Sequence record: MW812341.1 | DNA: 64,000 nucleotides | Direction: 5' to 3' (one strand) | Shown: piece after piece, positions 1 through 64,000 of the stretch | Position numbering within the stretch: position 1 is the stretch's first letter | Layout of the letters: every line of letters starts with the position of its first letter | The notes under the pieces: model-generated | Seen by the model: the letters and a program-made list of their open reading frames with translations, nothing else | Database searches by the model: none | What the model was told of the DNA's origin: nothing | Position numbers and translations under genes: made by a program

Positions 1-104
1 TCATCGCCAATCGACCCGGCCTGGACAAACGCGAAGGCTTTGTTAATGACGCCGTTCAAGTCATCGTTAATCTCCCGCAGAACGGCATGAGGGTCAAACT
101 CTGA
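1..104 (+). CDS. 3' end of a hypothetical protein (truncated by window edge)
   Basis: Open frame from position 3 (IANRPGLDKREGFVNDAVQVIVNLPQNGMRVKL) ending TGA at 102-104, followed by hairpin TCCTGA-TAG-TCAGGA. Confidence 0.5.
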   Translation, partial: IANRPGLDKREGFVNDAVQVIVNLPQNGMRVKL

Positions 105-150
105 CAGGGGGCCACAGATATCCTGATAGTCAGGAATCAGAAAGTATGAT

Positions 151-540
151 TTACTTAACATAAAACTTAACTCCTGAAGCAATCATTTTCCACAGTCCAA
201 AGTCAACATGCCACATCATGAATTGACTGGTAGGTGTGAAAGTGAGTTCACGTTCAACATGTCGCCACATATCCGAAGACTGGACGATGTAAGTTTGTAT
301 TACTTGATTGATGAAATAATCATCGGAAATTGGATCTTCCGCGATGGTCGCTTTAAACCACTCTCTTACATGGTAAGTTTCGGCGTGACACTGTCGACGA
401 CAAACCTCCATGCGAACTAAATGCTCGACGTATCGGTCAATCGTTTCATGGTGTTGGAAGTAATCTAACCCGCCGAACTGATCCAGTGGTTTAAGCATTT
501 CCCGATAGGTATCGGGTAGCTCAAAATAGATCGTCTGCAC
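151..540 (-). CDS. hypothetical protein (129 aa)
   Basis: ORF track; part of a tightly packed minus-strand run. Confidence 0.7.
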   Translation of the reverse strand: MQTIYFELPDTYREMLKPLDQFGGLDYFQHHETIDRYVEHLVRMEVCRRQCHAETYHVREWFKATIAEDPISDDYFINQVIQTYIVQSSDMWRHVERELTFTPTSQFMMWHVDFGLWKMIASGVKFYVK

Positions 541-967
541 TTTCCATCACCTTCTTCGTGGTGACACGAACAAACTCATCATCAAGTTCGTAAGTGAGTG
601 TGTATCCCTTATACGCTATATTAAACTCTTCGCACATGGCTCTGCGTACTATCTCTGCCCATTCAAAAGCTACATGCCTGGGCACAGCTGGGAATTGTAC
701 TCTGACTATCGTTACTACATCGTCGTAGTTAATGCCAGCGTACGGATTGAAGTGGTGGATGAGATACTGAAACAAATCCCACGTCACGTACTTCAATGTT
801 GTTTGGCAGTCGTATCCCGAAAGATAGACGTCGTTAGCGTGAGCGTTTTCAATTATCCGTAAGTATGCTTTGTACGTCACGAAGCGTATCATCGTCACAG
901 ACGACTGGGGCTTTATAACGCCCGTCCGGGAAGCATTGCCTATAATGAATGTGTCTGATGTCTTCAC
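521..967 (-). CDS. hypothetical protein (true start possibly ATG at 892)
   Basis: ORF track; overlaps neighbours, start uncertain. Confidence 0.65.
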   Translation of the reverse strand: MKTSDTFIIGNASRTGVIKPQSSVTMIRFVTYKAYLRIIENAHANDVYLSGYDCQTTLKYVTWDLFQYLIHHFNPYAGINYDDVVTIVRVQFPAVPRHVAFEWAEIVRRAMCEEFNIAYKGYTLTYELDDEFVRVTTKKVMESADDLF

Positions 968-1508
968 CTATTACCAGCTCCAGTGATACGATGCGGGAGT
1001 TATGTGAGATATGCGGAACCATCTCGACTACAGCAAATCGATTCAGACGTTTGTTCATCTGTCGGAAACTGGTTTTCAGTAATCGTTCGATACCTAAAAC
1101 AAAGTCATGGAAGATTTGTTCGAACGCCGCCGTGATTAATCCTGACGTCGGTTCGTAAACCACATGCTCCACTACTTTACTGCCGAGATAGTCTTTACCC
1201 AGTATTGTGTCGGTAACGACTTTCGACATACTCCGGATGGTTTCGGGTTCACCTAAGATGCCGTTCTTTTGCAGAAGGCTATGCATCATCGGTCGGTCAA
1301 TGTACGGTTCGAGGTGGTCGGTCAGTTGTGCATTAGGCATCTCTTCAATAGAGTAGAAGATTTCCTCCAATGCGGTATGGAGTAGCTGAACGGTCACTTC
1401 TTGCTTTCTTGGTTCATCTATGCGCAGTCCGGCAGCGTAAGGCGTCTTGGCGACACGTCCCCAAAAGTCCTCGTGCACATCACTTGGCTTAATGTGTATT
1501 CTGACCAC
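849..1508 (-). CDS. hypothetical protein (start uncertain)
   Basis: 219-codon ORF in minus-strand run. Confidence 0.7.
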   Translation of the reverse strand: MVRIHIKPSDVHEDFWGRVAKTPYAAGLRIDEPRKQEVTVQLLHTALEEIFYSIEEMPNAQLTDHLEPYIDRPMMHSLLQKNGILGEPETIRSMSKVVTDTILGKDYLGSKVVEHVVYEPTSGLITAAFEQIFHDFVLGIERLLKTSFRQMNKRLNRFAVVEMVPHISHNSRIVSLELVIGEDIRHIHYRQCFPDGRYKAPVVCDDDTLRDVQSILTDN

Positions 1509-1768
1509 GTTTCTACAACCCCATTATGATAAGTAAATGGATGGCGATGGTTTGGCCCCAAACGAGAGAGCATGAACCACGCGTCCGTTCCGTCATAGCG
1601 CTTGGCTATGTCCAGTATAGTTTTTGATAAGTTGAATTGTCCTGGGAATATGAGTTCCTGTATACCGTTAATGATTAACCAATACGGACCTATATACCCA
1701 AGCTTTGTTTTTAAATTCAACTCAAACAAGACCCGCATCATGGGAAGATACTCCTTATGGAATGTCAC
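1418..1768 (-). CDS. hypothetical protein downstream of early promoter
   Basis: ORF track; AAGGAG at about 1751-1756 suggests a start slightly downstream (ATG at 1742). Confidence 0.6.
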   Translation of the reverse strand: MTFHKEYLPMMRVLFELNLKTKLGYIGPYWLIINGIQELIFPGQFNLSKTILDIAKRYDGTDAWFMLSRLGPNHRHPFTYHNGVVETWSEYTLSQVMCTRTFGDVSPRRLTLPDCA

Positions 1769-1786
1769 CTAGATAATATCTATGTC
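1765..1786 (-). promoter_or_regulatory. putative early (virion RNAP) promoter
   Basis: Minus strand GACATAGATATTATCTAGGTGA; matches a motif seen at six intergenic sites; resembles phiKZ early consensus TATATTAC. Confidence 0.65.
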
Positions 1787-1904
1787 AAATATCTTCGATT
1801 GCGGTACGCACATAATGGCGTTGTAACGTATTTTTTTAAGTTACCTGTAGGGTTGGTTAACCCGTTGGTATGAACGCCGTTAAAATGCTTCACAGGAGCT
1901 TTAA

Positions 1905-2717
1905 ATGAATGTCATTGATTATTGCCTGCGTCGTATCCGGCGCGATATCCCTGCTCCAGTTCTCCGGATCGCTTTTATTCCTGAAAACTTACGCTCCTTG
2001 GGTATTGCGAGCGGAGTGGACAACGAAATTACTGAAAAGGTTCTGGACGAATACGTTATCCCTGAAATCTGCCGTATGGGTCAGTTTGAAGAAGTTGACC
2101 TACAGGGTTTGCCGTATGAAAACGATGCGGTAGACTACTACAGCCGTGTGTACTTCATTGACGACTTCAAAACGGGTGGTCGTGAAATCATCGGTGGTTA
2201 TTTGGCTATCACACCAGTGGCCGGACAAGCGTATACGCTGCCTCCTGCGGGCTCCTATCTGGATGGTGCTACTACGGGTATACTGGCCTCTAATCAGCAA
2301 GTGGTGGACTCCCAGTCTGCGTTACCGCGTATCTCCTCTCCAGAGGTTAAGGTACTCGGGCCAAACACTGTGAAGATTAAAGACCCTGGTATGTTCGTCT
2401 ACGGAACTAAGCTGATGGCCAAGTTAGCCATGAGTGAAGAGCTGAACGAAATCAAGGCTGACTTCCATCCGTTGATTGGTACCCTGGCGGTATTTGCTGT
2501 TAAGCAGTACATCTACAACAAACTGATTTTCGATATGGACTCCGGTAAGTTGGAGAACGGTATGGAATTCGGTGCGTTCAAGAATGTGATTGAAGGGTAC
2601 TCCGATGCGGGGGATTCTTTCAACGATACACTCCCAGCAGTTAAACGTGCCATGATCCACAACGATAACATCGGTGACCGTTACAACTGGCAGGCCGGTG
2701 GGCGTTACAAATCGTAA
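1905..2717 (+). CDS. putative virion structural protein (phiKZ-like conserved)
   Basis: 270 aa, AGGAG RBS, upstream TATG late-type motif, on the same strand as the sheath/tube/tape measure genes; function inferred. Confidence 0.6.
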   Translation: MNVIDYCLRRIRRDIPAPVLRIAFIPENLRSLGIASGVDNEITEKVLDEYVIPEICRMGQFEEVDLQGLPYENDAVDYYSRVYFIDDFKTGGREIIGGYLAITPVAGQAYTLPPAGSYLDGATTGILASNQQVVDSQSALPRISSPEVKVLGPNTVKIKDPGMFVYGTKLMAKLAMSEELNEIKADFHPLIGTLAVFAVKQYIYNKLIFDMDSGKLENGMEFGAFKNVIEGYSDAGDSFNDTLPAVKRAMIHNDNIGDRYNWQAGGRYKS

Positions 2718-2764
2718 ACAAAAAAAAAATAAATACTTACCCCTGCGCAAGCAGGGGTAGGGTA
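2718..2764 (-). terminator. intrinsic terminator between convergent genes
   Basis: TACCCCTGC-GCAA-GCAGGGGTA hairpin with a long A-run on + (U-tract on -). Confidence 0.8.
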
Positions 2765-3151
2765 TTATGCTTGCATCAGCAAGTTCTTCAGATGGCTGGC
2801 TGTACCATACGACCAGGCTTCACCGTCCCGCACTTTCTCTTCCTGAGCATTGGCAACACGACGTAGCGAGATAACATGTTCTGCTTTACCTGCAATAGGA
2901 ATGTTAGCGGGAACAGTTGCTTGCTCCACATAACGCCTCACATCATCGAACCCTTCTTTCTCACTCCAGTCAATTTCCACTTCATCAGAAACGTCGAGCT
3001 TCTTTGTATTTGTTGTCTCGTCCGGATGGAAAGCAAACCCCCACTCGATACATTCCAACAGTTGTTTGTCTAGCTCGGTCTTAGGCTTAATCTTACCTAA
3101 CGTTTCTGGATGAGCGAGAATAACATCCAGAGGACGCAACTTCGTCTTCAT
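2765..3151 (-). CDS. hypothetical protein (128 aa)
   Basis: ORF with GGAGAG RBS. Confidence 0.75.
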   Translation of the reverse strand: MKTKLRPLDVILAHPETLGKIKPKTELDKQLLECIEWGFAFHPDETTNTKKLDVSDEVEIDWSEKEGFDDVRRYVEQATVPANIPIAGKAEHVISLRRVANAQEEKVRDGEAWSYGTASHLKNLLMQA

Positions 3152-3217
3152 GCTTCTCTCCTATCGGAATCTAATAATGCTCAGACTCCCTATAGGGAGG
3201 GTATCTGGCGTAAAAAG

Positions 3218-3670
3218 TTAGTGAACGTTCTCGATGTTCGAGCCCATTACGTGTTGTGCAGTGAAGATGCCATCCATGATGACAGCAAATACTTCCTCAT
3301 AAGGTAATGCACGATCCGTCAGACTCTGCGCCATCGAGCGCATGAAACCCAGAATGACCTTGCCGTCTTGACGAAAACGACGAACCTCCTGGGTTGAAAG
3401 ATTGTAACCGGTTTCAACGACCGGGCACGCTGATGCAATACGAACGACTGACATATCCTCATCGAGGTTCAGGGTATCTCGCCATTCCTGAAACAACGGA
3501 TGATGGAATACGAACCCTAACACTTCATCGTGCAGGAGTTCATCATAACGGTTGTTCGGTTGAAAGTTACCAGGCATAACGCCGTCGTGAAAAGCTTTAA
3601 AGATATCTTTCGCTGCGTATCTTGAAAGCATCATTTCAAATTTGTAACTCGTTGGTAATAGATTGGCCAT
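3218..3670 (-). CDS. hypothetical protein (150 aa)
   Basis: ORF with AGGAGGAG RBS. Confidence 0.8.
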   Translation of the reverse strand: MANLLPTSYKFEMMLSRYAAKDIFKAFHDGVMPGNFQPNNRYDELLHDEVLGFVFHHPLFQEWRDTLNLDEDMSVVRIASACPVVETGYNLSTQEVRRFRQDGKVILGFMRSMAQSLTDRALPYEEVFAVIMDGIFTAQHVMGSNIENVH

Positions 3671-3705
3671 GACTATCTCCTCCTATAGAGAACGGGCTCT
3701 ACAGT

Positions 3706-3738
3706 AAAAAAAGAAGGTGACCCGAAGGTCACCTTTTT
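3706..3738. terminator. bidirectional intrinsic terminator
   Basis: AAGGTGACC-CGAA-GGTCACCTT flanked by A- and T-runs. Confidence 0.8.
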
Positions 3739-3741
3739 AAG

Positions 3742-4755
3742 TTATTGATTATTAAGAGCAGTAGCCCACTCATCAAGAGTGAAGTACGCTTTCACCGACA
3801 ATGGAATGTTCGGCGATGATTCCATGTGGCCGTTAAGACTGAAACGAACCATACGTCCGTGGGAATAATAGTTAACCGGTACAGAGTTCATGGTCAACTG
3901 CATCGGTACTACTTGCACCAGACCGTTTGGTGTTAAGGCGGTTTGGTCAGCGAAGTAAATCGCATTGCCACGACGGTGTGGGTAGTAAGTGAATGCATCG
4001 ACGTTGCGAGAGTCCATGGTGCGAGCAATAGTGAACCGTTCACCTTCGAAGTGTTCGCCATGCGGTTTACCTTTCAGTTTCTCGCAGTACAGGAAGTACA
4101 GGTATTTCGCCACGATGTGGAAGTCCACACCTGATATCATCACTTTACGGAAATCCTGAGTTTGCACATACTCGGTGGCTAATGCCCCGTGCGTGTACAT
4201 GTTGAAGATATCCTTAGCGGTATATGTCTCATCTACTGGGAGGTAGAACATACCGCTATGTGCGCTCATGTATGGATTGGTGTGGCTACCTGGGCCTTTC
4301 TGGTGATTAGCCCGCTGCTCCATTTCACGGAACAGTTGTTCCAGTCGACGGTTCTTAATAACGAACGACCCATCCTGATTCATACGGATGATACGTTTAC
4401 CTTCCTGCTCACTCATGTCAGTGTAGAAGGCATCGCCAAAGTGACGCACAAATTCCACGGTGCTAAAGCCGATGGTTTCTTTATCGGTAACGTACGCCAT
4501 GCTCTCTGTAGACTGCATAGAGAGATAACCGCTGGTACCAGCATACGGTTTGAACACACCACGCTCGTTAGAGCACAGCAGGTAGTGCTTAACCGCACGG
4601 TAGATTAACCATGCGTCAATGTTGGTTGGTGGTAATGGTTGTCCGAAGGTCTGGAAGCGTCGTGGTAAGAAAGAACGGATACGCTTGGCTTCGGCTTCGG
4701 TATAACCGTATGACATCAGTGTGCCAACGGCAGAGGCTGCGATAACTACAGACAT
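3742..4755 (-). CDS. hypothetical early protein (337 aa)
   Basis: Long ORF, AAGGAG RBS, directly downstream of an early-promoter motif. Confidence 0.85.
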   Translation of the reverse strand: MSVVIAASAVGTLMSYGYTEAEAKRIRSFLPRRFQTFGQPLPPTNIDAWLIYRAVKHYLLCSNERGVFKPYAGTSGYLSMQSTESMAYVTDKETIGFSTVEFVRHFGDAFYTDMSEQEGKRIIRMNQDGSFVIKNRRLEQLFREMEQRANHQKGPGSHTNPYMSAHSGMFYLPVDETYTAKDIFNMYTHGALATEYVQTQDFRKVMISGVDFHIVAKYLYFLYCEKLKGKPHGEHFEGERFTIARTMDSRNVDAFTYYPHRRGNAIYFADQTALTPNGLVQVVPMQLTMNSVPVNYYSHGRMVRFSLNGHMESSPNIPLSVKAYFTLDEWATALNNQ

Positions 4756-4803
4756 AATAGAACTCCTTGATAGGCAGAGGCATTTGATTACGGGAATGTA
4801 ATC

Positions 4804-4824
4804 TCACCTAAATGATATATATCC
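4804..4824 (-). promoter_or_regulatory. putative early promoter
   Basis: Minus strand GGATATATATCATTTAGGTGA. Confidence 0.6.
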
Positions 4825-4866
4825 AAAAAAATATAGGATACGTCCCTACCCCTTATAGGGGTAGGG
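4825..4866 (-). terminator. intrinsic terminator
   Basis: CCCTACCCCT-TAT-AGGGGTAGGG 10-bp hairpin followed on - by TATATTTTTTT. Confidence 0.75.
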
Positions 4867-4968
4867 GGTACCAGGCTTGTCGGCTTTCGAAGGAACTGCA
4901 AGTGATGTCGGTTTCAGGCAGGAGTGGGTAACTCCAACAACATCGGTATCAACGAGCGGGTTGATTCT

Positions 4969-5775
4969 TTAACGGATGGAATCCACAGTCTTACCGTGAC
5001 GGTTCGTAATGTAGACTTCATCACCCTGATAGATAAACTCATAGACAGCACGAGTGGTATCCGGGAGTAAACCATCTGGGTTTATATCAGAGGCATCGTA
5101 CGACAGTACGCCGATGATAAGGTCGGTTGAGCGATTACCACGACGTGAAGCTTTTAATACCACTTCCTGAGGAAGAGCTTCGCTATCATGATAAACGTAT
5201 TGGAGTTCCACTGATGAAACTTCCGTTGGTTCACCGCCTTCCAAATCGTCGCAGTTGTAACCTGCCCATAACGTGTCGCGATTATAAACCGCAATACGAA
5301 TGTTCTCAGCTTGTACAAAATCAAGCGTAGTACGGCGAGTATCAGGATCGCTGTTTGGAATAGCCGCGAAGGTCAAGTCATCGGTGCCTGGTGGCACGAG
5401 ATAGAATGCTTCGTTAACTGTACCTGCCAGAATGTTTTTCTGGAACTCATCGAAGTTGAAGAACCACGTCGCACGATTAAATGAGGTGATACCAGGAGAT
5501 AACTCTTTAACTAAAGCAATGAGTTCTTCTGGGCTCGGGTCTTTAGCCTCGTATGCGGTAGTGAACTTATCTACCCACACATCGATAGATTCAGGCTTGC
5601 CGTTAATCTGCGGCTTCGCGTCCATAGTAGATTCAATCGCGTCCATTGTAACGCGAGACTCTTTCAGTAACGCCATCGCATCTTTAAATACCTGAGACTT
5701 TGAATCACCTAAGGTAGGAGACTCGTGTTCAGTTGGTGTGCGGTTACCATTGATTTTACGTAAGATAGTAAACAT
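4969..5775 (-). CDS. hypothetical protein (268 aa)
   Basis: Long ORF, AGGAGT RBS. Confidence 0.85.
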   Translation of the reverse strand: MFTILRKINGNRTPTEHESPTLGDSKSQVFKDAMALLKESRVTMDAIESTMDAKPQINGKPESIDVWVDKFTTAYEAKDPSPEELIALVKELSPGITSFNRATWFFNFDEFQKNILAGTVNEAFYLVPPGTDDLTFAAIPNSDPDTRRTTLDFVQAENIRIAVYNRDTLWAGYNCDDLEGGEPTEVSSVELQYVYHDSEALPQEVVLKASRRGNRSTDLIIGVLSYDASDINPDGLLPDTTRAVYEFIYQGDEVYITNRHGKTVDSIR

Positions 5776-6024
5776 AAACTACTCCTGCTTTTGCTGCTGT
5801 TTCTATTGCTTCTATTGTTGTTAGTGGCTTTTCCCCCACTGGGGCTCTATCCGTAAGTTGAGAAAAAAACAAACGGCTAAAGATGGTTCCAGCCACCACA
5901 CCCCGGAGGCAGCCATGCAGGTGGCGACAAAAGGTGTGATGGCCGGAATTTGGTTCTGTGTTACCCCCGACCATGAATGATATTTTTTCCGGAATGTCTT
6001 TCGGGAAAAGGGTAACACAAAATG

Positions 6025-6100
6025 TGGCGGTACCGACAGGGCTTGAACCTGTGACCTGATGATTAACAGTCATCCGCTCTACCAACTGAGCTACGGAACC
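6025..6100 (-). tRNA. tRNA-Asn(GTT)
   Basis: 76-nt cloverleaf, loop CT-GTT-AA, T-loop TTCAAGC, encoded CCA; one U-U mismatch in acceptor stem. Confidence 0.92.
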
Positions 6101-6109
6101 ATAATGCAA

Positions 6110-6190
6110 AGACCGTGGGTGGACTCGAACCACCAGAACCGGTAGGAATCGAACCTCCTGCATCCTAGGATGTTTTCCCAAGACACGGCC
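6110..6190 (-). ncRNA. tRNA-like RNA with two T-arm motifs and no anticodon arm
   Basis: Acceptor GGCCGTG/CACGGTC, T-arm GGTGG-TTCGAGT-CCACC, second AGG-TTCGATT-CCT hairpin upstream; no CCA. Confidence 0.55.
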
Positions 6191-6197
6191 ATAATAG

Positions 6198-6297
6198 GGC
6201 GAACGAAGACAGGATTCGAACCTGTGACCAAGATACCCGCCGGGTATCTCGCTATCCGATTATGAGTCGGGTGTTTATGCCTCTAACTTCATCGTTC
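6198..6297 (-). tRNA. atypical tRNA(CAT) with long variable arm and 8-nt acceptor strands
   Basis: CCGA-CTCATAA-TCGG anticodon arm, GAGATACCC-GGC-GGGTATCTT variable arm, ACAGG-TTCGAAT-CCTGT T-arm, GAACGATG/CTTCGTTC acceptor. Confidence 0.7.
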
Positions 6298-6298
6298 T

Positions 6299-6363
6299 TG
6301 TTTCTGCTGGATTTGAACCAACCTCGTCATTTGGGTGACGACCCCAGACCGACCGGGAGAAAC
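6299..6363 (-). ncRNA. miniature tRNA-like RNA (Trp-like, 6-nt anticodon loop)
   Basis: GTTTCT/AGAAAC acceptor, CCC/GGG D-arm, TCGTCA-CCCAAA-TGACGA arm, GTTGG-TTCAAAT-CCAGC T-arm. Confidence 0.5.
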
Positions 6364-6365
6364 CT

Positions 6366-6590
6366 TTGTAGGGTGAACGCTTGCCATTTAAGGCGGGACT
6401 GATTCTCATCTGCTGGAGCGACGCCGCATAGCACGCTAATTTAAATGAAAAGGCCGCGTTCATTGAATCGAATTGACCGGAGAGAAAGGTGGCTCGTTTT
6501 ATCTCTCGCACTTGTACCCATGCACCCATAGTGAGTCGCTGGGCGGCTCCTTTAATGCGACTCGGGCTGTACCCTACCGTGCTTTCGGTC
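6366..6590 (-). ncRNA. candidate structured ncRNA (about 220 nt)
   Basis: Closing helix GTAGGGT/ACCCTAC, internal GAGTCGC/GCGACTC, GAGAGA/TCTCTC and ATGAA/TTCAT helices; lies inside tRNA array. Confidence 0.5.
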
Positions 6591-6594
6591 AAAC

Positions 6595-6682
6595 TGGCGG
6601 AGAATGAAGGATTCGAACCTTCGGGCCCCTAAGGACCACTCCCTTAGCAGGGGAGCACTTTCGGCCTCTCGGTCAATTCTCC
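6595..6682 (-). tRNA. tRNA-Ser(GCT)
   Basis: 88-nt class II cloverleaf, loop CT-GCT-AA, G73, CCA. Confidence 0.95.
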
Positions 6683-6687
6683 AGATA

Positions 6688-6763
6688 TGGCAGTGCCGAT
6701 GGGGTTTGAACCCACGATCTCTCCCGTGACAGGGGAGCGTCTTAGCCACTCGACTACGGCACT
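6688..6763 (-). tRNA. tRNA-Asp(GTC)
   Basis: 76 nt, loop CT-GTC-AC, G73, CCA. Confidence 0.95.
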
Positions 6764-6768
6764 AAAGT

Positions 6769-6846
6769 TGGGGTGTACGGAGGGACTTGAACCCTCGACC
6801 TCTGACGTCACAAGCCAGAATTCTAACCAACTGAACTACATACACC
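6769..6846 (-). tRNA. tRNA-His(GTG)
   Basis: Loop TT-GTG-AC, G-1:C73 pair, CCA. Confidence 0.95.
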
Positions 6847-6852
6847 ATTAAT

Positions 6853-6935
6853 TGGTGGAAGCATCCGGTATAGCACCGGCCTGGAAGGTCACGGGTTTTT
6901 CACCATGAGTTTCCGAAGCAGCGAGCTTTACTTCC
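6853..6935 (-). ncRNA. CCA-terminated tRNA-like RNA with 8-nt Phe-like loop and variant T-loop
   Basis: GGAAGTA/TGCTTCC acceptor + A + CCA; TCATGG-TGAAAAAC-CCGTGA arm; CCGG-TGCTATA-CCGG T-like arm. Confidence 0.5.
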
Positions 6936-6944
6936 GCTGTTACT

Positions 6945-7108
6945 CAGGAGTAGGCGTGTCATGACGCCTCGTGTTAGTTGCTCGCCTGTGACGGCGCTAC
7001 CTTTAGGGCATCCTAGTGGGGAGTCGAACCCCAATTGCATCCGGCTTGACGCGGGATACAACGTTCCACAACCTAGGCGTTTGAAAACGAACCCCTAAAG
7101 CTCTCCTG
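6945..7108 (-). ncRNA. structured RNA with an embedded, end-less cloverleaf
   Basis: CAGGAG/CTCCTG and CTTTAGGG/CCCTAAAG enclosing helices; inner CCTAG/CTAGG, GTT-GTGG-AAC, TTGTATCC/GGATGCAA, TGGGG-TTCGACT-CCCCA. Confidence 0.6.
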
Positions 7109-7114
7109 CTAATT

Positions 7115-7190
7115 TGGTTCTCCCACGGGGATTTGAACCCCGGTTAACCGCTCGAAAGGCGGCGATCCTAGACCGCTAGATGATGGGAGA
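7115..7190 (-). tRNA. tRNA-Glu(TTC)
   Basis: 76 nt, loop CT-TTC-GA, CCA. Confidence 0.93.
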
Positions 7191-7196
7191 ATTGTT

Positions 7197-7273
7197 TGGT
7201 ATTCCCGACGAGATTTGAACTCGTGTACCGACAGTGAAAGTGTCGTATCCTGGACCAACTAGATGACGGGAAT
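7197..7273 (-). tRNA. tRNA-Glu(TTC), second divergent copy
   Basis: 77 nt, CGACA-CTTTCAC-TGTCG, CCA. Confidence 0.9.
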
Positions 7274-7278
7274 ATATT

Positions 7279-7370
7279 TGGCAGAGAGACTGGGATTCGA
7301 ACCCAGGGAGAGCTTTCGCCCCCAACGGTTTTCAAGACCGGCCCGATAAACCAGACTCCGGCACCTCTCT
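7279..7370 (-). tRNA. tRNA-Ser(TGA)
   Basis: 92-nt class II cloverleaf, loop CT-TGA-AA, G73, CCA. Confidence 0.95.
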
Positions 7371-7375
7371 ATAAA

Positions 7376-7451
7376 TGGCAGTGCTAACGGGGCTCGAACC
7401 CGTGACCTCCGCCGTGACAGGGCGGCGTCCTACCAACTGGACTATAGCACT
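7376..7451 (-). tRNA. tRNA-Asp(GTC), second copy
   Basis: 76 nt, loop CT-GTC-AC, G73, CCA. Confidence 0.95.
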
Positions 7452-7575
7452 AGAATTTGCGTCTGCTTGCTTGAGAGAGTCTACCTCTCGCACTATTTCA
7501 CACCCCGCAGATAAGGGAATCGCGCAACCGCTAGTATAGGTGACTAACCAAACCGCAGGGTTACGTTCTCGTGAC

Positions 7576-7651
7576 TGGTGGTTCCGGCTGGTATCGAACC
7601 AACGACCGCGCCATTATGAGTGGCGTGCTCTACCGACTGAGCTACAGAACC
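7576..7651 (-). tRNA. tRNA-Met(CAT) elongator type (or Ile2)
   Basis: 76 nt, loop CT-CAT-AA, G1-C72 pair (not initiator), CCA. Confidence 0.92.
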
Positions 7652-7655
7652 GAAT

Positions 7656-7732
7656 TGGTTGTCTCGAGTGGACTTGAACCACTGACCTCCCGCTTATCAG
7701 GCGAGCGCTCTAACCAACTGAGCTACGAGACA
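7656..7732 (-). tRNA. tRNA-Ile(GAT)
   Basis: 77 nt, loop CT-GAT-AA, CCA. Confidence 0.95.
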
Positions 7733-7741
7733 TCAAACTGA

Positions 7742-7892
7742 TTGGGACACAGAGAATCGAACTCTGGACCGTGACATTGTCGGTTACTCTAGACCGCTAT
7801 GAGCTACACACCTAGCAGTCACGCTAGGCAAGGGAGGATTCGAACCACCGACCTTCCGACTCTGTCACACTTTACCACTAAGCTATATCCCA
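7742..7892 (-). ncRNA. twin-tRNA RNA: two tRNA bodies fused through their anticodon stems
   Basis: Outer TGGGATA/TGTCCCA acceptor, D- and T-arms; anticodon loop replaced by a circularly permuted second cloverleaf. Confidence 0.75.
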
Positions 7893-7898
7893 ATAAAT

Positions 7899-8019
7899 TG
7901 GCAGCCGCTATAGGACTTGAACCTATAACCTCATCACACCGCACCACACTTGCACGCCATGGACGCCTATGCATAGTTAAAGCGATGTTCTGTCTCTATC
8001 CACTTGAGATTAAGCGACT
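7899..8019 (-). ncRNA. CCA-terminated tRNA body with about 44-nt expanded anticodon loop
   Basis: AGTCGCT/AGCGGCT acceptor + G + CCA, TCTC-AAGTGGATA-GAGA D-arm, CATCGC/GTGATG stem, ATAGG-TTCAAGT-CCTAT T-arm. Confidence 0.65.
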
Positions 8020-8025
8020 AATGTT

Positions 8026-8103
8026 TGGTGCACCCGGCTTGCCTCGAACAAGCGACCTCGGGGGTTTCACTCCCGCGCTCTGACCAATCTGAGCTACAGA
8101 TGC
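8026..8103 (-). tRNA. tRNA-Phe(GAA)
   Basis: 78 nt, loop GT-GAA-AC (unusual G32), CCA. Confidence 0.88.
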
Positions 8104-8110
8104 ATAATGA

Positions 8111-8185
8111 TGGAAGGGGCATCTGGATTTGAACCAGAGCATACAGGGATCAAAGCCCTGGGCCTTACCGCTTGGCTATACCCCT
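8111..8185 (-). tRNA. tRNA-Gln(TTG)
   Basis: 75 nt, loop CT-TTG-AT, CCA. Confidence 0.93.
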
Positions 8186-8191
8186 AGAATT

Positions 8192-8273
8192 TGGTGGGGG
8201 AGGATGGATTTGAACCACCGTGTGGGATAACAGATTTACAGTCTGCCGCGTTCGACCGCTCCGCCACTCCCCC
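8192..8273 (-). tRNA. tRNA-Tyr(GTA)
   Basis: 82-nt class II cloverleaf, loop CT-GTA-AA, CCA. Confidence 0.95.
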
Positions 8274-8279
8274 GTATTG

Positions 8280-9040
8280 GGTGCCAGGGCACCTCGCAAC
8301 TCCTACACACCGGCAAGCGTACGCAACGCAACGCCCTGTGCAGCAACAACGAGATTCCCCGACATATAACAAAGAAAACTCATTCGTTAGAATTCGCTTT
8401 GTTATCATCGACATATATAGGGATAAAACTGTAATTGGACTTTCAGAGTGAGAATGAGGGTGATGGACTTCTTCTTCTGAGCCAGCGTATCCGCCGGTCT
8501 TAGCGTCTCCAAGCACCACCCTCTTTCACATTACCATTGGGATAACTTGTCCCACGACGGGGGGTTATCTCCAGCGACACACAGCCGCTTCAACACTTTA
8601 TAGGAACTTAATCCCATCAAAGATTTTCAGATTGTAGTATTACAGGCGTTAGCTTAGCGGTTTAGCAGTCCGGTGCTGGCCTGTCCGTTACGGACACATA
8701 TTTCCACGCAGGAAGATGTCTGTATCGGGAACCCTCACGGGAACTCCCACCGCCTGTAAGCCAGTAATGGGCAAGTGACCAGTGTCGTACGAAAGCCCAA
8801 ACGTCCTTTATAGAACGAATGAATTCGCGCACAAGCTCTTTTAGTCCTTGCATATATAAGGGCTCTCATCGAGTAAGTTAGTTTACGGTCAGTTACCTAC
8901 CCCTGCGGGTAGTGCTTTGTGTAACCGGCTATCAGCGACTTACTGGTGTGCGCTGAGTCTCAGCTGATACCGTATCGGACGGGATACCAGCCCGGCCAAA
9001 TGAGTGGTACACACGGCAACGGTTGGAAGCCAACCCCAGC
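8280..9040 (-). ncRNA. candidate large structured ncRNA region
   Basis: About 760 nt with no convincing gene; many perfect helices (ATAACAAAG/CTTTGTTAT, TTACAGGCG/CGCCTGTAA, TGTCCG/CGGACA, CTACCC/GGGTAG, TATCAGC/GCTGATA). Confidence 0.45.
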
Positions 9041-9045
9041 GTTAG

Positions 9046-9879
9046 TTACTGTTTCGTCCCCATCACACGAGAAGTGTTCTTGAGGAGAATACTCGATACC
9101 GATTCGAGCAAATCATCACCCGCGTCTGTGTTAGCCACAACCAGCGTGGTGGTACACGGTACGCTAACCTTATCACCAAAGAAAGCAGCAGCGTTAGTCT
9201 CTACCTTCTCTTTGGTGTAAACGGACTGGCCATTAGGCAGTCTGTCGTTAACGTTCCATGTGCTCATGTCAATCAGCTTCAAGCCAGAGCTATCTTGATT
9301 AACGGCATCGAGGAATTTGTTATTCTTACCCGGAGCAGATACCCACAGGAATGCATCGTATTCCCCTGTCGCCACTTTGGACAGAGAACGAATGCCACCC
9401 TTCGCGTAGGTTTCAGCTTTAGAGTATTCTTTTACCAGCAGCTGGAGGTATTGCCAGCTTGCGTAGGAACCGGAGTCTGGGTCACCAACAGCAATCTTCG
9501 CACCGTTGGTCAAATCACCGGAACCGCTAATCTTGCCGTCTTTCTTGACAGCTACCCAAACACATTCACGTCCCAGCTGACCAACGATGTCAACCTTCTG
9601 TGCTTCGTTCGGATGTTGCTGACGCCAGTATTGAAAAGCATCAGCTTGCGTGAACCCAATCTGGGCTTCACCGCTAGAAACTTTATCGAGGTTGTCAGAA
9701 GACCCCTTCGATGGGATAACGCGTGCAGTATTGCCGAACTCATTCAGCGCCCCTGCCAGATTAACACCGTATACAGAGTTGTAAGTCAAACCCTGCTGAC
9801 CGGTGGTAATGATTACTTCCTGTCCCGCCATTGCTGAGAAACTCAGCGCAGCCAATAAACCAATAAGAACCTTTCTCAT
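9046..9879 (-). CDS. TAXI-family (TRAP-associated) periplasmic solute-binding protein
   Basis: Signal peptide MRKVLIGLLAALSFSAMA; TAXI-type motifs ITTG..G..Y, SKGSSDNL, AQIGFTQAD, IAVGDPDSGS. Confidence 0.8.
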   Translation of the reverse strand: MRKVLIGLLAALSFSAMAGQEVIITTGQQGLTYNSVYGVNLAGALNEFGNTARVIPSKGSSDNLDKVSSGEAQIGFTQADAFQYWRQQHPNEAQKVDIVGQLGRECVWVAVKKDGKISGSGDLTNGAKIAVGDPDSGSYASWQYLQLLVKEYSKAETYAKGGIRSLSKVATGEYDAFLWVSAPGKNNKFLDAVNQDSSGLKLIDMSTWNVNDRLPNGQSVYTKEKVETNAAAFFGDKVSVPCTTTLVVANTDAGDDLLESVSSILLKNTSRVMGTKQ

Positions 9880-9914
9880 GCTTCTACCTATTATTGTTAA
9901 AGAGAATGGAACAG

Positions 9915-9936
9915 CGGGGAGGGAACGACCTCCCCG
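9915..9936 (-). terminator. GC hairpin between small membrane gene and TAXI gene (terminator or processing site)
   Basis: CGGGGAGG-GAACGA-CCTCCCCG. Confidence 0.4.
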
Positions 9937-9944
9937 TTAAATCA

Positions 9945-10124
9945 TTAAGACTTGACCTTGGCTTTAGCCTTGGCTGCGTAAGTCTTAATGAGTGGCCACA
10001 CGAGATATGCTACTAAGCCGATTACAGCTACGTAAGCGATAAGCGTAAACGCCCGGCCTACGAAGTTGCCAAGCAGCATCAGTAACAGTGCGGCCGCGAT
10101 GTATAACTTGGTTTTCAGCTTCAT
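9945..10124 (-). CDS. small two-helix membrane protein (59 aa; below ORF-track cutoff)
   Basis: MKLKTKLYIAAALLLMLLGNFVGRAFTLIAYVAVIGLVAYLVWPLIKTYAAKAKAKVKS; starts 3 nt after terB stop. Confidence 0.8.
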   Translation of the reverse strand: MKLKTKLYIAAALLLMLLGNFVGRAFTLIAYVAVIGLVAYLVWPLIKTYAAKAKAKVKS

Positions 10125-10127
10125 GGT

Positions 10128-10553
10128 TTACGCGTCGTAGCGCAGGCCAAGGGCTTCGGCGATTTGTTTCAGTACCACTTCTTCTTCCGGCTCAATTTCA
10201 CCGTCAGCTTTAGCGATAGCAATCGCTACGTCCAGCACGTCTTCACATTCACGCTGGTCGCCTTTCACATCACCGATTTCACGCAGGGCAGCACGACGGC
10301 CAATACCGATATCTGCGTCCAGCTGTGCAGTGATGGTTGCAGCGATCTGGTTCAGTTCGCCCTGGAAGTTTGCCAGCACTGGGTTAGCGCGCAGCACTTG
10401 ATCGATTTTCGCTTTCTCTGATGCTTCCAGTTCGCCATCGGCGTAAGCTACCAGGTAAGCGGCGTTAACAACGGCTTGTGCCAGGTCACGTTTGTCGAAT
10501 TTTTTGATATCAGCAACAGCACGGTTAGCACGTTTTTTGAATAAGCCTAACAT
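10128..10553 (-). CDS. terB: TerB-family (tellurite resistance-like) protein
   Basis: AAYLVAYADGELEASE and AIAIAKADGEIEPEE..LKQIAEALGL duplicated TerB motifs. Confidence 0.88.
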   Translation of the reverse strand: MLGLFKKRANRAVADIKKFDKRDLAQAVVNAAYLVAYADGELEASEKAKIDQVLRANPVLANFQGELNQIAATITAQLDADIGIGRRAALREIGDVKGDQRECEDVLDVAIAIAKADGEIEPEEEVVLKQIAEALGLRYDA

Positions 10554-10559
10554 GATTCA

Positions 10560-10656
10560 ATTTTCCTTTAGGTGGGTGAGCCAGCGCCCAGGAGTGAAAG
10601 ACCGTAGAGTGAACAATCACTCCTACTAGCCACACCCCCGAAAGGCTCTACGGGTT
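10560..10656 (-). promoter_or_regulatory. pseudoknotted structured leader of terB operon
   Basis: Interleaved 8-bp helices CCGTAGAG/CTCTACGG and AGGAGTGA/TCACTCCT plus GGGTG..GCTAG/CTGGC..CACCC ending next to the SD. Confidence 0.55.
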
Positions 10657-10700
10657 TGTTGTAAAGTTGTCACATCGGGCGAGATGTGTTTTTAAAGAAT

Positions 10701-10776
10701 TGGAGGGGTGAACCGGATTTGAACCGGACTAATTTGGATTTGCAATCCAACGCCTAACCACTCGGACCATCACCCC
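10701..10776 (-). tRNA. tRNA-Cys(GCA)
   Basis: 76 nt, loop TT-GCA-AA, U73, CCA. Confidence 0.93.
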
Positions 10777-10804
10777 AGTTGGCGAACCGTAGTCCGCCGT
10801 TTAT

Positions 10805-11047
10805 TCAGCCTGCACAGAACGATTCGTGAACGACAGTCCCTTCTGGATAGTGCGTAGTCCCGATAAAAGTGACGGTCAGGGCTAACCCTTCATCCCACTC
10901 ACTTTCATCGCGCCAGCAACAGTCCATCCAATGACCCCGACTTGGACGAATTGCACACGCGGCCTGCTCCGTAGGAGCGGCAACGACTATGGAATCAAAT
11001 TCGTCGTAATCAACATCGTCCGTTCGTTCTAGCAAATACAAGTTCAT
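10805..11047 (-). CDS. hypothetical acidic protein (80 aa)
   Basis: ORF with GGAG RBS between tRNA genes. Confidence 0.75.
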   Translation of the reverse strand: MNLYLLERTDDVDYDEFDSIVVAAPTEQAACAIRPSRGHWMDCCWRDESEWDEGLALTVTFIGTTHYPEGTVVHESFCAG

Positions 11048-11113
11048 GAGGATTCTCCACTAATTGACAAAATTGTGTCATCTGTGGTGAGTCATGTACC
11101 TGTTGGCTAAATT

Positions 11114-11189
11114 TGGCGGGGGCACGAGGTCTCGAACCTCGAACCTTCGGTTTTGGAGACCGACATTCTGCCAATTGAACTATACCCCC
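11114..11189 (-). tRNA. tRNA-Trp(CCA)
   Basis: 76 nt, loop CT-CCA-AA, G73, CCA. Confidence 0.95.
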
Positions 11190-11237
11190 AAAAATCTTTC
11201 AGAGAAACCGTTGTGCGCCTCTCAGCATATCACTAGG

Positions 11238-11753
11238 TTAATCTGTAATTGGACTTTTTGAAATCTTGATGCTTTGGATTTTACCACCGGAACACGTATC
11301 GTATCTCGTGGCAATTCCCACTGCACCGACTGCTGAAGCTCCTGCTGCCATCGCACCCATGGCGAAATCGGAACCACTACCGATAGCGATTGGGACATCG
11401 ACTTCGGATATCCAAGCGAGTTCCGAATCCTCAGTTTGACCGCCCATGTACACAGCACCGCTTTCAGCGATGACGATGTAGTTGAAGCTCAAACCTTTTG
11501 GGAATTTGGATTCAGCGCACAGCGTAGCGTTGGAAATCAAATCAGAATCACCGGAGAGTGCGGCTTGCAATTGGCGAATGGCTGATACCTGTCCAGCTAC
11601 GGCCAAAGCAATTGCATTCTCACCGTTCACAGTCCAAGACTGGTTGGCCTTAGGCTGGAATATTTTCTGAATTTGCGTACCCATGACGACATCGCTGCTG
11701 GTCATCATCCCGTCACTGGCTAACGTTTCGCCATCGTAAGCAATCGTGGTCAT
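11238..11753 (-). CDS. Ntn-hydrolase, HslV/proteasome-beta-like peptidase
   Basis: N-terminal M-TTIAY-DG..LASD, KI motif, AIGSGSDFAMGAM and D..SGG motifs. Confidence 0.75.
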   Translation of the reverse strand: MTTIAYDGETLASDGMMTSSDVVMGTQIQKIFQPKANQSWTVNGENAIALAVAGQVSAIRQLQAALSGDSDLISNATLCAESKFPKGLSFNYIVIAESGAVYMGGQTEDSELAWISEVDVPIAIGSGSDFAMGAMAAGASAVGAVGIATRYDTCSGGKIQSIKISKSPITD

Positions 11754-11765
11754 GTGACCTCCTGG

Positions 11766-11983
11766 TCAGTCGCAGCTACCGCCGCTATCCGAACCGGAAT
11801 CGTAACTGGTGTCCTGAATACCACTGTCGGTAGGACGGGGACAGGAGTTCTGCGGTGTGTACGCTTCGACCATGTCATCGTGTTGGTCGATAACACTCGA
11901 CAGCGAACCACCCTGGTTTTGTTGACGGAGGCGACGCAGTCTGCGCTGCTCGTCCTCGTGACGTCGACGTTGTTCTGGTGTCA
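11766..11983 (-). CDS. hypothetical low-complexity protein (72 aa)
   Basis: MTPEQRRRHEDEQRR...; RBS upstream of ATG 11983. Confidence 0.6.
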
Positions 11984-12049
11984 TGGTTTTTCCCTGGTGT
12001 TGGCAAATTGGGTTTCGAACACAAGAACATGGCAATCTGTAAAAAAATA

Positions 12050-12427
12050 TTATTTCTTGGTATCCGCCTTCAGGTACCCAGCGAAGTGTGGGGTACGGAC
12101 ACGAGCTTCGGTACGAAGTAATTCGCCCACCGCTGCAAGTTCCGGATTTTCATGCGGAGTCATCACACATACCGGGATTCGGAAATGCCCATGAGCTGGT
12201 CGGGTCATACCGACAACCGCCATCGCTTCCCCGTTGGGGAATGGCTGGAATGCAACCGTCTCGAAAACTTTCTCGAGGCAGGCAGCGTGCAAGTGGTGAA
12301 TCTTCGGACATCCGGTACGTAACCAGGTGACAACCTCGGCGACAGGCACCGGCTCACCGTTACGTGGGAAGAATACCTCGCAAGGCATCCGCGTTGGCAG
12401 TAGCTCTTCAAGCGTCATGGCGCTCAT
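12050..12427 (-). CDS. hypothetical protein (125 aa)
   Basis: AGGAG RBS before ATG 12427; ORF-track extension to 12625 runs into structured non-coding region. Confidence 0.6.
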   Translation of the reverse strand: MSAMTLEELLPTRMPCEVFFPRNGEPVPVAEVVTWLRTGCPKIHHLHAACLEKVFETVAFQPFPNGEAMAVVGMTRPAHGHFRIPVCVMTPHENPELAAVGELLRTEARVRTPHFAGYLKADTKK

Positions 12428-12439
12428 GGTTATCTCCTG

Positions 12440-13135
12440 GTTAGAATTTGGTTCAGCGATGTCCGGGCACTTCGCAGTGTGCAGACACCCCCCTCTCGTC
12501 TTTCCGAGCCGCCAAGACCAATGGACCACCTCGCTTCGGAGATATCCCCCCATCCCAACGGTTCTACACGCTGGGAGTTTTTCGACGCAACGCCGAATCT
12601 GGTCGCACCCCAGGAGAACGCTCACCGACGATAGGCCAGTGGTAAGTCACTGGCAAGGACGACGGATGACGGTCCGCCTGGGCAAGGTTCTTCCTGGAGC
12701 TACCACGGTACCGGGTCGGGTGAAAGCCCGACTGGAACCTGAAACTCTTGAACATACTAAAACAAAATCACGTCGGTGTTAGGTCGAACGTATTTTCGCT
12801 TTGTCGACAACCCTGGTGAGGACTCTCGAAAAAGCGCCCCGAGTCGAGGCGAACACAGCAATCCAGTGCAGGATGAGAAAAATACCCGCTGTGGGATCTG
12901 CACAGCGGGACCGTACCCGGCAACCCTCGCCAGAAAATCGCGTCTCACCCTGTCGTGAGGTAGGCTCGAAAAGCCTCCTGGCCAAAACTACCAGCCAGGA
13001 GTGATTTGGTACTGGCATCAGTCGAGTTCTGCCAGCGAGCATAACACTGGGAAAATCTGTAATTGGATTTCCGCTGGTTATTTTTTAACCAGGTCCTCGG
13101 GAAGCTAAGGACTCGTGCGCGCCCACACGCCCGCG
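12440..13135 (+). ncRNA. candidate large structured ncRNA (about 700 nt)
   Basis: Dense hairpins: GTCGGG-TGAAAG-CCCGAC, CCCGCTGTG/CACAGCGGG, CTCCTGGC/GCCAGGAG, GCCAGT/ACTGGC, CTGGTTA/TAACCAG; GAAA and cUUCGg loops read on +. Confidence 0.5.
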
Positions 13136-13139
13136 ATAG

Positions 13140-13235
13140 TAATTTATAACTCAAAGAGTTTATTAGTATTAATTATATTTAATTATTATCCCTACGGGAT
13201 AATTATAATTAATATAAATATATTCTTTTAAAAGA
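13140..13235. repeat. AT-rich imperfect inverted repeat (candidate origin/unwinding element)
   Basis: ATTATCCC-TAC-GGGATAAT core with extended AT-only imperfect arms. Confidence 0.6.
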
Positions 13236-13716
13236 TCCTGAAGGAGACGGACGCCTGCGCGTCGCGACTAATAGAAGAGATTTTTCCCCTACCCCCGGAG
13301 GGGTAGGGTAGATAGAATATAAGTAACTGTTTTTAAAAGAGAATTTTTTTAAATTGATTAAAACTTAGCCAGCTGAAGGCTGGCAGTGTAATCGATTAAA
13401 AAGTAACCAAATCCAGGACAAACTCACCAAGATTCGTTTGTCAGATTTCCCTGTTTTAAATCTCCAATTCCGCAAAGCGGTACCCAGATTTAGATCGGCG
13501 ATTCGGCGCAGTCGGATTGCACCGGGGTCGGAACAGCGGGTCGAGGATAGCGCGTATCGTTCCTGTACGGCGCTGTGGTGCATTATCTCCCCCTTGGGAA
13601 CCCAAGTGTACCGGGTTAGGGTATCGACGCATTCTGAGCGTTTCTGTGGACTATTTTGCACTGGCCATTTTGTAACCGATTATTGATTAAAAAGTGAGCA
13701 GTACCAAGGCTTGGGA

Positions 13717-13752
13717 CAAAAAAAAACAGGGAGCCGAAGCTCCCACTTTTTT
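13717..13752. terminator. bidirectional intrinsic terminator
   Basis: A-run + GGGAGC-CGAA-GCTCCC + T-run. Confidence 0.8.
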
Positions 13753-13754
13753 GA

Positions 13755-14405
13755 TTAACGCAAACGCTTTCCAATCAACGCATTAGTGAATTCGTAGCTT
13801 GGATTCTGGTCAAACGCTTCTGCCCATGCCTTAGTCAGGCAGCGAACAGACATGTCCAGGGATTTGTCTACGGCCACACCGCTCATCAGGTCAATGGAAA
13901 GTTGAGTCACACGCTCGACAGGCTCGTCTTTCATCGCGACTGTCATGTGGTTACCGACAATCGTACAGACTATGTTGTCGAAGCTCTCTCCGAGTAGACA
14001 TTTCTTGATAATCGGATTTTCTGTATCTTCGATGCGGTATTCTTTAAACGGTATGCTAATACGAGATTTGAAATTGGCGGACACTAATCCCCACCCCGCA
14101 GGCAGGGCTGGTTCCTCACCTTTGGTGAAACATTGAACATAATCAATCTCTGGATGGAACTCTCTCACCAGGGCCTCTGAAACGGGCAGTGGCATGTCGT
14201 GGGTGTAAAGCACGGTTGCACATCCAGTTTCAATTAAAACCATCGCACAGCGTACCACGTAGCCGTCTTTGGAGACATCGACGTATTGTCGAAGGTCATG
14301 ACCGCGTGTACTGTTTTCGATTTCAATCATAACCTGAATATTCTGCATGATGCTTTTGGACAGGGTGAAGTCACGGATAGATTCTACTGGGATGAATTTA
14401 GACAT
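13755..14405 (-). CDS. hypothetical protein (216 aa)
   Basis: ORF with AAGGAA RBS downstream of early promoter. Confidence 0.85.
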   Translation of the reverse strand: MSKFIPVESIRDFTLSKSIMQNIQVMIEIENSTRGHDLRQYVDVSKDGYVVRCAMVLIETGCATVLYTHDMPLPVSEALVREFHPEIDYVQCFTKGEEPALPAGWGLVSANFKSRISIPFKEYRIEDTENPIIKKCLLGESFDNIVCTIVGNHMTVAMKDEPVERVTQLSIDLMSGVAVDKSLDMSVRCLTKAWAEAFDQNPSYEFTNALIGKRLR

Positions 14406-14475
14406 AATGGATTCCTTGATAATCGAATTAAGGTTAATTGGTATTATAAGACCTAAGGGAGTAAGTTACTACTCT

Positions 14476-14496
14476 CCCCTAGGTAATATATATCTG
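14476..14496 (-). promoter_or_regulatory. putative early promoter
   Basis: Minus strand CAGATATATATTACCTAGGGG contains exact TATATTAC. Confidence 0.7.
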
Positions 14497-14505
14497 AGAT
14501 CTTTT

Positions 14506-15030
14506 TTAGTCTAAACTGTAAACGTAGTCCATGATAACCCATCCCATTGGCAGCATCTCTGCCATGGCATCCTCGGTGTAAGGTACAACCACAATCATGT
14601 CGGTACCTTCGGGCTGATACTTAATCAGCTCACCGAATGTTTTCTGGAACGCTGGGTTATTGCGAACCTCGTCAGGAACTTTCATACTGACCATATCCGC
14701 ACGGTATTCTTCAGAAACGAATTCAACGTCCACAACGGCGAATACGGCGTTTTTCTCTACCAGGGGTTGCAGGTGTAGGACTTTCTTGAGTTCGTCGCTT
14801 ACAGCCTCTGTGAAGGGCTCTCTGAGGTAGATAAAGAGTTTATCCCCGTTCAGTTCCAGGAATTGGAAATCCTGGGCGATACCGTCCACACTCCAGACAA
14901 GGATAGGGGTGTTCTTGTAACGGCGACCTAAGTCCAGTACCGCCTTCGTACTCAACTCCATATCCTTCCAGGTTTGACAATGGTCGTACTCGCCAGTCAT
15001 GATATCTACGATGTCTACGATTTGATACAT
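14506..15030 (-). CDS. hypothetical protein (174 aa)
   Basis: ORF with GAGGA RBS. Confidence 0.85.
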   Translation of the reverse strand: MYQIVDIVDIMTGEYDHCQTWKDMELSTKAVLDLGRRYKNTPILVWSVDGIAQDFQFLELNGDKLFIYLREPFTEAVSDELKKVLHLQPLVEKNAVFAVVDVEFVSEEYRADMVSMKVPDEVRNNPAFQKTFGELIKYQPEGTDMIVVVPYTEDAMAEMLPMGWVIMDYVYSLD

Positions 15031-15049
15031 GGTTAATCCTCGGTGGTGA

Positions 15050-15091
15050 AATAAATAAAATAAAACCTGTACTGCCGAAGCAGTACAGGTT
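15050..15091 (-). terminator. intrinsic terminator
   Basis: 12-bp AACCTGTACTGC-CGAA-GCAGTACAGGTT with U-rich tail on -. Confidence 0.85.
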
Positions 15092-15096
15092 AGTTA

Positions 15097-15606
15097 TCAT
15101 GCACGGATGCTGTAGCCATCAAGACCTAAGGTAACCGGCTCAATCCAGAGTCCTGGTTCGCCGAAGACGTTGACGTCGTACAGCTGGAAGTTTCGGACTC
15201 CTTGAGGAACGGCAACGCCGCACATCCCCAAATAAGCCCACACACTATCGTACCGCTCTTTGCTTACGAAGAACTTGCCATTTTCGAATCCGGAACTGAT
15301 GTCCAGGAAGTTACCAATACTGTTATCGAAAGTAGACACTCCGTCTTGCACTAATGCCAACATACCCTTGGCTATTGCACCGTGGTTGTCCAGGAACATG
15401 CAAAGGCTCTCAACAGTGAGGTTACCTTTCAATCGTTTCAGGACAGCGGCAACGGTCAATATTTCGACTGTATTACTGTAGTTCCCATTCGGGTTATAGC
15501 TCATCATCGCAGTGATGATGCCTTCGTCGCATAGCTGAGCGAGACGATTGTCCTGGCAGACTACACGCAACTCCTGTACGGAACTGATTGTCGGTGCAGT
15601 GAACAT
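15097..15606 (-). CDS. hypothetical protein (169 aa)
   Basis: ORF with AGGAGT RBS. Confidence 0.85.
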   Translation of the reverse strand: MFTAPTISSVQELRVVCQDNRLAQLCDEGIITAMMSYNPNGNYSNTVEILTVAAVLKRLKGNLTVESLCMFLDNHGAIAKGMLALVQDGVSTFDNSIGNFLDISSGFENGKFFVSKERYDSVWAYLGMCGVAVPQGVRNFQLYDVNVFGEPGLWIEPVTLGLDGYSIRA

Positions 15607-15615
15607 AACGCACTC

Positions 15616-16743
15616 CTATGATATCGGCGACTGTGTATGATCGACGTATCGGAGACCAATCTTCACGACGTTATACCCGGTTGCGTAAAACAGGTTACTG
15701 TCCACGCAGCGGATAAAAGCCTCAGGATCTAGGGCATCTATCGCAAAGTCAGAATCGAAACGCCATTCTTCCGTCTTGCCATCACGTTCTAAGGTTGCAG
15801 AATACAACCCCTCCTCCGCTCCTTTACGGAAGGCGAACAGATTCAAGTCGGTTTCGTCGTCACGTCCCACAAAGACCCCATCACAAACGTTTATTTTCGC
15901 ACGACCACAACGGGTGGCGGTCAGCAGCGCCTTTTCCTCCGGGGTGTTCGATATAAACAGATAGGGGCCATGGTATGGGGGGACGACTCCGTCACTCATG
16001 TTATCGAGTGACACGCAGCGGTACACAATAGGTGACTTGTAATTGCATAAGCGATTACCGTCAGTGAACATTGTGTACTCGACCTTTACGGTTGCACCGA
16101 TAAGGTCTTCGGGACGCAGGCCATGTTGGGCCAACTGTCCCTGTACGCGACGGGAAACCATAGACGATAGGAAGACGTGATTCGATGGAGTACGTAGCAC
16201 GTACCCGTATTTGGTGCAATCGATCACCTTGGCATCCATTCGTCTTTCTGGTTCCATTCGGTACTTCACGCCATCTTCTTCAAGAATGAAGATAGATACC
16301 GCAGGATTACGGGACTGGGTACGGATAGTATCCAATACCTCACACGCCCGTAAGTTTAACGGCTCAATCACATTGACATGGAATGGCAGGGTCTTCTTCG
16401 GAACCTGCCCAAACGACGTCACGGTGATAGTCCGTAAAAGCGGATCATCGAGCGTTGGATTGGTGGACATCCACCAGGTGAGCCAACGTGATGTGTTCTG
16501 TGGAATCACTTCGGTGGAATAAACAATCACCGAACCGGTAATACCGGCTTCATTCAACAGATTCGCCAGCAGCGTATTCGCCGCTGAATACGTTCCATTA
16601 TCCAGGATAGGTTGACCCCCAACTTGCTGCAAGGTACACATGCAGCCGTGTGGTAGTACCCACATGGTAACAGACTTTGTGCGGTCATAACCGGGGGTGG
16701 CGTACCGTCGACGCCATACAGCTTTGCGTTGTAAGTTATTCAT
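15616..16743 (-). CDS. hypothetical protein, possible degenerate ATP-dependent ligase-like fold
   Basis: 375 aa; segment LIGATVKVEYTMFTDGNRLCNYKSPIVYR resembles ligase OB-domain end; no intact KxDG. Confidence 0.7.
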   Translation of the reverse strand: MNNLQRKAVWRRRYATPGYDRTKSVTMWVLPHGCMCTLQQVGGQPILDNGTYSAANTLLANLLNEAGITGSVIVYSTEVIPQNTSRWLTWWMSTNPTLDDPLLRTITVTSFGQVPKKTLPFHVNVIEPLNLRACEVLDTIRTQSRNPAVSIFILEEDGVKYRMEPERRMDAKVIDCTKYGYVLRTPSNHVFLSSMVSRRVQGQLAQHGLRPEDLIGATVKVEYTMFTDGNRLCNYKSPIVYRCVSLDNMSDGVVPPYHGPYLFISNTPEEKALLTATRCGRAKINVCDGVFVGRDDETDLNLFAFRKGAEEGLYSATLERDGKTEEWRFDSDFAIDALDPEAFIRCVDSNLFYATGYNVVKIGLRYVDHTQSPIS

Positions 16744-16767
16744 GGCTTAAAACTCCTTATGGTATAG

Positions 16768-16788
16768 TCACAAGGATAATATCTATCC
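16768..16788 (-). promoter_or_regulatory. putative early promoter
   Basis: Minus strand GGATAGATATTATCCTTGTGA. Confidence 0.6.
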
Positions 16789-16809
16789 GTAAAAATTTAG
16801 AGGTTTAGC

Positions 16810-18183
16810 ATGTCAGAATTAATATTTGATTTCGACAAAGGCATGTATATAGAGTCCAGCGGTCAAGTCGCCCAGGAAGCCCGTCGTGGCTTCTTTGATG
16901 ACGAGTACGACGAAGGTGATGGACTCTATTACGATTACGGATTTGGCGGATATTTACCCACCCGGCAGATAGTCGCATCCGAAGCCATTAAAACTGATGC
17001 GCTGCGCAAAGCCTTTGACGATGCCTTTAAGAAAGTCACGTTTGATAAACGCCTAGCCACCGCGATACGTTCGTACGTGGACGGGATATTTAGCCGTGAA
17101 GGTAACGTTGAATGGTTCGGTTCAAACCTTTTAGGGGTTCACACCATTCGGTTCTTTGACAGCGACAGAAACAAACTGTTTGACCAGGTGCTGGAGGTTG
17201 ATGAAGATTTATTGCAAGCCAACATCGACCAAACCAAAACCATTAACGGGGAATGGGCGGTAGCAGGTAACACCTTCAACCTGGCGATTACCTACATGGT
17301 GCATCGGATGTTGCCTCTGTTCTCTGACCGGAACATCTACAACGCCTGTGTTGACTTGGTGAAACTACTCCAGTTCAAATTCTATTCCAGTATCTACTAT
17401 CACTTCTTCCCGAAGCCGGTGGATATGAATGCCGCCGATGCGGCGTACTCACAACTGTCATTGAAGTTCGACATCCGACGTATGGGTAACTGGGGTCAAC
17501 ATTTGACCGAGCGTGCAGAATACTTCGTGTCGAAGGAATGCCCGCATTACAACGAAGTGAAAGCGTTCAACCATCCCGACCTGTTGATTCGTTTTATCAC
17601 CGACTTGAACACCCGTACCAAACAAACGGTGAAGGACTACTACGCGGTGTTAGACCGGGTACGTCGTGAGAACTCGCGTGTGGTGAATCAGTCCTCGAAG
17701 ATTGACCTCGATGGCGAAACCATCATCCGTGATAAAGTGACCGCATTGAACACAGCCAAGCAAACGCTCCTGGATGCCTCGTGGGACATTAACAACTTCT
17801 ACAAGGAGGAGTTAGCCCGCGTGTGTCTGGAGATGGTTCCTAAGGCATCCCCAGTGGCCATGAAGACGGTGTTGGTGTACATTGCCAGCCAACCGTTGGG
17901 CAAGACTCGCAAAGACATGGAGTCGATTATGGAGGATGCTCTGGCACACGCATTTGATTTGATTGTCTCCAACCGTATCAACTTCAAAGACGTGGCGTTC
18001 TTGCTGAACCGTATGCGTGCGTTGTACCAGTCCTCGAAAACCACGAACGAATATGTTCTGTCGCTGCGTGAACGTATCGAGAAACTGGTGAAGAAAGAAA
18101 CACACCTGACCAACAACGCAGCATTGGCTGCGGTACGTAATGCGCTCTTGTTGTATTTCTTGATTCGTGGCATCGCAAGCTAA
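16810..18183 (+). CDS. conserved phiKZ-like protein, probably virion structural (457 aa)
   Basis: Long + strand ORF with GAGG RBS next to terminase region; function inferred from context. Confidence 0.75.
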   Translation: MSELIFDFDKGMYIESSGQVAQEARRGFFDDEYDEGDGLYYDYGFGGYLPTRQIVASEAIKTDALRKAFDDAFKKVTFDKRLATAIRSYVDGIFSREGNVEWFGSNLLGVHTIRFFDSDRNKLFDQVLEVDEDLLQANIDQTKTINGEWAVAGNTFNLAITYMVHRMLPLFSDRNIYNACVDLVKLLQFKFYSSIYYHFFPKPVDMNAADAAYSQLSLKFDIRRMGNWGQHLTERAEYFVSKECPHYNEVKAFNHPDLLIRFITDLNTRTKQTVKDYYAVLDRVRRENSRVVNQSSKIDLDGETIIRDKVTALNTAKQTLLDASWDINNFYKEELARVCLEMVPKASPVAMKTVLVYIASQPLGKTRKDMESIMEDALAHAFDLIVSNRINFKDVAFLLNRMRALYQSSKTTNEYVLSLRERIEKLVKKETHLTNNAALAAVRNALLLYFLIRGIAS

Positions 18184-18242
18184 AAAAGATAATAGGTACC
18201 TACCCCGCGACGGGTAGGTACCTAGTTCTCTTTATTTTTTGC
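18181..18242. terminator. bidirectional intrinsic terminator
   Basis: 13-bp TAGGTACCTACCC-CGCGAC-GGGTAGGTACCTA with A- and T-runs. Confidence 0.85.
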
Positions 18243-18247
18243 CAGCT

Positions 18248-18478
18248 TTACAGTACAGACAGTTGATGTAACGTATATACGTGACTCATCCCATAGGTGG
18301 CTGCGGAACCAAACATCATCATGCACCCAACTACAAACGTCAGCGAACGTCTGGTAGCCATGCGTGAGATATTGTTCTTAGTAGCGTGGTCGATCACCAC
18401 ACCGTACATGTGGCGTATGCACATAAACAGTGCCACCCACAGGATTACGACTGCAAGGTAATAAAGTTCGGTCATCAC
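18248..18478 (-). CDS. small membrane protein (76 aa)
   Basis: Two hydrophobic segments; ATGA overlap with terminase stop. Confidence 0.7.
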   Translation of the reverse strand: MMTELYYLAVVILWVALFMCIRHMYGVVIDHATKNNISRMATRRSLTFVVGCMMMFGSAATYGMSHVYTLHQLSVL

Positions 18479-20586
18479 TTCATCCTCTGGCGCTGGATAA
18501 GCTCTTTCAAGCTCTCCATCGATGCGACGTTTCTCACGTCAGTTTCGAGTTGATCGATAAGGGATTGCAACCGCGCGTGAATGGACATATGGCGAACAGG
18601 GCAGGTTACCCCGACCATTTGTTTCATGACGGATTCGATTTCCCCCATCAGTTCTTGTTGCCGCTCCTCTTGTTCGACCTGTGCGTCCTCATCCTTGTCT
18701 ACTCCATCGCCCGTAAGCATGTTACGGTTACGAATCATCAGTCGGTTATTACTTATCCCATAATGGTTTAAGTTCTTGCCGAAGATTAGTAACCACATCG
18801 CCAGTAGCCACGAGATGACTAAGTCATCGTGACCGGACCGTTGGTGGTCGATACGTCCGTTCCGCTCAACGAGGCTTAGGATTTGGTCGATCAATTCGCC
18901 GCTGCGCAACAGGTGAGCCGAGAGTCGCAGGGCCATGGTGAATACCTCACCATATAATTTCTTACGTTTTTCTCCATCGGTCGCAAAACCGATATATTTG
19001 CGGAATTTATCCCAGAAGATTTCTGGTCTGTTCCCTGGTCCGCGTGCGTACTCCTTATACAATTCGTCGTTGCGACTGTAGTCCTGAGTAATCTTCACAT
19101 ACAGTCGGCGATGTAAGTCCGGTACTTTGGACTGCATCTGGAGAATAATCGCATCCGCTACCGATGACCCGGTAGAACGGCGTTCCAGAATCAGAACGGT
19201 GTTTGGATAACGAATCATGAACTCTGCCAAGTGAATGGCGAAGCCGATGACGTTAGTTTCGTTGATGGTTAACTTACCCGCATACTCGGCAGTCACGGAG
19301 TTAACAATAGACATTGCGATGGCGTCGCGACCAACCGCTTCTGACGTATCGAGTCCGAGGATATGCCGATCCTGGAGTTTGATAGTCATGTCTTCTTCTT
19401 TGTAGAACCAGTCAGTGATGTAGTTCGATGGACTCACGTCTTTGAACACAGGACGGATACGTGACCCGTTCATGCGTTTCGCATCTTCACCAGAGAACGG
19501 TTTGTTGAAACCGCCCGTTGTCCACTCACCACCAAAGTCACGACGAATCTGATCACCACTACCGGTGGCGTTGGCAATCATCGCAGCGAGCTTCTCATCC
19601 GAGGTGCCTAACTGACGATGGTTGAACTTAACGTAGAACATGACACGCGGCATTTTCGGACGCATGGAGTTCTTCAGAATCAGCGCGATTAAACGTTCAC
19701 GCGTTGGGATATCGATATAACGTTCATCCCACACGATACCGGAGTTCATCAGCTCGTACATGTACGCGCCTTCCGGTGTTGCTAAGTCCCCAGGTGTTGT
19801 AGCGAACACGTTACCGTAAGGTACGCCGTTAGCTTCGTTGATGTTACGTGCCGCAGTACCGGATGCCAGTGCCGCAGGTAAGATGATGTGGATATTGTTG
19901 GTGAAGGGGCCTTCATCCGAGAACAGACGACCGGCGGTTAAACCACGACCCACACCGTTTGCTGATTGCTCATCGTTCTGGCCGATGGCGGTAATCAGTT
20001 TGTTACCCTGAGCCATACACGCAAAGGCTTCTTTGTTATCTGGGTCATCCGGATGTACCGGCCACAGATACTTCGGTAAGCTGTTGCGTAGCTCTTTCAG
20101 TTTGGTGATAGTTTCCTCACGCAGCACCGGCCCCTTGGTAACCAGAATGGTACGTGACTTCTCAAGGAAGCGCAGCAACCAACTCATCAAGGAACACATA
20201 CCGACCGTCTTACCATGCTGACGGAGGAACTCGATACCGGAGTCGATGTTGTTGAAGAAAATCCAGAACATCGCAAAGTTACCACGGTCAATCTTGAACG
20301 GTACACCATCTGTACCATCCGCAGGTACCCGCACACATTCACGCAGGTAGTACCATGGGTTTTCTGCACACTCCTCGACAATCATCCCTTGCTGTTGCAA
20401 AGTCAAGTCGGGGGCGTGTGGGTTAATGCCCTGTAACTCCGGATTGTGTAACGCCAGTACCAAGTACCAATGTTTCACACCCAACTTACGTAAGCTGTCC
20501 GCAAATCGAATGAAGTGCGTGTTACGTGTGGTGTCATCGACGATGGCTCCCGGATAGTAGCCCCAGTCTGACTCGCGTAGAATCAT
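18475..20586 (-). CDS. terminase large subunit (phiKZ gp25-like)
   Basis: Walker A-like RQHGKT, Walker B LFSDEGPF, C-terminal RNase H nuclease ILGLDTSEAVGRD and GHDDLVISWL. Confidence 0.93.
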   Translation of the reverse strand: MILRESDWGYYPGAIVDDTTRNTHFIRFADSLRKLGVKHWYLVLALHNPELQGINPHAPDLTLQQQGMIVEECAENPWYYLRECVRVPADGTDGVPFKIDRGNFAMFWIFFNNIDSGIEFLRQHGKTVGMCSLMSWLLRFLEKSRTILVTKGPVLREETITKLKELRNSLPKYLWPVHPDDPDNKEAFACMAQGNKLITAIGQNDEQSANGVGRGLTAGRLFSDEGPFTNNIHIILPAALASGTAARNINEANGVPYGNVFATTPGDLATPEGAYMYELMNSGIVWDERYIDIPTRERLIALILKNSMRPKMPRVMFYVKFNHRQLGTSDEKLAAMIANATGSGDQIRRDFGGEWTTGGFNKPFSGEDAKRMNGSRIRPVFKDVSPSNYITDWFYKEEDMTIKLQDRHILGLDTSEAVGRDAIAMSIVNSVTAEYAGKLTINETNVIGFAIHLAEFMIRYPNTVLILERRSTGSSVADAIILQMQSKVPDLHRRLYVKITQDYSRNDELYKEYARGPGNRPEIFWDKFRKYIGFATDGEKRKKLYGEVFTMALRLSAHLLRSGELIDQILSLVERNGRIDHQRSGHDDLVISWLLAMWLLIFGKNLNHYGISNNRLMIRNRNMLTGDGVDKDEDAQVEQEERQQELMGEIESVMKQMVGVTCPVRHMSIHARLQSLIDQLETDVRNVASMESLKELIQRQRMK

Positions 20587-20628
20587 ATATCCTCCTCGCT
20601 CCTCCCCTTTCGGGGAGGAGGAGTGTTA

Positions 20629-22272
20629 TTACGTGATGTTGTGCGCCAACATTGGCGAGCAACCTAATTGCAGGTCGTCCGTCGGTGTGCGGCGAATCCA
20701 GCGGATTACCAACACATCGTCCAGCGCCACACGATAGTCAACCACCTTCTTCGTCATCCAGTCATCGACAGGGTAGGTGTAAACCTGCCCGCCAACGTGG
20801 ATTTCAAAGTGGGTCGGCTCCAGTGGGCCAGTTTCGTTACGGCGGTCATACAGTGGGTAAATCGGATCGTACAGGGATTGCAACCACTGCGCCTTCGTTG
20901 TCGCTTTGATAGAGACATCGATTTCGGAGTAGGTCACGTTGGAGTATTTGAACTCCGCCCACACGTTCTCACCGTATTTCAGACCATCTGGCAGATACTC
21001 AATCAGATAGTTGGTGTTCAGTTCGTTACCCGGATTAATCAGGGTAATGGAGAACGACTGTGACTGAATAAAGGCCACGAACTTCGGATCAACCTTGCTG
21101 ATGTCGCACTGCACGTTTAAGCGCTGCTTGACACCCATCAGGAGTGGGTCGAACAGTGTCCCTGTGGTGAATGAGCACGCTGCGGTTGCATCGTACACCA
21201 TGCCACGGGTCAGGCTGTACAGGAAGAACTGCAAACGGAAACCGCGAGAAGCATCAAGCCACTTCGGTACCACGAACAGTTTCATCGAGTACGCACCGTC
21301 GGTCGTTTCAGTCACGGCGGTGTAATCTTTCCAGATCATCCCGTCGTTAATGTTCGGACCAACAAACGTTTCCCCTTTCGCCAGCTGGTAGCTCAGTACC
21401 ATCGGTAATTCTACGCCCGCGTTGGATGCGATGTAGAACGTATCGTGGGCACCGGCATTACGCAGGCCATTCAATTTCACACGAGCGCCGTCAATCGCTA
21501 ATGTCTTCTCCCCGTCGGTATAGCGGATTTTCGCTTTTAACGGAATAGAATCGATTGGGATGTTAATCGGCAGCGTTAAGACTGTCGAGTTGTCATCCAC
21601 GATAAACGGAGAGTCAAGGCGAATGTCCACAACCTGGCGTGACGGAGTTTCCTGCGCCATCACCAAGTTGGTAAGGATAATGTACCCTGTACCCATGTCA
21701 ACAATTTCACCCGAGTCAGCGTATACGACGTATGAGAATTCTTCGCCGTGTTTCACTGGGGCTAAACAGCTGCCCGGCAGCGGAGATTTAACCACCGTGT
21801 CAACGTCATCTTTGGAGATGGTTTGCATCGGCAGGTAGTTTTTGTCCAGGCGTCCATTTTTGTAGAAGCCAGACAGAATCTCCGCTTTGTCTGAAACGTC
21901 CGGACCACGGAAGATACGAATCCCGTCGATGTCTGGGCCGTTCCAAGTCAGGTTGTTATCCACAACCATACTCGCCGGGTTCTTCGAGGTATCCACGTAA
22001 ATGCGATACTTATCAGAACGCAGTGGATAGTGGCCACCCAACACTTTGTTGGTGTTGTTTGCCGGGATACCATTGATAACCTTCGTCGTCCAGGAAGGAA
22101 CCGAATAGTTTACGGTTTCGACACGGTAGACGATATCGGTATCGGGATCGACAATCCAGTCTTTCGGGTTAGGCACAAACCCAGTGGGTTTGTTGATGTC
22201 GTAAAGGTCAGGTAGACCCCACGGCCGCCACCCACGATCGGGATCGATGATATCAGTTTTCAAAGTCGTCAT
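20629..22272 (-). CDS. virion structural protein (phiKZ gp26-like by synteny)
   Basis: 547 aa between terminase and sheath cluster. Confidence 0.75.
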   Translation of the reverse strand: MTTLKTDIIDPDRGWRPWGLPDLYDINKPTGFVPNPKDWIVDPDTDIVYRVETVNYSVPSWTTKVINGIPANNTNKVLGGHYPLRSDKYRIYVDTSKNPASMVVDNNLTWNGPDIDGIRIFRGPDVSDKAEILSGFYKNGRLDKNYLPMQTISKDDVDTVVKSPLPGSCLAPVKHGEEFSYVVYADSGEIVDMGTGYIILTNLVMAQETPSRQVVDIRLDSPFIVDDNSTVLTLPINIPIDSIPLKAKIRYTDGEKTLAIDGARVKLNGLRNAGAHDTFYIASNAGVELPMVLSYQLAKGETFVGPNINDGMIWKDYTAVTETTDGAYSMKLFVVPKWLDASRGFRLQFFLYSLTRGMVYDATAACSFTTGTLFDPLLMGVKQRLNVQCDISKVDPKFVAFIQSQSFSITLINPGNELNTNYLIEYLPDGLKYGENVWAEFKYSNVTYSEIDVSIKATTKAQWLQSLYDPIYPLYDRRNETGPLEPTHFEIHVGGQVYTYPVDDWMTKKVVDYRVALDDVLVIRWIRRTPTDDLQLGCSPMLAHNIT

Positions 22273-22275
22273 GTG

Positions 22276-24786
22276 TTAACCTTTGATTTTCAGATACTGG
22301 TTCAGCTGAACATCACCGTTCAGATACCGCGCATTCACACGGTCTAAGAAGGCAAAGCCCAACTCATCAACTTCTACAACCTGGTACAGCGAATGCGGGT
22401 GCACACGCACAAAGGCTTTATCGTAGCCAATGTAAGCCGGGTCGAATTGCAGAAGGCTAATGTAGCCCACCATGACTCTGTCCAGCTGGGTAGTTGAGAT
22501 ACGATATTCCGGATCGTCTTCCACCAGTATCAGATTTTTATTCTTGTAGTCCCACAGCAGTTTATTCAGCAGTGGACTGAACAAGTGGTACCAACCTTTC
22601 AGCGGTACCGGGTTAACCGGCGGTGGCGTCGGGAAGAACGTCGTCAGATATTCTTCGGTACGGGCATCCAAGTCACGCGAAACATCACGCATGACGTAGG
22701 TGTCCTGACTAACCAACGTGCGTAGCGGAATAGTGGGGTCATCAACCGAGAACGGGAAACCGTCCGGCACGATGTCTGTCCCTACAGAGTTATCCTCACG
22801 GAACACCACGTCTTCGCGCAGTAGTAAGCCACCCCCTGCAACCACACGAATCACTTTATCGTCACGTACATCGAAACGGCTGTTGTTTGACAACAGACCG
22901 CTGGATACGAAACCAGTCTTCGGTGAACGTGTAACGCCTGTTACCCCACGAGCACGTACGGTCACATCATTCGTGTCACCATCCGACATCCAGGTCTTGG
23001 CCACAATCACAATCTCTGGCCATACCACGACGTAATCGATACCGAAGACCAGAGGGTGTTTGTTTAACCACACCTCAACGGTTTCCATCGGTGTCCACAA
23101 CGTACGAATCGGTTCGGACTCACTACGACCCAGAATCGGTACACGAATCTGCCCTTGCTTTACGTTAACGGTCTGTTCGAACAACAGGTGCACGTCATCG
23201 TAAATCACCGTTGGCCAACGTCGCGTACGGTCAACCGTCCAAGCGATGTTCGCATCCACACGAGTGTAGTCGGTACCTTCGACCGCCAGCGTATACTCGT
23301 TCGTCGGAGTACCACTGACAAGCTTACGTATCCACAACGTGACGTTAATACCTTCCGGGATATCGAAGTCCGGTGCGTTGTCCACAATGTGAACCGCATC
23401 ATCCACATCACCCGCAATTGCTTCCACAATTCGAGCAGCAGGATTCTTCGAATGGTAGTCCGTTGTACCCGCATGACGGCTCCAGCCTAACAACATACCG
23501 TTACCGTCGTACTCATACACAACAGAACGAACGGCCAATAGGTCAGGTAACGTGCAACGCCAGATGCCATTGTCTAATGTCAGACGCTGCGGCGTGTCAG
23601 CTGAGTAACGAGACGTTGCGTTATAGCCATACGCATCGGTACACAGGTCACGGGTGATATTCTGGAACTGCGCAGCTGCCACTTTGTTGTAGCCCGCCTG
23701 CTCGAGGTTCTTCGCCAACCATTCCGGCATTGTGGAGTTAACCCCAGTCATTGCAGAAATAATCAGCGAGTCATCAAGACGATAAAGGTCATGAATGTGG
23801 CGAGCATTATACAGAACAGGCGTGCGCAGATAATCGTCACGAATCACGACACGAATAATCAAGTCGTCGATGTCGTTCAGATTCTTAAAGCTGTTGCGCA
23901 GCTGGCTGATACGTTCGGTTGGGATACTCAGGTCGTTAAACGTTACCTGTCGAACTGACAGATGACGATGCTTCCAGTAGTAGCGCCCATCGCGCGCACG
24001 CAGAACATGGATTTCCACATCGTTATTGAACGTCCAGTTCTCAGACCCTTTCGGCAAGTGCAGCAGATATTTACGCTTCCCGTCCAGTGTTGATTGGAAT
24101 GTAGACAAATCCCCACAACGGAAATCCACCACACGCCTTACACGACCGTCGACATGAATCTCTACGTCATCCCAAGTGGCAATGTCACTTGGAACAGGAG
24201 ACTCAACCATTACCCCGTTCAGCCAGAAAGTAACATGCCCTTTCTTAGCCGCCTGGAGTTGGCGATAGCGGTCACACGCTCGTTGAATCTGTGTACCGTT
24301 CGGAGTGTCCCAGAACTCAACCGTGGTCGGTAGCGGGAGACCTGCATAATCCCCACCGTCATATCCGGCATAAATTCTCCAGTACAGCGTTTCGGTGTCC
24401 AGCCAGTTGTAGCGCTCGCTTTGCGGCAGGGCTAACAGAATCTGTCCGGATGCACGTTTAATCACCCGTGCCTTATCCAGTGGGAACGTGGTGCCCCGGT
24501 CATTGTACAGCAACATAAAAGCGCTGAACGCATTGACGCAGGCACTGAGTTTCTTCCAGCGGTCAGGCGGAAGTTTGATGTTACCGAAATTGAGGTGCAG
24601 TTTGTCTACCGTGTAAACGTGCCACCAACCTTCACCTGGGAGTGGCATGGACGCTCGTCCATCACGGATAAAACCGATAGCCCCTGAATTCGGAGTGATG
24701 CGATTAGGGGCGATGTTAAGCACCCCATCGTTACTTGGACGCTGCCATGCGTTTCGCACCGCATGAGCGGCCAGCCAGTTCTCCAT
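22276..24786 (-). CDS. virion structural protein (phiKZ gp27-like by synteny)
   Basis: 836 aa, beta-rich, synteny. Confidence 0.75.
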   Translation of the reverse strand: MENWLAAHAVRNAWQRPSNDGVLNIAPNRITPNSGAIGFIRDGRASMPLPGEGWWHVYTVDKLHLNFGNIKLPPDRWKKLSACVNAFSAFMLLYNDRGTTFPLDKARVIKRASGQILLALPQSERYNWLDTETLYWRIYAGYDGGDYAGLPLPTTVEFWDTPNGTQIQRACDRYRQLQAAKKGHVTFWLNGVMVESPVPSDIATWDDVEIHVDGRVRRVVDFRCGDLSTFQSTLDGKRKYLLHLPKGSENWTFNNDVEIHVLRARDGRYYWKHRHLSVRQVTFNDLSIPTERISQLRNSFKNLNDIDDLIIRVVIRDDYLRTPVLYNARHIHDLYRLDDSLIISAMTGVNSTMPEWLAKNLEQAGYNKVAAAQFQNITRDLCTDAYGYNATSRYSADTPQRLTLDNGIWRCTLPDLLAVRSVVYEYDGNGMLLGWSRHAGTTDYHSKNPAARIVEAIAGDVDDAVHIVDNAPDFDIPEGINVTLWIRKLVSGTPTNEYTLAVEGTDYTRVDANIAWTVDRTRRWPTVIYDDVHLLFEQTVNVKQGQIRVPILGRSESEPIRTLWTPMETVEVWLNKHPLVFGIDYVVVWPEIVIVAKTWMSDGDTNDVTVRARGVTGVTRSPKTGFVSSGLLSNNSRFDVRDDKVIRVVAGGGLLLREDVVFREDNSVGTDIVPDGFPFSVDDPTIPLRTLVSQDTYVMRDVSRDLDARTEEYLTTFFPTPPPVNPVPLKGWYHLFSPLLNKLLWDYKNKNLILVEDDPEYRISTTQLDRVMVGYISLLQFDPAYIGYDKAFVRVHPHSLYQVVEVDELGFAFLDRVNARYLNGDVQLNQYLKIKG

Positions 24787-24796
24787 AGCGAACCTC

Positions 24797-25705
24797 TTAG
24801 TCTTGTACTTTCGGTGGCTTGGTGTTTTGGTTCATGATCAGGTTATAGGTGAACAGGAATTTATCCTTCCGTTTCGCCGTGTCTGACTTCTTCACCGTGC
24901 CACCTAAGCGGGAGCGGTTAAACATGTTGTTCTCCAGCGACGCTGCAATCATGACCAGCAGAGACGGTGGATATTCCAACGCACTGGTGCACAGCTGTTT
25001 GTCGTAGCTGATACCGAAGAAACTGGTGCCGAGCAACTGCTGCAAGCCAAGAACACTGAAGTCTGCAAGACGTGGCGTGATGTCAGCCGCTTTAACCATC
25101 TCAACAAATTCTTCAATGTTACGTGGGAACAGATATTCGGTGTGACCGGTTACGGCCTCGAACATTTCGATAGGATAACCGAGTTGACGCGACAGCTCTT
25201 GCTGCAAACGCATCATCTTCAACTCATCTTCGAAGTTGTTGTAGAATTGACCTACAGAGAACAAAGCAGCCGCTGCGCGGATTTGCCCACTTTGATATGG
25301 AGTGAGTGAATGCGCGTGAGTGATCGCATCCCCCACCCATTTACTGTAAATCTCATGGTGGTAAGGAAGTTGCGCCATCAAGGAACCATGCTTGCCATTG
25401 TTCCGTTTCCACACCAGTTCCCAACGTGCCTGGTCGAGTCGCAATGCGTGCTCGATCGGGTTACGAATTTTTAGCTCGCCGGTTTTGTCCAGCGTGGTAA
25501 ACGTACGTGCATCAACATACACGTCGTCGCCGATAACAATCGGTAAAGGAAATGGTTTCACATCGGCAGTCTCAACTACGTAGTGAACTTCTTCAGACTG
25601 CTGTCTGGTTTGATTAAGTTTACGGGCTAATTCCAGGCTGGCCGCGAGGCTAACCAAGTCAAAGCTGCGGAAAATATTACCTGTGTATGCGTTTTCGAGT
25701 GCCAT
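24797..25705 (-). CDS. virion structural protein (phiKZ gp28-like by synteny)
   Basis: 302 aa, divergent from sheath gene. Confidence 0.7.
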   Translation of the reverse strand: MALENAYTGNIFRSFDLVSLAASLELARKLNQTRQQSEEVHYVVETADVKPFPLPIVIGDDVYVDARTFTTLDKTGELKIRNPIEHALRLDQARWELVWKRNNGKHGSLMAQLPYHHEIYSKWVGDAITHAHSLTPYQSGQIRAAAALFSVGQFYNNFEDELKMMRLQQELSRQLGYPIEMFEAVTGHTEYLFPRNIEEFVEMVKAADITPRLADFSVLGLQQLLGTSFFGISYDKQLCTSALEYPPSLLVMIAASLENNMFNRSRLGGTVKKSDTAKRKDKFLFTYNLIMNQNTKPPKVQD

Positions 25706-25762
25706 GAGATGCTACCTTAGTATGACCAATTGGTCTTAAAAGACGATTTATGGAGATGTTCC

Positions 25763-27820
25763 ATGACCTATATTCCACGTAACGCTGCGCCGTTGAACTA
25801 CAAGGAAGGGATGCAAGATAACTCTGTACCCGAACTTGTACGGACGCCTACGGGCGATCCGATTCATAAGCCGCTGATCTTCACCTTCGCTGCGCGTGGG
25901 GTAGATAACGAAGCGTTCCCGTTATTCGGGGATAACGCGCTCGATCTGCTTGGCCGCAGCGTGTTCGACCTTCGTGGTCCGTACGCAACGTTCAACTCGC
26001 CTTACCAGGCAATGTTCAATGCGAACGGCAACGAATGTATGTACCAACGTCTGATCCCAGACGATGCGAAAACCGCAACTTACCGTCTGTACGCTGACGT
26101 CCTGGCCACGAAAGTGCCTCAGTACGAACGCGACGCAGGTGGTAAAGTGGTGTACGACGCCGCAGGCAAACCGAAAGTCACCGCTCAGGTGGACGGTATC
26201 CTGGTCGTGCTTCGCAGTCTGCTGATTGATGATACCGCACCTGAATTCGGTACTGCGATTCAGATCGAAGGCACCTTGACTGGCACCGGTGGTGCGAAGT
26301 CTAAGATGTATCCGATTTACGATATCAAAGCACCGTACGCAGGCGCAGACTGTAACGGCTTCGGCCATAAGCTGATTCCGCTGAACGAGAAAACATCTCC
26401 GGCACTCACCTCTGCATACCAGCAGGCGGTAGGTGGTCGTGTTTACACGCTCCAGTGGTTTGAAACTCTGGCAGGTGTGTCGTCTCCAGTTATCTGGAAG
26501 ACGCTGAAATCCATGTCCAGCATCAACTTCAGCTTTAAGCCCGATGCATACTATCAGCCGATGAGAACTCCGCTGGACTTCGAAGAAGTCGTTGCGGACG
26601 CGTATCGTAAGACTACGCCAGAGGTTGGTCAGCTGCCAAACTACGGCCCGTTCGAAGGTTTCCATGTTTATCATGAAGAACTCGAAACGGTACTGAAGCT
26701 GGCACAGGCTGCTGTTAATGCTGCTAACACCGATTCTCAGGTTTCTGACCCGTACCTCATCGACCTGTTCGGTGGTGCGGATCTGACTGGCCAACCGTAC
26801 GACGGTTTCCAGGTTAACCCAGCGACTGAAACCGGTAAAACGGTATACAGCGCCAGCAACATCCACTACCTGCAAGGTGGTAGCGATGGCACCATGGGTA
26901 ATGAAGCCTATGACAAGCTGGTACTTCGCGAAATGCTGCTGTTCCCGGACGGCGGTAAAGTCAGCTACGATAACGAACTGAAATACTCCCTGGGTTGTTT
27001 CTGGGATTCTGGTTTCAGCTTCGATACCAAAGCTGCCTGCGTGAACTTCATTGGTAAGTCTCGCAACACCTTCCTGACTCTGGCAACGCACGTATTCGAT
27101 CAAGGCCGTAATGACCTTCAGACCGAAGAAGGTGCGAAGATTGCCCTGATCGAACTCATCACTTCCGTTCCGGAATCTGCACGTTACGGCACTGCCGCAG
27201 CGCGTGGGATGGTGACTGGTCAGACTGCTATCATCCGTGGCTCTTCTTACAAGAAAGCCGTGCCGATGAACTACACCCTGGCAAACTTCTTCTCCAAGTA
27301 CCTCGGTTCTGGTGAAGGACAAGCTGAACCGTCTATGCGTTTCAGCCGTGGTGAGCAGACTGTCATCGAAGACCTGGCAGACCTGAGCATGCCGTGGAAA
27401 GGTAACGACGTATATGCATCCGACTGGGATGTGTCACTGGTCACTGCCCGTTCCTACGACTACTACCGTCTGTTCATCCCAGCGATCCAGTCTATCTACG
27501 ACGAAGAACGCTCGGTGCTGAACAACGCGCTGTTCGACTTCATCATGACTTACGTCTACCGTGTCTCTGACCGTGTGTGGGCGGACATGTCTGGTGAAAG
27601 CCGTCTGACCCGTGATGAAATCGCGAAGGAAATCAATAAGCGTATCGTTGAGCGCCTGAATGGCAAACTCGACAGCATCGCTGACGTGACTCCTAACGCG
27701 TACTTCACTGCGGAAGACATTTCCAACGGTTACTCTGTAACTCTGGATCTGAACGCGTACGGCGGTGTGTTGCTGACTCAGTTCAACACCACCATCAAAG
27801 TTTACCGTCGGGAGAGCTGA
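25763..27820 (+). CDS. tail sheath protein (phiKZ gp29-like)
   Basis: About 685 aa, GGAG RBS, sheath-type LQGGSDGT and FWDSGF motifs, followed by tube gene; strong highly expressed codon bias. Confidence 0.88.
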   Translation: MTYIPRNAAPLNYKEGMQDNSVPELVRTPTGDPIHKPLIFTFAARGVDNEAFPLFGDNALDLLGRSVFDLRGPYATFNSPYQAMFNANGNECMYQRLIPDDAKTATYRLYADVLATKVPQYERDAGGKVVYDAAGKPKVTAQVDGILVVLRSLLIDDTAPEFGTAIQIEGTLTGTGGAKSKMYPIYDIKAPYAGADCNGFGHKLIPLNEKTSPALTSAYQQAVGGRVYTLQWFETLAGVSSPVIWKTLKSMSSINFSFKPDAYYQPMRTPLDFEEVVADAYRKTTPEVGQLPNYGPFEGFHVYHEELETVLKLAQAAVNAANTDSQVSDPYLIDLFGGADLTGQPYDGFQVNPATETGKTVYSASNIHYLQGGSDGTMGNEAYDKLVLREMLLFPDGGKVSYDNELKYSLGCFWDSGFSFDTKAACVNFIGKSRNTFLTLATHVFDQGRNDLQTEEGAKIALIELITSVPESARYGTAAARGMVTGQTAIIRGSSYKKAVPMNYTLANFFSKYLGSGEGQAEPSMRFSRGEQTVIEDLADLSMPWKGNDVYASDWDVSLVTARSYDYYRLFIPAIQSIYDEERSVLNNALFDFIMTYVYRVSDRVWADMSGESRLTRDEIAKEINKRIVERLNGKLDSIADVTPNAYFTAEDISNGYSVTLDLNAYGGVLLTQFNTTIKVYRRES

Positions 27821-27823
27821 TAA

Positions 27824-28699
27824 ATGGCGATTAAAGAACGTTTGATTCAGCCTAACCAGGGCTTCCATCTCGACGGTGGTAAGTACGACATGGTCAACGC
27901 GTTCGGCTCCGGCCAGAACGGTCCCGTTGGCCAGGTTGGCAAGTTTGTAACGAACGCCCACCGTCTGCGCCGCAATGTTATTGCGCGCGTAATGGAGTTC
28001 CCTCGTTGGGTGGACTACATGCCGAACCCGTCAATCTGGCGTCAGGCAATCAAGTCCTTCATCGAAGTGCACACTACCATCACTGGTCTGGATAAGACCC
28101 TGAGCCACGAAGCTGTTCAGACCCAACAGGGTCGTAACAACCGTGTTCAGTACGAAGCAGGTCTGGTAACCGAAGCACTGTCTTCTGTGACCCACACCAC
28201 GCCGGATAAGTATGGTAAGGTGTTCCAGAACATGTTAGCCGCATGGCTCATCTACGGTCTTTGTGACCCGCAAACTGGTCACCCAGGTATCGCGGCAATC
28301 AACCCGAATGTGCCAGACCACCTGCCGGACATGTACAGCCTTACTGTGCTGTATATCGAACCGGATGCGTATCAGCGTAAAGCGCAGAACGCCTGGTGGT
28401 TGACGAACATGATTCCGGAAACTGCTGGCCAGGATATCGGCGAACGTGATCCGAACGCCGGTCCACAGACGAACGAACTGTCTATCAGCTTCACCTCCCA
28501 GCAATGGACAGGTTGGGGCCCGATGCAGGCTGCTCAGTCTGAACTGGAACGTATGAAGCTGTACGGTCTGCGTCCTATGGAACGTAAACTGTGGCTGACT
28601 CCGTCTCAACAGAATGACGGCATCAACCCAGATGTTAATGCTACCTCTGGTGGCTTCAACACTGTGTCTGATGAGTTCATGGCTAACCAGATGCGTTAA
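27824..28699 (+). CDS. tail tube protein (phiKZ gp30-like)
   Basis: 291 aa immediately after sheath; LYIEPD..R...AWWLTNMIP motif. Confidence 0.82.
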   Translation: MAIKERLIQPNQGFHLDGGKYDMVNAFGSGQNGPVGQVGKFVTNAHRLRRNVIARVMEFPRWVDYMPNPSIWRQAIKSFIEVHTTITGLDKTLSHEAVQTQQGRNNRVQYEAGLVTEALSSVTHTTPDKYGKVFQNMLAAWLIYGLCDPQTGHPGIAAINPNVPDHLPDMYSLTVLYIEPDAYQRKAQNAWWLTNMIPETAGQDIGERDPNAGPQTNELSISFTSQQWTGWGPMQAAQSELERMKLYGLRPMERKLWLTPSQQNDGINPDVNATSGGFNTVSDEFMANQMR

Positions 28700-28757
28700 G
28701 AAAAAAAAATAAGATGTACCCACTCCTTCGGGAGTGGGTTGTCTTTTTTATTTTTTC
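28700..28757. terminator. bidirectional intrinsic terminator
   Basis: ACCCACTCC-TTCG-GGAGTGGGT with A- and T-runs. Confidence 0.85.
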
Positions 28758-29281
28758 TCTGGGTCGTCGAGTGCAGCACCAACACGCACGATTAACCACT
28801 TGGCGTTATTGATGAACAGCCACACGGCAACCATATCGTATTCACGATCGACTGGGGTGTTTTCCAGTTTAGGGTTAGCGACACCCCAGAGCGTAGGCAG
28901 TCCTTCTTTACCGAACGCCTCGGTATATTGCTGGTCGCTCATCTTAACGAACACTTCGTCTTTCAGGGCATCGAGAATAGTGGTGCCGAGTTCATAGACG
29001 ATAGCGGTTTTGAATCGCAGAATGAAGCCCGCGACAATCGCAGCACTATCACCGCCGGAGCCAGTGATGTCAGTCAGAAAACGTTGGTATCCGTTAACCG
29101 AGTTATTGATAAGTTCAACTGGGAAGTCTGCCACGGCTTCAAAGATTTCATCAGCCACGCTGCCTTTCAGCGCCATCAGATGAGTTTCTGCCAAGATATT
29201 AATACGGGTAATAATCTCCTGACGGTTGAGGGTGCAGGCTAGTGGCTTACCGGGAATACCCGGTTGGAAATCGGCCATCAT
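28748..29281 (-). CDS. hypothetical protein (177 aa)
   Basis: ORF with AGGAGT RBS. Confidence 0.8.
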   Translation of the reverse strand: MMADFQPGIPGKPLACTLNRQEIITRINILAETHLMALKGSVADEIFEAVADFPVELINNSVNGYQRFLTDITGSGGDSAAIVAGFILRFKTAIVYELGTTILDALKDEVFVKMSDQQYTEAFGKEGLPTLWGVANPKLENTPVDREYDMVAVWLFINNAKWLIVRVGAALDDPEKK

Positions 29282-29297
29282 AATTTACTCCTGAGAT

Positions 29298-29329
29298 CAA
29301 AAAAAAGAGGGTGGTCATAAGACCACCCT
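29298..29329 (-). terminator. intrinsic terminator
   Basis: AGGGTGGTC-ATAA-GACCACCCT with U-tract on -. Confidence 0.8.
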
Positions 29330-29351
29330 AATCCGTTAAGCGACTTGACGA

Positions 29352-29867
29352 TTATTCGTCGTCGCCCTCGTCTTCTTCTTCCGCTTCAAGCCACAGCTTG
29401 GCGAATTCTTTACGCACTTTACCTTCAAGACCTTTGTTCTTGATGGTGCTATAACCGAAGCCGATAGATGCGGCCAGGTCTTTCTGAGATGGCTCATCGC
29501 CAGTCGGGCGGGCGAACGCAGTGGAGAAGGTGGTTTCACCCACTTTCAGTTTCACTTCCATCGCACCGATCTCTGGATCGTTTTTCGCTTTGTCCGCAAT
29601 CAGCGGCGCAGTGATGGTACCCAGCGCTTCGTGGAAGTTAGCACGATACTTGTCCAGCGTGTCCATGTTTTCGATGGTCAGCTTATGCTCGCCTTTGTCG
29701 TTAGGCTCCACTTTGATTACCGGGAGACCTTCCGAGAATTCAGTAATCAGCTTCGCTTCGCTTTCCGCGCTGTATGCATTTTCTGCATCCAGAACGACAG
29801 GCGCTTTTGCGTCTTTGTTGATTGCAGCGATGAGGTCTTTTACTGAGTGAATTTTGGTAGTCATCAA
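29352..29867 (-). CDS. hypothetical protein with acidic C-terminus (171 aa)
   Basis: ORF; highly expressed codon bias. Confidence 0.85.
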   Translation of the reverse strand: MMTTKIHSVKDLIAAINKDAKAPVVLDAENAYSAESEAKLITEFSEGLPVIKVEPNDKGEHKLTIENMDTLDKYRANFHEALGTITAPLIADKAKNDPEIGAMEVKLKVGETTFSTAFARPTGDEPSQKDLAASIGFGYSTIKNKGLEGKVRKEFAKLWLEAEEEDEGDDE

Positions 29868-29874
29868 ATTATCC

Positions 29875-30555
29875 TTACTTGGGGTTAGTGTTTAAACGTT
29901 GTTCTAATTCTTCAACCAGCTCGGTGGTGAAGAAGTCGATGTCGAGCATTTCAATAACTTCAAGACGTTCTGCCAATTGAACGGCGAATATCTCTCCGTA
30001 CCAGTCTGGTACTTTGGCGTAAGCGTTACGACCGAACTTATCCTGGATGTGGTTAATCGCATGGAACTTCGAATCGCTAATGCTCTTACCTTGACTATCA
30101 CGAGCGAACAGATAACTGCGTGACAGATACGACGTCACATCTTCCTTCGATGGGATGCCACGGTCAGCAGCAGCCACTATCTCAGAAACGATGCTATTGT
30201 ATTTCCCTTTGAACGACCCACGATGTTCCATGGTTGCATAAGCCACGGTGTAACACTCATCGAAGGTTAACTTATACTTGCGCATCATGACTGGCTTATT
30301 GTCCATAATCCAGTTGAAGGCTTTGATGTGGTGGTCAGTCCTACCTTCTTTGGTAGAGAAGATATCGTGAGCAGCGGCGGCGATTAGTGCCAGCTTCAAA
30401 TGCTCCTGCCAACCCTGCATGTAACAGATGCGAATCACATTCGACATCACACTGCGGATATGGTCAATACGATGAGCGCTATCGGTGTAGCGATAGAAAT
30501 CGTAGAAGTGTTTGATAAGACGGTCATGCAGTTTACGTACTTCGGTAGCTTCCAT
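29875..30555 (-). CDS. HD-domain phosphohydrolase
   Basis: H...H (HRIDH) and AAHD motifs, EH and AADR downstream. Confidence 0.8.
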   Translation of the reverse strand: MEATEVRKLHDRLIKHFYDFYRYTDSAHRIDHIRSVMSNVIRICYMQGWQEHLKLALIAAAAHDIFSTKEGRTDHHIKAFNWIMDNKPVMMRKYKLTFDECYTVAYATMEHRGSFKGKYNSIVSEIVAAADRGIPSKEDVTSYLSRSYLFARDSQGKSISDSKFHAINHIQDKFGRNAYAKVPDWYGEIFAVQLAERLEVIEMLDIDFFTTELVEELEQRLNTNPK

Positions 30556-30599
30556 AATGTATTCCTTGATAGTCGATTTAAAAACTTACTGATGCAAGT

Positions 30600-30620
30600 T
30601 CACCTAGGTAATATATATCC
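30600..30620 (-). promoter_or_regulatory. putative early promoter
   Basis: Minus strand GGATATATATTACCTAGGTGA contains exact TATATTAC. Confidence 0.7.
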
Positions 30621-30678
30621 AAAAAAATATTGAAAGAGGGCGACCCGTTCCATGACGGAACGTGGTCACCATAGGTAC

Positions 30679-31260
30679 CTATTGGATTTGAAGAATAGAG
30701 CCAGCACTATCATGCGGCGTTTCCACAAAGTAACCAATGTGTCGGATGAGGTCACGCGTGTTCGGTTTCTCGGTTCGTACCCAGAAAGCCGTACCACCTG
30801 CGAGTGCCCATTCGCGACAGTTTCGACCAAAGTCATCAACAAGTAACAACCCTCGTCCAGCGTAGTCTTTTTTCTGTCCGGAAGTTTCCGTGACAATAAC
30901 ACGATCCGCAGGCACACCAAAATGTTTATCAAACCAACGCTGTTTACATTCAACCACAAGCTCATGGTCAAAGTGGTCTTCTGCTCCCGAGGTCAGAATA
31001 CACCAAGGTGTACCTGCTTTCTCCAGTGCGTCCAACACGACACCCATTTCCTTTAAAGCCGGAAGGTTGTAAAACAGATTCGGTTCTTTCTGGTATATCT
31101 CGCGTACCATTGCTCGCCGTTTGATTTCAGGAACCGCATTGAATTCCCTGAGTGTCATTGTTGGGAAGTATTTAGGTACAACGTACCCACTCCACACCGC
31201 AAACACTCCGTCGCTATCTAAATGAACCATCCTTTTTATCCTTCGTATTCTCACGTTCAC
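30679..31260 (-). CDS. HAD-superfamily 5'(3')-deoxyribonucleotidase (NT5C-like)
   Basis: DSDGV motif I, ILTS motif II, K...LLVDD..RN motifs III/IV. Confidence 0.8.
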   Translation of the reverse strand: MNVRIRRIKRMVHLDSDGVFAVWSGYVVPKYFPTMTLREFNAVPEIKRRAMVREIYQKEPNLFYNLPALKEMGVVLDALEKAGTPWCILTSGAEDHFDHELVVECKQRWFDKHFGVPADRVIVTETSGQKKDYAGRGLLLVDDFGRNCREWALAGGTAFWVRTEKPNTRDLIRHIGYFVETPHDSAGSILQIQ

Positions 31261-31286
31261 ATTAAGAACCGCCTGCGTAAAAAACT

Positions 31287-31583
31287 TTACTGCTTGACAG
31301 TTAGAATGCCCCGATACGATTCTGTTAGGAGGAAGTAAGCGCGAGTGTAGTCGATTTCCACACCCGCCTGTTGTAGTGCAAGATAAAACTCTGTCAAGTC
31401 TTGAGTAGACAAACTCGCAATCGCGTTATTGATTTTGCGTTTGGTATCCAGGCGACTCGCCAGCACAACTGCCAGTACGTCTTTACCAACCCGGCCCTGA
31501 ATGGCATTAAAAGCGATAGCCTTAATCTCATCGGGTGCCAGGACTGTGAGGGTCGGAGGTATGACAATGTTCACAGCTTTCAT
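31287..31583 (-). CDS. hypothetical protein (98 aa)
   Basis: ORF with GGAGG RBS. Confidence 0.75.
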   Translation of the reverse strand: MKAVNIVIPPTLTVLAPDEIKAIAFNAIQGRVGKDVLAVVLASRLDTKRKINNAIASLSTQDLTEFYLALQQAGVEIDYTRAYFLLTESYRGILTVKQ

Positions 31584-31629
31584 TCAATGCCTCCAGTGCT
31601 AGTAGTGATTTGCAGACCACGAACCGACA

Positions 31630-32250
31630 TCAGGAGGCGACAGTGTAAGCGTTTAACGCACCGTGATAATGGTCCACGGACGTAAGTTCAGGATCGGCAA
31701 CGTTCGCCACCTCACCCATTTTGATGGTGATGCGTATCAGATAGGTTTTACCCGCTTCCAGTTTTTTGCTGGAGTCGAATGCAATCGTCTCGCCCACTTG
31801 CACCGCGTACATAAACTCAGAACTATCGTGACTGAGCATGACGAGGCGCATCTCCCCCAGAACATTGGGTTTGATTTCCCAATTGGCCATTCGGTGTGGA
31901 ACAATCCACACTTCACCTGCCCGGTTAGGTTCTTTGGTAACGTCTACCGACGGCTGGACTACACTGCGTTCGTCAAAAGCGTAGATGTGAATACGCTGTT
32001 GAATATCCAGCGAACGAAAGTTGTGACGGGCACCAATGATACAATTCTTCAACGCCAACGAACAACAAACGCGCGGGATAGTTAAATCTTCACCGTCAGC
32101 CGGTGAATACGGGATGCGTGGTGAAAAGACTTTCACCTTACCCCCAATATGGAGTGGCGGAGTATTCAGACCTTTAAGGGCCAATTTCTTGGCCACCTTT
32201 GGCATCTGATTCTCGAACCACTTCACTAACGAAGCGTCGTAGTCAGCCAT
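31630..32250 (-). CDS. hypothetical (probable virion) protein (206 aa)
   Basis: ORF abutting protease stop. Confidence 0.8.
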   Translation of the reverse strand: MADYDASLVKWFENQMPKVAKKLALKGLNTPPLHIGGKVKVFSPRIPYSPADGEDLTIPRVCCSLALKNCIIGARHNFRSLDIQQRIHIYAFDERSVVQPSVDVTKEPNRAGEVWIVPHRMANWEIKPNVLGEMRLVMLSHDSSEFMYAVQVGETIAFDSSKKLEAGKTYLIRITIKMGEVANVADPELTSVDHYHGALNAYTVAS

Positions 32251-33054
32251 TTACCATTTCCCCGCACCCAGTCCCATAACCTTCACATTGGACTGCTGAT
32301 TGTCAATCTCCAGGTACTCACGGGCGATTGCACGCAGGTTACCCCGACGGGATTCTGTTGCAACTGTCTGAGCCGCTTCCGGCTTGAAGATAATATCTTC
32401 CAGCGCCTGGCGTGAGATAGGACGGTCAACGTAGGTACGAGTAGATTCCTGCGCAACCTGGCTACCACGCTGCATAGCGGAGTATTTGTTACAGATTTGC
32501 AGACCGTCTTCGATAACCCAGTCAAACGTGACCATGCGATCGATACGACGAGTACGTGTCCCACCCACAAACCCTTCACGCACAATCGCACGCAGAGAGA
32601 AGCACACGTTCTGGTGCTGGTTCTCTAACGCTTCCGCCAACAGCGGGCCACGATCGCGGTTAGGTTTAATCCATCCCCAGATTTCCACCACGGGCAAGTT
32701 GTTACACACCTGGTCAGTCGGCTTCAGCTCGATTTCACGGATGTGCATTGCCACGTTCTTGGTTTCAATCCATTCGTTACGTTCAATCCATTGCGCATCA
32801 GACATCCCCGGTTCAAACGGAGGATGGTCTTCTTCACCAAACAGGTTACCTGCCTGAATTTTACGCATGAAGACACTGGAGCGGTCGAACACATGCTTCG
32901 ACTCGTTGAAGGCATAGAAGATACCCTCGGAGTTGAAGATGTTCAACGCGCCCAACAGGACGTAGTAATACCCGTCCGTGTCTTTCTTCAGGGTTGCCCC
33001 TTTGTTTACCCCGGCCAACGCTACGCAGTTGTAGCGCATCGTTAAGTTTTCCAT
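32251..33054 (-). CDS. prohead (head maturation) protease (phiKZ gp175-like)
   Basis: GEEDHP (catalytic His), CFSLRA (catalytic Ser), TFDWV motifs; synteny with vRNAP genes. Confidence 0.85.
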   Translation of the reverse strand: MENLTMRYNCVALAGVNKGATLKKDTDGYYYVLLGALNIFNSEGIFYAFNESKHVFDRSSVFMRKIQAGNLFGEEDHPPFEPGMSDAQWIERNEWIETKNVAMHIREIELKPTDQVCNNLPVVEIWGWIKPNRDRGPLLAEALENQHQNVCFSLRAIVREGFVGGTRTRRIDRMVTFDWVIEDGLQICNKYSAMQRGSQVAQESTRTYVDRPISRQALEDIIFKPEAAQTVATESRRGNLRAIAREYLEIDNQQSNVKVMGLGAGKW

Positions 33055-33062
33055 AATGCACC

Positions 33063-33785
33063 TTATCGCATGAAGAGATCCTCGAGAGGTTCAGCACGTA
33101 CTGGGTCAACTGACAACGCGGAGCGAATACCACGTTTCAATTCAACGTCAGCAAGTTTTGCCAATCGGGAAGTTTTGTTAAGAGATCCGTCACGGAGAGG
33201 GATAAACTGACAAGCGCCAAAGATGTCGCTGTCTTTCTTCAGCGAAGCACGGAAGAATGTACGCGGGTCACCCCACTTGCGTTGGGTGTGTGCTGCGTAA
33301 CAGTCTGCGGTAATCTGGTCAGCAAAGACCTGGAAACCGTTCCAGAGCGGTGCATCAGACAACAGCTCAGCATCCTCTACCACAGTGAACCAAAATGGTC
33401 GGTTACCGAAGTCGTAGATGTAAGATGCGATGTTGTACACCGGGTTGGAAACCACCTGTAACATCCGGTTCGGGAATACTACCGTCCCCGGATCAAAGCG
33501 GAACTCGTAGTAAGGTTCGCCGTTGACATCCACTTCTTCAAACGATGACGGGGTAATTTCAATGAACGTGGTTACGTTCGACACCCCGTAAGTTTTCCGG
33601 TCTGTCGAGATGGCAAATAAGCCAACGATTTCGACAGTCGAAGAAATAAAGGCCAATTCTTTCGAGGTAAAGCCAACGGGGATGTAGAGATAACACCCCC
33701 CTTTGGTAATGGTGGCGGCCCCGGTATCGACTAAATCGGCGTGAACCTTTTTCGGGTCGCGACGTGCAGTTTCAATAGCACTCAC
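33063..33785 (-). CDS. conserved virion protein (phiKZ gp176-like by synteny)
   Basis: 240 aa between protease and vRNAP. Confidence 0.7.
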   Translation of the reverse strand: MSAIETARRDPKKVHADLVDTGAATITKGGCYLYIPVGFTSKELAFISSTVEIVGLFAISTDRKTYGVSNVTTFIEITPSSFEEVDVNGEPYYEFRFDPGTVVFPNRMLQVVSNPVYNIASYIYDFGNRPFWFTVVEDAELLSDAPLWNGFQVFADQITADCYAAHTQRKWGDPRTFFRASLKKDSDIFGACQFIPLRDGSLNKTSRLAKLADVELKRGIRSALSVDPVRAEPLEDLFMR

Positions 33786-33800
33786 TTCCGCCTCCTATTG

Positions 33801-35258
33801 TTAAGCTTCGATAAGAACGCCAGCCAGCATCCAGTCCATGGCATAGTTGACAATCCAGTCACTGGCGGTGACGTCAGGCTTGATGCCTTTAATCATACCG
33901 TGGTGAATGGCGGTCAACAGGTTGGCAGCGTCGTATTCACCGAAGACTTCACCAGAGGAAACCTGGATGATAAACTCAGTGACGTCGGTGGTGCTTTTAC
34001 CAAACAGATGATCGATAGCGCTGTTAACGCCTTTCTTCACTTCTGCTGGAGTACGAGGCTCAGCATCACCTGCATTCAGGTAACCTGGGTCAAGCACATC
34101 GATGGCAGAAGAGAATGCCACTTTCAGGGATTCGCGGTTACGGTGTAACCAATCAGTATCCGCATTCATGCGACGGACAGAACCACGGCGGCTCCACACT
34201 TGAGTGTAGGCACCGGCATTGTCCAGTAATGCACCTTTGGTGGTGTTTGCATCTTCACCGTCGTCCAGTGCGTAGATAGCACCCAACAGCGCTTCAACGG
34301 TACCACCGGCTGAGGTGTAATCGTCAAACGCTTCCTGACAGATGAAGACTTGCTTTTCCTGGCTGTCGAAGGAGAACACAATGTTCCCAAGCTTCACACG
34401 AGTCACGATGGCTTCGGCGTACAGGTACAGCCAACCACACAGTGAGTAATGCGCACGCTGGAATTGCGTTTTCCATTTGTCAGAAGACAGGTCAGAATTT
34501 TCCCACGGGTTGTCCAGCCAGTAGGCAGACAGCAACAGGAATAGCACGTTCTTCTTGACTTCTTTCGGAGCCTGGTCAGAGTTAGGGACAATCTTCAGAG
34601 GCTCAACCAGCAGCTTAGCTGCATCGGAGACAGACAGACCCAGTTCTTCCAGCAGACGGCCAACCAGACGGTCGAAGCTTGCCTTACCGGTTTCAGGTTG
34701 TTCCAGCACATCCGGAACACGCGCATCGATACGATCGTGAATGAAGCCAGCACCTGCTGGGTTATCCAGACGGCTAATCAATGCCTGAACAATCGGTTCA
34801 TTGATAGCAGGGTCAGAGTCAACTGGAACCAGTGCCCAGTCTTCTTTCACTTCTTCAACCGGTGCAGCGTCGTTGCTTTGAATGACGTTCTGAATGAACG
34901 GCTGAACCACGTTGCGGGAGAAGTCCAGCAGACCAGCACAACGGCCTACGGCCATTTTCTTCAACTCGAACAGAGTTGGTTCGTGGTCTTCCACGTTCAG
35001 AACATTAACACCGGCAGCACCATCAGCAATAACGGCGGCATCGCCAGTACCCTGTGCAGGTTGTGCCAATGCGGTGATGTTTGGCAGCTCTTGGAAGAAC
35101 TGTTCATCGGTGATGCTGCTGTCCAGTACAGATTGCTGGCTGGTTGCACGGTTCAATACAGCAACCGGTGAATCTGCATCAGCGCTCAGACGGAGGCCAC
35201 TTTGTTTCAGAATGCGCAGAGCGTTCGTGCAGGCATTCAAGGAATATAAACGAATCAC
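33801..35258 (-). CDS. internal head protein (phiKZ gp177-like by synteny)
   Basis: 485 aa; synteny. Confidence 0.7.
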   Translation of the reverse strand: MIRLYSLNACTNALRILKQSGLRLSADADSPVAVLNRATSQQSVLDSSITDEQFFQELPNITALAQPAQGTGDAAVIADGAAGVNVLNVEDHEPTLFELKKMAVGRCAGLLDFSRNVVQPFIQNVIQSNDAAPVEEVKEDWALVPVDSDPAINEPIVQALISRLDNPAGAGFIHDRIDARVPDVLEQPETGKASFDRLVGRLLEELGLSVSDAAKLLVEPLKIVPNSDQAPKEVKKNVLFLLLSAYWLDNPWENSDLSSDKWKTQFQRAHYSLCGWLYLYAEAIVTRVKLGNIVFSFDSQEKQVFICQEAFDDYTSAGGTVEALLGAIYALDDGEDANTTKGALLDNAGAYTQVWSRRGSVRRMNADTDWLHRNRESLKVAFSSAIDVLDPGYLNAGDAEPRTPAEVKKGVNSAIDHLFGKSTTDVTEFIIQVSSGEVFGEYDAANLLTAIHHGMIKGIKPDVTASDWIVNYAMDWMLAGVLIEA

Positions 35259-35548
35259 GCTTGACCCCCTTTCTCAGAGCTTGCTACTTCCTGGATGCGT
35301 GCTGCCAGACGATTACCGACCATATCGGCAATGTCACGTTTCAGCAGACGCTGTTCGCCGACCTGGCTGCTTAGACCATTGCTGCCTTTCATCAGGTCAT
35401 AAATCACTTCTGTGGTCAGCTCAACTACGTTACCCAGGGTAACGGCATTCAAACGCTGTTGGGGTGAGAAGCTGTCAGTTTCCTGAGCTTGGGAATTCCC
35501 ACGCTTCGGAATGTTGTGACGTGCGCGGATGTCATCTAAGATACTCAT
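35255..35548 (-). CDS. hypothetical protein (97 aa)
   Basis: GGAG RBS; GTGA overlap with next gene. Confidence 0.75.
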   Translation of the reverse strand: MSILDDIRARHNIPKRGNSQAQETDSFSPQQRLNAVTLGNVVELTTEVIYDLMKGSNGLSSQVGEQRLLKRDIADMVGNRLAARIQEVASSEKGGQA

Positions 35549-35571
35549 TGTAAACTCCGGGAGTTAGAAAA

Positions 35572-35594
35572 CCAGACGGGAGCGACCCGTCTGG
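35572..35594. terminator. GC hairpin after vRNAP beta gene
   Basis: CCAGACGGG-AGCGA-CCCGTCTGG, short U-run on -. Confidence 0.5.
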
Positions 35595-35602
35595 GGTGTG
35601 AG

Positions 35603-38600
35603 TTAAACCTTGGCCGGAAGAGCAGGAACACTCTCGCCATCCAAAATCTTCCCAATCATGATACCGCCCTGCAAAGCAACACCGTTACAGGTGCCGATTC
35701 GCATCAATGAACCTACGATACGCGCATCAACCGAGTTACGACCAAAGATGATATCAATGTCTTCGCCGTTCTCTGTCCGGTTAACACCACGCATAACTTC
35801 CTGGACGGTGGTCTTCAGCTGGTTAGCAATAACCATCTTATCCGCAGCCGCCATTTCGACACGGTGTGTGATATAGAATCGAATCACCATGCTGTTGTAG
35901 GCTAACGGAACACCGTCAACACGGTAGTCGCCGTTCACACTGCCCGATTTCGGGATGTGGTCGCCTAAGGCATTTGCCATTTTGCGACGTTGGCGGTCGT
36001 GTTGGTTAATCAGGGTCTGCACGGATGGTGTGAAGTCTTCCGGGTCACCGTGGTACACCACTTCGATTTTATCGATGTGGCCGCGTACCCCAGCTTGTGG
36101 AGAGTAAGCACTCAGTTCGTACAGGGTTGCGGCAGCTTCATTGCTGAACCCGCTCATATCTTCGCTCAGGTTGTCGCTAAAGGTGCATAGAATTGTGTCC
36201 ACGTCTACGTGCTCGCCGTTTTTCACAACTTCCATCAGATTCTGGGTAGATGTAACAGTGACTTCTTTGATTTTGGTTACGTCAGACTGTGCTTTCGCAG
36301 CGAACCGCTCACTAATCGCATTCGAGTCTTCAATTACCTCTTCAGATTCAATCAGCGCTACATTGGCCATGATGACACCTTTCCAGTTCACCTGGAACGG
36401 ATCGAGCAGGTCTGGCTCGAAGTGCTGTTCGTTATACGTGATGATAGCCCCAGCGGGGAGTTTGTCACCTGCCTTCCATTTGGTCACAACAGTGTGAGGA
36501 TAGAACGTACCTTCGTGCGCACCAAACCAACGTCCCAATTCGAAAGTCTCTTCCGTCTTGTCGTCGTATTTGATGGTGATGGTGTCGTCGGTTACCCGGA
36601 TAACTTTACCCGGTTTGTCAATGGCGCGTGCGTGTTTCACCGATGTACGGTGCGCGACCGCTTTCTCCTGTTCGGTACGGTACGGAGCAACAGTGGCTCC
36701 AATACAAGTAGTGGCTGACCCCATCTGGATGCCTACGAAGTTTTGACGTTTCGCATCGTCCATCAGAGTGTCAGGTGCCAGGCCGTCAATAAAGGACAGC
36801 AGCTCACCCGGCTTACCTTCCCCCTCCAGGGGCTTGGTGGTGCCATCGACTGAGTCGAAGCGCGGGTTATTCGTTAAGAAGGCTGTGATACCTACGTCAC
36901 CGTTATCGACGGTGTTACCCGACACGATACCCAGATCAGATTTCTGGAATTCACGCGTGTGGTAAACCATGGTCTTACGGTTACGCCCACCGGTACCACC
37001 CATGGTGATAACGTCTTTTTCTTTAATGAACTGAATCGGGTTGGCCCCCGGTGCCAGCAAGACTGACGGGTCGGAGTTGATTGCCCCCCAGATCATGTCT
37101 TGTGACAGTTCGAAGCGACGGTTACTGCCTGGGGCGTTGATGTAGTTACGCTGGGCTCTCACCAGTGCAGTGTAGATGTGGTACGCAATACGTTGATTGC
37201 CCACAAACATCATTTCATCGCCGTTGATTTCCGGGAGGGTGTGGTCGTTCTGCAACAGTTCGTTGGAACGTTCCAACAGGCCAATGAAGGTTTCCGGTTC
37301 GCCCATCTTTCTCAAGATACGCGCGTGCATGTCATCCACGAATGCGGTCCGCATTAGTCGAAGCTCATTGATGTACCGAGGTGTCAGTCCATCTGCATCA
37401 CGAATAAGGTTGAGGTAAATGTCTTCACGGTCAACTTCGGATTCCGTGTACGTGGTCAAGTGTTTAATGTACTTGTCCAAGCCATTAAGAATCATGCGTT
37501 GTTTATCGTTGTCACACATGGCTACGATTTTCGCATCTGATAAACGGAAGATGGAGTCGTAGGTAGATTTGTCAATACGCTGACCAGGCGGGAGAACTTC
37601 GAAGCGAATACCGAAGTGTCGCATCATACCGGTCAGGCCGAGATAGAAGGCAAAGATGAAACCGAGTGACAGGGATTTACCCATCAGCGACAGTTCCGTC
37701 ATTTCCCGTGGGGTCTTCGACTGGTCGATGCCTAACACATCAGCCAATGCACCCTGAGGTTCAATCTTGTCCCCGTTAACCTTGTACACCTGGGAATGGT
37801 CATCCATCCCCATCATTACCCCACTGCGACCTTTTGCCAATGGCACCAGTTCTTTCTTCGTCATGGACTTAACATTGTCCTCACCGAAGAAATTAGGCAT
37901 TGATTTAGAATCAAAGCTCCACTGATAACCGACCGCATTAAAGGTAGAGATACGTCGAGACACCATTGTGTACTGACGCGGCAAGGTTGCCAGCGGGTCG
38001 AACACGTTAGCCAGTTTGGCATCGGTAATCGTTGTATCTTTCGGGTCAACCGCACGAACGATAATCGCATTCGTCAGCCAGCGACCATAGTCGTTTACGA
38101 CTTTGTCACTACGACGGACGAAGTTCTTACCATAGGCGGTAGTCAGGGCCACGGTCTCGTGGTCAACTTTACGAATCGGAATATCGACACGTTGGCGACG
38201 CATGGTGTATTCAGTACCATTCGCAACCCACGTACCATCTTCAGTCAATGCAGGAACCTGGAAACGGACCGTTACTGGTTCCCCGCCGATTGGCTGAATA
38301 CGGAGGGTGTGGTGTTCGAGACTGCCGGTTACAGAAACTTCTTTTTCGACCGTGTGGTTGTGAACCGCAAGACCCAAACGTTGGGATGAGGCCACAGCTG
38401 CCAAGATATCTTTTGGCAGGATTTCGGTGTTGTACTGCTTATCCATCGCATCCACACTAGACTGCGTCCAGTCCGTGGTGGTAACGACAGGTTCCCGCAG
38501 TGTGGTCACGGGTTTAATTTCAACTTTCTTAGCATCCACAACCATGGCTTCGCCGTACGTCTCTTTCGGGTTGTACGGGTTAGGCAGCGCTTCAAAGCGC

Positions 38601-39778
38601 TCGGTGGCATCATTCAGGAACTTGTACTGCTTAGCGGAAACACGACCGGCTTCGGCCAGTTTCTCAACTTCCTGTTTGATAACGTCAGCGTGGTTAATCG
38701 CTTTTTCGACAACGATGGTGGTGGGCTTAATATCTTCTTTCGGAACATCGATGACCAAGTCTTCCTTGGTATCGAAATCGTCTTCCACTACGTCAGCCTG
38801 ATTAACGATGTCTTCATCGCCTACCAGGTCATCCGCACCGTCTACGATATCGTCATTCTCGACGTCCTGAACAATTACTTTCTCTTCGCCGGTTTCCTCA
38901 TCGATCACTTCCAGCTCAGACACCATATCTGGCTTAGCGGTCATGACGCGAATCAGGGTACGGTAGAATGCGCGTGCCATCTGCTCGTCATTCAGACGAC
39001 CACCGACAGACTTACGCATCTTCTCAACCACACCCATGTTCATTACACTGAACCCGGAGTTGTGCACGAACACAAAGTTGGTACGAGACAACTGAGTCAT
39101 GTCCATACCAGCAAACAATGACGATTCCTGCTGACCGATAGCCCAAGCAAACAGCTCGAGCAACCACAGCAGATTGAAGGACTGGAAACGTTCCAGCTTA
39201 GTCTTCACACGATCATTGAAGGTGTTCTTGAATTTGTCATACGCAGGCAACGTCGAACCGATATCAATAATCATGTAGTTCTGACGCAGGTACTCAGCAG
39301 TGTCGTACTTGAGCTGATTAGCCATCAATACCTGAACGTTACGCAGACGGTCGTACCAAGACATCATCGTGTCCGGGTAACGATAGTGTGGCAGCATCGG
39401 AGTGTAGTTCTCGATGAGCAACACCTTTGGGTCTTTACGCACTAACTCGTCTGACTGGGACAGACGACGGAAGCGACGGTTAGCACGGTGGTACGCCAGA
39501 ATCTGGCGTTCCTGACCTTGCACTGGAACGGGAATCGGACGACCCGAAATCCCGTCTTCCGGCAGTTTAAAATGGTGACGTATTTGTGCAGGCTTTTCCA
39601 GCTCCTGGAAGTACGGTGTGGAGACCGGCGGTGCTAACACCACCTGGTCTAAGTCCACGGTATGGAAAATAGAACCGCGAGGTATCTGGAACTTTTCCAG
39701 CGGGATAATTCGCGGCTTCCCGAACTCATCCGTCTTACGAACGGAGAAGCGTTGGTTAAACTGTTTAAGGAGAAGCAT
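35603..39778 (-). CDS. virion RNA polymerase beta subunit (phiKZ gp178-like)
   Basis: 1391 aa; RQNF..QMGSA, EDSNAISERF, ADKMVIANQLKTTV, DIDIIFGRNSVDAR beta-like motifs. Confidence 0.9.
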   Translation of the reverse strand: MLLLKQFNQRFSVRKTDEFGKPRIIPLEKFQIPRGSIFHTVDLDQVVLAPPVSTPYFQELEKPAQIRHHFKLPEDGISGRPIPVPVQGQERQILAYHRANRRFRRLSQSDELVRKDPKVLLIENYTPMLPHYRYPDTMMSWYDRLRNVQVLMANQLKYDTAEYLRQNYMIIDIGSTLPAYDKFKNTFNDRVKTKLERFQSFNLLWLLELFAWAIGQQESSLFAGMDMTQLSRTNFVFVHNSGFSVMNMGVVEKMRKSVGGRLNDEQMARAFYRTLIRVMTAKPDMVSELEVIDEETGEEKVIVQDVENDDIVDGADDLVGDEDIVNQADVVEDDFDTKEDLVIDVPKEDIKPTTIVVEKAINHADVIKQEVEKLAEAGRVSAKQYKFLNDATERFEALPNPYNPKETYGEAMVVDAKKVEIKPVTTLREPVVTTTDWTQSSVDAMDKQYNTEILPKDILAAVASSQRLGLAVHNHTVEKEVSVTGSLEHHTLRIQPIGGEPVTVRFQVPALTEDGTWVANGTEYTMRRQRVDIPIRKVDHETVALTTAYGKNFVRRSDKVVNDYGRWLTNAIIVRAVDPKDTTITDAKLANVFDPLATLPRQYTMVSRRISTFNAVGYQWSFDSKSMPNFFGEDNVKSMTKKELVPLAKGRSGVMMGMDDHSQVYKVNGDKIEPQGALADVLGIDQSKTPREMTELSLMGKSLSLGFIFAFYLGLTGMMRHFGIRFEVLPPGQRIDKSTYDSIFRLSDAKIVAMCDNDKQRMILNGLDKYIKHLTTYTESEVDREDIYLNLIRDADGLTPRYINELRLMRTAFVDDMHARILRKMGEPETFIGLLERSNELLQNDHTLPEINGDEMMFVGNQRIAYHIYTALVRAQRNYINAPGSNRRFELSQDMIWGAINSDPSVLLAPGANPIQFIKEKDVITMGGTGGRNRKTMVYHTREFQKSDLGIVSGNTVDNGDVGITAFLTNNPRFDSVDGTTKPLEGEGKPGELLSFIDGLAPDTLMDDAKRQNFVGIQMGSATTCIGATVAPYRTEQEKAVAHRTSVKHARAIDKPGKVIRVTDDTITIKYDDKTEETFELGRWFGAHEGTFYPHTVVTKWKAGDKLPAGAIITYNEQHFEPDLLDPFQVNWKGVIMANVALIESEEVIEDSNAISERFAAKAQSDVTKIKEVTVTSTQNLMEVVKNGEHVDVDTILCTFSDNLSEDMSGFSNEAAATLYELSAYSPQAGVRGHIDKIEVVYHGDPEDFTPSVQTLINQHDRQRRKMANALGDHIPKSGSVNGDYRVDGVPLAYNSMVIRFYITHRVEMAAADKMVIANQLKTTVQEVMRGVNRTENGEDIDIIFGRNSVDARIVGSLMRIGTCNGVALQGGIMIGKILDGESVPALPAKV

Positions 39779-39799
39779 GATGGTCCTTAATTACTCGCG

Positions 39800-41413
39800 C
39801 TACTGGAGCAGCGAGTTGATCGCACGCTCAATAACGTCGTTAACGGGGGCTACTTTAAACTTGCCGTTAGTTGTAAACCAGTAGTTCTTGGAGTTCACCC
39901 AGCGCTGGTTTTCTTCCATTGCTTCCTGCGAGAACGGAACGTTACCGGAGCCGGTATCGCCGTCGTAGTCACCGTTCAACCCTTTCAGTCGTGAAGGGTG
40001 CGGTGCCATAGATTCAACCCACGTCGGAACATTACGATCCGGGAAGCTAACAGCTCCCTTCTTCTTCGTGGTTTCCCAGTCATCTTCCAACTCGTGGAGA
40101 TACAAGGAAGAGACCGTGGTCTCCAATCTTATGGTCGAGGAGTACGTCGAACCGCGCCCGATAATAGGGTAGCGGGTGACGAACATGAAGTAATTATTCC
40201 AGAGGTCATACCCGGATAGGTACAACAACTCGCCGAGAGAAATACCACGAACGTTCTTACGGTCAAACTTCGCAGGCAAATCCTCAATGTCAAAGAACAC
40301 TTTAAAGTGTTTGGCGTCCTGATAGATCAAGGCCACGTAGTGGTCTTTGTCAATCATCAGTGGAGCATGGCGCAACTCACGCGCTTCCAGACGGTTAATC
40401 AACTTCTCTATCCCGTCATCGGTGGTGTATAGGTCATAGACCTTCCCACGGACTTCGAGGAGTTCCCTTCGCAGGGTTTTGGTGTTGATGCCGTAGAGGT
40501 TCCCGTCACCCGCTCGGATATTGCTCAGATAACGTTCGCGAATGTTATACTGCGCTACCGGCAACAGTGACTTCAACCCCTGGAACAAACCGACACGCGT
40601 GTCGGTCGCCCGCACCTGGTCTTCACGACCCATGACTTTCGAACCGGTTGAGAACGAAGACAACACGTTACGTGTGCCGTTCATTAACTTACGGGAAGTC
40701 ACTTTACGGCGGGTAAAGCCGCCCTTACCATCGAGGATGTTAAAGAAGTACATCCAGATGTCGTTGTACGCTTGTTGAAGTTTCCAACGTAGTGGGTCAG
40801 TCAGTTCCGTTTGAATATTGCGGTCTGGGACAGCACGGGCTAATGAGATGAGACGACGGTACATACCGCCGATTTCTTCTTCCTGGTCTCGTCCGTCATC
40901 TCGCACAATCAGGTCACGCAGACCTGCTGGCAAAACCAAGACATGGCGGTTTACGCTCACGTCACGGAATTTGTAGAAGAAGTCGAGAGAGTCATCACGT
41001 CGCATAGAGTCGTTACGCGCAGGCGCTAACTCTTTATAGTGACTCAAGAAGAAGTTCATGCCGGTGTCTGCACCTTTATCACCGGGCAGCGCTGGCAGGA
41101 AGTCTTTTTCTTTTTCTCCCCACACCGCAAACCGTTTACCGGCACAGACTTCCTCGTAGAGTTGTTTTAAACCAAACAACCCTAAACAGACAGTAGGAGA
41201 AATGATGTCGAGTTTTACATCGATGTACGCGAACGTAGCGTCACGCTCTTCGCTACCTGTTAAGCCGAATATTTCGGTAGAATAAAGACCTTCCGGGTGA
41301 AAGTTTTTCGTCATGCCCTGGAAGGTGTCGGTCGTAGTCACCGGCTTCAATTGTGACACCAGGGACTTGTTGACGTTTAACAGGTAAATGTCAACCCAGT
41401 TTAGCTTCTTCAC
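39800..41413 (-). CDS. virion RNA polymerase beta' subunit with catalytic DxDGD motif (phiKZ gp180-like)
   Basis: NGDYDGD motif, GLYSTEIFG, LVLPAGLRD; GTG start at 41413 with AGGAG RBS. Confidence 0.9.
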   Translation of the reverse strand: MKKLNWVDIYLLNVNKSLVSQLKPVTTTDTFQGMTKNFHPEGLYSTEIFGLTGSEERDATFAYIDVKLDIISPTVCLGLFGLKQLYEEVCAGKRFAVWGEKEKDFLPALPGDKGADTGMNFFLSHYKELAPARNDSMRRDDSLDFFYKFRDVSVNRHVLVLPAGLRDLIVRDDGRDQEEEIGGMYRRLISLARAVPDRNIQTELTDPLRWKLQQAYNDIWMYFFNILDGKGGFTRRKVTSRKLMNGTRNVLSSFSTGSKVMGREDQVRATDTRVGLFQGLKSLLPVAQYNIRERYLSNIRAGDGNLYGINTKTLRRELLEVRGKVYDLYTTDDGIEKLINRLEARELRHAPLMIDKDHYVALIYQDAKHFKVFFDIEDLPAKFDRKNVRGISLGELLYLSGYDLWNNYFMFVTRYPIIGRGSTYSSTIRLETTVSSLYLHELEDDWETTKKKGAVSFPDRNVPTWVESMAPHPSRLKGLNGDYDGDTGSGNVPFSQEAMEENQRWVNSKNYWFTTNGKFKVAPVNDVIERAINSLLQ

Positions 41414-41442
41414 GTTAAGCTCCTGAATTGGAAGTAATGAAA

Positions 41443-44400
41443 ATGGCAAAAAAAGACGATTTCGACGATATCGGTTTTGATGATGTCGATTGGGATGATT
41501 TCGACGAACCGCCCCGCCAGAACAACGGTAAATCACGCAACCCTATCCTCGACACAGCGAAGCAGGTACGTAAGTCTGCTCTGGCGACCATATGGCCGCG
41601 AGGTAAGCGCGACCAGGTCATTTTAAAAGGCATGCCACAGCCTGCGAGTGAAGCCTACAAGGGCTATCAGGACGCGAAGGGCGTGGCGAAAGACGTGTAC
41701 GCTCATACCAAAGACGAGATCATCAAGACTGAGCGTCTGGTCAAGCAACAAGCCCGTCAATTAGGCCCAACGCTTAAACGTTATCTGCCCGATAGCCTGA
41801 CAAACCGAATCAACAAATGGGCACGTACCGGAGAAGAAACACAGTACGGTGCGTACGACCAGCAACAGGCTGGTCTTGACCGAATGATGGGCGAGGTCTT
41901 CGGTGCCGGTCAACAACAGACCGAAGAGCAACAAACCGAAGCCCGCGAAACTGCAACTGAAGATCGTCTGCGTGATGCTGTCCGGGAAATGAAATCCGAT
42001 GCACTGATGAACACTGTCCTGGGCATTGCCCGTGACGTTCACATGCAAACCGGTCTTTCCAAAGGCGTGTTCTTAAACATCGAGCGTAAGAAGCTCGAGT
42101 TGCAATACCGTACGTTGTTCGCCTTGCAAGATATTGCTAAGCTGAAACAAACCGAGTTCGACCGTAACACCCCGGCACTCGAAGCGATTGTGAAGAACAC
42201 CGCGTTGCCGGACTATGCGAAAGAAGAGTTCTCGGAAATTCATTGGGCGAACATTAAACGTAAAGCGGCTGAATGGATGAACCCACTTCGTTACGGCGAA
42301 GAGTTCATGAATAACGTCCGTGACAACATGACCAAGAAAATCTCACAAGCATTCGGCGATGGCCGTATGGCGCTTGAGATGCTCATGGGTAGTGCGGTCG
42401 AAGATGACTTCGGGATGGAAGACAGTTCCAGCCTGTCGCCAGACAGCCGTAAGAAGAATGGTCGCGATAAAGGGGTGGGTTGGTTAACCAGCTTCCTGAC
42501 CAAGAAACTGATTGGGCCACAACTTGCCAAAGTGCAGGGGAAAACCAAGCAGTGGTTGGAAGACAGACCCGAGTACATGTCAAAACTCCACCAGGCGCAA
42601 TTTAAAGCCCGTGGTTGGACGCAAGGCACAATCTCGAACTCATCTATAGCCGGGGAAGAAGAAGGCACAGCGGCTAACGTGTTTCGCATGGGACGTGACT
42701 TCGGGATTATCAACCCGATGGGTCGCGAAAAGGGTTTCCTTGATGCCCGCGACGGCGAAGCCTTAAACCGTGTTGCCAAGTTCGACCGGCGTGCACATTT
42801 AGCATTGGTGGAAGTTATCCCGGCCTGGTTATCCGAGATTAACAAATCTATCCGTCGTGGCTATGGCGAACATGCTGACCAGGAATACGACATCACTACG
42901 CGTGGCTTTACGTCACGTCGTCAGTTGTCTGACCGTATCCGTAAGGGTGTGGCGGATGACAAAGGTCGTGTCAAACAGCAGGAGAACATCTGGGAAATCG
43001 TTAACTACCTGGATGACAAAAAGACCCTGAGTGAGAAAGACCGCCAAGGTCTGGCTAACTATTTAGAAAGCCGTATCTCTCTTGGTCGCTCCATGAACGT
43101 CGATAGCATCCTTAAAGACAGCAACCACTTAATGCGTTACATGCCGTCCAATACGGCTGACCGTGTGGTTGATTTGTTGAGAGCGAAGTCGGATGGGATG
43201 ACTGGCGGTGCGTACGAGCTGTCCAACGCATTGGAAGATAAGTTCTCCGGTGCGCGTTCAGCTGTGAAGGGATACCAAAAGAACATTGATGAAGCCACCG
43301 CCATTTATGGTGAGCGTGCGCTACGCGATGCGGGTATCTTCCGCTACGACAAAAAGAATGATACGTTCGACATCGACAAAGACTTCGCCGATCCGTTCAC
43401 GCTGTTTAATGACACCCGCATGGGCAAAACCCGTAGTGGTAAGGCATTAACACTTGAGCAGGAAATTCAGAAGAAGTTAAAAGGTAACTCAGCGCTGGCT
43501 GATTTGCTGCGCCGTAAGTTTAACAACGGAGGTGACGAAGATGACCCATTGGCGGAAGGCAGTCCTTTAGGGGGCGGTCCGAAAGGCGGCGGGGGCGGTG
43601 GTAAAGGTCGCGGTAAAGGCATGTCTCCAGTTCAGCTGGCTCGTGTGCTTTACGGTGAAACGGAGACCAACTTTGTCGACTTGCTGAAAGGCACGAACAG
43701 TAACGATGGAACTGAGACCGATCGTATCGTTGAGGCCGTCCGTGGTATCAACCTGAACTCCCTGACCACTATTCAGGAGAAAATCCTGAGTCATGTGAAG
43801 TCAATGGATGAACAGGGTGTGTTGCTTGCTTCTCTCGCCGGTGGTGAAGGTGGTGGTGACGGTACCGATGAGATGGGTCCACCGCGTCCGGGTGCAGGGC
43901 CACGTCGACGTCGTATTGTCCTGGGTGAAACCGGACTGTTACGTCGTTGGGGTGGGATTCTGGCAGATACTGCCGGGGGTGCATTCAATCTCGGTAAGCG
44001 TGGTGTCCTCGGTGCGAAAGACCGCTTAGGGAAGTTCGGTGGTTGGGTACGTGGTAAGTTCGGTGGGCCTTCCACTGGGCCGAGCATGTTCGAACGCATG
44101 AAAGGTTTGGTGACTGGTGGGGTCGGTGGTGCCTTTAACTCAGCATTGGCGTTTGGCCAAGGGTTACTCGGTATCAAAGACATATTCAACGAACAGGGTA
44201 AGGTTGTCCTCCAGGGTAGTAAGCTGGAAGCTGGGGAATATTACCAGATGTCCTCTAATGGACAAGGTGCCAAACCGGTTCAATTGAAGACCCTGGATGA
44301 CATTCGTCTGGGTCGTGACATTATCGACTCGGAAGGGAACATCATCCTGTCTGCGGCTGACTTAGCCTCAGCCGGTAAGTTGAGCTACTATAAAGGCGGC

Positions 44401-47400
44401 AAGATTCAGAGCCTGTTCCAAGCTATCGCCCGTAAAGGCGGGGAGTTCGGTAACAAGGTACTGGGTGCGCCGAAACGTATCCTCGACAAAATCGCCCCAC
44501 GGTTTAAATCCGCACGGGAGTGGTTCACCAACATCCCTGACATCTACGTTAAAGGTGATACGCAGCCTCGTCTGTATGCCAACCTGATGCGTCAAGGTCA
44601 TTACATTAACGTGGCATCTAAACAGCCAGTGTATAAAGTCGAGGACATCACTGGGCCTATCGACGATATCAATGGCAACAATGTCATCTCTGCAAGCGAG
44701 CTACAGAACCCCGAGTTCAAACTGGTAGACAAGTGGGGCCGTCCTGTCAAAAGCCCGTTAGGACGCATTGTAGGACGTATAGGACGTATTGCTGGTTGGG
44801 GTCGCGACCTAATCATGGGTATTCCTGGACGTTTACGTGCAGCCGGGTCGAGCTTGAAGAACATGGCGCTCAATAACCCAATCGCTAACTGGTTTAAAGG
44901 TGGCGGTAAAGGGGGTGGCTTCCTCAGTGGTAACACATTGTTCGGTGGCATGGGGACAGGGCGTAAAACCAACCATATCCTGATTCGCATCTACAAACTT
45001 CTGAACCAACGTCTTGCTGGGGAACCAGAGGATGATTCTTGGACAGAAGAGATGGAGAAAGGGACAGGTGGGTCGAAGTCTCTGGAACGCGCGCTCCGTA
45101 AAGGGAAGGTTGCTGGTCGCTTGATGAAACGCCGATTCCGTAACCGCTTTGGCGGTCGTATCAATTCCGGTCGGAGTTGGTTAGGTGGGAAGCGTGATGC
45201 ATTGAAAGGCTGGTTCGGTCGCTTAGGTGGTCGAGCAAACAACGTCTTGGATTCTTTCCGTGGTGCAGAGCACGACATCGGTACACGCTACGAAATCGAA
45301 AAGCATCTGTTAGGTCGTGACGACGACGTGGCAGCATTCTATCGTGACCGTTTGCATCGCCGAGGCGGTATCTCTAAAGCCAAAGTGCGTTCAGCAGTAA
45401 TGGACGACGTGGAAGAAGCGAAAGACGCAGCTGGTAACGTCATTAACACTGGCCGTAAGAAAGTTCAATCGGTAGGTGCTCGTGTGCTCGACCGTCTGAA
45501 CAAGATGGTTGACCTGCAAGAAGTCACCTGGTTCAACACGATGCGCTCCTCTTTGGAGAACAACGGGGCGGGTGAAGGTTTCGTGCGGGGTATGATGAGT
45601 AAGTTCTCTCGTCGTGTGAAATTCAACAGCGGTGGCGAGAAACGTGACTACTTCCAGTGGTTCCGTCGCCGCCGTGGCGAGCACGATGATGGGGCAGCCG
45701 CCGGTTCTGGCGGCGGTGGTAAAGGCAAGGGCAAAGGGATTATGGACTTCTTCAAATCCCTGCCGTTAGTCGGGCCACTGGTTTCTGTATTGGGTAGCGT
45801 AGCTGGCATCCTGGGCACCGTTGCGAAATGGGGTATCTTTAAACCGGGTGCGATGTTAGCGAAAGGTGCATGGGGTATCGGTAAGTTTGCGGTAACGCAA
45901 GCACTGCCATTCCTGGCCCGTTCGGTTATCATGCCTGTTGTCTCTGCTGCGGGTGCTGTGGTGACGGCTGTGGGTTGGCCGGTTATCCTTGCGGTCGGTG
46001 CCATCGTTGGTACCGGTATTGCTGCATACCGCATCGCAACATCGACATACACCTCTTACCTCGATACCATGCGTATTGCGCAGTATGGTTATCGTGACTA
46101 CGACAAGTGGTCAAGTGAGGACGGTGCGAAAGTACGCTACCTGGAAGACCAGCTGAAACAGTTCATTGCCTTCAATGGTGAAGGTCAGGCTACCTGTCGT
46201 GGTCTGGGCGGGAAAGAAGTGCAGTCTCTGGCGGAAGGCTACGGCCTGAACATCGAAGAGAAAGGGGAAATGTTGGCGTTCCAAGCCCACATGCTCCAGC
46301 GCTTCATTCCGGTATACTTACGTTGGCTGACCACACTGAAAGCAATGGATAGAGATATCCAGTTGTCCGAAGTGGGCGATGCTGCGAAAGTCACCAAAGA
46401 AGAGATGTTGGCAATCTATGAGAAAACCGCATTAACGAAAGACGCAGTCCAACTGCGTGCTCTGGAAGACCCGCGTAAGGTTAACCAGGGCTTCATGTCT
46501 AAAGCTTGGGATACGGTAACCTTTACCTCACCTCAGTTCCTGGATGCTTCGGAAGTTATCGAGGTTCAGGAAGATACGTTGAGAGAAATCAAGAAACGTA
46601 TCGACACGAAGAAGAACCGTAAGATGCGTACCTTGCTTGCCAAGGGTCAGGAAGTCACTGGGGTGAAAGATGCCTTTGCGGCCCTGAACACCATGGATGC
46701 TGATACTGAAAAGAACTATGTGAAGAAGGAAGGTTGGGAGGACGGTACTGAATCTATCACGATTCAGGTCGATGCCTTGGGTACGTTGAACCAGCGTGAT
46801 GTCGATGCGCTGGAGTCCGTAAGGATGAAGACCTACGGGTTGAAGAATCTGGATTCGGGCTATGTGGCAATGCTGAAAGAGATGGAGAAATTCGTCTTGC
46901 CATTCATCAACACCAAAACGGGCTCGTATAACGGCAAGTGGACAGAGGCAACGGATATCGTTGCGCCGCAAGTATGGCAGACCCCTCGTGGGGATTCCGT
47001 ACACCACTGGTTCGTTAACCGCTTCTTGCCGACGTTTATGTTCTACGTGTGTGGCTTCAAACGCTACGACCCTGCCGGTGACCCACTCAATGTGAAGATG
47101 ACCGGTGGCTACCTGTACGAACTGGGCTTACTGACCTCGCGTGCTTACAACATGCGTGCCGGTATTCGTCAGTCCGTGTGGGAAGTGGCGTTAGTACCTT
47201 GGTCTGAAGACGGCGCGAACACCGACCCTAACTCGGTCGAGAAGGAACTCATCACGCTGAAAGAACTGTCCAAGCAAGCTGACTTGAACATCCGTAATCT
47301 GCTCAACGAGAAGAAAGTGGACAACAAGAAGATTGCACAGTGGCAGTCTAAAGACAAACGTACCCACATCTACGAAACCAAGGATGACATCGAACGTTCA

Positions 47401-48810
47401 ACCTATACGCCGGAAGAACAAGCGAAGATGAATAACGCGAATGGATTTGGCGGTAGTGGGTTTACCGGGATTCCAAATGACATTGCGGATAACGTCAACG
47501 CGGTTGGTGGGGTGTCTAAATACGCCCAGCTGTCCACCGGTAATGTAGCTATCAATCTCGGCGATGTGGCCGAGGGTAACTACAAGGAACTGGTAGAGAA
47601 GTATCCAATCAGTAGTCTGAACAACACGGAAAACGTGAAGAAGATGATTATTGATGTGGCGAACTCGATGGGGGTTCCGCCGGGCGTGGCCTTGGGCATG
47701 GCGTATGCTGAATCCAAGTTCAACTACAAGGCGAAGAACCCGTATGCGTCCGCAGCCGGTCTGTTCCAGTTTGTTAATGGGACATGGGACGGCATGATGG
47801 GCAAATACGCTAACAACTTCGGTATCCCCGGAACGTTGTCAGCCGGTCGTGGTCAATACGATCCACACGCCAATGCGATTCTCGGGTTGCAGTTCATTCG
47901 AGATAACATTAAGTCAGCTCAGAAAGATTTGGGCGGGAAAGCACCTCCTCCAGCGGTGGCTTACCTGTACCACTTCCTGGGTGCAGGCGGTGGTCGCCAG
48001 TTCTTGCAAGCCTGGCAGAAAAACCCGAATGCTCCAGCAACGGCAGCAGCATCTGTTACTCGCAAAGTGCTCGCAGGTAACAAGAACGTGTTCTTCACCA
48101 AAACCGGTAAGATGCGTACGCTGAATGAAGTTATGCAGGAGTTGAACGGGCGTATGGGTAGCGTAACAGCTAACTCCATGAATGCCGATCCGAAACTGAC
48201 CAAAGAGTTGACGGGTGGACTCAGTCCGCAATCGTCTAGCCCAGCGGTCACTGCCGGAGCAGCAGCGAACGACCCATCTATCGGTGGGGCAGCAGGCGCT
48301 GCGAATGACCTACCAGCAGACAACGCAGCCCGTCGTGATGAAGCCTTAGCGACGAAAGGCACCATGGGGGCAGATGATGCTCTTGCAGGTGCTGGCGGTG
48401 GTAGTGTGCCGGGCGGTGGCGGAACTGCCGGTGGTAGTGACGTAAGCAATGTAGGCGACACGGTAGAAGGTCAGGCGAAAGCCGATGGTCTATCTGACGC
48501 AGACGCAGCGAAAGTACGTGCTGCGGCGGAACAGCGTGCTCAGGCAGCGAAATCTGCACAGGGTGCCCCTGCTCCTACATCCGACGTCTCTGCCGCAGGC
48601 GGTGGTCTCGGTACTGGTACTGTTGGGGAACAGCAGTTGGCCGTTCAGAAAGAAATGCGTACTCTGCTTACCGAGATGCGTGACATGATGAAAAGCGGTG
48701 GTAGTCTCCAGACAGGTGGAGGCAACCAAACCCCGCCTGCCAAACAGCAACCCCAGGGGTCGTACACCCAACCAACCCCTAGCCTTGATGTATCCCGCAA
48801 GGCTAGTTAA
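41443..48810 (+). CDS. tail tape measure protein with C-terminal lytic transglycosylase domain (phiKZ gp181-like)
   Basis: About 2455 aa, Gly-rich helical; SLT motifs MAYAESKFN..AKN..ASAAGLFQF and YLYHFLGAGG. Confidence 0.9.
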   Translation: MAKKDDFDDIGFDDVDWDDFDEPPRQNNGKSRNPILDTAKQVRKSALATIWPRGKRDQVILKGMPQPASEAYKGYQDAKGVAKDVYAHTKDEIIKTERLVKQQARQLGPTLKRYLPDSLTNRINKWARTGEETQYGAYDQQQAGLDRMMGEVFGAGQQQTEEQQTEARETATEDRLRDAVREMKSDALMNTVLGIARDVHMQTGLSKGVFLNIERKKLELQYRTLFALQDIAKLKQTEFDRNTPALEAIVKNTALPDYAKEEFSEIHWANIKRKAAEWMNPLRYGEEFMNNVRDNMTKKISQAFGDGRMALEMLMGSAVEDDFGMEDSSSLSPDSRKKNGRDKGVGWLTSFLTKKLIGPQLAKVQGKTKQWLEDRPEYMSKLHQAQFKARGWTQGTISNSSIAGEEEGTAANVFRMGRDFGIINPMGREKGFLDARDGEALNRVAKFDRRAHLALVEVIPAWLSEINKSIRRGYGEHADQEYDITTRGFTSRRQLSDRIRKGVADDKGRVKQQENIWEIVNYLDDKKTLSEKDRQGLANYLESRISLGRSMNVDSILKDSNHLMRYMPSNTADRVVDLLRAKSDGMTGGAYELSNALEDKFSGARSAVKGYQKNIDEATAIYGERALRDAGIFRYDKKNDTFDIDKDFADPFTLFNDTRMGKTRSGKALTLEQEIQKKLKGNSALADLLRRKFNNGGDEDDPLAEGSPLGGGPKGGGGGGKGRGKGMSPVQLARVLYGETETNFVDLLKGTNSNDGTETDRIVEAVRGINLNSLTTIQEKILSHVKSMDEQGVLLASLAGGEGGGDGTDEMGPPRPGAGPRRRRIVLGETGLLRRWGGILADTAGGAFNLGKRGVLGAKDRLGKFGGWVRGKFGGPSTGPSMFERMKGLVTGGVGGAFNSALAFGQGLLGIKDIFNEQGKVVLQGSKLEAGEYYQMSSNGQGAKPVQLKTLDDIRLGRDIIDSEGNIILSAADLASAGKLSYYKGGKIQSLFQAIARKGGEFGNKVLGAPKRILDKIAPRFKSAREWFTNIPDIYVKGDTQPRLYANLMRQGHYINVASKQPVYKVEDITGPIDDINGNNVISASELQNPEFKLVDKWGRPVKSPLGRIVGRIGRIAGWGRDLIMGIPGRLRAAGSSLKNMALNNPIANWFKGGGKGGGFLSGNTLFGGMGTGRKTNHILIRIYKLLNQRLAGEPEDDSWTEEMEKGTGGSKSLERALRKGKVAGRLMKRRFRNRFGGRINSGRSWLGGKRDALKGWFGRLGGRANNVLDSFRGAEHDIGTRYEIEKHLLGRDDDVAAFYRDRLHRRGGISKAKVRSAVMDDVEEAKDAAGNVINTGRKKVQSVGARVLDRLNKMVDLQEVTWFNTMRSSLENNGAGEGFVRGMMSKFSRRVKFNSGGEKRDYFQWFRRRRGEHDDGAAAGSGGGGKGKGKGIMDFFKSLPLVGPLVSVLGSVAGILGTVAKWGIFKPGAMLAKGAWGIGKFAVTQALPFLARSVIMPVVSAAGAVVTAVGWPVILAVGAIVGTGIAAYRIATSTYTSYLDTMRIAQYGYRDYDKWSSEDGAKVRYLEDQLKQFIAFNGEGQATCRGLGGKEVQSLAEGYGLNIEEKGEMLAFQAHMLQRFIPVYLRWLTTLKAMDRDIQLSEVGDAAKVTKEEMLAIYEKTALTKDAVQLRALEDPRKVNQGFMSKAWDTVTFTSPQFLDASEVIEVQEDTLREIKKRIDTKKNRKMRTLLAKGQEVTGVKDAFAALNTMDADTEKNYVKKEGWEDGTESITIQVDALGTLNQRDVDALESVRMKTYGLKNLDSGYVAMLKEMEKFVLPFINTKTGSYNGKWTEATDIVAPQVWQTPRGDSVHHWFVNRFLPTFMFYVCGFKRYDPAGDPLNVKMTGGYLYELGLLTSRAYNMRAGIRQSVWEVALVPWSEDGANTDPNSVEKELITLKELSKQADLNIRNLLNEKKVDNKKIAQWQSKDKRTHIYETKDDIERSTYTPEEQAKMNNANGFGGSGFTGIPNDIADNVNAVGGVSKYAQLSTGNVAINLGDVAEGNYKELVEKYPISSLNNTENVKKMIIDVANSMGVPPGVALGMAYAESKFNYKAKNPYASAAGLFQFVNGTWDGMMGKYANNFGIPGTLSAGRGQYDPHANAILGLQFIRDNIKSAQKDLGGKAPPPAVAYLYHFLGAGGGRQFLQAWQKNPNAPATAAASVTRKVLAGNKNVFFTKTGKMRTLNEVMQELNGRMGSVTANSMNADPKLTKELTGGLSPQSSSPAVTAGAAANDPSIGGAAGAANDLPADNAARRDEALATKGTMGADDALAGAGGGSVPGGGGTAGGSDVSNVGDTVEGQAKADGLSDADAAKVRAAAEQRAQAAKSAQGAPAPTSDVSAAGGGLGTGTVGEQQLAVQKEMRTLLTEMRDMMKSGGSLQTGGGNQTPPAKQQPQGSYTQPTPSLDVSRKAS

Positions 48811-48814
48811 CTAA

Positions 48815-48842
48815 AGGGGGAGGCAACTCCCCCTCTTCTTTA
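48815..48842 (+). terminator. hairpin after tape measure gene
   Basis: AGGGGGAG-GCAA-CTCCCCCT followed by CTTCTTT. Confidence 0.55.
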
Positions 48843-48856
48843 CAAGTGAGGTTACT

Positions 48857-51040
48857 GTGGATGCACGTTCGATAAATGATATTACGTGGATTGACGGCCT
48901 GTTCGGCGGTATGAAACTTCCCCGTGATACCCGTTTCGTGAACTTGCGTACGTATTCCAATGCGGTGCTCAGTTTCTCGGATACCACCGTGGGCGGGAAC
49001 ATCGCACTGAATGCGCCACCGCAATTCACGTTCTTTGCTGACCCACCAATTACCGGCGCAATCGCTGTCCCGGAAAATGCTCCGGGTGGTGATCAAAACG
49101 CGGGTTGGTTTGAATCGTTCCGTGGACAAGGGTCGTATCGTCAAGGTGCGTACTACTGGGAGTCCATTGAACAGAACGCCTTCTATCTGCACTGTCGCTT
49201 TGGTAAGCCGCGCTACCTCGGGGTAGCTGCGTTCTTTGCGAACATGTATGATTCCAAATTGGCTTATCTGGCACGTACCGGTGACTATCCGGGCGTGGTG
49301 CGTGAACTGGCAGGTTGGACTGCGGCTGCTGCTATCTGGGCAACCGTAGGGACTGCGGCCTTTGCGCTTATCCTGATTACGCCACGTATCATGAAAATGG
49401 TACTGAACAAAGAAGCTTCTCGTTATTACTACGTCAAGCCAGCAATGCATTTGTACTTACGTGCAGTGCAGAACATCGTGAACACCCAGTTGCTGTACCG
49501 TCGTTTGGTACCGACGGGTATCCTCGGTATGTTTAACTTACCGAAGGACATCAACGATAAAGACAACAAATACAACGCAAGCAAGAAAGATGTATACGGG
49601 ATGTTGCCGGACATCTGGAAAGCAAACGGTGAGTTTGACGTCTACCGCATGATTAACCGTTATAACGTGTTGGCGAATTACCAGGCCGCCCGTATTGCAG
49701 AGATTCAGGCTGACTCAGCGAACGAAGCTGAGATGAACCAGAAAATCCAGCAATACTACAAGCAGATGTTGTACAGCGATGTGCACTTGACGCGTGCTGG
49801 GCAGATGGAAATCTCGTTGTCGCGTTTGGAGGATGTGGCGAAGACAGCGGATGGCTATAAGGCCAAGGTTGACCCGGACACCATGGAAGCCGCTGCGGTT
49901 GACCAGATGACCGGTGCGTTTGTTGCAGCAGATCAGGCCGGTGGTGCAGAGAAGAACTTTACTTCCGAAGCCGAGGTGCAGCAAGCACAGCTGAAAGCAC
50001 AGATGGCCAGTGATGCTGCCAACAACGGAGACGAGAACGGTGAAACGACTGCTCGCGATATAGGGAAGATTCAGAACTGGATGAATGAGGGACAGAAGGA
50101 AAACTTCTCTACCATGTTCGGTGACTTCTCTAAAATCGGCGAGGGCGTGGGCGAACAGTTTAAATCCGAATTGGAGAACGGTTCGCAGTGGATTACCTGG
50201 AAGATTAACGGTCGTGACACCACGTCCCGTAGCTTTAGCAACAACACCAAGGAACCGGAAATCTCAGGCACGGTTAACGCCATGACTCAGAAAGCGCGTT
50301 CTCTGGAGGTTAACCTCTCCGGTGGTGTGACAGGCTTTGATGCGGTCGATGGTTTAATTACCGGACTGAAGTCTGCCTTTACAGGCGCATTAGACTTCCT
50401 TCATCTGTCGGGTATCGTATCACTGTACAACTCCTCGGTGATTGACTTCCCGGAAGTGTGGGATTCTTCTGACACCTCAGGCGATGACATTACCTTCACC
50501 ATTCCATTGCGTTGCTGGTCGGGCGGTGACCTGGATGTGTTCCAGGATTTGATTCTGCCACTTTCCTTCTGGTTAGCGGCGGTATGTCCACTGGCTACTG
50601 GTAAACAGTCCTTCACACACCCGTTCTATCTCGAGGCGTATTCTCGCGGTCGTTACTCCATGCGTAATGCCATGGTGACCAACGTGGGCTTTAACTTCGG
50701 TGTGGGTGGTATGGGTTGGCGTGTAGACGGTGTGCCGTTGTCTTGTGATATCAGCGTAACCATCCGTGACATGTCTCGCGTGATGTATATGCCAATCGTA
50801 ACCGACCAGTCTGTATTCGATGACGATAACAAGTTCTCTGAATTCATGGCCGTGTTGGGTGCAGCAACCTTGCACGAACGTACGAGCGGTATCGCACGTA
50901 TGGCAATGAATGCAAACTCCCAGTACCAATCATGGAAGTCTGCGTTCTCGCAGGGTGCGATTATGAACAAGTTCTTCGACTTGCCACCTGCGCGTGTTGC
51001 CGCGAATATCTTCACGGCGTTCAGCGGTTCCCAGCGTTAA
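48857..51040 (+). CDS. virion/baseplate-associated protein (phiKZ gp182-like by synteny)
   Basis: 727 aa directly after tape measure, GAGG RBS, GTG start. Confidence 0.75.
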   Translation: MDARSINDITWIDGLFGGMKLPRDTRFVNLRTYSNAVLSFSDTTVGGNIALNAPPQFTFFADPPITGAIAVPENAPGGDQNAGWFESFRGQGSYRQGAYYWESIEQNAFYLHCRFGKPRYLGVAAFFANMYDSKLAYLARTGDYPGVVRELAGWTAAAAIWATVGTAAFALILITPRIMKMVLNKEASRYYYVKPAMHLYLRAVQNIVNTQLLYRRLVPTGILGMFNLPKDINDKDNKYNASKKDVYGMLPDIWKANGEFDVYRMINRYNVLANYQAARIAEIQADSANEAEMNQKIQQYYKQMLYSDVHLTRAGQMEISLSRLEDVAKTADGYKAKVDPDTMEAAAVDQMTGAFVAADQAGGAEKNFTSEAEVQQAQLKAQMASDAANNGDENGETTARDIGKIQNWMNEGQKENFSTMFGDFSKIGEGVGEQFKSELENGSQWITWKINGRDTTSRSFSNNTKEPEISGTVNAMTQKARSLEVNLSGGVTGFDAVDGLITGLKSAFTGALDFLHLSGIVSLYNSSVIDFPEVWDSSDTSGDDITFTIPLRCWSGGDLDVFQDLILPLSFWLAAVCPLATGKQSFTHPFYLEAYSRGRYSMRNAMVTNVGFNFGVGGMGWRVDGVPLSCDISVTIRDMSRVMYMPIVTDQSVFDDDNKFSEFMAVLGAATLHERTSGIARMAMNANSQYQSWKSAFSQGAIMNKFFDLPPARVAANIFTAFSGSQR

Positions 51041-51081
51041 AAAAAAAATAAGTGCCTCCCTACCACCTTCGGGTGGTAGGG
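51040..51081 (-). terminator. intrinsic terminator
   Basis: CCCTACCACC-TTCG-GGTGGTAGGG with A-run on +. Confidence 0.75.
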
Positions 51082-51149
51082 AATTTAACCCTAAGTCAAA
51101 TTGGGGTTAATATGCCGTCATGGTGATGGCCTTAATAGAGGGAATTAAG

Positions 51150-51710
51150 ATGAGCCTTTTTGGAAAAACGGCGAAAGAACTGGTTTATGATCTACTCGTT
51201 TCAAAGAACCCACTCTTGGCCGAAAAGAATGTGACTATCGATAAGTTAATCTTCGCAACTCCGAGCCATATTGGTGGTACGGATGAAACCCCAGAAGAGA
51301 AATACGGTCGCTTGAACACATCTTTGAAAGTAAGCGGCGATACAGATAAGAATGTAATCGGTGATGTTCAATTAACATACCGCAGGATATTCTTAGACCA
51401 CCTTTTCGATGGTATGGTGTTATCTGTTGACGGCACTGGCGCGACTACCACGTTAGACCTCTTGCCTAAAATCACAACGAAGTACGGTATCGTTATTCAG
51501 CCCAGCGAAGTAAAGAGTCAACCGGTTAGCGGTAGTAAGGCTACGGTGACAATGAACGGAAGCTCGTTAGCGTGGATAGGTAACTTCGATGTATTTCTTA
51601 CAGACATGCCCGCCGACACCACCGACCTTACTGCAATGGCTAAAGTCACTCAGCTGGAAGGTCTTGTTTATAGCCTTGATGGTATAGGGTCTGATACACC
51701 CACTGAATAA
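51150..51710 (+). CDS. small virion structural protein (about 186 aa)
   Basis: RLNTSL.V, VQLTYRRIFL, TTLDLLPKI..KYG, SLAWIG pattern typical of jumbo-phage tail-associated repeat domains; GAGGG RBS. Confidence 0.65.
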   Translation: MSLFGKTAKELVYDLLVSKNPLLAEKNVTIDKLIFATPSHIGGTDETPEEKYGRLNTSLKVSGDTDKNVIGDVQLTYRRIFLDHLFDGMVLSVDGTGATTTLDLLPKITTKYGIVIQPSEVKSQPVSGSKATVTMNGSSLAWIGNFDVFLTDMPADTTDLTAMAKVTQLEGLVYSLDGIGSDTPTE

Positions 51711-51760
51711 AAAAAGAAACACCTACCCCAGCGGGTAGGTGTTACCTTTATATTTTTTAA
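51709..51760. terminator. bidirectional intrinsic terminator
   Basis: ACACCTACCC-CAGC-GGGTAGGTGT with A- and T-runs. Confidence 0.8.
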
Positions 51761-52248
51761 GGTGGTGTTTCACTATCGAGAATCGCGTAGTACAGTTCGA
51801 TGAACGGTGTCATGTCATTACCTCCAACCTTTTCAGGATGAATGATAATGATAGGAATGTGGCGTGGATAATGATTCCCAATATCCAGTTCCCATACATC
51901 CGACTCAAAGAGATTCTCTGCACCCAAACGGAACGTCGAGCGTAGGCTAGGGTCAATTTCATCCCAGCCCATATGCAGAGGCCCTTCCGTGTGTGCGTCG
52001 TATTCAAACATCACCGAATTCAGAAAGGCGGTCATCTCTTTCTGTTCAAGCCGGAAGCGCACCAACACTAACGGCTCACGCTCAGTCGTCAACGACATGT
52101 CGTCACTGACGAAGACCTGGTCGGCATCCGCGATAACACGCCACAAGTTAGCCGTACGTTCGTCAACGTCAGCAACGTGTCTGCCATTAACCTTAATGGC
52201 ATGCGTACTCGCAAGGAAACCGGATTGTTCAATTTCTACACTGAACAT
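51757..52248 (-). CDS. hypothetical protein (163 aa)
   Basis: ORF with AAGGGG RBS. Confidence 0.8.
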   Translation of the reverse strand: MFSVEIEQSGFLASTHAIKVNGRHVADVDERTANLWRVIADADQVFVSDDMSLTTEREPLVLVRFRLEQKEMTAFLNSVMFEYDAHTEGPLHMGWDEIDPSLRSTFRLGAENLFESDVWELDIGNHYPRHIPIIIIHPEKVGGNDMTPFIELYYAILDSETPP

Positions 52249-52256
52249 AATGCCCC

Positions 52257-53105
52257 TTAGAAGGTTTGGCAGTTTGTCCCAGGAATATCCAGAGGTGCAT
52301 CGGGGTCAAGGAACTTCGTACCTGCGATGATTTGCGGTAACGTCATTGCCCAGACACGAGCATCTTCGGCCATCCAATAGAGTTTCTGTCCTGGGAAGAA
52401 GCTGAGGTCTTTGACTTCAATCGCCCCTTCACCTTTCTCGGTGCGAACAAAGCCCCACAGTTTCCGCAAAAGACGCTCACCGATATCCGCACCCGGTAAG
52501 CATTCGGCGCTACGCAGAATCGCCGCACGTATCTCCAACAAGTCAGCGGTGTACAAATCAAAGAACTGTGACTTGTATTCTTCACCCGCTGGTTTATAGC
52601 GCCACTGTGGATCAGCTGACAGTACACGACGTTGGTCGACCAGGAAGAACTGCTGGGCAGTGAAATCCTGGCTGTACAACCCCGGCGTAACCAGTTTCGG
52701 TGTGTCGCTAAACAGCTGGCGTCTTGACATGACATACTTCGGCTGGTTCTTCACGGCAAACCATTTGACTTCGGTACACGGCAGCTCTTCGCGTGTCTTG
52801 ATACTGTCGTCAAACAGCTCGATTTCGTAGAAGGTTTCTTCCGCCGGATCGTAACGTTTGAGTTGGCTAGTAGCCAGTAAACGTGCCCCGTTATCATGAA
52901 CGATAGTCAACACACCCTCTGCTTCGGTTTGGAGTTCACCAACGCAGAACACCGTTGCGCCCGCCACTTCCGTAATTTGGAATTTCGGGTTACGCTGACT
53001 AACCAACCAGCGAGCGGAGTTTTCATCCTTCGCTACCACTGTGGCTCTGAACGAGGTCACGAACGCAGATTTATTGAACTCGTCAGTAATGATGTAAAGA
53101 TTCAT
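52257..53105 (-). CDS. hypothetical protein (about 282 aa)
   Basis: ORF with AGGAG RBS before ATG 53105. Confidence 0.8.
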   Translation of the reverse strand: MNLYIITDEFNKSAFVTSFRATVVAKDENSARWLVSQRNPKFQITEVAGATVFCVGELQTEAEGVLTIVHDNGARLLATSQLKRYDPAEETFYEIELFDDSIKTREELPCTEVKWFAVKNQPKYVMSRRQLFSDTPKLVTPGLYSQDFTAQQFFLVDQRRVLSADPQWRYKPAGEEYKSQFFDLYTADLLEIRAAILRSAECLPGADIGERLLRKLWGFVRTEKGEGAIEVKDLSFFPGQKLYWMAEDARVWAMTLPQIIAGTKFLDPDAPLDIPGTNCQTF

Positions 53106-53131
53106 GCGACTCTCCTGCAAGAGTTAACGTA

Positions 53132-54010
53132 TTAAAGGGAACCCTGGGCAGCTTTCTGCTCAGCGGTCATATCGGCTTCTTTCACAAAGATACCATCGGC
53201 ATTCAGGAAACCTTTACGGTCTTTGATTTCATCCCATGCCAGAGAGAAGCATTGTTCTAGCGTCATGTCGTACGCACTGGCCAATGCATTGAAATATGCC
53301 AGAGACTTGGTCAGCAGTTCAGTGAACTCCAGCTCAATGTCAGCTTCGGAACGTGGCTCAACGTTTTCGAATTCGCGATTGAAGCCTTGAACTTCGTACG
53401 CTAAGTCGAACATCTTCGTTGTGTTCAGACGCAACTTGTGGAATAAGTAATGCGAGTCACCCATTGGGCTCGGCATACCACGCACGGCAGTTACCGCAGC
53501 AGATATTTCAATCGCGTGACCACGGGTCAATGCCAATACGTTGGTTAATACCACCAGAGCATCGCCCAGGCCGTCCATAATGAGACGATGTTTGGTTTTA
53601 CTGATACCGGTAGCCGCTTCACCATCTTCTTCGTAGAACTTGGTACACTGCGTCTGCCACTTACCGTTAGACAGAATACCACGCGCTTTCGACCAGCCGA
53701 TAACATTCTCAATACATTCCGGAATGTTAAACAGACGGATACGTCGCGGGTGTGTGGTGGTGCCCTTGTATTCAACACCTTCCAACGTCATCGGGATTTC
53801 CAGATCGTCGATATCAATTGCACTGGTACCGGTTTTAACTTTACCTTCGACACGGTACGCGCCGGTCTCAGTGTTCTGCGCCATAGCGTACAGATTCTCG
53901 AACTGAATCTGGTGCCCGATGGCCGCAATGCGGTAGTTTACCTGACGCACCAGTTCCGGAGTAATCACAACGATGTTGTAAGGAATCTGAATAGCAAAAG
54001 TCTCGCCCAT
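53132..54010 (-). CDS. MazG-like nucleoside triphosphate pyrophosphohydrolase with N-terminal extension
   Basis: W..ARGI, KFYEEDGE, DGLGDALVVL, CFSLAWDEIKDRKG..FVKE motifs. Confidence 0.8.
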   Translation of the reverse strand: MGETFAIQIPYNIVVITPELVRQVNYRIAAIGHQIQFENLYAMAQNTETGAYRVEGKVKTGTSAIDIDDLEIPMTLEGVEYKGTTTHPRRIRLFNIPECIENVIGWSKARGILSNGKWQTQCTKFYEEDGEAATGISKTKHRLIMDGLGDALVVLTNVLALTRGHAIEISAAVTAVRGMPSPMGDSHYLFHKLRLNTTKMFDLAYEVQGFNREFENVEPRSEADIELEFTELLTKSLAYFNALASAYDMTLEQCFSLAWDEIKDRKGFLNADGIFVKEADMTAEQKAAQGSL

Positions 54011-54037
54011 GATTTGTTAATCCTTGTTAGAAAAAAA

Positions 54038-54071
54038 AGAAAAGAAAAAGGGGGTGTCCATAAGGACACCC
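54038..54071 (-). terminator. intrinsic terminator
   Basis: GGGTGTCC-ATAA-GGACACCC with U-rich tail on -. Confidence 0.75.
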
Positions 54072-54078
54072 ACATACG

Positions 54079-54288
54079 TTAAATTTTGCAGGCACCGCTA
54101 GGACAACTAGAGTCATCCAATGCAGCGTCCACGCCACCTTCTACGGTGACGCCATCTAAACCTAAATGGCTAAGGTCGAATTCATCCAGCGTGTTCTGCT
54201 GTTTGATTAATTCTTGCGTACCGGCTGGGGTTAAACCCCGACCGATATCACCTTCGACCAAATACCGCGATAAATCTTTTCCAGACAT
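54079..54288 (-). CDS. 69-aa acidic protein ending in NrdA-like redox tail CPSGACKI
   Basis: GAGG RBS, own stop and terminator; C-terminus DDSSCPSGACKI versus E. coli NrdA QDDGCESGACKI. Confidence 0.8.
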   Translation of the reverse strand: MSGKDLSRYLVEGDIGRGLTPAGTQELIKQQNTLDEFDLSHLGLDGVTVEGGVDAALDDSSCPSGACKI

Positions 54289-54295
54289 AACTACC

Positions 54296-54739
54296 TCAGT
54301 TCAACATGTAAATCACGACGTTATCGTCGACCATACCTGCCAGTCGCTTATAGAAAGTATTGTACTTGTTGTGGTAGAAATAGATTCCTGAATCCACAAC
54401 AAACACTTTCTTCCATTTACGCGTGTTAACGAACTGATGGAAACTTTTCCCTGGTAGGAATGTGGCCTTCGGGCCATTAGGGAAACGCTGTGCGTATTCA
54501 TCTTTGATGAGGCCACACAGACGCCCCTGCGCCAATACCAGCGTGTCTTCTGTTAACTGTTTGTACATCCAGGAAGTCATTCCTTTCTGTCGCCCAGCAC
54601 CCAGGTGAATCGTACGGAATTCACCCAGGTAGATTTCACGGGTTGGTGCCATGTTTCGTACAGCCTGGCTCGAGATACCGTCCATGCTCTTGGTCAGCTC
54701 TTGCACCACAATATCGTAATTGATTAGGGTCTTAGACAC
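54296..54739 (-). CDS. hypothetical protein, degenerate P-loop-like (about 147 aa)
   Basis: TIHLGAGRQKGMT and VFVVD resemble Walker A/B without the catalytic Lys; GTG start 54739. Confidence 0.7.
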   Translation of the reverse strand: MSKTLINYDIVVQELTKSMDGISSQAVRNMAPTREIYLGEFRTIHLGAGRQKGMTSWMYKQLTEDTLVLAQGRLCGLIKDEYAQRFPNGPKATFLPGKSFHQFVNTRKWKKVFVVDSGIYFYHNKYNTFYKRLAGMVDDNVVIYMLN

Positions 54740-54749
54740 TGTATTTACC

Positions 54750-55583
54750 TTATTCGTCGATGTTAGGGAGATCAGTAGCCGGTGCAACTTCACCTGCTGC
54801 TTCTTTTTCCGCCTGTTGGCGTTCTACTTCTTCGTTCAGGCCAGCAATCAGTTTTTCCTGAATTGCCTTCCAGTCCGGGTTCAGCCACAGCTGAATAGAA
54901 TGGTTGCCGTAAACTTCGAAGACTTCTTTCCAGCCTTCTACCGGAGTATCAGACAGGGTTCCTTTACGGCAGATATATGCCGCTTCACTGAAGAACTCTT
55001 CCAGCTCGTTTGCTTCGAGCAGGTCGACCATATGCCAAATTGGCGTCAGTTCGTGATCAACAATGATTTTGTAATCGTACTCAACCGTCTCACCGGTCGG
55101 GGAGAAGTTCTTATCGTCGTCACCTTCGAAGGTGATAAACATCGGCAGGCGGTCTGGATGCGATTCGATGTTAACCCAGCCACGCCACATTTCTTTACCA
55201 GAGCTTGCCGCTTCTGCTGGAATGCGTTCCATTACGTCCATGTGGACGATGACCGCTTCTTCTGTCCAACCGTACTGCTGACACAACAGCTTCGTCAGCG
55301 TAGCCTTACGCTCAGACAGGTCAACGCCTTCATTCACGCGATACACTGGCACCTGCATCTTACGCGGGTCGTCGTAGGTACGGCCTTCAATCTGACGGAA
55401 GTCCTGACCTACGGTAATCTGACCTTCGTAAGTGGTATCACCCAGCACTACCGAGTCAACCTTATTGGTACCCAGCAGTTCGTGGAGGTGTGCCAGGTCA
55501 CGAGCACCCACAGCGCCGTAGAAATAAGGAGCCATCGGAGAAGAGTAAGCGCAATCGGTGAAGAAGAACAGTTTGTTTGTCAT
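54750..55583 (-). CDS. hypothetical acidic protein (277 aa)
   Basis: ORF; highly expressed codon bias. Confidence 0.85.
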   Translation of the reverse strand: MTNKLFFFTDCAYSSPMAPYFYGAVGARDLAHLHELLGTNKVDSVVLGDTTYEGQITVGQDFRQIEGRTYDDPRKMQVPVYRVNEGVDLSERKATLTKLLCQQYGWTEEAVIVHMDVMERIPAEAASSGKEMWRGWVNIESHPDRLPMFITFEGDDDKNFSPTGETVEYDYKIIVDHELTPIWHMVDLLEANELEEFFSEAAYICRKGTLSDTPVEGWKEVFEVYGNHSIQLWLNPDWKAIQEKLIAGLNEEVERQQAEKEAAGEVAPATDLPNIDE

Positions 55584-56045
55584 TTAGGTTTCCACGTATG
55601 TGATTTTAAAGGTGCCCGGCTTATCGGTTGGGGTAATGAACAACCCCATCTCATAAACCAGGTCGATATCGTCGCCAATGTACAATCGTGCATTGTCATG
55701 TACCAAGTGGTAATCCTCATCATTCAGAATACCAGCAAGACTACCGACGTGCGTGTACGGCACGGCTTTCAAAATGCTTTCCAGGTTCGCACGGGTTACT
55801 TCGATTTCCAATAACCGCGTACGTCCGGCGTAACAGGAGTTCATGAAACCATAGGGATCGGAGAAGAAGTAAACACAACCTTCGAATGTCCGACTTACGC
55901 TACTGACACGGTCAAGTATCAGCGCCCACCAGTACATATCAGTTGGCGGTACTGTAAATACTTTCGGTTCCCCGCCCTGAGGGTCAGGAATCCAAATTGC
56001 AGCATCCTCCAACTTCTTAGGTTGGAACTTCAATACGTCACCCAT
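55584..56045 (-). CDS. hypothetical protein (153 aa)
   Basis: ORF with AAGGAG RBS. Confidence 0.8.
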   Translation of the reverse strand: MGDVLKFQPKKLEDAAIWIPDPQGGEPKVFTVPPTDMYWWALILDRVSSVSRTFEGCVYFFSDPYGFMNSCYAGRTRLLEIEVTRANLESILKAVPYTHVGSLAGILNDEDYHLVHDNARLYIGDDIDLVYEMGLFITPTDKPGTFKITYVET

Positions 56046-56054
56046 GGGGTCTCC

Positions 56055-57278
56055 TTAAATAGCAACTGGTGCTTTTATCGCAGGATGTGGATCGTAGCCC
56101 GTAAGCTCAAAGTCTTCGAACTTATAATCGAAGATAGAGTCCGGCTTACGCAGAATTCTCAACTTCGGTAAAGGTCGTGGGTCACGAGACAGCTGAAGTT
56201 TAACCTGCTCTTCGTGATTGCTGTAGATGTGCACATCACCGCCCGTCCATACGAAATCACCGACAGTCATGTTGACCTGTTGGGCTACCATGTGAATCAA
56301 CAGTGCGTAGGATGCGATGTTAAACGGGACGCCTAAGAACATGTCAGCGCTACGCTGATACAGCTGACAGGAAAGCTCACGCTTAGGCATATCGTTAGCA
56401 TCAAGCCAGGCTTCGGCATCGGCTTGCGTAAGCCCAGAACCCGCCCAGTCTTCGTAGAAGTCAGCATGGTCGTGAACATAAAGCAGTCGTTCTTCTACAG
56501 ACAGCTCACGGGTGTAGAACTGGAAGAAGGTGTGACATGGGGCTAATGCCATTTCATCCAATTCACCCACGTTCCAGGCACTGACGATAATACGACGGTT
56601 GTCCGGATCGTTACGCAGCTGATCAATAACCGTACTGATTTGGTCATAGCTTTTCGTCAACACGGTGCAAACACCATAGTCCGGTTCAGAGATACCGGTA
56701 AGACGAACCTTATAACCTTTGTCAATGAGTCTCTTAATCTCATCGGTATCCGCGTTATTGACGATGCGTGTGTCTTGCCAGTCACGCCACTGCTTACCGT
56801 AGACCGGGCCGAGTTCCCCCTGTACTGCTATTTTGCGGAGCCCAATCCGTGGAACGTTTTGAGCATCGAGTACCGCCATCGACTCTTCATCATCGCCAGC
56901 TAACAGACCCGCTTCCCACTCTTTATACCAATCGGTGGTTTCACCGTTGATAGAGCTGCGGTCACGTAAGAAGGCGGTACGTTCAGCCAACGTATACGTG
57001 CATTGAACGGTGTGGAGTTCATCACGAGCCCATTCGTCCCAGATAGTGACGTTGTTGGCATTCAGATACTCGATGTTGGTATCGCCCTGGAGGAACCATA
57101 ACAGTTCATGGATGATTGAACGCAGATGAACTTTCTTGGTCGTCACCAGAGGAAAACTGTCTTTCAGGCTAAAGCGCATCTGTGCGCCGAGCACAGACGT
57201 GGTGCCCGTACCGGTACGGTCTTTCTTTACATGTCCGTCGCGACGGACTTGATTTAGGAGGATGAGATACTGGTGCAT
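56055..57278 (-). CDS. thyA: thymidylate synthase with large insertions
   Basis: [62 protein letters not shown]. Confidence 0.97.
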
Positions 57279-58183
57279 ATTTTATTTTGATCCTTACTGA
57301 GTGTGTCTAATAACCACGCCAGGTCTTCATTGGCATTAACATTGATTTCGCCCCCAATCTTTGACACCACGAATTGTGGAGAACGCTCGAACAGCAGATG
57401 CCGCCATTTATCGGCCCCACGAATATATTTATCCAGTAGGTTGTCCAGACGATCTTCCATCTTACGCTTAACGGTTTCGAGGTGATGTATTCCAACAATC
57501 TCACCAATCATACGTTGGCGAAGTTCGTCGAACTGTCCCCGGAGCGCCACGGTGATGTACTGAGAAATGGCGAAGCCCGAAGGCTCGACTTTCACAGGAG
57601 GGTTCCCGTGTGTATCAACGAACGTCATTGAGTGTTCTGGTCTTGGGCCGAACTGACCGAATTCATTGAGCTGCCCATCCTTCTTAATGATGGAAGTCAC
57701 AGCGTTCACCACACAACGGTCAAGATAGAAACCGCCTTTGCGGGCCACGGCTTTTAACGCCTCGATAGACTGGCCTACCGACTCTAACGCCACCGCCCGA
57801 GACAAACGTGTACCGGCTACGGAATCCCAGTGACCCAAATCTGACAACGCACGTACGGTTTCTGCAACCAGCAGTTTCACTTGTACCGGTCGAGACTGCG
57901 AATCGAACCGCCCAGTAGTATCTCTTTGGAATTGATACTCAAACTCTTCGGCAGTGATGCCCGTGAACGCACAGCAGGTGAATAGGTTCGCCAACAGATT
58001 ACCCGCAGCCGCAGCAACATCTAACCCGTTCATCTTCTGCACACCCTCGGCCAGTGTGCCGAGGTAACGATACATTTTCAAACACTGCTGGTCGAGTGTT
58101 CCGTGACGATACACCAACGCGTTTTGGTTCCACGCGTTTAACATCTGGAACTGGGGTAAGGTCGGATGAATTTTATCCGGCAT
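57254..58183 (-). CDS. hypothetical protein with degenerate MazG-like helices (309 aa)
   Basis: [17 protein letters not shown]...[11 protein letters not shown] pattern lacking the acidic metal ligands. Confidence 0.75.
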
Positions 58184-58622
58184 GTTCAATCTCCTCAAGT
58201 GCGTCTTCCAACTGGACAGCAGCGTGGGCGTAGCTGATCATGTACGACAGTCCGTTATCTTCATTAGAGCGGTACACCAGGATACTGATTACGCCGTTGT
58301 CTAATAAGGTTGGTGCCATACCCTGCGACACAGGACGCTCAGCGGCCCTAGACAGCGCCCCAAGCATACGCCAGCTACTAACACGGCTAGTGAACTCACC
58401 GTGCTTGAGCAGCGCCTTACCGGTCGAGCGTGGGATGTGGAAGGCAAACATCTGACCGCACTTCTCCACGTTCGCATTCAGATTGATTTCATTCGTAACA
58501 ACAATGCGGGCTTTCTCACCCAGACGCTTCACCAACACCTGCCAGTGATGGTTAAAGGTAGAGTCGATACGTTTGCCGTTTAACAGCAAGCCAACAGATG
58601 GGGAAAACGTCAAGTTATTCAT
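58173..58622 (-). CDS. hypothetical protein (149 aa)
   Basis: Start at ATG 58622 (upstream extension crosses a terminator). Confidence 0.75.
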   Translation of the reverse strand: MNNLTFSPSVGLLLNGKRIDSTFNHHWQVLVKRLGEKARIVVTNEINLNANVEKCGQMFAFHIPRSTGKALLKHGEFTSRVSSWRMLGALSRAAERPVSQGMAPTLLDNGVISILVYRSNEDNGLSYMISYAHAAVQLEDALEEIEHAG

Positions 58623-58671
58623 GATTATTATTCCATTGAGGTTTTGTACATAATCTGCGCACCATACGTGA

Positions 58672-58705
58672 AAAAAGAAAAAAGGAATCCACCCCGAAGG
58701 GTGGA
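58672..58705 (-). terminator. intrinsic terminator
   Basis: TCCACCC-CGAA-GGGTGGA with U-tract on -. Confidence 0.8.
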
Positions 58706-58710
58706 CTCGC

Positions 58711-59370
58711 TTACAGACTGATGACGTTATCCCAATAATCGCGCAGGAACACCTGGTCTTCCTGATTGCTCGGACGACTTGGCATTGCTTCTTCGACTTC
58801 GAACGGAATGAACTCACGGATAGATTCCAGTTCAAAGCGTTCGACTTCCAGTTCAACCTTCACCCACTCGCCGTAAGAGGTGCCTGCTTCGGCGGTGCTT
58901 ACAACGTCATTGAGTGCTTGCTGGTCAGGAATCATTGGTCGACCCTGATAAGCGTAGAACACATCAATGTCCCAGTGCTTCCCGCCCTTCTCTTTCAGTT
59001 CACCGGCATCCAATGAGATACGGCGTACCAAGTGAGCGGCATGGCCGTCACCGTAGAAGGTCAGTGCAGTCGCCAGACCGATGTCAGAGTTCTCTTCCAC
59101 CGTACCGGTTTCTTCTGTCCAACGCTTGAGCGTAAGCTGTGCTTTGTCCGTATGAATACGAACACGACGGCGTCCACCTGCGATAGGCATCAGGACATCC
59201 AGATGGAAGTCACCCTTCTGCTCGTACAGCCAACGCCAACCTTCAACAGTCGGCTTGACCCACATGCAGTATTCTTTCTCTTTCTCAGTGGAGACAGATT
59301 CACGAGCGACTTTAACAACCTCGCCCTCCATCTTCTTATCCACTTCATCAATCACATCCAGTAATGACAT
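58711..59370 (-). CDS. CYTH-superfamily (triphosphate tunnel) protein
   Basis: EKEKEY (ExExK-like), RVRI, LTLKR, VEEN, WDIDVF, VKVELEV motifs. Confidence 0.75.
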   Translation of the reverse strand: MSLLDVIDEVDKKMEGEVVKVARESVSTEKEKEYCMWVKPTVEGWRWLYEQKGDFHLDVLMPIAGGRRRVRIHTDKAQLTLKRWTEETGTVEENSDIGLATALTFYGDGHAAHLVRRISLDAGELKEKGGKHWDIDVFYAYQGRPMIPDQQALNDVVSTAEAGTSYGEWVKVELEVERFELESIREFIPFEVEEAMPSRPSNQEDQVFLRDYWDNVISL

Positions 59371-59373
59371 GGA

Positions 59374-60375
59374 TTACTCCAGTAGTTTAATGACCTCTTC
59401 GGGGTCAAACGTGTTTGAGTACGGATCGATATGTTCAACAATCCGAGTAATCAAATTAGGCAACCACTCCGAGAACTTCGGTCGCATGATACGACCATTC
59501 ATCACGTAGTAGTGGTCTAACGGTACACCCTGCTGAACAATCTCAGCCAGCACGTTACCCAGACAACGGCCATCGTACTGTAAGACGTTCAACTTGCGTA
59601 CTAGCGCTATCATAAAACAACGCTCAGCATGCTCAGAGAACGCCCCTGGACGGTAGTTACTGCCACCGTAGATACCACGCTTCACTTCACGACCAACGCG
59701 GATAGAGGTTGCACCGTCGAGACGATACAATTCATCCAGCTCCGGGAACGCCCGGATGTGGTCTTGCAGAATACAGATATCCCGCATCAACGGATCAACG
59801 TCTTTCGACCCTTCTCCCATGGCGATGAAATAATCCAACACCCGAAGAACGTGGTAATAGCCTTCCAACGTTTTGAATCGACCGTGTGGCGTATCAAACC
59901 CAACGTCTGCGGCGGACTCAAAGTTGCTGGCCATCTTACCTACCTCAGTGCGTGCCTGAGAATAGATGTTGTAATGATTAAGGCCGTCACTTGATGGGTT
60001 CCGGTCTGCATGCATGGAACGGCATCCCAATGAACGCAGATAGCGCACGTAGCACTCGCGGGCGACAGGCCCAAGATTATCTGGGAGTCGTGTAACGTCG
60101 TACGCCAAGATACCTTCGTTAGAATCGAAACCAAAGCGGTGCGCCATACCGTTGCCGAATAACGCATCATGCTCTTTACTGCGAAATGCTTCTATCCTTT
60201 CAGACAGAAGAAGAGACGAATCAAACGCCTTCTCTTCTTTGATGAACTTCAAAAATTGGTTATGTAACAGGCGTCCGGCAACCTGCCGACAAACCGTACC
60301 ATCCCATTCACCCGCACGAAACATTTCGTTTACTAACTGTTCCCGTGCCTGCATTTCATTCTTCGACATATTCAC
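59374..60375 (-). CDS. hypothetical protein with possible NADAR-like C-terminal domain
   Basis: HYNIYSQARTEVGKMASNF...TPHGRFKTLEGYYH resembles LSNF...F.SVE..Y NADAR signature. Confidence 0.6.
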   Translation of the reverse strand: MNMSKNEMQAREQLVNEMFRAGEWDGTVCRQVAGRLLHNQFLKFIKEEKAFDSSLLLSERIEAFRSKEHDALFGNGMAHRFGFDSNEGILAYDVTRLPDNLGPVARECYVRYLRSLGCRSMHADRNPSSDGLNHYNIYSQARTEVGKMASNFESAADVGFDTPHGRFKTLEGYYHVLRVLDYFIAMGEGSKDVDPLMRDICILQDHIRAFPELDELYRLDGATSIRVGREVKRGIYGGSNYRPGAFSEHAERCFMIALVRKLNVLQYDGRCLGNVLAEIVQQGVPLDHYYVMNGRIMRPKFSEWLPNLITRIVEHIDPYSNTFDPEEVIKLLE

Positions 60376-60378
60376 ACC

Positions 60379-61662
60379 TTAAATCGGAAAGAACTGGTCT
60401 ACCAGGATATCGGTAGTCACTAGACGACGATTGCCCGCAGCACAAACAAAAGGCCGCTTGACTGTCGTAATCAACGCCTGGATAGCATTGCTGTTGCAGT
60501 AGGTGTACGGCAACAGTTCAGTACGCACAGGAGTCTTCGTGGACTTATCCCAGTTTGGATTCAGTGAGTTACACAAAGCCAATACACGCTGGCCTAATGC
60601 TTTAAACCCCTCACCATCATTGGTCTGGAGATTCCGCAGCAATGCAGGAATCACGTCGGGCGCTAACTCACGCCCTTGACCAGGCTGGAGTTTGGTAATG
60701 TAATACTCGACAGAATCGAGCTTACCAATCCCCGCCGCTTGAACCAATAGCTCGCCATACAACGCGGCTTTTGCTACAGGGTCAGTGATGGCGTCCACCA
60801 TCGGATCGGTTTTCTCAGGCAGGCCGTATTCAGATAGCTTACTCGAGATACCGTAGATGAGTGCAGACGAGGTTCCGATATCCAGACTACGAATATCGTC
60901 TGACTTTCCGGTAAAGCTGCTAATCAGATTGTCGATGGCCAGATAGTCATCGAAATCTTTGAAGGTGTCGAAGGTGTGTTTCGCCCCATCAATAACAGAA
61001 GTGATTTCATACTTGGCGTTATTAAATGCCGAGGTATAGCTGTACACTTCCTGCTGGATTTCCCCAGGTAAGCGAGAGAGTTGCCCCGCTAACTGCATGG
61101 TGGATTCCAGACGTTTCTTCACGGCGTCGTAGTTTGTTCCTACTGCGCTGAGTGCCCCATCGCGAATGTCTTTCAGTTTCTGGAAACCTTGGGACAGCAA
61201 ATTGCCTGCCTTGCCGGGTTGCAGATAACCCATAACCCCAGTGGCTGCCTCGTTAGCCGCTTTGAACGGCTCAGAGACATCTCGCTTCATCGGGTCGAGG
61301 GTCGGCAGTGTCCCTTTCGGATCGTTAGCGAAGCCAGCAATACGGTTCGTAGGCGAAGCGCCTGAGTCCCCTGAGCCCGCAGATTGTACTGCGTTGCTGG
61401 ATGCTAAGTCACTGCCCCCGAACAAGTTACCCACTTTACTGGTGAGTCCACTTGCCCCCTCACTGATACTGTTCCAAGTTTCCCCGGCCTTTTCAGTTAC
61501 GTTATCATAGAGGTTAGACGCAGCTTCAACACCACGCTGCGCACTGTCGACGGTATTCTGGACACGGTTAACGGCATCAGCGGCTTTATACTGCACCTGG
61601 TCGGCAGCATTACCGACATCACTGATTCGACCGGTGAAGTTGTCAAAACTATTCTGTGCCAT
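60379..61662 (-). CDS. probable virion protein (427 aa, Ala/Ser/Gly-rich N-terminus)
   Basis: Long ORF; helical low-complexity N-terminus. Confidence 0.75.
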   Translation of the reverse strand: MAQNSFDNFTGRISDVGNAADQVQYKAADAVNRVQNTVDSAQRGVEAASNLYDNVTEKAGETWNSISEGASGLTSKVGNLFGGSDLASSNAVQSAGSGDSGASPTNRIAGFANDPKGTLPTLDPMKRDVSEPFKAANEAATGVMGYLQPGKAGNLLSQGFQKLKDIRDGALSAVGTNYDAVKKRLESTMQLAGQLSRLPGEIQQEVYSYTSAFNNAKYEITSVIDGAKHTFDTFKDFDDYLAIDNLISSFTGKSDDIRSLDIGTSSALIYGISSKLSEYGLPEKTDPMVDAITDPVAKAALYGELLVQAAGIGKLDSVEYYITKLQPGQGRELAPDVIPALLRNLQTNDGEGFKALGQRVLALCNSLNPNWDKSTKTPVRTELLPYTYCNSNAIQALITTVKRPFVCAAGNRRLVTTDILVDQFFPI

Positions 61663-62491
61663 CGCTATTACTCCGTAGTACGAGTTTGGTTAAGTCAATC
61701 GCCAGCTCAACTTCATGTTCCCATCCTTTAGAGTCACGCACCAGGAACACACAGGTTACTTCCCGCATGTCCATCGCTTTCAATGCCTGTAGAAAGCGTT
61801 TCCAGGTCAGCTTCTTCGTATAACGAATTGCTGATTCCAGATTGTGCCGCATGTCACTACGTCGGTTAGACAACGCAGGACAGTTCTTAGGGTTATTCAC
61901 ATAGGCTGCTGCTAAGCGCCGCCACATGTCTGCACGAATATCGTATTCGGCAAAGAAGCCCCAGAGTAACTTTAAAAGGATATGCTCCATCACTTTATTC
62001 GCCGTATTACGCGGGTTCTCGAAATAGTGATTAAGAGCATTGCTCGCTGATCGCCTCACGCTCTCCTCATCTTCACGATTTAACGTCTTCAATAAATCGA
62101 GATGGGGATGACAGGAAGCAGACACAGTTGCAGACGACCCGAACTTGCCTCGCTTACCTTTCATAGTTATTGTCAACGTGTCAATACCCAGAAGTACCAG
62201 ACCCTCAATGAAACGCTTCCAGGTCAAGTCAACGCCCACCCCCGGCATGTTACCACTCGTTAGTGCCGTGGCTAATCGGGAGAGACGTTCGTTCGGTTCG
62301 GCAGTAGAGCGTCCACGATAGCGCTCATCGTGTGCAAACTCTCTCGCCTTTTCTTTCCAAATCTCAGGGGTAAGCCCCATCTTGGAAACAGTTTTCCAGT
62401 AGGCAGTCTGTAAGTATAGACCGATGGGGGTATCGCGTTCCGCCCCCTGGCGTATACTCATTACTACCTTATCATCGCGTTTCTTTGCCAT
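61649..62491 (-). CDS. hypothetical protein with two tandem homologous domains (280 aa)
   Basis: LTWKRFIEGL and LTWKRFLQAL repeated. Confidence 0.8.
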   Translation of the reverse strand: MAKKRDDKVVMSIRQGAERDTPIGLYLQTAYWKTVSKMGLTPEIWKEKAREFAHDERYRGRSTAEPNERLSRLATALTSGNMPGVGVDLTWKRFIEGLVLLGIDTLTITMKGKRGKFGSSATVSASCHPHLDLLKTLNREDEESVRRSASNALNHYFENPRNTANKVMEHILLKLLWGFFAEYDIRADMWRRLAAAYVNNPKNCPALSNRRSDMRHNLESAIRYTKKLTWKRFLQALKAMDMREVTCVFLVRDSKGWEHEVELAIDLTKLVLRSNSDGTE

Positions 62492-62521
62492 GCTTCACCT
62501 TGTTACAAGGGTGGAAGTCTG

Positions 62522-63058
62522 TCAGAGGTAGTGTTCCACTATACGCTCTAACTCGCGCAAGAGATGCCCTGCTCGGTTGGCCAGTACATCCTTATCAGCG
62601 TCGCCATCATCTTTATTGAAAGCTTCCCGATAAATATCTAAGAGACAGAAGATTTTACGGAGTTCATCCCGTGCCTTCTCTGAATCCTGGGTCGCGAAGT
62701 AATCGTCTAACCACTTGCGATTTGTAACATCTGCTTTTGCCTCCAGGGTTGTTGGATAGGAACTCCATTCCGGGTTGTGACCCGTCTCACCGATAACGCG
62801 ATTGTAATCACGAACTAAAAATAATAGTCGTTCATACGCGATTGTTACAGATGCACAACGGAGTTCTAAATGCCCCGTTAAAGGAAGAGGATGGTAATCT
62901 TCCTTACCATATACCAGCGGCTCTGTAAGCAGCTCTAAGCCTACCATGACTCGTTGGTGAAGGTTGTGGGCATTCTTATGGAACTCGCCTTCTAAAAAGC
63001 TTCTACGGCGTTTATAGACGTATCGCTTTAAAGGATTTGTGAGCCACTTGAATGACAT
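62522..63058 (-). CDS. hypothetical protein (178 aa)
   Basis: ORF with AAGGA RBS downstream of early promoter. Confidence 0.8.
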   Translation of the reverse strand: MSFKWLTNPLKRYVYKRRRSFLEGEFHKNAHNLHQRVMVGLELLTEPLVYGKEDYHPLPLTGHLELRCASVTIAYERLLFLVRDYNRVIGETGHNPEWSSYPTTLEAKADVTNRKWLDDYFATQDSEKARDELRKIFCLLDIYREAFNKDDGDADKDVLANRAGHLLRELERIVEHYL

Positions 63059-63082
63059 ATGTTGATCCTTAGTGAGCAGTAA

Positions 63083-63104
63083 CTCATGAAGATAATATCT
63101 GTCT
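63083..63104 (-). promoter_or_regulatory. putative early promoter
   Basis: Minus strand CAGACAGATATTATCTTCATGA. Confidence 0.5.
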
Positions 63105-63132
63105 GAGTTCTTTTTGAGATGAGGAATAATCC

Positions 63133-63609
63133 ATGAGCGAAGAAGCAGTGGTTAAATACCAAGCCTTCGACGGCGAAGTAGATGATGTAGAGTCGCTTCT
63201 TCGCCAGACACGTCAGGCACGTATCCGTATCGCTAACGAAATTATGGCTGAGCAGGGCGTCCACAAAGACAAGGATTTAGTCGGGTCTTTGGAGAAGATG
63301 CTTGCCGGTGTCGATAAGCAGGTTCTCGGTAAGCAGCGTGCGGAAGCTGCCAGTAAATCAGCCGGTGCGCAACAAGACGTGGCCAACGCCCTTAACAACT
63401 GGGTACGTGATAAGCGTGGTGCGCGTATCGAACGCCACGATGGCCCACCGGAAGGTGAAAATAGAGGATACCAACCCGCCATTCCACATATCCCTGATGG
63501 GGGACAAGGCGAAGGCGAGTTGGCACCGGTAGGAGAGAAAGTCGACGTAGAGCAGATTATGAAGACGGCGTTTTCTCAGCGTCCTGTGGACGAGGACGAC
63601 GAATACTAA
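63133..63609 (+). CDS. hypothetical protein (158 aa, helical, acidic tail)
   Basis: GAGGA RBS. Confidence 0.8.
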   Translation: MSEEAVVKYQAFDGEVDDVESLLRQTRQARIRIANEIMAEQGVHKDKDLVGSLEKMLAGVDKQVLGKQRAEAASKSAGAQQDVANALNNWVRDKRGARIERHDGPPEGENRGYQPAIPHIPDGGQGEGELAPVGEKVDVEQIMKTAFSQRPVDEDDEY

Positions 63610-64000
63610 ACAGTCGTGCATCCACAGGGTCAACGGTTACGATCTCCTCCATAAACCGCGTCAACGCCAGGAACGGGTTGACGTTATCTCGCTCGATTGC
63701 ATCTGCTGACGAGTTGGGAATATCAGACACTAGAAGTGCCGGTATCACTATTGTGAATACCGGTGCTTTTACTTCTAAATTTTTTGCCTGAATGTCTATC
63801 CAGCGGAACCAGTCGTACATATACCACGTATCCCACAACGCATTCAAGTGACCGATAGTCAGGTTACCGAATGGGGTGAAAGTTATTTCGACCTTCACTT
63901 CGTTGTAGAACATCCGGAAGTGAGCTTTAAACCGCTCAGCTTCTTCTTCGGTTAAATCGGTATACGGCCACATGTTAATGGTCAACACAGGCGGCTCTAA
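63557..64000 (-). CDS. hypothetical protein, 5' truncated by window edge
   Basis: Frame open to position 64000; stop at 63557. Confidence 0.7.
   Translation of the reverse strand, partial: LEPPVLTINMWPYTDLTEEEAERFKAHFRMFYNEVKVEITFTPFGNLTIGHLNALWDTWYMYDWFRWIDIQAKNLEVKAPVFTIVIPALLVSDIPNSSADAIERDNVNPFLALTRFMEEIVTVDPVDARLFSIRRPRPQDAEKTPSS

Follow-up and report, generated by a model that had tools for sequence, protein, structure and literature searches.

A minus-strand tRNA array interleaved with conserved structured RNAs in Erwinia phage pEa_SNUABM_9, a probable small-RNA operon

The window analysed here, a 64,000-nt stretch of record MW812341.1, belongs to Erwinia phage pEa_SNUABM_9. This jumbo phage is a Machinavirus and is placed in the Chimalliviridae, in line with the preliminary description of the locus. 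The minus strand of the window bears a tRNA operon with 14 working-type tRNAs and folded non-coding RNAs. ARAGORN identifies 13 tRNAs on this strand between 6025 and 8273, each also matched by Rfam: tRNA-Tyr (GUA, 8192-8273, 61.6 bits), tRNA-Gln (UUG, 8111-8185), tRNA-Phe (GAA, 8026-8103), tRNA-Ile (GAU, 7656-7732), a standard tRNA-Met (CAU, 7576-7651), tRNA-Asp (GUC, 7376-7451), tRNA-Ser (UGA, 7279-7370), two copies of tRNA-Glu (UUC, 7197-7273 and 7115-7190), tRNA-His (GUG, 6769-6845), a second tRNA-Asp (GUC, 6688-6763), tRNA-Ser (GCU, 6595-6682) and, last in the array, tRNA-Asn (GUU, 6025-6100). Genes for Cys and Trp tRNAs lie farther along. All 13 encode their CCA end, and so do two of the unusual elements described below, m3 and m6. 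The units of the array are separated by 1-9 nt, the tRNA-like spacing noted earlier.

The fourteenth tRNA, the atypical CAU tRNA of the preliminary description (6198-6297, minus strand), is added by the Rfam tRNA model, which matches 6201-6296 with 39.1 bits against a threshold of 29. It has a standard 7-nt CAU loop, does not encode CCA, and carries in its variable region an insertion of about 24-25 nt that forms a hairpin. This hairpin is found only in SNUABM_9, ChrisDB, SNUABM_4 and SNUABM_6, and its stem pairing survives the changes between them. The gene is the orthologue of a tRNA annotated in relatives as tRNA-Ile2(cat) or tRNA-Met(cat). A genuine tRNA with such an odd extra arm lends some weight to the idea that other elements of the array are unusual decoding tRNAs, for instance ones that contain an intron, have acquired a new identity or shift frame by means of an enlarged anticodon loop. 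We consider this idea very improbable, and the observations that bear on it are given with m2, m3, m4, m5 and m6.

Beyond tRNA-Asn, a terminator-like hairpin followed by a T run (5872-5897, minus strand) probably marks the end of the operon. A scan for sigma-70 promoters gave fewer matches than expected by chance; chimalliviruses transcribe their genes with polymerases of their own.

Between the tRNAs lie six tRNA-shaped elements (m1 to m6), all of which had been recognised before with boundaries correct within 1-2 nt. The T-loop word GGTTCRANTCC, with at most one mismatch, occurs 24 times in the whole window against 8.5 expected, and seven of the matches fall in parts of the array that ARAGORN does not call as tRNA, against an expectation of about 0.1. 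The tRNA-shaped elements are therefore more than chance. Their changes cluster in the anticodon arm, while an acceptor-type stem and the T arm are retained. The GG of the D-loop is kept in five of the six elements and a canonical T-loop as well in four; these are the parts read by RNase P and the CCA-adding enzyme. The G-U pairs are valid solely on the minus strand, as had been argued from the folds. The elements were compared with each other and with real tRNAs, and they have only T-arm words in common. Their likeness to 326 real tRNAs extends no further than a word of 14-21 nt, mostly in the T arm, and so no mimic is a recent tRNA copy. The mimics are several unrelated lineages, and not the single family that had been proposed.

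The odd elements could be decaying or recombined tRNA pseudogenes, the functionless debris of a fast-changing array. Array content does differ strongly among phages that are 94% identical over the region, and m1, m5 and m6 are all missing from ChrisDB, the closest relative. For m2, m4, m6 and the inner module of m5, however, relatives occur in other phage genera with stems held by compensatory changes, and this covariation refutes the pseudogene reading for these four. The preliminary description had named absence or random decay in close relatives as an outcome that would count against it; for the same four elements the comparison gives the opposite outcome, and they are not products of random decay. 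The lack of any tRNA likeness beyond a short word also speaks against decay from tRNAs, and for the array as a whole we hold the debris explanation to be improbable.

Also in its favour is m1 (6110-6190, minus strand), a singleton whose acceptor-type stem has 7 bp and whose two T-arm motifs, with T-loop words at 6121 and 6145, could reflect recombination. No relatives were found in 50,697 phage records. In ChrisDB, which lacks m1, the CAU tRNA adjoins tRNA-Asn directly. The folding z-score of m1 is -2.7. The element m3 (6853-6935, minus strand) is cloverleaf-shaped with an ACCA end, and it lacks both the canonical T-loop and the D-loop GG. Its folding z-score is -3.7, and none of 200 shuffled sequences was equally stable. 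A covariance-model search found no divergent homologue of m3; its known relatives are nearly identical, with one substitution in ChrisDB and one in SNUABM_6. In SNUABM_10 it is identical although the adjacent array blocks are only about 85% identical, which argues against debris. An 8-nt loop with a Phe-like GAA triplet could be taken as a decoding feature. The claim of non-random change focused on the anticodon arm thus stands for m2, m4, m6 and the m5 inner module, while m1 and m3 lack comparative support.

The smallest element, m2 (6298-6364, minus strand), adjoins the 5' end of the CAU tRNA and folds as a mini cloverleaf with an 'anticodon' loop of 6-8 nt. It occupies the same position in Machinavirus, Erskinevirus and Seoulvirus, and is annotated as 'tRNA-OTHER' or 'tRNA-Asp' in SPN3US-type records. 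Compensatory changes are seen in 9 of 21 pairs, across the acceptor, T and 'anticodon' stems. ARAGORN calls m2 a tRNA-Gly(CCC) when its thresholds are relaxed and, in intron mode, m5 a tRNA-Met with a 58-nt intron. These relaxed calls need a score threshold of 80% and come amid many obviously false ones. The loop of m2 is free to vary among relatives in both letters and length (3-8 nt), and position 33 is not U in either of the two 7-nt loops inspected, which does not fit a decoding tRNA.

In m4 (6945-7108, minus strand), a terminal helix (P1) and a second helix (P2) surround a tRNA-like module (7012-7077) along with a small hairpin, and a 3' core of two hairpins (6945-7008) is nearly invariant in sequence across the family. 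Compensatory changes affect 15 of 53 pairs among five sequences. The family has 24 distinct members. In the model-based alignment 93.7% of the cells are paired, compared with 35-44% when the partners are slid, and both sides change in 44 of the 53 pairs, matched by none of 500 shuffles. This alignment is fitted to the structure and is biased towards it. P1, P2 and hairpin 1 were checked independently with regex anchors, and the outcome supports the alignment, although the script was written in-house. None of 185,579 bacterial and archaeal genomes matched the core pattern, and the top Rfam match of m4, mascRNA-menRNA at 24.6 bits, is under its threshold of 42.5. On this comparative evidence m4 represents a well-supported RNA family restricted to phages.

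Twenty of the 24 members, in unrelated phages, have a same-strand tRNA within 1 kb. The other four are without a tRNA in the available flanking DNA; one of them (L046) is near a contig end, and two (L017 and L018) are followed by a T run of their own. Residence in a tRNA array is thus usual, not obligatory. The tRNA-like module has the normal order in the window and a permuted order in two members (L043 and L045), where it scores 30.7 bits with the YrlA model of bacterial Y RNA. In every module inspected the anticodon-like loop is non-standard, and neither m4 nor m6 has a correctly placed 7-nt loop, again unlike a decoding tRNA. As the module can be swapped while the core is invariant, the module looks accessory and the core functional.

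In m5 (7743-7891, minus strand) the outer frame consists of an acceptor stem (7 of 7 positions paired, two as G-U), a D arm, an anticodon stem and a T arm. The outer anticodon stem runs on into an inner module (7780-7860, minus strand) with the order entry stem, T arm, closed acceptor-type hairpin and D arm, a permuted tRNA-like domain. The nested fold has a minimum free energy of -51.7 kcal/mol, compared with -33.2 when the halves are folded separately. Reading m5 as two tandem units was rejected: scored with the tRNA model, these reach only 26.7 and 16.6 bits, and four and two of their acceptor pairs, respectively, are broken. The predicted folds describe m5 as a nested double unit rather than a simple mimic. 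The inner module is kept in Wellingtonvirus SNUABM_11 (L032, about 2500-2575), where both strands of the entry stem have changed and a single base of the D arm is different, so the 'intron' of the ARAGORN call is a conserved permuted module. The arrangement is shared with YrlA, but YrlA membership is not supported: the SNUABM_11 sequence can be aligned over the full length of the Rfam YrlA model, yet its score of 19.1 bits is below the threshold of 69.

The last of the six, m6 (7899-8019, minus strand), encodes its CCA and has a 7-bp acceptor stem with a U3-G70 pair, GG in the D arm and a T arm of canonical form, but its anticodon arm is swapped for a hairpin of about 60 nt. The orthologue in Erskinevirus Asesino (L031, 2503-2634) is 76% identical and keeps all helices, with compensatory changes in 7 of 36 pairs, a count from two sequences only. 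The Rfam tRNA model matches just the T arm (13.9 bits).

Three further blocks are predicted to be conserved folded RNAs without tRNA likeness, and none of them matches Rfam 15. Immediately 3' of tRNA-Asn lies the long hairpin elA (5954-6022, minus strand), found in Machinavirus and Erskinevirus with a conserved inner sequence and compensatory changes in 4 of 20 pairs. Together with the terminator-like hairpin it accounts for the structure proposed for 5830-6020. The second, elB (6481-6581, minus strand), consists of two hairpins whose large loops hardly vary, and 10 of 22 pairs show compensatory changes; one member has an extra hairpin inserted. Pseudomonas jumbo phages (HPP-Temi, D6, Psa21) as well as uncultured viral contigs have copies with 84-87% identity, and a 48-kb Vibrio phage has one with 77%. 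All ten members, in unrelated phages, have a same-strand tRNA within 1 kb, and a search with the elB core pattern through the 185,579 bacterial and archaeal genomes found nothing. The third, elD (8452-8527, minus strand), lies upstream of the first tRNA and is a long hairpin with internal loops, a folding z-score of -3.0 and compensatory changes in 11 of 25 pairs among eight phages of four genera; it is 97% identical in Seoulvirus SNUABM_29.

Structure had also been proposed for all of 6366-6590 and 7452-7575. In the first block it holds for elB; the spacer at 6366-6470 (minus strand) is conserved over its last ~40 nt (6366-6405, 88-97% in relatives), and a GenBank CDS at 6275-6529 that covers this spacer meets stops in relatives. 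The second block, blkC (7452-7575, minus strand), is conserved in sequence (96-97% in ChrisDB and SNUABM_4, 79% in Wellingtonvirus), but the proposed structure is not borne out, with a z-score of +0.37 and compensatory changes in only 3 of 30 predicted pairs. Tentatively, elA, elD, blkC and 6366-6470 may not be free RNAs but may act in cis within the operon, for example as its leader, attenuator or terminator or as processing sites. The positions of elD, which in Stratton and Asesino lies 7 nt ahead of a tRNA-Gly, and of elA, between the last tRNA and the terminator-like site, are consistent with this. On the other hand, elB shifts its position within the arrays of unrelated phages as a gene would, and no promoter was recognised.

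Across phage genera the elements described here are conserved, with helices maintained by compensatory changes; they are confined to phages and move together with tRNA arrays. We estimate a probability of roughly 60% that this stretch forms one small-RNA operon on the minus strand, in which tRNAs and conserved structured RNAs are processed together and the latter likely bind protein. The use of one strand, tRNA-like spacing throughout and one terminator-like site past the last tRNA agree with this. Two sorts of RNA would accompany the tRNAs. The first, m2, m4, m5, m6 and perhaps m1 and m3, takes the upper half of a tRNA as its base: the acceptor-type stem and the T arm are kept, as is usually the D-loop GG of the elbow, and either something else stands in for the anticodon arm or a larger fold encloses the entire module. 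The second, elA, elB and elD, has no tRNA likeness. Among known RNAs, T4 RNA C/D and bacterial Y RNA (YrlA) come closest.

We infer that the structured RNAs are transcribed jointly with the tRNAs, excised and stable. Release would proceed by tRNA end-processing, with RNase P acting at the 5' ends and trimming enzymes at the 3' ends, and the flanking tRNAs together with the elements' own tRNA-like modules would serve as a handle for cutting, stability and protein recruitment. In bacterial Y RNAs the tRNA-like domain is a substrate of tRNA enzymes, according to a published study (PMC4201824). Sequence invariance is strongest in the m4 core and the elB loops, neither of which is tRNA-like; this suggests that the function resides there, with the tRNA-like module as an accessory. 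The replaced arm or the appended invariant core would then bear the actual function, most likely the binding of a protein tied to tRNA handling or translation, as the invariant loops and junctions suggest.

The preliminary description, whose observations hold at their core with the corrections given above, had interpreted the array as counter-defence: the tRNA-like RNAs would titrate anticodon nucleases or other tRNA-directed defence proteins, and the standard tRNAs would replace cleaved host tRNAs. Its premises are partly supported, in that the phage is a chimallivirus and the elements are conserved and structurally constrained, but the decoy function itself is unsupported. In favour of decoys, tRNA shape is under selection while decoding is lost, and the families are phage-only and patchy among unrelated phages of related hosts. 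Accessory conflict genes are often patchily distributed. Elements of the array are also gained and lost like cassettes among close relatives, and the standard tRNAs cover Asn, Asp, His and Tyr as well as Glu and Gln, classes that include classical anticodon-nuclease targets. However, anticodon nucleases recognise the anticodon loop, and in the mimics this loop is missing, non-standard or hypervariable, the opposite of what is expected for a competitive substrate. The greatest constraint falls on non-tRNA-like parts, and elA, elB and elD do not mimic tRNAs in any way. The argument that the chimallivirus nucleus leaves RNA exposed is not specific either, since the m4 and elB families also occur outside the Chimalliviridae, together covering Ounavirinae, Mimasvirus and the 48-kb Vibrio phage. 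Published reports describe phage tRNAs that can rescue infection from tRNA-cutting defences and counteract PARIS and retron effectors (PMC10264068, PMC11464382, PMC11555353). We regard the decoy function as rather unlikely overall, although the RNAs could be decoys for proteins that recognise the elbow or the acceptor end.

Of the region 8280-9040, which had been described as structured RNA, the hairpin elD holds, while 8662-8853 (minus strand) is an unannotated protein gene of 63 aa upstream of the array. The protein has no match in Pfam. By tblastn it is 76-95% identical in Machinavirus relatives and 32-38% in other phages, and the frame is open in SNUABM_10, SNUABM_43, SNUABM_6, SPN3US, Proteus phage 7 and SNUABM_11.

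Besides standard tRNAs, the array carries folded RNAs that are under selection, confined to phages, associated with tRNA genes and placed on the tRNA strand with tRNA-like spacing. The region 5700-9200 of the window corresponds to positions 67700-71200 of the 247-kb record MW812341.1 (Erwinia phage pEa_SNUABM_9) with 100% identity. The preliminary description regarded the phage as a chimallivirus, which is correct because its genus, Machinavirus, is placed under Chimalliviridae in the 2026 NCBI taxonomy. The array is bounded by a TAXI/NMT1-like solute-receptor gene (9046-9879) and by a hypothetical gene starting at 5775, and all array features discussed here are on the minus strand. ARAGORN finds 13 tRNAs between 8273 and 6025, all confirmed by Rfam, which adds a CAU tRNA. 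The six tRNA-shaped elements described earlier, here m1 to m6 or "mimics", are real, and their boundaries had been placed correctly to within 1-2 nt. Their tRNA-like spacing is likewise borne out, as the array spacers are 1-9 nt long. For the T-loop word GGTTCRANTCC, with at most one mismatch, 8.5 occurrences would be expected in the window and 24 are present. Seven of these (6121, 6145, 6212, 6309, 7020, 7836 and 7913) lie in the array outside the ARAGORN tRNAs, where the expectation is about 0.1. The CCA end is encoded by 13/13 standard tRNAs and, among the odd elements, by m3 and m6.

A tRNA-Cys and a tRNA-Trp are found at 10701-11189 on the minus strand, 2.4-2.9 kb upstream of the main array. 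Small protein genes, coding for a TerB-domain protein and for hypothetical proteins, lie between the two tRNAs and between them and the array, and this layout is kept in all relatives.

Among the odd elements, the threshold of the Rfam tRNA model (RF00005, 29 bits) is reached only by the CAU tRNA, with 39.1 bits. The two halves of m5 obtain 26.7 and 16.6 bits and m6 13.9 bits, the latter from its T arm only, and m1, m2, m3 and m4 give no match at E-values up to 10. None of m2 to m6 has the anticodon arm of a decoding tRNA, in which a 5-bp stem carries a loop of 7 nt with U33 and, at position 37, a purine. The loop of m2 varies between 6 and 8 nt, and position 33 is not a U in either of its 7-nt versions. 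In m3 an 8-nt loop sits on an interrupted arm of 10 bp, m4 and m6 carry long hairpins, and the anticodon stem of m5 runs into a second module. An acceptor-type stem is present in all six mimics. Together with a consensus T arm and a GG in the D-loop, an acceptor stem is found in m2, the m4 module, m5 (both outer and inner unit) and m6. m1 has a T-loop word and an acceptor stem without a clear D arm, and m3 lacks the canonical T-loop and the GG. When ARAGORN was allowed introns and run below its default thresholds, its many calls contradicted one another and were discarded as evidence.

It had been proposed that the mimics titrate nucleases that cleave tRNA anticodons. This fits poorly, because the anticodon-like loops are the least conserved parts of the mimics. 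As decoys, they could act on tRNA-directed defence proteins that read the elbow or the acceptor end; the decoy explanation as a whole we consider improbable. The current interpretation of phage tRNA arrays is that they respond to defences which cut tRNAs, and in this respect the array resembles those of the phages with counter-defence tRNAs. In the published cases, the tRNA-Lys of T5 counters PARIS, a tRNA-Tyr counters retron effectors, and anticodon-loop variants are described (PMC11464382, PMC11555353, PMC10264068). However, counter-defence tRNAs such as those of T5 decode and replace the cut host tRNAs, and the mimics are non-decoding. The literature searched contained no non-decoding tRNA mimic acting as a decoy, and no report of non-decoding tRNA mimics in phage arrays.

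The comparison with related phages also bears on whether the odd elements are simply the debris of tRNA genes. As the preliminary description had suggested that such alignments might reveal, m2, m4, m6 and the non-tRNA-like RNAs elB and elD covary, and the entry stem of the m5 inner module changes on both sides. Such an origin is excluded for m2, m4, m6 and the inner module of m5. It may apply to m1 (6110-6190), for which no relative was found in the phage collection. Compared with 326 real tRNAs from the compared loci, the likeness of the mimics never extends beyond a word of 14-21 nt, mostly in the T arm, and they are therefore not recent copies of array tRNAs.

m2 (6298-6364) adjoins the 5' end of the CAU tRNA in three genera. 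In the SPN3US-type phages the element in this slot is standard in its acceptor, D and T arms, but its "anticodon" hairpin has a stem of 4 bp and a loop of 3 nt; the records label it "tRNA-OTHER" or "tRNA-Asp". The elements of Machinavirus and Erskinevirus have a remodelled D arm and a freely varying loop of 6-8 nt. Covariation is seen in 9/21 pairs, located in the acceptor, T and "anticodon" stems. Judging from the aligned sequences, m2 is a conserved non-decoding tRNA-like RNA. m6 (7899-8019) has acceptor, D and T arms and CCA, and a hairpin of about 60 nt replaces the anticodon arm. The copy in the Erskinevirus Asesino is 76% identical and keeps every helix, with compensatory changes in 7/36 pairs, a count taken from two sequences only.

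According to our model, m5 (7743-7891) is a nested double unit. Its outer ends pair as a 7-bp acceptor stem, followed by a D arm and an anticodon stem that leads through a small internal loop into an entry stem bearing a permuted tRNA-like module (7780-7860), and an outer T arm closes the frame. A minimum-free-energy comparison favours the nested fold over separate folding of the two halves by 18.5 kcal/mol. We dropped the reading of m5 as two tandem pseudogenes in favour of this fold; the halves have four and two broken acceptor pairs. The inner module is kept in the Wellingtonvirus SNUABM_11, where the entry stem is altered on both sides, the D arm differs by one base, and the outer frame is different. 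We also rejected the possibility that m5 and m6 contain introns, as the inserts are conserved structured modules whose removal restores no anticodon arm.

m3 (6853-6935) folds into a stable cloverleaf with an ACCA 3' end and a folding z-score of -3.7. It is identical in SNUABM_10, where the adjoining array blocks are about 85% identical. A covariance model of m3, used to search for diverged relatives, matched only true tRNAs, and these weakly. Since no diverged relative was found, the evidence for the m3 structure is its folding energy.

The CAU tRNA (6198-6297, minus strand) matches the Rfam tRNA model over 6201-6296 and has an anticodon loop of standard form, with a 25-nt insertion in its variable region. 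Its orthologue in Seoulvirus, Erskinevirus and other Machinavirus phages lies at the equivalent place and is annotated as tRNA-Ile2(cat) or tRNA-Met(cat). The 24-nt hairpin in the variable arm is found only in SNUABM_9, ChrisDB, SNUABM_4 and SNUABM_6, and the pairing of its stem survives substitutions. The gene is best read as coding for a probably working tRNA with an unusual, lineage-specific extra arm. In bacteria, long extra arms belong to the Leu, Ser, Tyr and Sec tRNAs, not to CAU tRNAs. Compared with class II tRNAs and tRNAs with unusual cloverleaves (PMC5389517), the CAU tRNA resembles those of class II in its long variable-arm hairpin; unlike in class II tRNAs, the hairpin is a lineage-specific insertion in an otherwise ordinary gene of the tRNA-Ile2/Met type.

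m4 (6945-7108) is the best-documented of the elements. Two helices, the terminal P1 and a further one, P2, surround a small hairpin together with a tRNA-like module (7012-7077). In this module an acceptor-type stem of 5 bp is combined with a D hairpin of 3 bp, whose loop contains a GG, and with a canonical T arm, and a long, variable hairpin replaces the anticodon arm. Downstream of the module lies a core (6945-7008) of two hairpins whose joining strands are nearly invariant. BLAST identifies relatives with 75-81% identity in the Seoulvirus SNUABM_29 and in Moabitevirus-type Serratia and Pectobacterium jumbo phages, and the core without the module is matched in Ounavirinae (Arno162, Wc4) and in the Mimasvirus CBB. 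A search with the core pattern found 8 viral and 17 metagenome contigs, and the family now has 24 distinct members. The same pattern gave 0 matches in 185,579 bacterial and archaeal genomes, and a search of the full-text literature for the core strings found nothing relevant. A same-strand tRNA is located within 1 kb of 20/24 members.

Across the family, P1, P2 and hairpin 1 are formed by many differing complementary sequences. In the covariance-model alignment 93.7% of the cells are paired, compared with 35-44% when the partners are slid, and both sides change in 44/53 pairs, a value that no shuffle equals; the alignment was fitted to the covariance model and these numbers are thus biased towards it. 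The topology of the module differs between members: the loci L043 and L045 have it in the permuted order T arm, closed hairpin, D arm, and the module of L042 comes close to a standard cloverleaf, with a loop of 5 nt.

The family model also gives weak but significant matches in the Pseudomonas jumbo phage D6 (L014, 1853-2049) and in the related contigs L026 (10158-10286), L028 (880-948) and L030 (2794-2938). These four loci carry elB as well, i.e. the two families co-occur beyond this phage. The array of CBB (L012, 1295-1367) and several metagenomic arrays (L021, 29-103; L044; L048) contain a tRNA with anticodon CTA, amber-reading and named "tRNA-Pyl" by the predictors. In CBB and L021 this tRNA is the immediate upstream neighbour of the m4-family element.

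Three further conserved folded RNAs show no likeness to tRNA. elB (6481-6581) is 84-87% identical in the Pseudomonas jumbo phages HPP-Temi, D6 and Psa21 and in uncultured viral contigs, and 77% identical in a 48-kb Vibrio phage. All members lie within 1 kb of a tRNA on the same strand, and the elB pattern had no match in the scanned bacterial genomes. Its two hairpins covary (10/22 pairs), its large loops are almost invariant, and one member has an additional inserted hairpin. A loop-loop or pseudoknot pairing in elB, examined by eye, found no support in the Vibrio member and was abandoned. elD (8452-8527), which precedes the first tRNA in four genera, is a long hairpin with compensatory changes in 11/25 pairs. 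elA (5954-6022) is a conserved hairpin directly after the last tRNA and is itself followed by a terminator-like hairpin with a T run. Two other blocks had been described as structured RNA. The block 7452-7575 is conserved, but a fold could not be demonstrated, and the block 8280-9040 contains the elD hairpin but also a protein gene at 8662-8853.

The elements come and go as units. ChrisDB is 94% identical to this array over the common parts, and lacks tRNA-Phe, m6, m5, m1, elB and the run from tRNA-Asp (7376-7451) to tRNA-Glu (7197-7273). In SNUABM_4 a tRNA-Leu is present instead, and m6, the m5 inner module, elB, elD and m4 recur in other genera. The array is a mosaic in which whole cassettes are gained and lost, not the product of gradual decay.

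Non-tRNA small RNAs in phage tRNA clusters are already known, as are tRNA-like domains in non-coding RNAs. Searches of the region, of every gap and of the related loci with Rfam 15, under gathering as well as permissive thresholds, gave nothing except tRNA matches and sub-threshold matches of shape. The CAU tRNA is the only one of the odd elements to reach the threshold of any family, and the m4-type core and elB match no Rfam 15 family. Default ARAGORN finds no tmRNA, only low-quality permuted calls appear at an 80% threshold, and the best matches to the Rfam tmRNA models are 6.8-10 bits; a tmRNA or permuted tmRNA was therefore discarded. The best Rfam match of the m4 module is the mascRNA/MEN-beta family (RF01684), with 24.6 bits on 7010-7079 against a threshold of 42.5. 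The two share a tRNA-like cloverleaf that is part of a longer transcript, has a small D hairpin and lacks a real anticodon loop. The mascRNA/MEN-beta family is eukaryotic, and its tRNA-like end is a handle for cutting by RNases P and Z. The m4 module and mascRNA are unrelated, and the likeness is one of shape only.

The closest precedent by position is RNA C and RNA D of T4, small non-tRNA RNAs co-transcribed in a phage tRNA cluster, with a role unknown (PMC3014915). The elements here are also non-tRNA genes in a phage tRNA cluster, on the same strand and without an ORF, counted so because the ORFs overlapping them have stops in relatives. Unlike in T4, the RNAs are many more, and several have explicit tRNA-like modules and relatives in many genera. 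Sequence similarity to T4 RNA C/D was not detected, no T4-type record being among the distant blastn matches of any element.

By architecture, the elements resemble the bacterial Y RNA YrlA (RF02553), the partner of Ro60/Rsr, in that a stem formed by the ends is combined with a tRNA-like domain that has T and D arms and does not decode. The permuted order of YrlA (T arm, closed acceptor-type hairpin, D arm, attached via a stem) is found in the m5 inner module, in its SNUABM_11 relative and in L043 and L045; unlike YrlA, the m4 module of the window is in normal order. The YrlA model (threshold 69 bits) gives no match to m4 and m5 of the window at E-values up to 10. With the SNUABM_11 relative of the m5 inner module it gives an end-to-end alignment of 19.1 bits, and with the L043 module it reaches 30.7 bits, both below that threshold. 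A 5' GNCGAA(N)G motif of YrlA is thought to contact Ro60 (PMC4201824), and inspection of m4 and m5 by eye did not reveal it. Pfam searches of the flanking ORFs gave TerB and NMT1_3 only, and TROVE proteins are described from only a small subset of jumbo phages in groups 2 and 3, outside group 1 (PMC7824862).

We favour an explanation in which each element combines a handle with a working part, and assign it a probability of roughly 0.6. The elements would be made from the same precursor as the tRNAs, from which RNase P and the 3' trimming enzymes would free them. What most mimics retain, namely acceptor stem, T arm and elbow, is precisely what these enzymes read. The tRNA-like part would then serve as a handle for cutting and stability, and perhaps for recruiting a tRNA-binding protein, and the replaced arm or the appended core would be the working part, most likely a protein-binding site. 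The roles are assigned in this way because the m4-family module changes its topology whereas the core does not, and because the invariant letters of elB are in its loops. The logic is that of the bacterial Y RNAs and of the T4 RNA C/D precedent. A wider proposal, speculative and in our opinion doubtful, is that lytic phages with large tRNA arrays share phage-only modular RNAs, each joining a mimic of the elbow and acceptor end to an invariant core, which act like viral Y RNAs without Ro60. The module would engage a host protein that handles or attacks tRNAs, and the core would recruit or block a second partner, so that the supply for translation is protected from tRNA-directed immunity or tRNA-processing enzymes are redirected.

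Several of the RNA families are apparently undescribed. A 2023 survey reports 10,006 predicted viral candidate RNAs, "tRNA-like" ones included (PMC10690425). Ever since the description of T4 RNA C and D, the non-tRNA RNAs of phage arrays have remained a gap in knowledge. In this window they prove to be numerous, conserved across phage genera, structurally constrained and in part tRNA mimics that do not decode. Sequences now suffice for models of at least three families (the m4 family, elB and elD). With such models, and with no match of the m4 and elB core patterns in the cellular genomes scanned, the function of these RNAs is directly testable.

In this and related phages the elements are unannotated, labelled "tRNA-OTHER" or covered by probably spurious CDSs. 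The ORFs 8184-8519 and 6275-6529 have stops in relatives, and their "conservation" is due to the RNAs they overlap. The second of these is the GenBank CDS pEaSNUABM9_00072 (minus strand), which overlaps m2, the spacer 6366-6470 and elB. Another, pEaSNUABM9_00076 (6961-7098, plus strand), is antisense to m4; the two CDSs are probably artefacts of annotation. The ORF 8662-8853 (minus strand), absent from the GenBank annotation, encodes 63 aa. It is conserved and its frame stays open in Machinavirus relatives as well as in the SPN3US-type and SNUABM_11 records, and in every case it is located a short way upstream of the tRNA array. The protein has a common aromatic/glycine-rich central motif and no match in a Pfam search.

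Between elD and tRNA-Tyr, at 8366-8422 (minus strand), there is a conserved inverted repeat and a short ORF whose first about 19 codons are conserved; this could be a promoter, a leader element or a tiny gene. A promoter word that occurs twice upstream, at 8412 and 8851, was dismissed, as its frequency is not above chance. A sigma-70 scan, which does not cover chimallivirus promoters, gave fewer hits than chance. Elsewhere in the window the GC skew is positive for about 10 kb, at about 41000-52000, and negative again after it, consistent with a block of genes on the other strand.

Follow-up and report, generated by a model that had tools for sequence, protein, structure and literature searches.

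The tRNA clusters of phages are commonly viewed as supplements that serve codon usage or counter nucleases, and the parts of these clusters that scanners miss stay unannotated. Permuted tRNA genes of the Cyanidioschyzon merolae type encode the 3' half before the 5' half, with the acceptor ends joined; in red algae, their products are circularised and cleaved to yield ordinary tRNAs, which have anticodon loops. The two-piece tmRNA also comes from a permuted gene, in which the T arm and the acceptor 3' strand precede the acceptor 5' strand and the D region; it has a long helix instead of an anticodon arm, a tag reading frame and pseudoknots. The tRNA cluster of phage T4 contains species 1 and 2 (rnaC and rnaD), stable RNAs of unknown function, of which rnaC combines a T arm with an acceptor-like end.

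A permuted tRNA mimic is known from YrlA, a Ro60-bound RNA whose central domain is arranged in the order V, T, acceptor-like stem-loop and D (Chen et al., 2014, PMC4201824). YrlA is modified by the tRNA enzymes TruB and DusA, and the YrlA of M. smegmatis, which has a 7-bp acceptor stem, is cut by RNase P and provided with CCA in vivo (PMC4201824). Some jumbo phages encode Ro/TROVE proteins with tRNA-like partners (PMC7824862). Here, an RNA gene was analysed in which a module built like the YrlA tRNA-like domain is mounted on a second, complete tRNA body.

A two-bodied tRNA-like RNA in the tRNA cluster of pEa_SNUABM_9

The analysed stretch of DNA (64,000 nucleotides of record MW812341.1, hereafter the window; record coordinate = window coordinate + 62,000) belongs to the Erwinia jumbo phage pEa_SNUABM_9 of the genus Machinavirus. 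ARAGORN located 15 tRNA genes of a minus-strand cluster in the window. Between tRNA-Phe (8026-8103) and tRNA-Ile (7656-7732) lies an unannotated gap of 293 nt, which contains the gene for the two-bodied RNA (hereafter the twin RNA). This gene is flanked by a 124-nt tRNA-like unit on one side and by tRNA-Ile on the other, with the 6-nt spacers typical of tRNAs. A protein-coding reading of the region was rejected because stop codons occur in every frame and no open reading frame runs through it on either strand. In the closest relatives, ChrisDB and pEa_SNUABM_4, the entire 293-nt gap is absent and the upstream tRNA (Gln or Phe) abuts tRNA-Ile; in Asesino, the 124-nt unit is followed immediately by tRNA-Ile and the twin is missing. 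The order of the tRNAs varies among all relatives examined.

The original prediction described two tRNA bodies fused anticodon to anticodon, and all of its quoted segments were found with exact letters on the minus strand (7892 to 7742). It proposed a near-perfect outer tRNA body, the anticodon loop of which is replaced by a circularly permuted inner tRNA, with a 2x2 GA/AA internal loop at the junction of the two anticodon stems. Pair counts and folding energies agreed with this architecture. The outer acceptor UGGGAUA/UGUCCCA pairs at 7/7 positions (including one U-G), the outer anticodon stem UGACA/UGUCA at 5/5, the inner enclosing stem GUCGG/CCGAC at 5/5, and the inner acceptor CUUGCCU/AGGUGUG at 6/7 (one U.U), the last being extended by 3 further pairs and closed by the loop GUGACU. 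If the halves are instead paired with themselves, side by side, the acceptors reach 3/7 and 5/7 and the anticodon stems 1/5 and 1/5, so that, as proposed, each half pairs with the other fragment. The partner of each anticodon-stem strand is located ~80 nt away. The probability that four such cross helices occur by chance was estimated analytically at ~8e-10, and the observed cross-pairing was reached in 0 of 2,000,000 random draws of strands with the composition of the region.

The twin cloverleaf has a folding energy of -43.6 kcal/mol, as compared with +2.1 kcal/mol for two separate cloverleaves, and the halves folded singly attain just -11 and -15.8 kcal/mol. The unconstrained minimum free energy structure (-52.4 kcal/mol, z = -3.0 relative to shuffles) retains all four cross helices. 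ARAGORN called neither a tRNA nor a tmRNA in the region. The Rfam tRNA model split the twin into two sub-threshold matches (26.7 and 16.6 bits; cut-off 29) with the acceptor pairs flagged as non-standard, which corresponds to the two broken pseudo-tRNAs that a scanner had been predicted to see. These results demonstrated that the twin fold is real, statistically secure and was missed by scanners and annotators alike; gaps in phage tRNA clusters can thus contain well-folded, non-decoding tRNA mimics. Since both anticodon loops are trimmed to 2+2 nt, the stems stack across the GA/AA loop and form a rod ~12 layers long, both ends of which carry a tRNA elbow. The positions of the features are listed in Table 1.

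Table 1. Window positions of the twin RNA, its parts and neighbouring tRNA-like units in pEa_SNUABM_9
Feature	Position	Strand	Basis or context
Whole twin tRNA-like RNA gene, 151 nt (outer position 1 to discriminator A)	7742..7892	minus	Sequence and fold
Outer 5' half: acceptor UGGGAUA, U8 A9, D arm GCUU-AGUGGUA-AAGU, G26, anticodon-stem strand UGACA	7863..7892	minus	Sequence; Rfam tRNA alignment
GA half of the 2x2 internal loop joining both anticodon stems	7861..7862	minus	Sequence, fold
Inner circularly permuted tRNA module, 82 nt	7779..7860	minus	Homolog in pEa_SNUABM_11; model R1
Inner T arm	7833-7849	minus	Sequence
Inner acceptor hairpin CUUGCCUAGC / GUGACU loop / GCUAGGUGUG	7807..7832	minus	Sequence; pEa_SNUABM_11 alignment
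Inner D arm	7786-7804	minus	Sequence
AA half of the 2x2 internal loop	7777..7778	minus	Sequence, fold
Outer 3' half: anticodon-stem strand UGUCA, V loop CGGUC, acceptor UGUCCCA, discriminator A	7742..7776	minus	Sequence, Rfam
Outer T arm CAGAG-UUCGAUU-CUCUG	7750-7766	minus	Sequence, Rfam
UCA where neighbours have CCA	7739..7741	minus	Comparison with 15 cluster tRNAs
124-nt rod tRNA	7898-8021	minus	Directly upstream of the twin; Asesino homolog
Unit with two T arms	6107-6183		In the pEa_SNUABM_9 tRNA cluster
Orphan T arms	~7033 and ~6322		In the pEa_SNUABM_9 tRNA cluster

Apart from its anticodon loop, the outer body is a near-textbook tRNA. Its D arm, which was aligned to the Rfam tRNA model with high posterior probability, has a 4-bp stem and a D loop AGUGGUA that supplies A14, G15, G18, G19 and A21. 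The 5-nt variable loop CGGUC allows the G15-C48 pair, and U8, U54-A58, C56 and G53-C61 are present as well. Acceptor stem, D arm, T arm and tertiary-contact bases, as in canonical tRNAs, were recognised in both bodies of the twin; the 7-nt anticodon loop is absent from the outer and the inner body alike, and an encoded CCA is lacking. With the inner unit left out, the outer arm would read UGACA-GAAA-UGUCA and still have no anticodon. Whereas CCA is encoded in 15/15 tRNAs of the cluster, the twin reads A-UCA at this place, followed by the normal 6-nt spacer, and this UCA could mark the onset of decay. The outer body has no close relative among phage tRNAs; only its U1-A72 acceptor recalls tRNA-Gln.

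The inner permuted module and its homolog in pEa_SNUABM_11

The inner module runs from the 3' strand of the enclosing stem (GUCGG) through the V loop, the T arm, the loop-closed acceptor, UA and the D arm to the 5' strand of the enclosing stem (CCGAC). It keeps U8, A9, A14, G18G19, A21 and the T loop UUCGAAU. The topology originally predicted for this body was recovered, with two corrections in detail: the T stem pairs at 4/5 positions with a U.U in the middle, and numbering by homology to tRNAs of the phages themselves (the closest being of the tRNA-Met and tRNA-Asp types) makes the variable loop an ordinary AGGUC of 5 nt. This numbering suggests that 27:43 of the inner body is a mismatch and that the fifth, innermost pair of the enclosing stem would correspond to a 32-38 pair. 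CCA does not follow the inner 3' strand in either pEa_SNUABM_9 or pEa_SNUABM_11.

Homologs had been anticipated across SPN3US-like and Erwinia jumbo phages. The sole one found was a copy of the inner module in pEa_SNUABM_11 (sequence L004, 2500-2575), a member of the genus Wellingtonvirus, and it is devoid of the outer D and T arms. The two phages belong to different genera and come from the same country and sample type. In pEa_SNUABM_11, the module is enclosed by a perfect 9-bp helix and then by a 13-bp terminal helix whose 3' strand leads into ACCA, so that it caps a plain 22-bp rod. This RNA comprises 119 nt and folds with -48.4 kcal/mol (z = -4.6). The element is an insertion, as Wellington passes from tRNA-Asn nearly straight to the shared downstream sequence; the twin and the pEa_SNUABM_11 element are both cassette insertions, each located straight after a tRNA with tRNA-like spacing.

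The two inner modules share 85% column identity, and 5/24 pairs were changed on both sides and yet remain paired (the enclosing stem and the T stem contribute two each, the acceptor hairpin one), a covariation sample of two sequences that is a bare minimum and bears on the inner module alone. One additional pair changed from G-U to G-C. In the true register, 91% of the inner-module cells are paired as compared with 29-44% in registers slid by 1-3 columns, in which no compensatory change occurred, and 12/500 column shuffles equalled the observed pairing. The compensatory changes expected from the original prediction were thus found for the inner module; they do not extend to the outer body, the junction or the whole twin, because the single homolog has no outer D and T arms.

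Moreover, the two modules (82 and 76 nt) have in common the AGGUC variable loop, the U.U at 51:63 of the T arm, the acceptor GGUGUG/CUUGCC, an 11-nt D loop AnAGCGGUCUA and an enclosing helix. The one U.U and two G.U of the 7-bp inner acceptor, to which 3 extra pairs are added, are all kept in pEa_SNUABM_11, and the conservation of U.U mismatches and G.U pairs points to sequence-specific features rather than decay. The closing loop of the acceptor, in turn, differs freely between the two phages. The alignment shows the inner module to be a conserved, structurally constrained unit common to both phages. It is reused on two different acceptor-ended scaffolds, which means that the permuted design can be grafted onto varied scaffolds of this kind, even onto a whole second tRNA. 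As the pEa_SNUABM_11 module sits on a plain rod, the second tRNA body is unique to pEa_SNUABM_9.

Searches in other sequence collections placed the twin in one phage and the inner module in two (50,697 phage records, IMG/VR, GTDB genomes and JGI metagenomes). BLAST (word size 11) with the 293-nt gap and the pEa_SNUABM_11 element against the 50,697 phage records matched pEa_SNUABM_9 and pEa_SNUABM_11 only. When the outer and inner tRNAs were "de-looped" artificially and used as BLAST queries against the same records, no normal tRNA that could be the parent of either body was detected. An exact pattern of the T arm and acceptor gave 8 matches in IMG/VR, all of them ordinary tRNAs; exact patterns spanning the T arm to the D arm, or made of the outer T arm and acceptor, gave none, nor did the exact inner D-arm pattern in IMG/VR and the GTDB genomes. 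A loosened D-arm pattern yielded 2 chance matches in GC-rich coding DNA of JGI metagenomes, and the acceptor-junction pattern 4 chance matches in IMG/VR. In GTDB, the latter had at least 120 matches; 41 among the matches listed share a 12-nt gap, and these are all antisense to one conserved protein-coding region.

A covariance model (R1) built from the inner module was used to scan the tRNA clusters of ten related phages (185 kb), together with T4 and the mycobacteriophage ET08. It scored 109 and 94 bits for the two known copies and at most 27 bits elsewhere; beyond these copies and a YrlA of ET08 (see below), R1 picked out merely junctions of adjacent tRNAs or tRNA-like units. Finally, in line with the original prediction, full-text literature searches retrieved no description of a single RNA in which two tRNA bodies are connected by way of their anticodon stems, and no mention of the locus in papers on these phages.

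Possible function, origin and known relatives of the twin RNA

The structural part of the original prediction is backed by pair counts, energies and the behaviour of the scanners, and the original interpretation as a whole is partly supported. Our favoured reading, with a probability of roughly 45%, is that the twin RNA may be a processed, functional, non-decoding tRNA mimic. The RNA would be co-transcribed with the minus-strand tRNA array, as suggested by the finding that no minus-strand terminator-like site occurs from the top of the tRNA block down to 5897-5872; a scan for sigma-70 promoters is uninformative here because the jumbo phage supplies its own polymerases. Its release would follow that of tRNAs, with an RNase P cut at outer position 1 plus trimming of the 3' end, and CCA could possibly be added by a host enzyme. 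The twin would be neither charged nor used in decoding, because it lacks both an anticodon and any identity element, such as G3.U70, that acts independently of the anticodon; an alanine-type identity was rejected since G3.U70 is found in none of the acceptor stems. Its tRNA surfaces, namely two elbows separated by ~22 stacked layers together with one or two acceptor ends, would be displayed to proteins that recognise the shape of tRNA. As a decoy it would soak up such proteins, and as a scaffold or tether it would instead bring two of them into contact. A decoy or tether role is a plausible inference. Should the RNA prove stable and bind a defined partner, it would represent a natural bivalent tRNA-shaped ligand and a handle on the role of tRNA-shape recognition during infection.

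The twin could also be a functionless chimera, in which recombination among tRNA genes or cassettes placed a permuted module of the pEa_SNUABM_11 type into a tRNA gene and the product was tolerated without being selected. The good fold would then reflect nothing more than the good helix contributed by each parent. Its single occurrence and absence from the nearest relatives, the altered tRNA order in all relatives examined, the UCA in place of CCA and the other irregular pieces of the cluster (the unit with two T arms and the orphan T arms) speak for such an origin, and the missing CCA together with the many odd tRNA-like pieces keeps it alive. However, the insertion is precise, with both anticodon loops cut to exactly 2+2 nt, nearly all tertiary-contact bases are intact in both bodies, the inner module is clearly structurally constrained, and a normal parental tRNA for either body is absent from the phage records. 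We regard a chimeric origin without function as somewhat unlikely, but as a serious rival to the functional mimic. If the twin is debris, it would still be a clear case of recombination among jumbo-phage tRNA cassettes and call for caution in annotation.

A further possibility, which appears distinctly improbable, is that the transcript functions in two pieces. RNase P cleavage 5' of inner position 1 and trimming by a 3' nuclease would give chains of ~68 and ~72 nt that are held together by the four cross helices and have two free acceptor ends, as is known for M. smegmatis YrlA and the two-piece tmRNA. The inner acceptor does offer the features read by RNase P, a 7-bp stem plus T arm; the YrlA whose stem has 7 bp is cleaved and CCA-tailed in vivo (PMC4201824); and the two chains cofold to the same helices with -46.3 kcal/mol. 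On the other hand, the acceptor helix runs 3 bp past 1:72 in pEa_SNUABM_9 and the leader is therefore paired, CCA is missing after the inner 3' strand in both phages, and the freely varying closing loop suits a simple cap as well as a processing site.

The closest structural relative of the inner module is the tRNA-like domain of YrlA (RF02553). Both have the permuted order of V, T arm, loop-closed acceptor and D arm, D and T sequences of tRNA consensus, and a mounting helix formed by the flanks of the RNA. In agreement with the likeness to YrlA that had been noted originally, R1 aligned end to end (23.6 bits) with an unannotated YrlA adjacent to the Ro gene of mycobacteriophage ET08. The mounting helix differs from that of YrlA, being the anticodon stem of a second tRNA body in pEa_SNUABM_9 and an acceptor-like helix followed by ACCA in pEa_SNUABM_11. 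YrlA genes also lie beside rsr, whereas the twin lies within a tRNA array.

Since some jumbo phages carry Ro/TROVE proteins (PMC7824862), the twin might be a YrlA-type Y RNA that acts with a Ro60 protein encoded by the phage and so far undetected, or by the host. As the mark of a YrlA locus, a Ro60 (TROVE) gene within ~4 kb on the same strand was looked for. TROVE domains were found neither in the eight neighbouring ORFs nor in two ORFs (530 and 601 aa) 15 kb away. tblastn with the Ro protein of ET08 (gp220) gave 356 phage records, including Agrobacterium, Sinorhizobium and Vibrio phages, and 0 of these were Erwinia phages. The Ro-binding motif GNCGAAN0-1G was absent from the twin and from the pEa_SNUABM_11 element in a regular-expression search; its core GNCGAA (as GCCGAA) occurs once in the 363 nt scanned upstream of the ET08 Ro gene. 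The Rfam YrlA model RF02553 had no match on the twin at E<=10 (311-nt search). At a similar search size, it scored 19.1 bits on the pEa_SNUABM_11 element and 37.4 bits on the ET08 control, which itself is under the gathering cut-off of 69 bits. As Ro60 gene, Ro-binding motif and Rfam match all failed and the topology alone agreed, the inner module is, to judge from these comparisons, built like the YrlA tRNA-like domain and yet not a YrlA, and a Y RNA function of the twin is very improbable. The likeness proposed at the outset thus stands for the permuted layout and not for membership in the YrlA family. The layout as such was known from YrlA; new here is the second complete tRNA body that serves as its mount. 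The permuted tRNA-like design of Ro60-bound Y RNAs also occurs without a Ro60 gene recognisable in the phage.

Other known systems resemble the twin in part. The inner module has the gene order of the two-piece tmRNA and the twin its long helix in place of an anticodon arm; unlike the tmRNA, the twin has neither a tag reading frame nor pseudoknots. A tmRNA was rejected, as ARAGORN called none, the Rfam tmRNA model reached 10 bits on the T loop only, and stops are present in all frames. Permuted tRNA genes of the algal type share with the inner unit the inverted order of the halves and the joined acceptor ends, but the twin lacks an anticodon loop and has its permuted unit embedded in another tRNA. 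T4 species 1 and 2 are, like the twin, located inside a phage tRNA cluster; homology to rnaC and rnaD was rejected because they have no sequence similarity to it, no permuted module and no second body.

Finally, two decayed tRNA pseudogenes that lie side by side and fold on themselves, or an intron-bearing, spliced tRNA, are hardly credible explanations: Rfam does align the halves separately, but the self-paired cloverleaves and single halves fold and pair poorly (see the values above), excision of the inner part leaves the arm without an anticodon, and an intron was rejected since there is no bulge-helix-bulge motif and 82 nt are too small for a group I intron.

Further irregular tRNA-like units in the cluster

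The 124-nt unit upstream of the twin has the acceptor, D arm and T arm of a tRNA, and its anticodon arm is replaced by a rod of ~20 bp. Comparison with its homolog in Asesino revealed 7 pairs changed on both sides, 5 of them within the rod. By this comparison, the unit qualifies as another conserved tRNA mimic that lacks a normal anticodon loop, and its 7 compensatory pairs suggest that rod-extended tRNA mimics recur in these phages. As in the twin, a long helix stands for the anticodon arm, the structure is conserved and the unit lies in the same cluster. Unlike the twin, it ends in a small loop at the tip of the rod instead of a second body, and it has an encoded CCA. The extra T arms of the cluster (Table 1) lie outside every called tRNA.

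These irregular pieces may belong to a selected family of tRNA mimics, in which the twin would be a fusion of a "tRNA body plus rod" with a "rod plus permuted head". Alternatively, they may be debris left behind by tRNA cassettes that recombine frequently. Going further, RNAs made of anticodon-less tRNA bodies linked by rods might form an unrecognised class in the tRNA clusters of jumbo phages, acting as uncleavable, multivalent decoys or tethers, with the twin as the most elaborate one. Candidate members would be the rod-plus-head RNA of pEa_SNUABM_11, the 124-nt rod tRNA and the UUCG-capped unit of pSal-SNUABM-04, and their targets could be, for example, tRNA-processing enzymes or defence nucleases of the host that attack tRNA. 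We consider the existence of such a class rather doubtful; if it were real, it would constitute a non-coding layer of counter-defence that travels with the phage tRNAs.

A separate observation concerns pSal-SNUABM-04, in which irregular tRNA-like units were seen, one of them with a UUCG-capped arm of 7 bp.

Rod-bearing and other tRNA-like units in the cluster and in other phages

The unannotated 124-nt tRNA-like RNA of the pEa_SNUABM_9 tRNA cluster possesses a 7-bp acceptor stem (AGUCGCU/AGCGGCU) together with D and T arms, and its gene encodes the terminal G-CCA; a rod of approximately 20 bp occupies the place of the anticodon arm. The tip of this rod, GUCCAUGGC, is conserved. Comparison with the homolog from phage Asesino revealed seven pairs in which both sides were changed, and the structure of this RNA is therefore conserved.

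Two further tRNA-like units were found in a tRNA-cluster gap of Salmonella phage pSal-SNUABM-04. The first has the acceptor stem GCCGGUG/UACCGGC as well as ACCA; in the second, a UUCG tetraloop closes the 7-bp stem that forms the anticodon arm. Inspection by eye of the genes annotated as "tRNA-Ile(aat)" in Asesino and Stratton indicated that the acceptor, D and T arms are normal and surround a long insert. Instead of tRNAs with introns, these genes may represent additional tRNA mimics of the rod type.

Coordinates of the features described in this part (L numbers denote phage sequences)
Feature	Location	Strand
tRNA-like RNA, 124 nt, unannotated	window 7898-8021	minus
Asesino homolog of the 124-nt RNA	L005 (Asesino) 2505-2632	
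tRNA-like unit, ~113 nt, unannotated	L026 (pSal-SNUABM-04) 5449-5562	
Second tRNA-like unit, unannotated	L026 (pSal-SNUABM-04) ~5596-5700	
"tRNA-Ile(aat)", 120-121 nt as annotated	L005 (Asesino) 2987-3107	
"tRNA-Ile(aat)", 120-121 nt as annotated	L024 (Stratton) 4297-4416	
tRNA, 96 nt, Rfam call at 39 bits	window 6201-6296	minus
Unit with two T-arm hairpins, unannotated	window 6107-6183	minus
Orphan T arm	window 7017-7033	minus
Orphan T arm	window 6306-6322	minus
Solute-binding-protein-like gene (NMT1/TAXI type)	window 9046-9879	minus
TerB-like protein gene	window 10128-10553	minus
Non-coding stretch, ~400 nt, downstream of tRNA cluster	L004 (SNUABM_11) 2605-3020	
Counterpart non-coding stretch, downstream of tRNA cluster	L023 (Wellington) 1590-2100	
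YrlA-type RNA, unannotated	L021 (mycobacteriophage ET08) 28189-28275	

Atypical tRNA elements and neighboring genes

The 96-nt tRNA called by Rfam was missed by ARAGORN and by the GenBank annotation. Its anticodon is CAU, its variable arm is long and its D region is odd, and it shares sequence with the 3' end of an annotated CDS (6275-6529). A 7-bp acceptor-like pairing (GGCCGUG/CACGGUC) encloses the double-T-arm unit, whose hairpins lie at 6142-6158 and 6118-6134; a normal D or anticodon arm is absent within this unit. One orphan T arm falls in the 269-nt gap from tRNA-His to tRNA-Glu, opposite a 45-aa plus-strand CDS of the GenBank annotation, and the other lies within CDS 6275-6529. Both small CDS annotations may be spurious.

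The NMT1/TAXI-type and TerB-like genes are interspersed among the tRNA genes of the cluster, an arrangement that is kept in relatives. In the Wellingtonviruses SNUABM_11 and Wellington, the non-coding stretch of approximately 400 nt contains common blocks, starting AATGGCATTCCGGAAAAATTTCATTC.

A YrlA-type RNA in mycobacteriophage ET08

The YrlA-type RNA of ET08 is located approximately 190 nt upstream of gp220, a Ro-like gene. Our covariance model of the inner permuted tRNA module of the twin RNA (R1) scores it at 23.6 bits. The Rfam YrlA model yields 37 bits against a cut-off of 69 bits, and therefore this phage YrlA is missed by the Rfam gathering score.

Follow-up and report, generated by a model that had tools for sequence, protein, structure and literature searches.

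The tRNA operon of the Erwinia phage pEa_SNUABM_9 contains a gene for a 121-nt RNA that resembles a tRNA, which raises the question whether this RNA is the precursor of a decoding tRNA or a tRNA-shaped molecule that does not decode. An initial annotation of the locus had proposed a CCA-ended tRNA body with an anticodon loop expanded to about 44 nt, and had considered both an aminoacylatable mimic and a precursor that would yield a suppressor-like tRNA after removal of an insert. The window analyzed here, a stretch of 64 kb, originates from pEa_SNUABM_9 (MW812341.1; 100% identity over 7600-8400), a 247-kb jumbo phage of the genus Machinavirus with the fire-blight bacterium Erwinia amylovora as its host. 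Fifteen tRNAs were called in the window by ARAGORN. The tRNA-like gene is located at 7899-8019 on the minus strand, between tRNA-Phe, which ends at 8026, and tRNA-Ile, which starts at 7732; in GenBank MW812341.1 it is unannotated and nothing is marked between these two tRNAs. Only 6 nt separate it from the preceding tRNA-Phe and 7 nt from the next element. Since the gene lies in register within a tRNA operon, a chance resemblance to tRNA is no serious explanation. The same array holds several other odd tRNA-like pieces.

A homolog was detected in phage Asesino (genus Erskinevirus), where it is likewise unannotated and sits between tRNA-Asp and tRNA-Ile. It is also 121 nt long and is 76% identical to the pEa_SNUABM_9 gene without any gap. 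From these two copies, referred to as type A, a covariance model (R1) was built, which scored 143.7 bits on pEa_SNUABM_9 and 142.9 bits on the Asesino type A copy and whose E-values are rough. The features of the gene are given below in window coordinates, with RNA position p corresponding to window coordinate 8020-p.

8020..8025, minus strand: 5' spacer AACAUU, which separates RNA position 1 from the CCA of tRNA-Phe; the Asesino spacer reads AACAUC and follows tRNA-Asp.
7899..8019, minus strand: the whole 121-nt tRNA-like RNA gene, type A, identified by sequence and by R1.
8013..8019, minus strand: 5' strand of the acceptor stem (RNA 1-7), pairing with 7903-7909; G5-C68 is replaced by A-U in Asesino.
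7993..8009, minus strand: D-arm (RNA 11-27) with stem UCUC/GAGA and loop AAGUGGAUA; Asesino differs solely at the variable positions 16/17.
7932..7992, minus strand: 61-nt rod replacing the anticodon arm (RNA 28-88), as given by the minimum free energy (MFE) fold, the RNAalifold consensus and pair counts.
7978..7981, minus strand: 4-nt bulge UUUA (RNA 39-42), which the initial annotation had read as a UUA anticodon; UUCA in Asesino type A and CAAU in the Asesino gp17 subtype described below.
7954..7966, minus strand: apical hairpin (RNA 54-66), with the core GUCCAUGGC invariant in both type A copies.
7910..7931, minus strand: variable loop AGGUU (RNA 89-93) and T-arm (RNA 94-110) with T-loop UUCAAGU; local Rfam tRNA match of 13.9 bits.
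7899..7909, minus strand: 3' strand of the acceptor stem (RNA 111-117), discriminator G (RNA 118) and CCA (RNA 119-121), read from the sequence.

Reading of the minus strand confirmed the acceptor end that had been described before. The stem AGUCGCU/AGCGGCU comprises 7 bp including U3.G70 and is followed by the discriminator G73 and by a CCA that is encoded at 7901-7899. The D-loop carries A14, R15, G18G19 and A21, the T-arm reads AUAGG-UUCAAGU-CCUAU, and the variable loop has 5 nt. These elements of a canonical body (7-bp acceptor stem, GCCA, GG-UUCAAGU-CC, A14, R15, G18G19, A21 and Y48) are all kept in Asesino, in which pair 95:109 of the T-arm is changed from U-A to C-G. The D- and T-arms had been called normal, and this holds for the T-arm, the D-stem and the D-loop. 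The body as a whole is not fully normal: the linker between acceptor and D-stem consists of three nucleotides, UAA (RNA 8-10), instead of two, and five nucleotides, CAGAA (RNA 28-32), are left over between the D-stem and the anticodon stem that had been proposed. A 5-bp anticodon stem with a 7-nt loop in a full cloverleaf scoring at least 29 bits was not found. With the Rfam tRNA family (RF00005) no match to the element was obtained at the 29-bit gathering threshold or at E-values up to 10, apart from the local match of the T-arm alone, and ARAGORN, run without introns and with introns of 0-100 nt, did not call the element a tRNA. As to the tRNA from which the body may derive, we lean weakly towards tRNA-Ile(GAU).

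In place of the usual 17-nt anticodon arm the RNA is predicted to form a rod of approximately 22 pairs in three helices. In the MFE fold, positions 28-88 form one long irregular hairpin and not a 5-bp stem with a 44-nt loop, and RNAalifold, run without a supplied structure, returned the same rod with seven compensated pairs. Helix I (28-38/78-88) contains 11 stacked layers, namely nine standard pairs and a tandem G.A/A.G, and is separated by the 4-nt bulge from helix II (43-49/71-77); an internal loop (4x4) and helix III (54-58/62-66) with the loop CAU follow. Apart from the apical core, the base of the rod, CAGAACAU, is also unchanged between the two type A copies. The apical motif GTCCATGGC was not enriched within the window, no Rfam family matched the rod, and neither similarity nor complementarity to it was detected in E. 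coli genomes, which served as an enterobacterial proxy. An antisense role of the rod was rejected, as no target was present among these genomes.

The rod and the two stems drawn in the initial annotation make different predictions for the substitutions between pEa_SNUABM_9 and Asesino. The pair counts obtained for the three models were as follows.

Rod model: 37 pairs, 97% of cells paired, six double compensatory changes, four of them in the rod; 23-51% of cells paired in slid controls.
Proposed anticodon stem 33-38/83-88: six pairs, 91.7% of cells paired, no double compensatory change, one pair broken.
Proposed TGCA/TGCA hairpin: four pairs, 75% of cells paired, one double compensatory change, two pairs broken.

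Positions 33-38 take part in both the rod and the proposed stem, and here the two registers can be told apart. In the rod register (33-38/78-83) two double compensatory changes were found, which are decisive: position 36 changes from C to U and position 37 from G to A, and their rod partners 80 and 79 change from G to A and from C to U, respectively. The partners of 36 and 37 in the alternative register show no compensation. The CATCG(C)/(G)TGATG stem can be drawn in pEa_SNUABM_9, yet Asesino offers no compensatory change for it and breaks one of its pairs; the TGCA...TGCA hairpin loses two of its four pairs there. The 46-nt string that had been quoted as the loop corresponds to RNA positions 38-83, and the expanded loop of about 44 nt gives way in the homolog comparison to one irregular rod. 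A 5-bp anticodon stem with such a loop is not the conserved fold of the element.

Pairing is retained in 19 of the 21 rod pairs and in all 16 body pairs, and of the eight differences in the body, those at 5:68 and 50:64 are compensatory and the others fall at sites that vary among tRNAs (16/17, R57 and N73). The rod is 66% identical between the two phages and the body 87%. With a two-sequence alignment the shuffle statistics are moderate, 22-24 of 500 shuffles reaching the observed values. When substitutions of the observed number and kind were scattered at random in a simulation, 19 or more of the 21 rod pairs survived with P = 0.027 and all body pairs with P = 0.06; the joint probability for rod and body was 0.0015. 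The gene of pEa_SNUABM_9 is intact, lies in register in its tRNA operon and is under selection for both the tRNA body and the rod. The element is best read as a genuine gene, maintained by selection, whose RNA product has the shape of a tRNA.

The rod is also present in a second, more divergent form. Asesino gp17, annotated as tRNA-Ile(aat), has a length of 120-121 nt and recurs in phiEaH2, in Stratton and in one IMG/VR genome. R1 aligns gp17 end to end with 39-43 bits over the full model, and its architecture comprises a helix I of 11 layers, a 4-nt 5' bulge, a helix II of seven pairs, an internal loop and a helix III of five pairs. In an alignment of the three subtypes (A3; n = 4 distinct sequences), 11 of the 19 pairs of the three main rod helices are changed on both sides and 89-100% of the cells are paired among the four distinct long-arm sequences; because A3 was fitted to the model structure, these counts are biased towards the rod. 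Both forms have in common the length, the tRNA body and the three-helix rod with its 4-nt bulge. Unlike type A, gp17 has a D-loop without GG and a canonical junction, in which the linker has 2 nt and position 26 is occupied; its bulge reads CAAU and its 3' end UCCC instead of NCCA, so that the terminal A is not encoded. The apical loop also differs between the two forms, and the discriminator is G in pEa_SNUABM_9, A in Asesino type A and U in gp17. The gp17 element is the sister subtype (type B) of the type A element, and its predicted fold does not support the annotation as an isoleucine tRNA. We propose that Erwinia jumbo phages carry, within their tRNA operons, a small family of "long-arm tRNA-like RNAs", in which a rod of 61-63 nt is set on a tRNA body. 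The rod consists of helices I, II and III, with a 4-nt bulge on the 5' side between the first two helices and an internal loop between the last two. Its members are listed here.

Type A: pEa_SNUABM_9, Asesino and two metagenome relatives.
Type B: Asesino gp17, phiEaH2, Stratton and one IMG/VR genome.

A comparison of the insert among homologs had been suggested at the outset. Its outcome is divided, as size and pairing are kept in pEa_SNUABM_9, Asesino and gp17 and the sequence of the bulge is not: the bulge is constant in size and place but has a different sequence in each form, and an anticodon is thus not conserved.

Type A behaves as a discrete cassette. In pEa_SNUABM_4 and ChrisDB, tRNA-Ile directly follows tRNA-Phe or tRNA-Gln, and R1 detected no copy in ChrisDB, pEa_SNUABM_6, pSal-SNUABM-04, pEa_SNUABM_11 or SPAsTU. 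Type A is also missing from phiEaH2 and Stratton. A 2.3-kb contig from a silage metagenome contains type A with about three substitutions, joined directly to tRNA-Ile, the "twin" element next to it being missing. Type A occurs on a wastewater contig of 414 nt as well, and an 18-kb wastewater contig omits the whole stretch 7733-8024. The substitutions found in contigs are G54A, which turns a G.U pair of helix III into A-U, and G67A with C68U, which fall in the internal loop. As close relatives have lost the element, it must be dispensable. The spacer AACAUY accompanies type A even though the upstream tRNA differs between pEa_SNUABM_9 and Asesino. Among 50,697 phage records searched with blastn, Asesino was the sole match, and DNA pattern scans (exact and gapped) of IMG/VR and of metagenome and genome contigs, whose matches were vetted by reading and by covariance model, returned only chance matches or ordinary tRNAs, with the exception of the gp17 subtype in two IMG/VR genomes. 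The phage pEa_SNUABM_9 occurs in no public run. Contigs from RNA libraries that cover the region represent ordinary tRNAs of relatives only, and the element itself is covered by DNA contigs of relatives only. Literature searches returned no description of the 121-nt RNA.

If the insert were removed after position 37, the initial annotation had argued, a suppressor of about 76 nt with the anticodon UUA would result, with UUA at positions 34-36 and the insert at the canonical 37/38 site. This reading draws on the ability of CAUCG and UGAUG to pair, in pEa_SNUABM_9 alone, on the resemblance of C-U-UUA-A to positions 32-37 of a tRNA, and on the fact that Asesino, read likewise, gives UCA, which is also a stop anticodon. 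However, the stem on which it depends has no compensatory support and a broken pair, five extra nucleotides separate it from the D-stem, and gp17 reads CAAU at the bulge site. The supposed anticodon, UUUA, lies in a 4-nt bulge 11 layers into a continuous helix. As the bulge lies 11 stacked layers and not five away from the D-stem junction, it would, even when exposed, fall short of the decoding site, as far as tRNA geometry can tell. Removal of the insert likewise finds no support. A bulge-helix-bulge motif is missing, the rod offering one 4-nt bulge, a 7-bp helix and a symmetric 4x4 internal loop. When virtual splices were generated that kept 27-49 nt on the 5' side and resumed at positions 66-89, none of the 552 single internal deletions of the pEa_SNUABM_9 sequence was called a tRNA by ARAGORN; of the Asesino deletions eight were recognised as tRNAs, but their anticodons were unrelated and in no case TTA or TCA. 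Domains of tRNA-splicing endonuclease, RtcB and Rnl2 (PF01974, PF01139 and PF09414) were absent from both phage genomes, while control genomes responded, in line with the earlier remark that no splicing machinery is visible. The extra sequence of about 44-61 nt is indeed too short for a group I intron, whose catalytic core (P3-P9) takes up some 200 nt or more, and none of the intron families in Rfam matched it. In addition, TAA is the stop codon of 43 of the 61 ORFs of at least 150 codons in the window (~70%), so that most genes of the phage would be subject to read-through by an efficient ochre suppressor. A precursor of a suppressor tRNA is therefore highly improbable. The results support neither a stop-codon suppressor, whose triplet lies in a helix bulge, is not conserved among homologs and would face the main stop codon, nor a pre-tRNA spliced by proteins, for which there is no bulge-helix-bulge, no deletion of the pEa_SNUABM_9 sequence that restores a tRNA and no splicing endonuclease, RtcB or Rnl2 encoded by the two phages. 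The non-decoding half of the initial reading stands: the bulge sequence varies, neither ARAGORN nor the Rfam model identifies the RNA as a tRNA, and no virtual splice of the pEa_SNUABM_9 sequence yields one. Codon pairing on the ribosome is not expected, because the RNA has no anticodon loop of 7 nt placed at the proper distance from the elbow, and the tRNA-shaped RNA very probably cannot read codons.

A mimic that does not decode could still be charged and, once aminoacylated, donate or sequester an amino acid or a synthetase outside translation. The intact 7-bp acceptor stem, the encoded CCA and the full set of nucleotides for the L-shape would suit such a role. Among the synthetases that ignore the anticodon, that for alanine needs G3.U70, that for serine a long variable arm and that for histidine G-1. 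None of these identity sets is present: pair 3:70 is U.G or U-A and not G3.U70, the variable loop has 5 nt without a long arm, and the base before position 1 is U. The discriminator varies between G, A and U among the homologs, and type B lacks an encoded terminal A. No CCA-adding enzyme of the phage was found. Since the anticodon-independent identity sets are absent and the discriminator differs among homologs, aminoacylation of the 121-nt RNA appears unlikely from its sequence, and we regard a chargeable mimic as very improbable. Alternatively, the element might be a decaying relic, in which the anticodon arm of a tRNA gene, perhaps a duplicate of tRNA-Ile(GAU), was destroyed by the insertion of a hairpin and which drifts neutrally in a plastic array. 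It is found in some close relatives and missing from others, it diverges much faster than real tRNAs (76% identity compared with ~95% for the neighbouring tRNA-Ile), its body scores closest to tRNA-Ile, and the array contains several other odd pieces, all of which would fit decay. On the other hand, not a single indel has accumulated at 24% divergence, all 16 body pairs and all but two of the 21 rod pairs are kept (joint P = 0.0015), the changes in the body are all at permitted places, and the same three-helix rod recurs in the much more divergent second subtype in four further genomes, which makes a relic improbable. A natural tRNA scaffold was considered as well. Here the rod would be the effector, as a protein-binding or regulatory hairpin, and the body would serve only for excision, folding and protection. 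The architecture is that of engineered tRNA scaffolds, in which a hairpin insert takes the place of the anticodon stem-loop (PMC3753655), the geometry of the rod (three helices, 4-nt bulge, internal loop) is kept across both subtypes, and its apex and base are invariant in the type A copies. But the sequence of this presumed effector is conserved to just 66% against 87% for the body, its apical loop and bulge vary between the subtypes, and it has neither similarity or complementarity in E. coli nor a matching Rfam family. A scaffold in this strict sense is unlikely. The reading we favour, and consider probable, is that the 121-nt RNA is a non-decoding tRNA mimic which acts through its body, as a decoy, or as a carrier of the rod.

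Several known RNAs were compared with the element. Its nearest precedents are RNA C and RNA D of phage T4 (species 1 and species 2), stable RNAs of a phage tRNA cluster that have been described as "RNAs of yet unknown functions" (PMC9697503). Like the element they are small and stand beside bona fide tRNAs. RNA C, however, combines a canonical T-arm with long hairpins and has no complete acceptor/D/T cloverleaf with a single rod, and host and phage lineage are different. They are analogues and not homologs; R1 gave 13 bits on rnaC, lower than on every true T4 tRNA, and homology to rnaC and rnaD was rejected. Engineered tRNA scaffolds retain the acceptor, T- and D-arms and carry a hairpin-closed insert for the anticodon stem-loop, and such tRNA-RNA fusions are recognised, processed and stabilised by E. 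coli (PMC3753655); they are man-made, whereas the element is natural, conserved and has an insert without known cargo. YrlA is a non-decoding RNA with T-arm, D-arm and acceptor-like parts that are recognised by tRNA enzymes, and it occurs in phages near tRNAs (PMC4201824). Its topology is the reverse of that of the element: a loop caps the acceptor-like stem, and the two ends of the RNA pair into the helix that binds Ro60, a protein required by YrlA. The element showed no match to Rfam YrlA (RF02553), no TROVE/Ro60 domain was detected in three phage genomes, and an identity with YrlA or Y RNA was dismissed on these grounds. With tmRNA the element shares an open acceptor with CCA, a T-arm and a long irregular helix (P2 in tmRNA) at the place of the anticodon arm. 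In contrast to tmRNA, it is devoid of a reading frame, of pseudoknots and of G3.U70, and it possesses the full D-stem that tmRNA lacks; the U3.G70 pair, the length of only 121 nt and the absence of an ARAGORN or Rfam tmRNA call led us to reject this identity. Intron-bearing pre-tRNAs (archaeal and eukaryal, or bacterial with a group I intron in tRNA-Leu(UAA)) also have extra sequence in the anticodon region and extended pairing of the insert with the anticodon side, but the element contains neither a bulge-helix-bulge nor a group I core. We file it with the tRNA-like stable RNAs of phage tRNA clusters.

For the non-decoding mimic, a sequence of events can be proposed from the layout of the operon and the fold. 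The 121-nt RNA would be co-transcribed with the flanking tRNAs, because spacers of 6-7 nt leave no room for a promoter of its own. The module of acceptor, T-arm and NCCA is a substrate of RNase P and the 3' exonucleases whatever the anticodon arm may be. The 7-bp acceptor stem, T-arm and NCCA of the element would hence allow RNase P and the 3' trimming enzymes to excise it. Folding into an L-shape is expected, as all nucleotides for the tertiary pairs of tRNA are present in the sequence, and by the rules for these nucleases together with the precedent of the tRNA scaffolds the product is predicted to accumulate as an L-shaped RNA with a long rod. The rod, which the homolog comparison shows in the place of the anticodon arm, would preclude decoding. 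Finally, the body may occupy a protein that recognizes tRNA, e.g. a tRNA-directed nuclease or modifier of the host, or a phage factor; alternatively, the tRNA body could act as a stable carrier for the rod. Either function, decoy or carrier, is speculation at this point. If the decoy reading is true, tRNA enzymes of the host excise and stabilise the RNA, and its rod offers an immune nuclease or sensor no cleavable anticodon loop. Still more tentative, and rather doubtful, is the generalisation that jumbo phages make "anticodon-plugged" L-shaped tRNA decoys which titrate host defence, with the neighbouring odd tRNA-like genes as further counter-defence members.

The clusters of tRNA genes in phages are mainly discussed as aids for codon usage or as substitutes for tRNAs that are cut by host defences. 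The element described here indicates that phage tRNA operons also carry conserved tRNA-shaped RNAs without decoding ability. It would represent a naturally occurring version of the tRNA scaffold used in the laboratory and has a parallel in the unexplained RNAs C and D of T4. Public annotation is corrected in one point, as gp17-type "tRNA-Ile(aat)" does not appear to be an isoleucine tRNA, and caution is advised with intron-tolerant tRNA finders, which give such RNAs meaningless anticodons. Types A and B provide a testable gene pair in culturable phages. If the RNA indeed acts as a decoy or carrier, it would add an RNA-only mechanism to the conflict between phage and host over tRNAs.

The next element downstream of the 121-nt element, the type A long-arm tRNA-like RNA that carries a rod in place of its anticodon arm, is itself tRNA-like, and further unusual pieces lie elsewhere in the window:

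Window 7737-7891, minus strand: tRNA-like RNA of roughly 150 nt.
Window 7465-7573, minus strand: non-tRNA spacer of about 110 nt between tRNA-Met and tRNA-Asp.
Window 6198-6297, minus strand: tRNA-like gene of 96-100 nt (Rfam tRNA, 39 bits).
Window 6101-6200, minus strand: acceptor-like stem around two T-arm-like hairpins.

When introns were allowed, ARAGORN placed a 58-nt intron in the 7737-7891 element and called it tRNA-Met(cat); in Rfam, the first half of this element scored 26.7 bits. Since a silage-metagenome relative harbors the 121-nt element and lacks the 7737-7891 element, the latter is a separate cassette. The 7465-7573 spacer is conserved, with 12 differences, in two wastewater contigs, one of DNA and the other from a metatranscriptome, and neither contig has the tRNA-Met that follows the spacer in the window; the spacer may be another structured RNA. 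The 6198-6297 gene harbors a long, GC-rich extra hairpin and was called by ARAGORN in intron mode only, where it was assigned to Ile(aat) and given an intron of 2 nt. At 6101-6200, a 7 bp stem (GGCCGUG/CACGGUC) encloses the consecutive hairpins GGAGGUUCGAUUCCUAC and GGUGGUUCGAGUCCACC, and this region was called by no tRNA finder.

Related or comparable RNAs were analyzed in other phages and in a metagenome:

L023:2804-2914: unannotated 111-nt tRNA-like RNA of Salmonella phage SPAsTU.
L032:8308-8416: 109-nt tRNA-like RNA of metagenome contig Ga0315296_10000661.
L010:1909-2047: rnaC of phage T4 (RNA C).
L003:2981-3101: Asesino gp17, a 121-nt RNA also present in Stratton and annotated in GenBank as tRNA-Ile(aat).

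In the SPAsTU RNA (fold z-score -4.1), the acceptor, D- and T-arms are all normal and a further hairpin continues the anticodon stem CCUCC/GGAGG. The design of this RNA resembles that of the 121-nt element, although the two are not homologous. The RNA of Ga0315296_10000661, a chance find of a pattern scan, has two extra hairpins separating the D- and T-arms (z-score -3.2). T4 RNA C, whose fold is very stable (z-score -4.6), harbors a canonical T-arm, CCGGGUUCGAAUCCCGG, adjoining its 3' end as well as two long hairpins, and therefore it, too, looks tRNA-derived. The conserved fold of Asesino gp17 is the same rod-armed, non-decoding design as that of the 121-nt element, and thus its annotation as an isoleucine tRNA probably arose as an artefact of tRNA prediction that tolerates introns.

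Follow-up and report, generated by a model that had tools for sequence, protein, structure and literature searches.

The region at positions 12446-13040 of the analysed sequence probably represents a minus-strand gene for a large structured RNA belonging to a previously undescribed family (we put the probability at about 0.65). The sequence, hereafter the window, comprises 64,000 nt of the genome of the Erwinia jumbo phage pEa_SNUABM_9 (Machinavirus; MW812341.1; 247 kb), window positions being record positions minus 62000. Comparative analysis showed the family to be a large structured RNA encoded once per genome in SPN3US-like jumbo phages of the genera Machinavirus, Seoulvirus, Erskinevirus and Wellingtonvirus, and composed of a conserved core and variable inserted domains. 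The candidate gene is delimited as follows:

12446..13040, minus strand: predicted RNA body of ~595 nt, conserved in four phage genera, with ends placed from motifs.

The candidate gene lies in an unannotated gap (12428-13754), which is wider than the hairpin-dense block of 12440-13135 delineated by the original prediction and is flanked by two minus-strand genes, 12050-12427 and 13755-14405. No Pfam match was found for either of them, and the sole match of each is a PHROG of unknown function (phrog_20200 for 12050-12427). All genes between approximately 6000 and 16743 are encoded on the minus strand, including 16 tRNA genes located 1.3-6.4 kb downstream of the RNA locus. The same run contains a conserved neighbour of 375 aa (15616-16743), which carries the annotation putative DNA ligase in two related genomes, and in related phages the terminase large subunit is encoded a few kb beyond it. 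Two further stretches of 0.8-0.9 kb lacking long ORFs were observed outside the window, at record positions 145949-146878 and 158986-159801; these might be additional non-coding elements.

A syntenic unannotated gap of 1.0-1.8 kb was present in every SPN3US-like phage examined, in all four genera. The whole gap is homologous by sensitive BLAST, with islands of very high conservation, and its blocks are conserved in 52 phage records, 12 viral contigs and 9 metagenome contigs. The viral and metagenome contigs were recovered using the 28-nt core of the RNA (12490-12517) as a DNA search pattern and, where long enough, proved to be phage genomes of ~240-250 kb; no relatives were found when viral contigs were searched via the neighbouring protein. 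A covariance model of the RNA core detected a single copy in the 247-kb genome of pEa_SNUABM_9. It had no match in the Derbicusvirus phages Phobos, CR5 and Derbicus, though these share the neighbouring genes, which may reflect either absence or divergence. At the DNA level the RNA core is conserved far above any flanking gene, and the next gene downstream varies or is missing among relatives that retain the RNA; 12050-12427 itself is variably present among close relatives. A search of public sequencing runs turned up no RNA-seq run with the locus; the wastewater and isolate runs analysed consisted of contigs, probably DNA, and a relative in one of them retains 12444-13744 but neither flanking gene. 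Because of this, and because ChrisDB and Caitlin lack 12050-12427, the block is best regarded as a module in its own right. As the RNA is retained in every lineage while the surrounding genes turn over, it is probably important to the phage. Our search of the literature on non-coding RNA, promoters and intergenic regions of SPN3US yielded no description of the element.

The non-coding character of the block, already proposed from the letters of the sequence, was borne out by the substitution pattern. Compared with ChrisDB, pEa_SNUABM_4 and Caitlin, substitutions in the three codon phases number 22/14/20, 19/16/13 and 50/43/48, respectively, with no codon periodicity, whereas the neighbouring genes used as coding controls give 4/0/11, 15/4/48 and 53/39/95, the usual third-position excess. 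Indels are mostly 1-2 nt long, and the small ORFs annotated at the block in relatives (ChrisDB gp287, Huxley gp278) have an odd composition and are frame-broken in other phages. A protein-coding or pseudogene origin of the block was therefore rejected, on the even substitution phases and the broken frames. A 20-codon frame starting from an invariant UUG (12515-12453) was also considered; a one-base insertion in the loop of the core hairpin in Seoulvirus breaks it and rules out a conserved reading frame. No tRNA or tmRNA was detected in the block. The Rfam comparison that had been suggested together with the original prediction was performed in two ways: with gathering scores as cut-offs, cmscan on the full window yielded no match in 12440-13135, GOLLD and ROOL included, and cmscan of 12000-14000 at E up to 10 still assigned the block to no family, giving only chance-level matches in the AT-rich part.

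Evidence for a conserved fold comes from several alignments. The block folds better than dinucleotide shuffles, with z of -3.12 on the minus strand and -2.36 on the plus strand. An alignment of the full 680 nt from eight Machinavirus sequences gave 114 consensus pairs, and compensatory changes were seen in 25 of these; in wide MAFFT alignments register shifts in the variable parts spoil the consensus folding there. For the 3' 140 nt, a covariance model with a hand-curated structure was built from 20 phages, and 21 sequences were realigned to it. In this core, standard pairs occupy 94.8% of cells (81.2% with shuffled partners), both sides have changed in 18 of 31 pairs (12.0 expected), and the covariation score is 0.436 (0.199 in shuffles), the observed values being reached in 0 of 500 shuffles. 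When the partners were slid by 1-3 columns, the covariation score was at most 0.10. The helices listed in the original prediction are in the sequence, most of them are conserved, and several covary, namely CCAGGAGAAC/GTTCTTCCTGG, GCCAGT/ACTGGC, CCCGCTGTG/CACAGCGGG and CTCCTGGC/GCCAGGAG. The elements of the predicted RNA, from its 5' to its 3' end, are:

12975..13001, minus strand: hairpin d, 13001-12993 pairing with 12983-12975; close relatives show compensatory changes, from CG to UA and from UA to CG.
12885..12909, minus strand: hairpin e with a U-run, 12909-12901 pairing with 12893-12885; terminator-like; compensatory UA to GC and UA to AU changes.
12851-12835, minus strand: GC-rich hairpin; the stem sequence differs by genus, the pairing is always kept.
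Within 12797..12851, after the GC-rich hairpin, minus strand: conserved run CUUUUUCGAG, a U-run block that is nearly invariant.
12836-12820 with 12813-12797, minus strand: helix g; both-side changes in 5 of 9 pairs.
12601..12710, minus strand: three-way domain, closed by helix 12706-12702/12603-12599 plus 12700-12686/12621-12607 and enclosing hairpins m and n.
12677-12662 and 12654-12635, minus strand: hairpins m and n, respectively, of the three-way domain.
12554..12597, minus strand: two-hairpin segment, 12597-12591/12587-12581 and 12575-12569/12560-12554.
12522..12543, minus strand: hairpin H3; both-side changes in 4 of 6 pairs; its 3' strand and tail (12532-12523) complement the 3' tail of 16S rRNA.
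12490..12517, minus strand: nearly invariant 28-nt core, including a small hairpin (12508-12505/12498-12495); near-identical in all phages found.
12456..12491, minus strand: terminal G-rich hairpin at the RNA 3' end; both-side changes in 9 of 14 pairs; 97.5% of cells pair.

In the three-way domain both partners have changed in several pairs, one example being the U-A to C-G change that separates pEa_SNUABM_9 from ChrisDB, and in the second hairpin of the two-hairpin segment (12575-12569/12560-12554) this is the case for 5 of 7 pairs, with 96.6% of cells pairing. The order of these landmarks is fixed across the family and the inserts are variable; predicted RNA lengths range from ~280 nt in pEa_SNUABM_6 through ~600 nt in pEa_SNUABM_9 to ~825 nt in Seoulvirus. 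An insert was also found in phage Kwan, where 620 nt with a homing-endonuclease gene of the HNH type occupy the apical loop of a variable hairpin, the helix being kept; a near-identical metagenomic phage lacks it. An int-alpA-like motif precedes the HNH gene in the Kwan locus (1205-1800), scoring below threshold (31 bits at a cut-off of 35.8). Phage pEa_SNUABM_6 (positions 264-401 of its locus) lacks ~140 nt of the RNA, with the three-way domain and two hairpins gone, from which it follows either that the removed parts are dispensable or that the RNA is impaired in that phage. The deletion seems to be bounded by two similar short repeats.

The RNA appears to be encoded on the minus strand, in the same direction as the tRNA cluster and the genes on either side. 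The block had been predicted to be antisense to its neighbours, on the plus strand, on the basis of GAAA and C(UUCG)G tetraloops; this tetraloop argument does not hold, and the minus strand is indicated by the gene context, the wobble pairs and the orientation of both the promoter-like motifs and the terminator-like hairpins. In an alignment fitted to the minus-strand model, which favours G-U counts, the supported pairs of the core comprise 91 G-U cells and 8 A-C cells; as a result, pairing extends to 94.8% of core cells on the minus strand, compared with 80.9% on the plus strand. A plain MAFFT alignment covering the whole RNA gave consensus fold energies of -272 for the minus strand and -216 for the plus strand, and pairs predicted on both strands contain 31 G-U versus 10 A-C. 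One G-U pair of the terminal hairpin is invariant in 20 of 20 distinct sequences, hairpin 12597-12591/12587-12581 includes a G-U pair that turns into an A-C mismatch if read on the plus strand, and the hairpins resembling terminators, with their U-runs, are oriented in the minus direction. A plus-strand RNA, antisense to its neighbours, in which a hairpin would mimic the 16S rRNA 3' tail, has some points in its favour, namely the better-than-shuffled folding of that strand, the GAAA-type loops that read on it at two hairpins, and the bidirectional terminator at 13729-13744. However, the G-U excess and the invariant G-U mean that such an RNA would bear conserved mismatches, its alignment fold energy is weaker, and motif scans found no copy of either of the two promoter classes described below on the plus strand of the gap; we consider plus-strand transcription of the RNA very improbable.

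Transcription signals were sought by a whole-genome motif scan. The word TTTTTTAC-N13-18-T[A/G]TG occurs in at least 22 copies, several of them closely 5' of a ribosome-binding site, and copies of this class bracket the RNA locus:

13040..13062, minus strand: promoter-like motif P1, with TTAC at 13062-13059 and TATG at 13043-13040; predicted start near 13040.
12018..12050 (~12044; record 74044), minus strand: second promoter motif P2, found by the whole-genome motif scan.

P1, in summary form TTTTTTAC-N14-T[A/G]TG, recurs at an equivalent position in all 20 homologues. Its T-run is weakened in pEa_SNUABM_9, where it is degenerate (AATTAC), and TGTG replaces TATG in Seoulvirus and Erskinevirus. 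In phiKZ, late promoters are marked by a TATG at the start site, which it overlaps (PMC7598289); the class to which P1 belongs ends in a similar TATG, the start at P1 being predicted from sequence. P2, which is predicted to drive the downstream genes, directly follows the terminal hairpin in most relatives, among them those without 12050-12427, and in pEa_SNUABM_9 lies beyond the inserted gene 12050-12427. The RNA would thus have its own promoter of the TTTTTTAC-N14-T[A/G]TG class, starting at ~13040, and would end at the G-rich terminal hairpin (~12446), just before P2 in most relatives. In pEa_SNUABM_9, 12050-12427 sits between the RNA 3' end and P2 and may be co-transcribed with the structured RNA; because of this extra gene, the RNA may double as its 5' leader in this phage. 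A second word, composed of an A-rich run, CAGATAGATATTAYC and GGTGA, is likely an early promoter. It has ~25 copies in the record, almost exclusively minus-strand ones (those in the window include 1784, 4823, 14494, 16787 and 30619), and none in the gap; the nearest copy, at 14494, serves the gene upstream, whose end is at the terminator 13744-13729.

The part of the gap upstream of the RNA (on the minus strand) contains a palindrome and further hairpins:

13136..13240, no strand assigned: AT-rich imperfect palindrome with arms 13153-13181 and 13200-13228, centred on CCCTACGGG.
13616-13600, 13480-13470, 13442-13417 and 13384-13368, minus strand: upstream hairpins, the last followed by a U-run.

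Inverted AGGATC/GATCCT and tracts of alternating CG/CA border the palindrome, which is a conserved feature of four genera and probably a DNA element separate from the RNA. The short words AYTTTTTAAYC and TCTTTTAAAA are nearly confined to the gap within the 247-kb genome, in an iteron-like manner (13080 on the plus strand, 13394 and 13685 on the minus strand; also 13224-13235 and 13331-13340). The same restriction to the locus was observed in phiEaH2 and partly in SaP7. A general promoter role of these AT-rich words was rejected because they occur almost only at the locus. The palindrome and the repeats look like a DNA site that might serve as an origin, for packaging or for protein binding. 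The stems of the hairpins conserved on the minus strand of 13240-13720 differ between genera and still pair, and they seem to covary. They may belong to a second structured RNA or to a longer form of the same RNA; accordingly, the transcript may be longer than predicted, or there may be more than one.

Three other explanations concern what the conserved structure is for, and of these control in cis deserves the most attention. The RNA could be a long structured 5' leader acting only in cis on the tRNA cluster and the downstream genes, through their stability, processing or expression, and the arrangement in pEa_SNUABM_9 suits this idea, as the downstream genes and the 16 tRNA genes are all on the same strand and the ribosome-binding site of 12050-12427 is ~20 nt past the terminal hairpin with no promoter between. 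In most relatives, however, a full P2 motif stands directly between the RNA and the next gene, the RNA persists where that gene differs or is absent, and no flanking gene approaches the core in DNA conservation; a purely cis-acting leader thus seems rather unlikely. The original prediction had offered a primer or R-loop RNA tied to the adjacent palindrome as an alternative, and such transcripts are known: RNA II of ColE1 and the oriF and oriG transcripts of T4 serve as R-loop primers. The locus shares with these systems a structured transcript of ~500-600 nt beside an AT-rich element and a G-rich segment near the 3' end, the G-run being invariant. If the palindrome and repeats were the origin, the conservation in four genera of a palindrome with CG/CA tracts and GATC sites, the iteron-like confinement of the two words and the neighbouring gene annotated in some relatives as a putative DNA ligase would also fall into place. 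The predicted promoter, however, is on the downstream side of the palindrome and is directed away from it. The idea therefore fits poorly: an origin-primer transcript runs from its promoter into the unwinding element, and here, by motif inference, the transcript would not cross the AT-rich element. Moreover, there is no GC-skew switch at the locus, and extensive covariation over ~600 nt exceeds the needs of a primer. We therefore regard a replication primer as improbable.

Least likely, along with plus-strand transcription, is that the hairpins act in single-stranded DNA, during replication or packaging, rather than in RNA. The locus is ~5 kb from the terminase gene in relatives, it coincides with the point at which many authors cut genome records, and the palindrome and repeats adjoin it. 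The frequent and partly invariant wobbles are nevertheless better suited to G-U in RNA than to G-T in DNA, and promoter-like motifs bracket the region on the minus strand. A gene for a structured RNA thus remains our preferred reading of 12446-13040.

A possible function of the RNA is suggested by hairpin H3. The 14-nt 3' tail of 16S rRNA (taken from E. coli rrsH) finds in H3 a complement of 10-13 nt, which is present in every lineage and is split by 1-2-nt indels in some of them. In each of the 20 homologues, the tail forms its best duplex with the whole RNA at H3, 15-22 nt ahead of the invariant core, and the energies range from -17.6 to -25.5 kcal/mol. None of 200 permuted tail probes reached the observed mean of -20.6 (permuted mean -13.4, best -16.2) or the observed positional agreement of 12/12, the ribosome idea having been formed after inspection of the sequence. 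In one genome, 9-10-nt matches to the tail with G-U allowed were found at 42 sites, as against 62-82 in shuffled genomes, and are not rarer than chance. The complement is much longer than the ordinary ribosome-binding sites of pEa_SNUABM_9, which have ~5-6 nt (AAGGAG), and is predicted to be mostly base-paired within the RNA. Shine-Dalgarno sequences masked in hairpins are found in translational riboswitches and RNA thermometers, and H3 likewise holds a strong 16S-tail complement in a hairpin with a tail-like partner strand; in contrast to these elements, no conserved reading frame follows it. The complement was also considered as a functional site of translation initiation; it is present, but the frame starting at UUG is unconserved and the substitutions follow no codon pattern, and as the short frame that follows is not conserved, H3 is not an ordinary ribosome-binding site. 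Instead, the folded RNA would contact the small ribosomal subunit through this conserved, largely masked complement adjoining the invariant core and, in the later stages of infection, would bind ribosomes or act as a decoy. Contact of the RNA with the 30S subunit in such a role is a tentative suggestion, to which we give a rather low probability.

Among known RNAs, the closest counterparts are GOLLD and ROOL, large structured RNAs of phages and prophages whose function is unknown. Like them, the RNA described here is several hundred nt long, phage-borne, non-coding and located near tRNA genes, and has an intricate conserved fold with variable inserted domains; it differs from them in belonging to jumbo phages of enterobacterial hosts and in its conserved 16S-tail complement. 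The absence of any Rfam match at E up to 10 means that there is no evidence of homology to either. The expectation that the block encodes a large, structured and non-coding RNA, similar in size to GOLLD and ROOL and matching neither, was thus supported by both the covariation and the empty Rfam search. Being structured, non-coding, phage-borne and close to tRNA genes, the RNA falls into the loose class of large phage ncRNAs next to tRNA genes, which is not a family.

What is new is an RNA family with no Rfam match and no description found in the literature. Large structured RNAs without known function are rare, and each of them has opened new biology. The present one sits in the model jumbo phages SPN3US and Asesino, and a genetic system exists for SPN3US. 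Our analysis provides its strand, predicted ends, a covariance model, testable helices and the hypothesis of a 16S-tail contact, as well as the early and middle/late promoter words of pEa_SNUABM_9. It also singles out the palindrome, together with the locus-specific repeats, as a candidate site of replication origin or packaging. A nucleus-like compartment has been reported for both SPN3US and Asesino in a review (PMC13282480). It is conceivable, if doubtful at present, that nucleus-forming jumbo phages of the SPN3US type make a dedicated RNA of 300-800 nt that would capture or steer host ribosomes by means of a masked, extended complement to the 16S tail. If true, this would be a phage-encoded, RNA-only ribosome effector.
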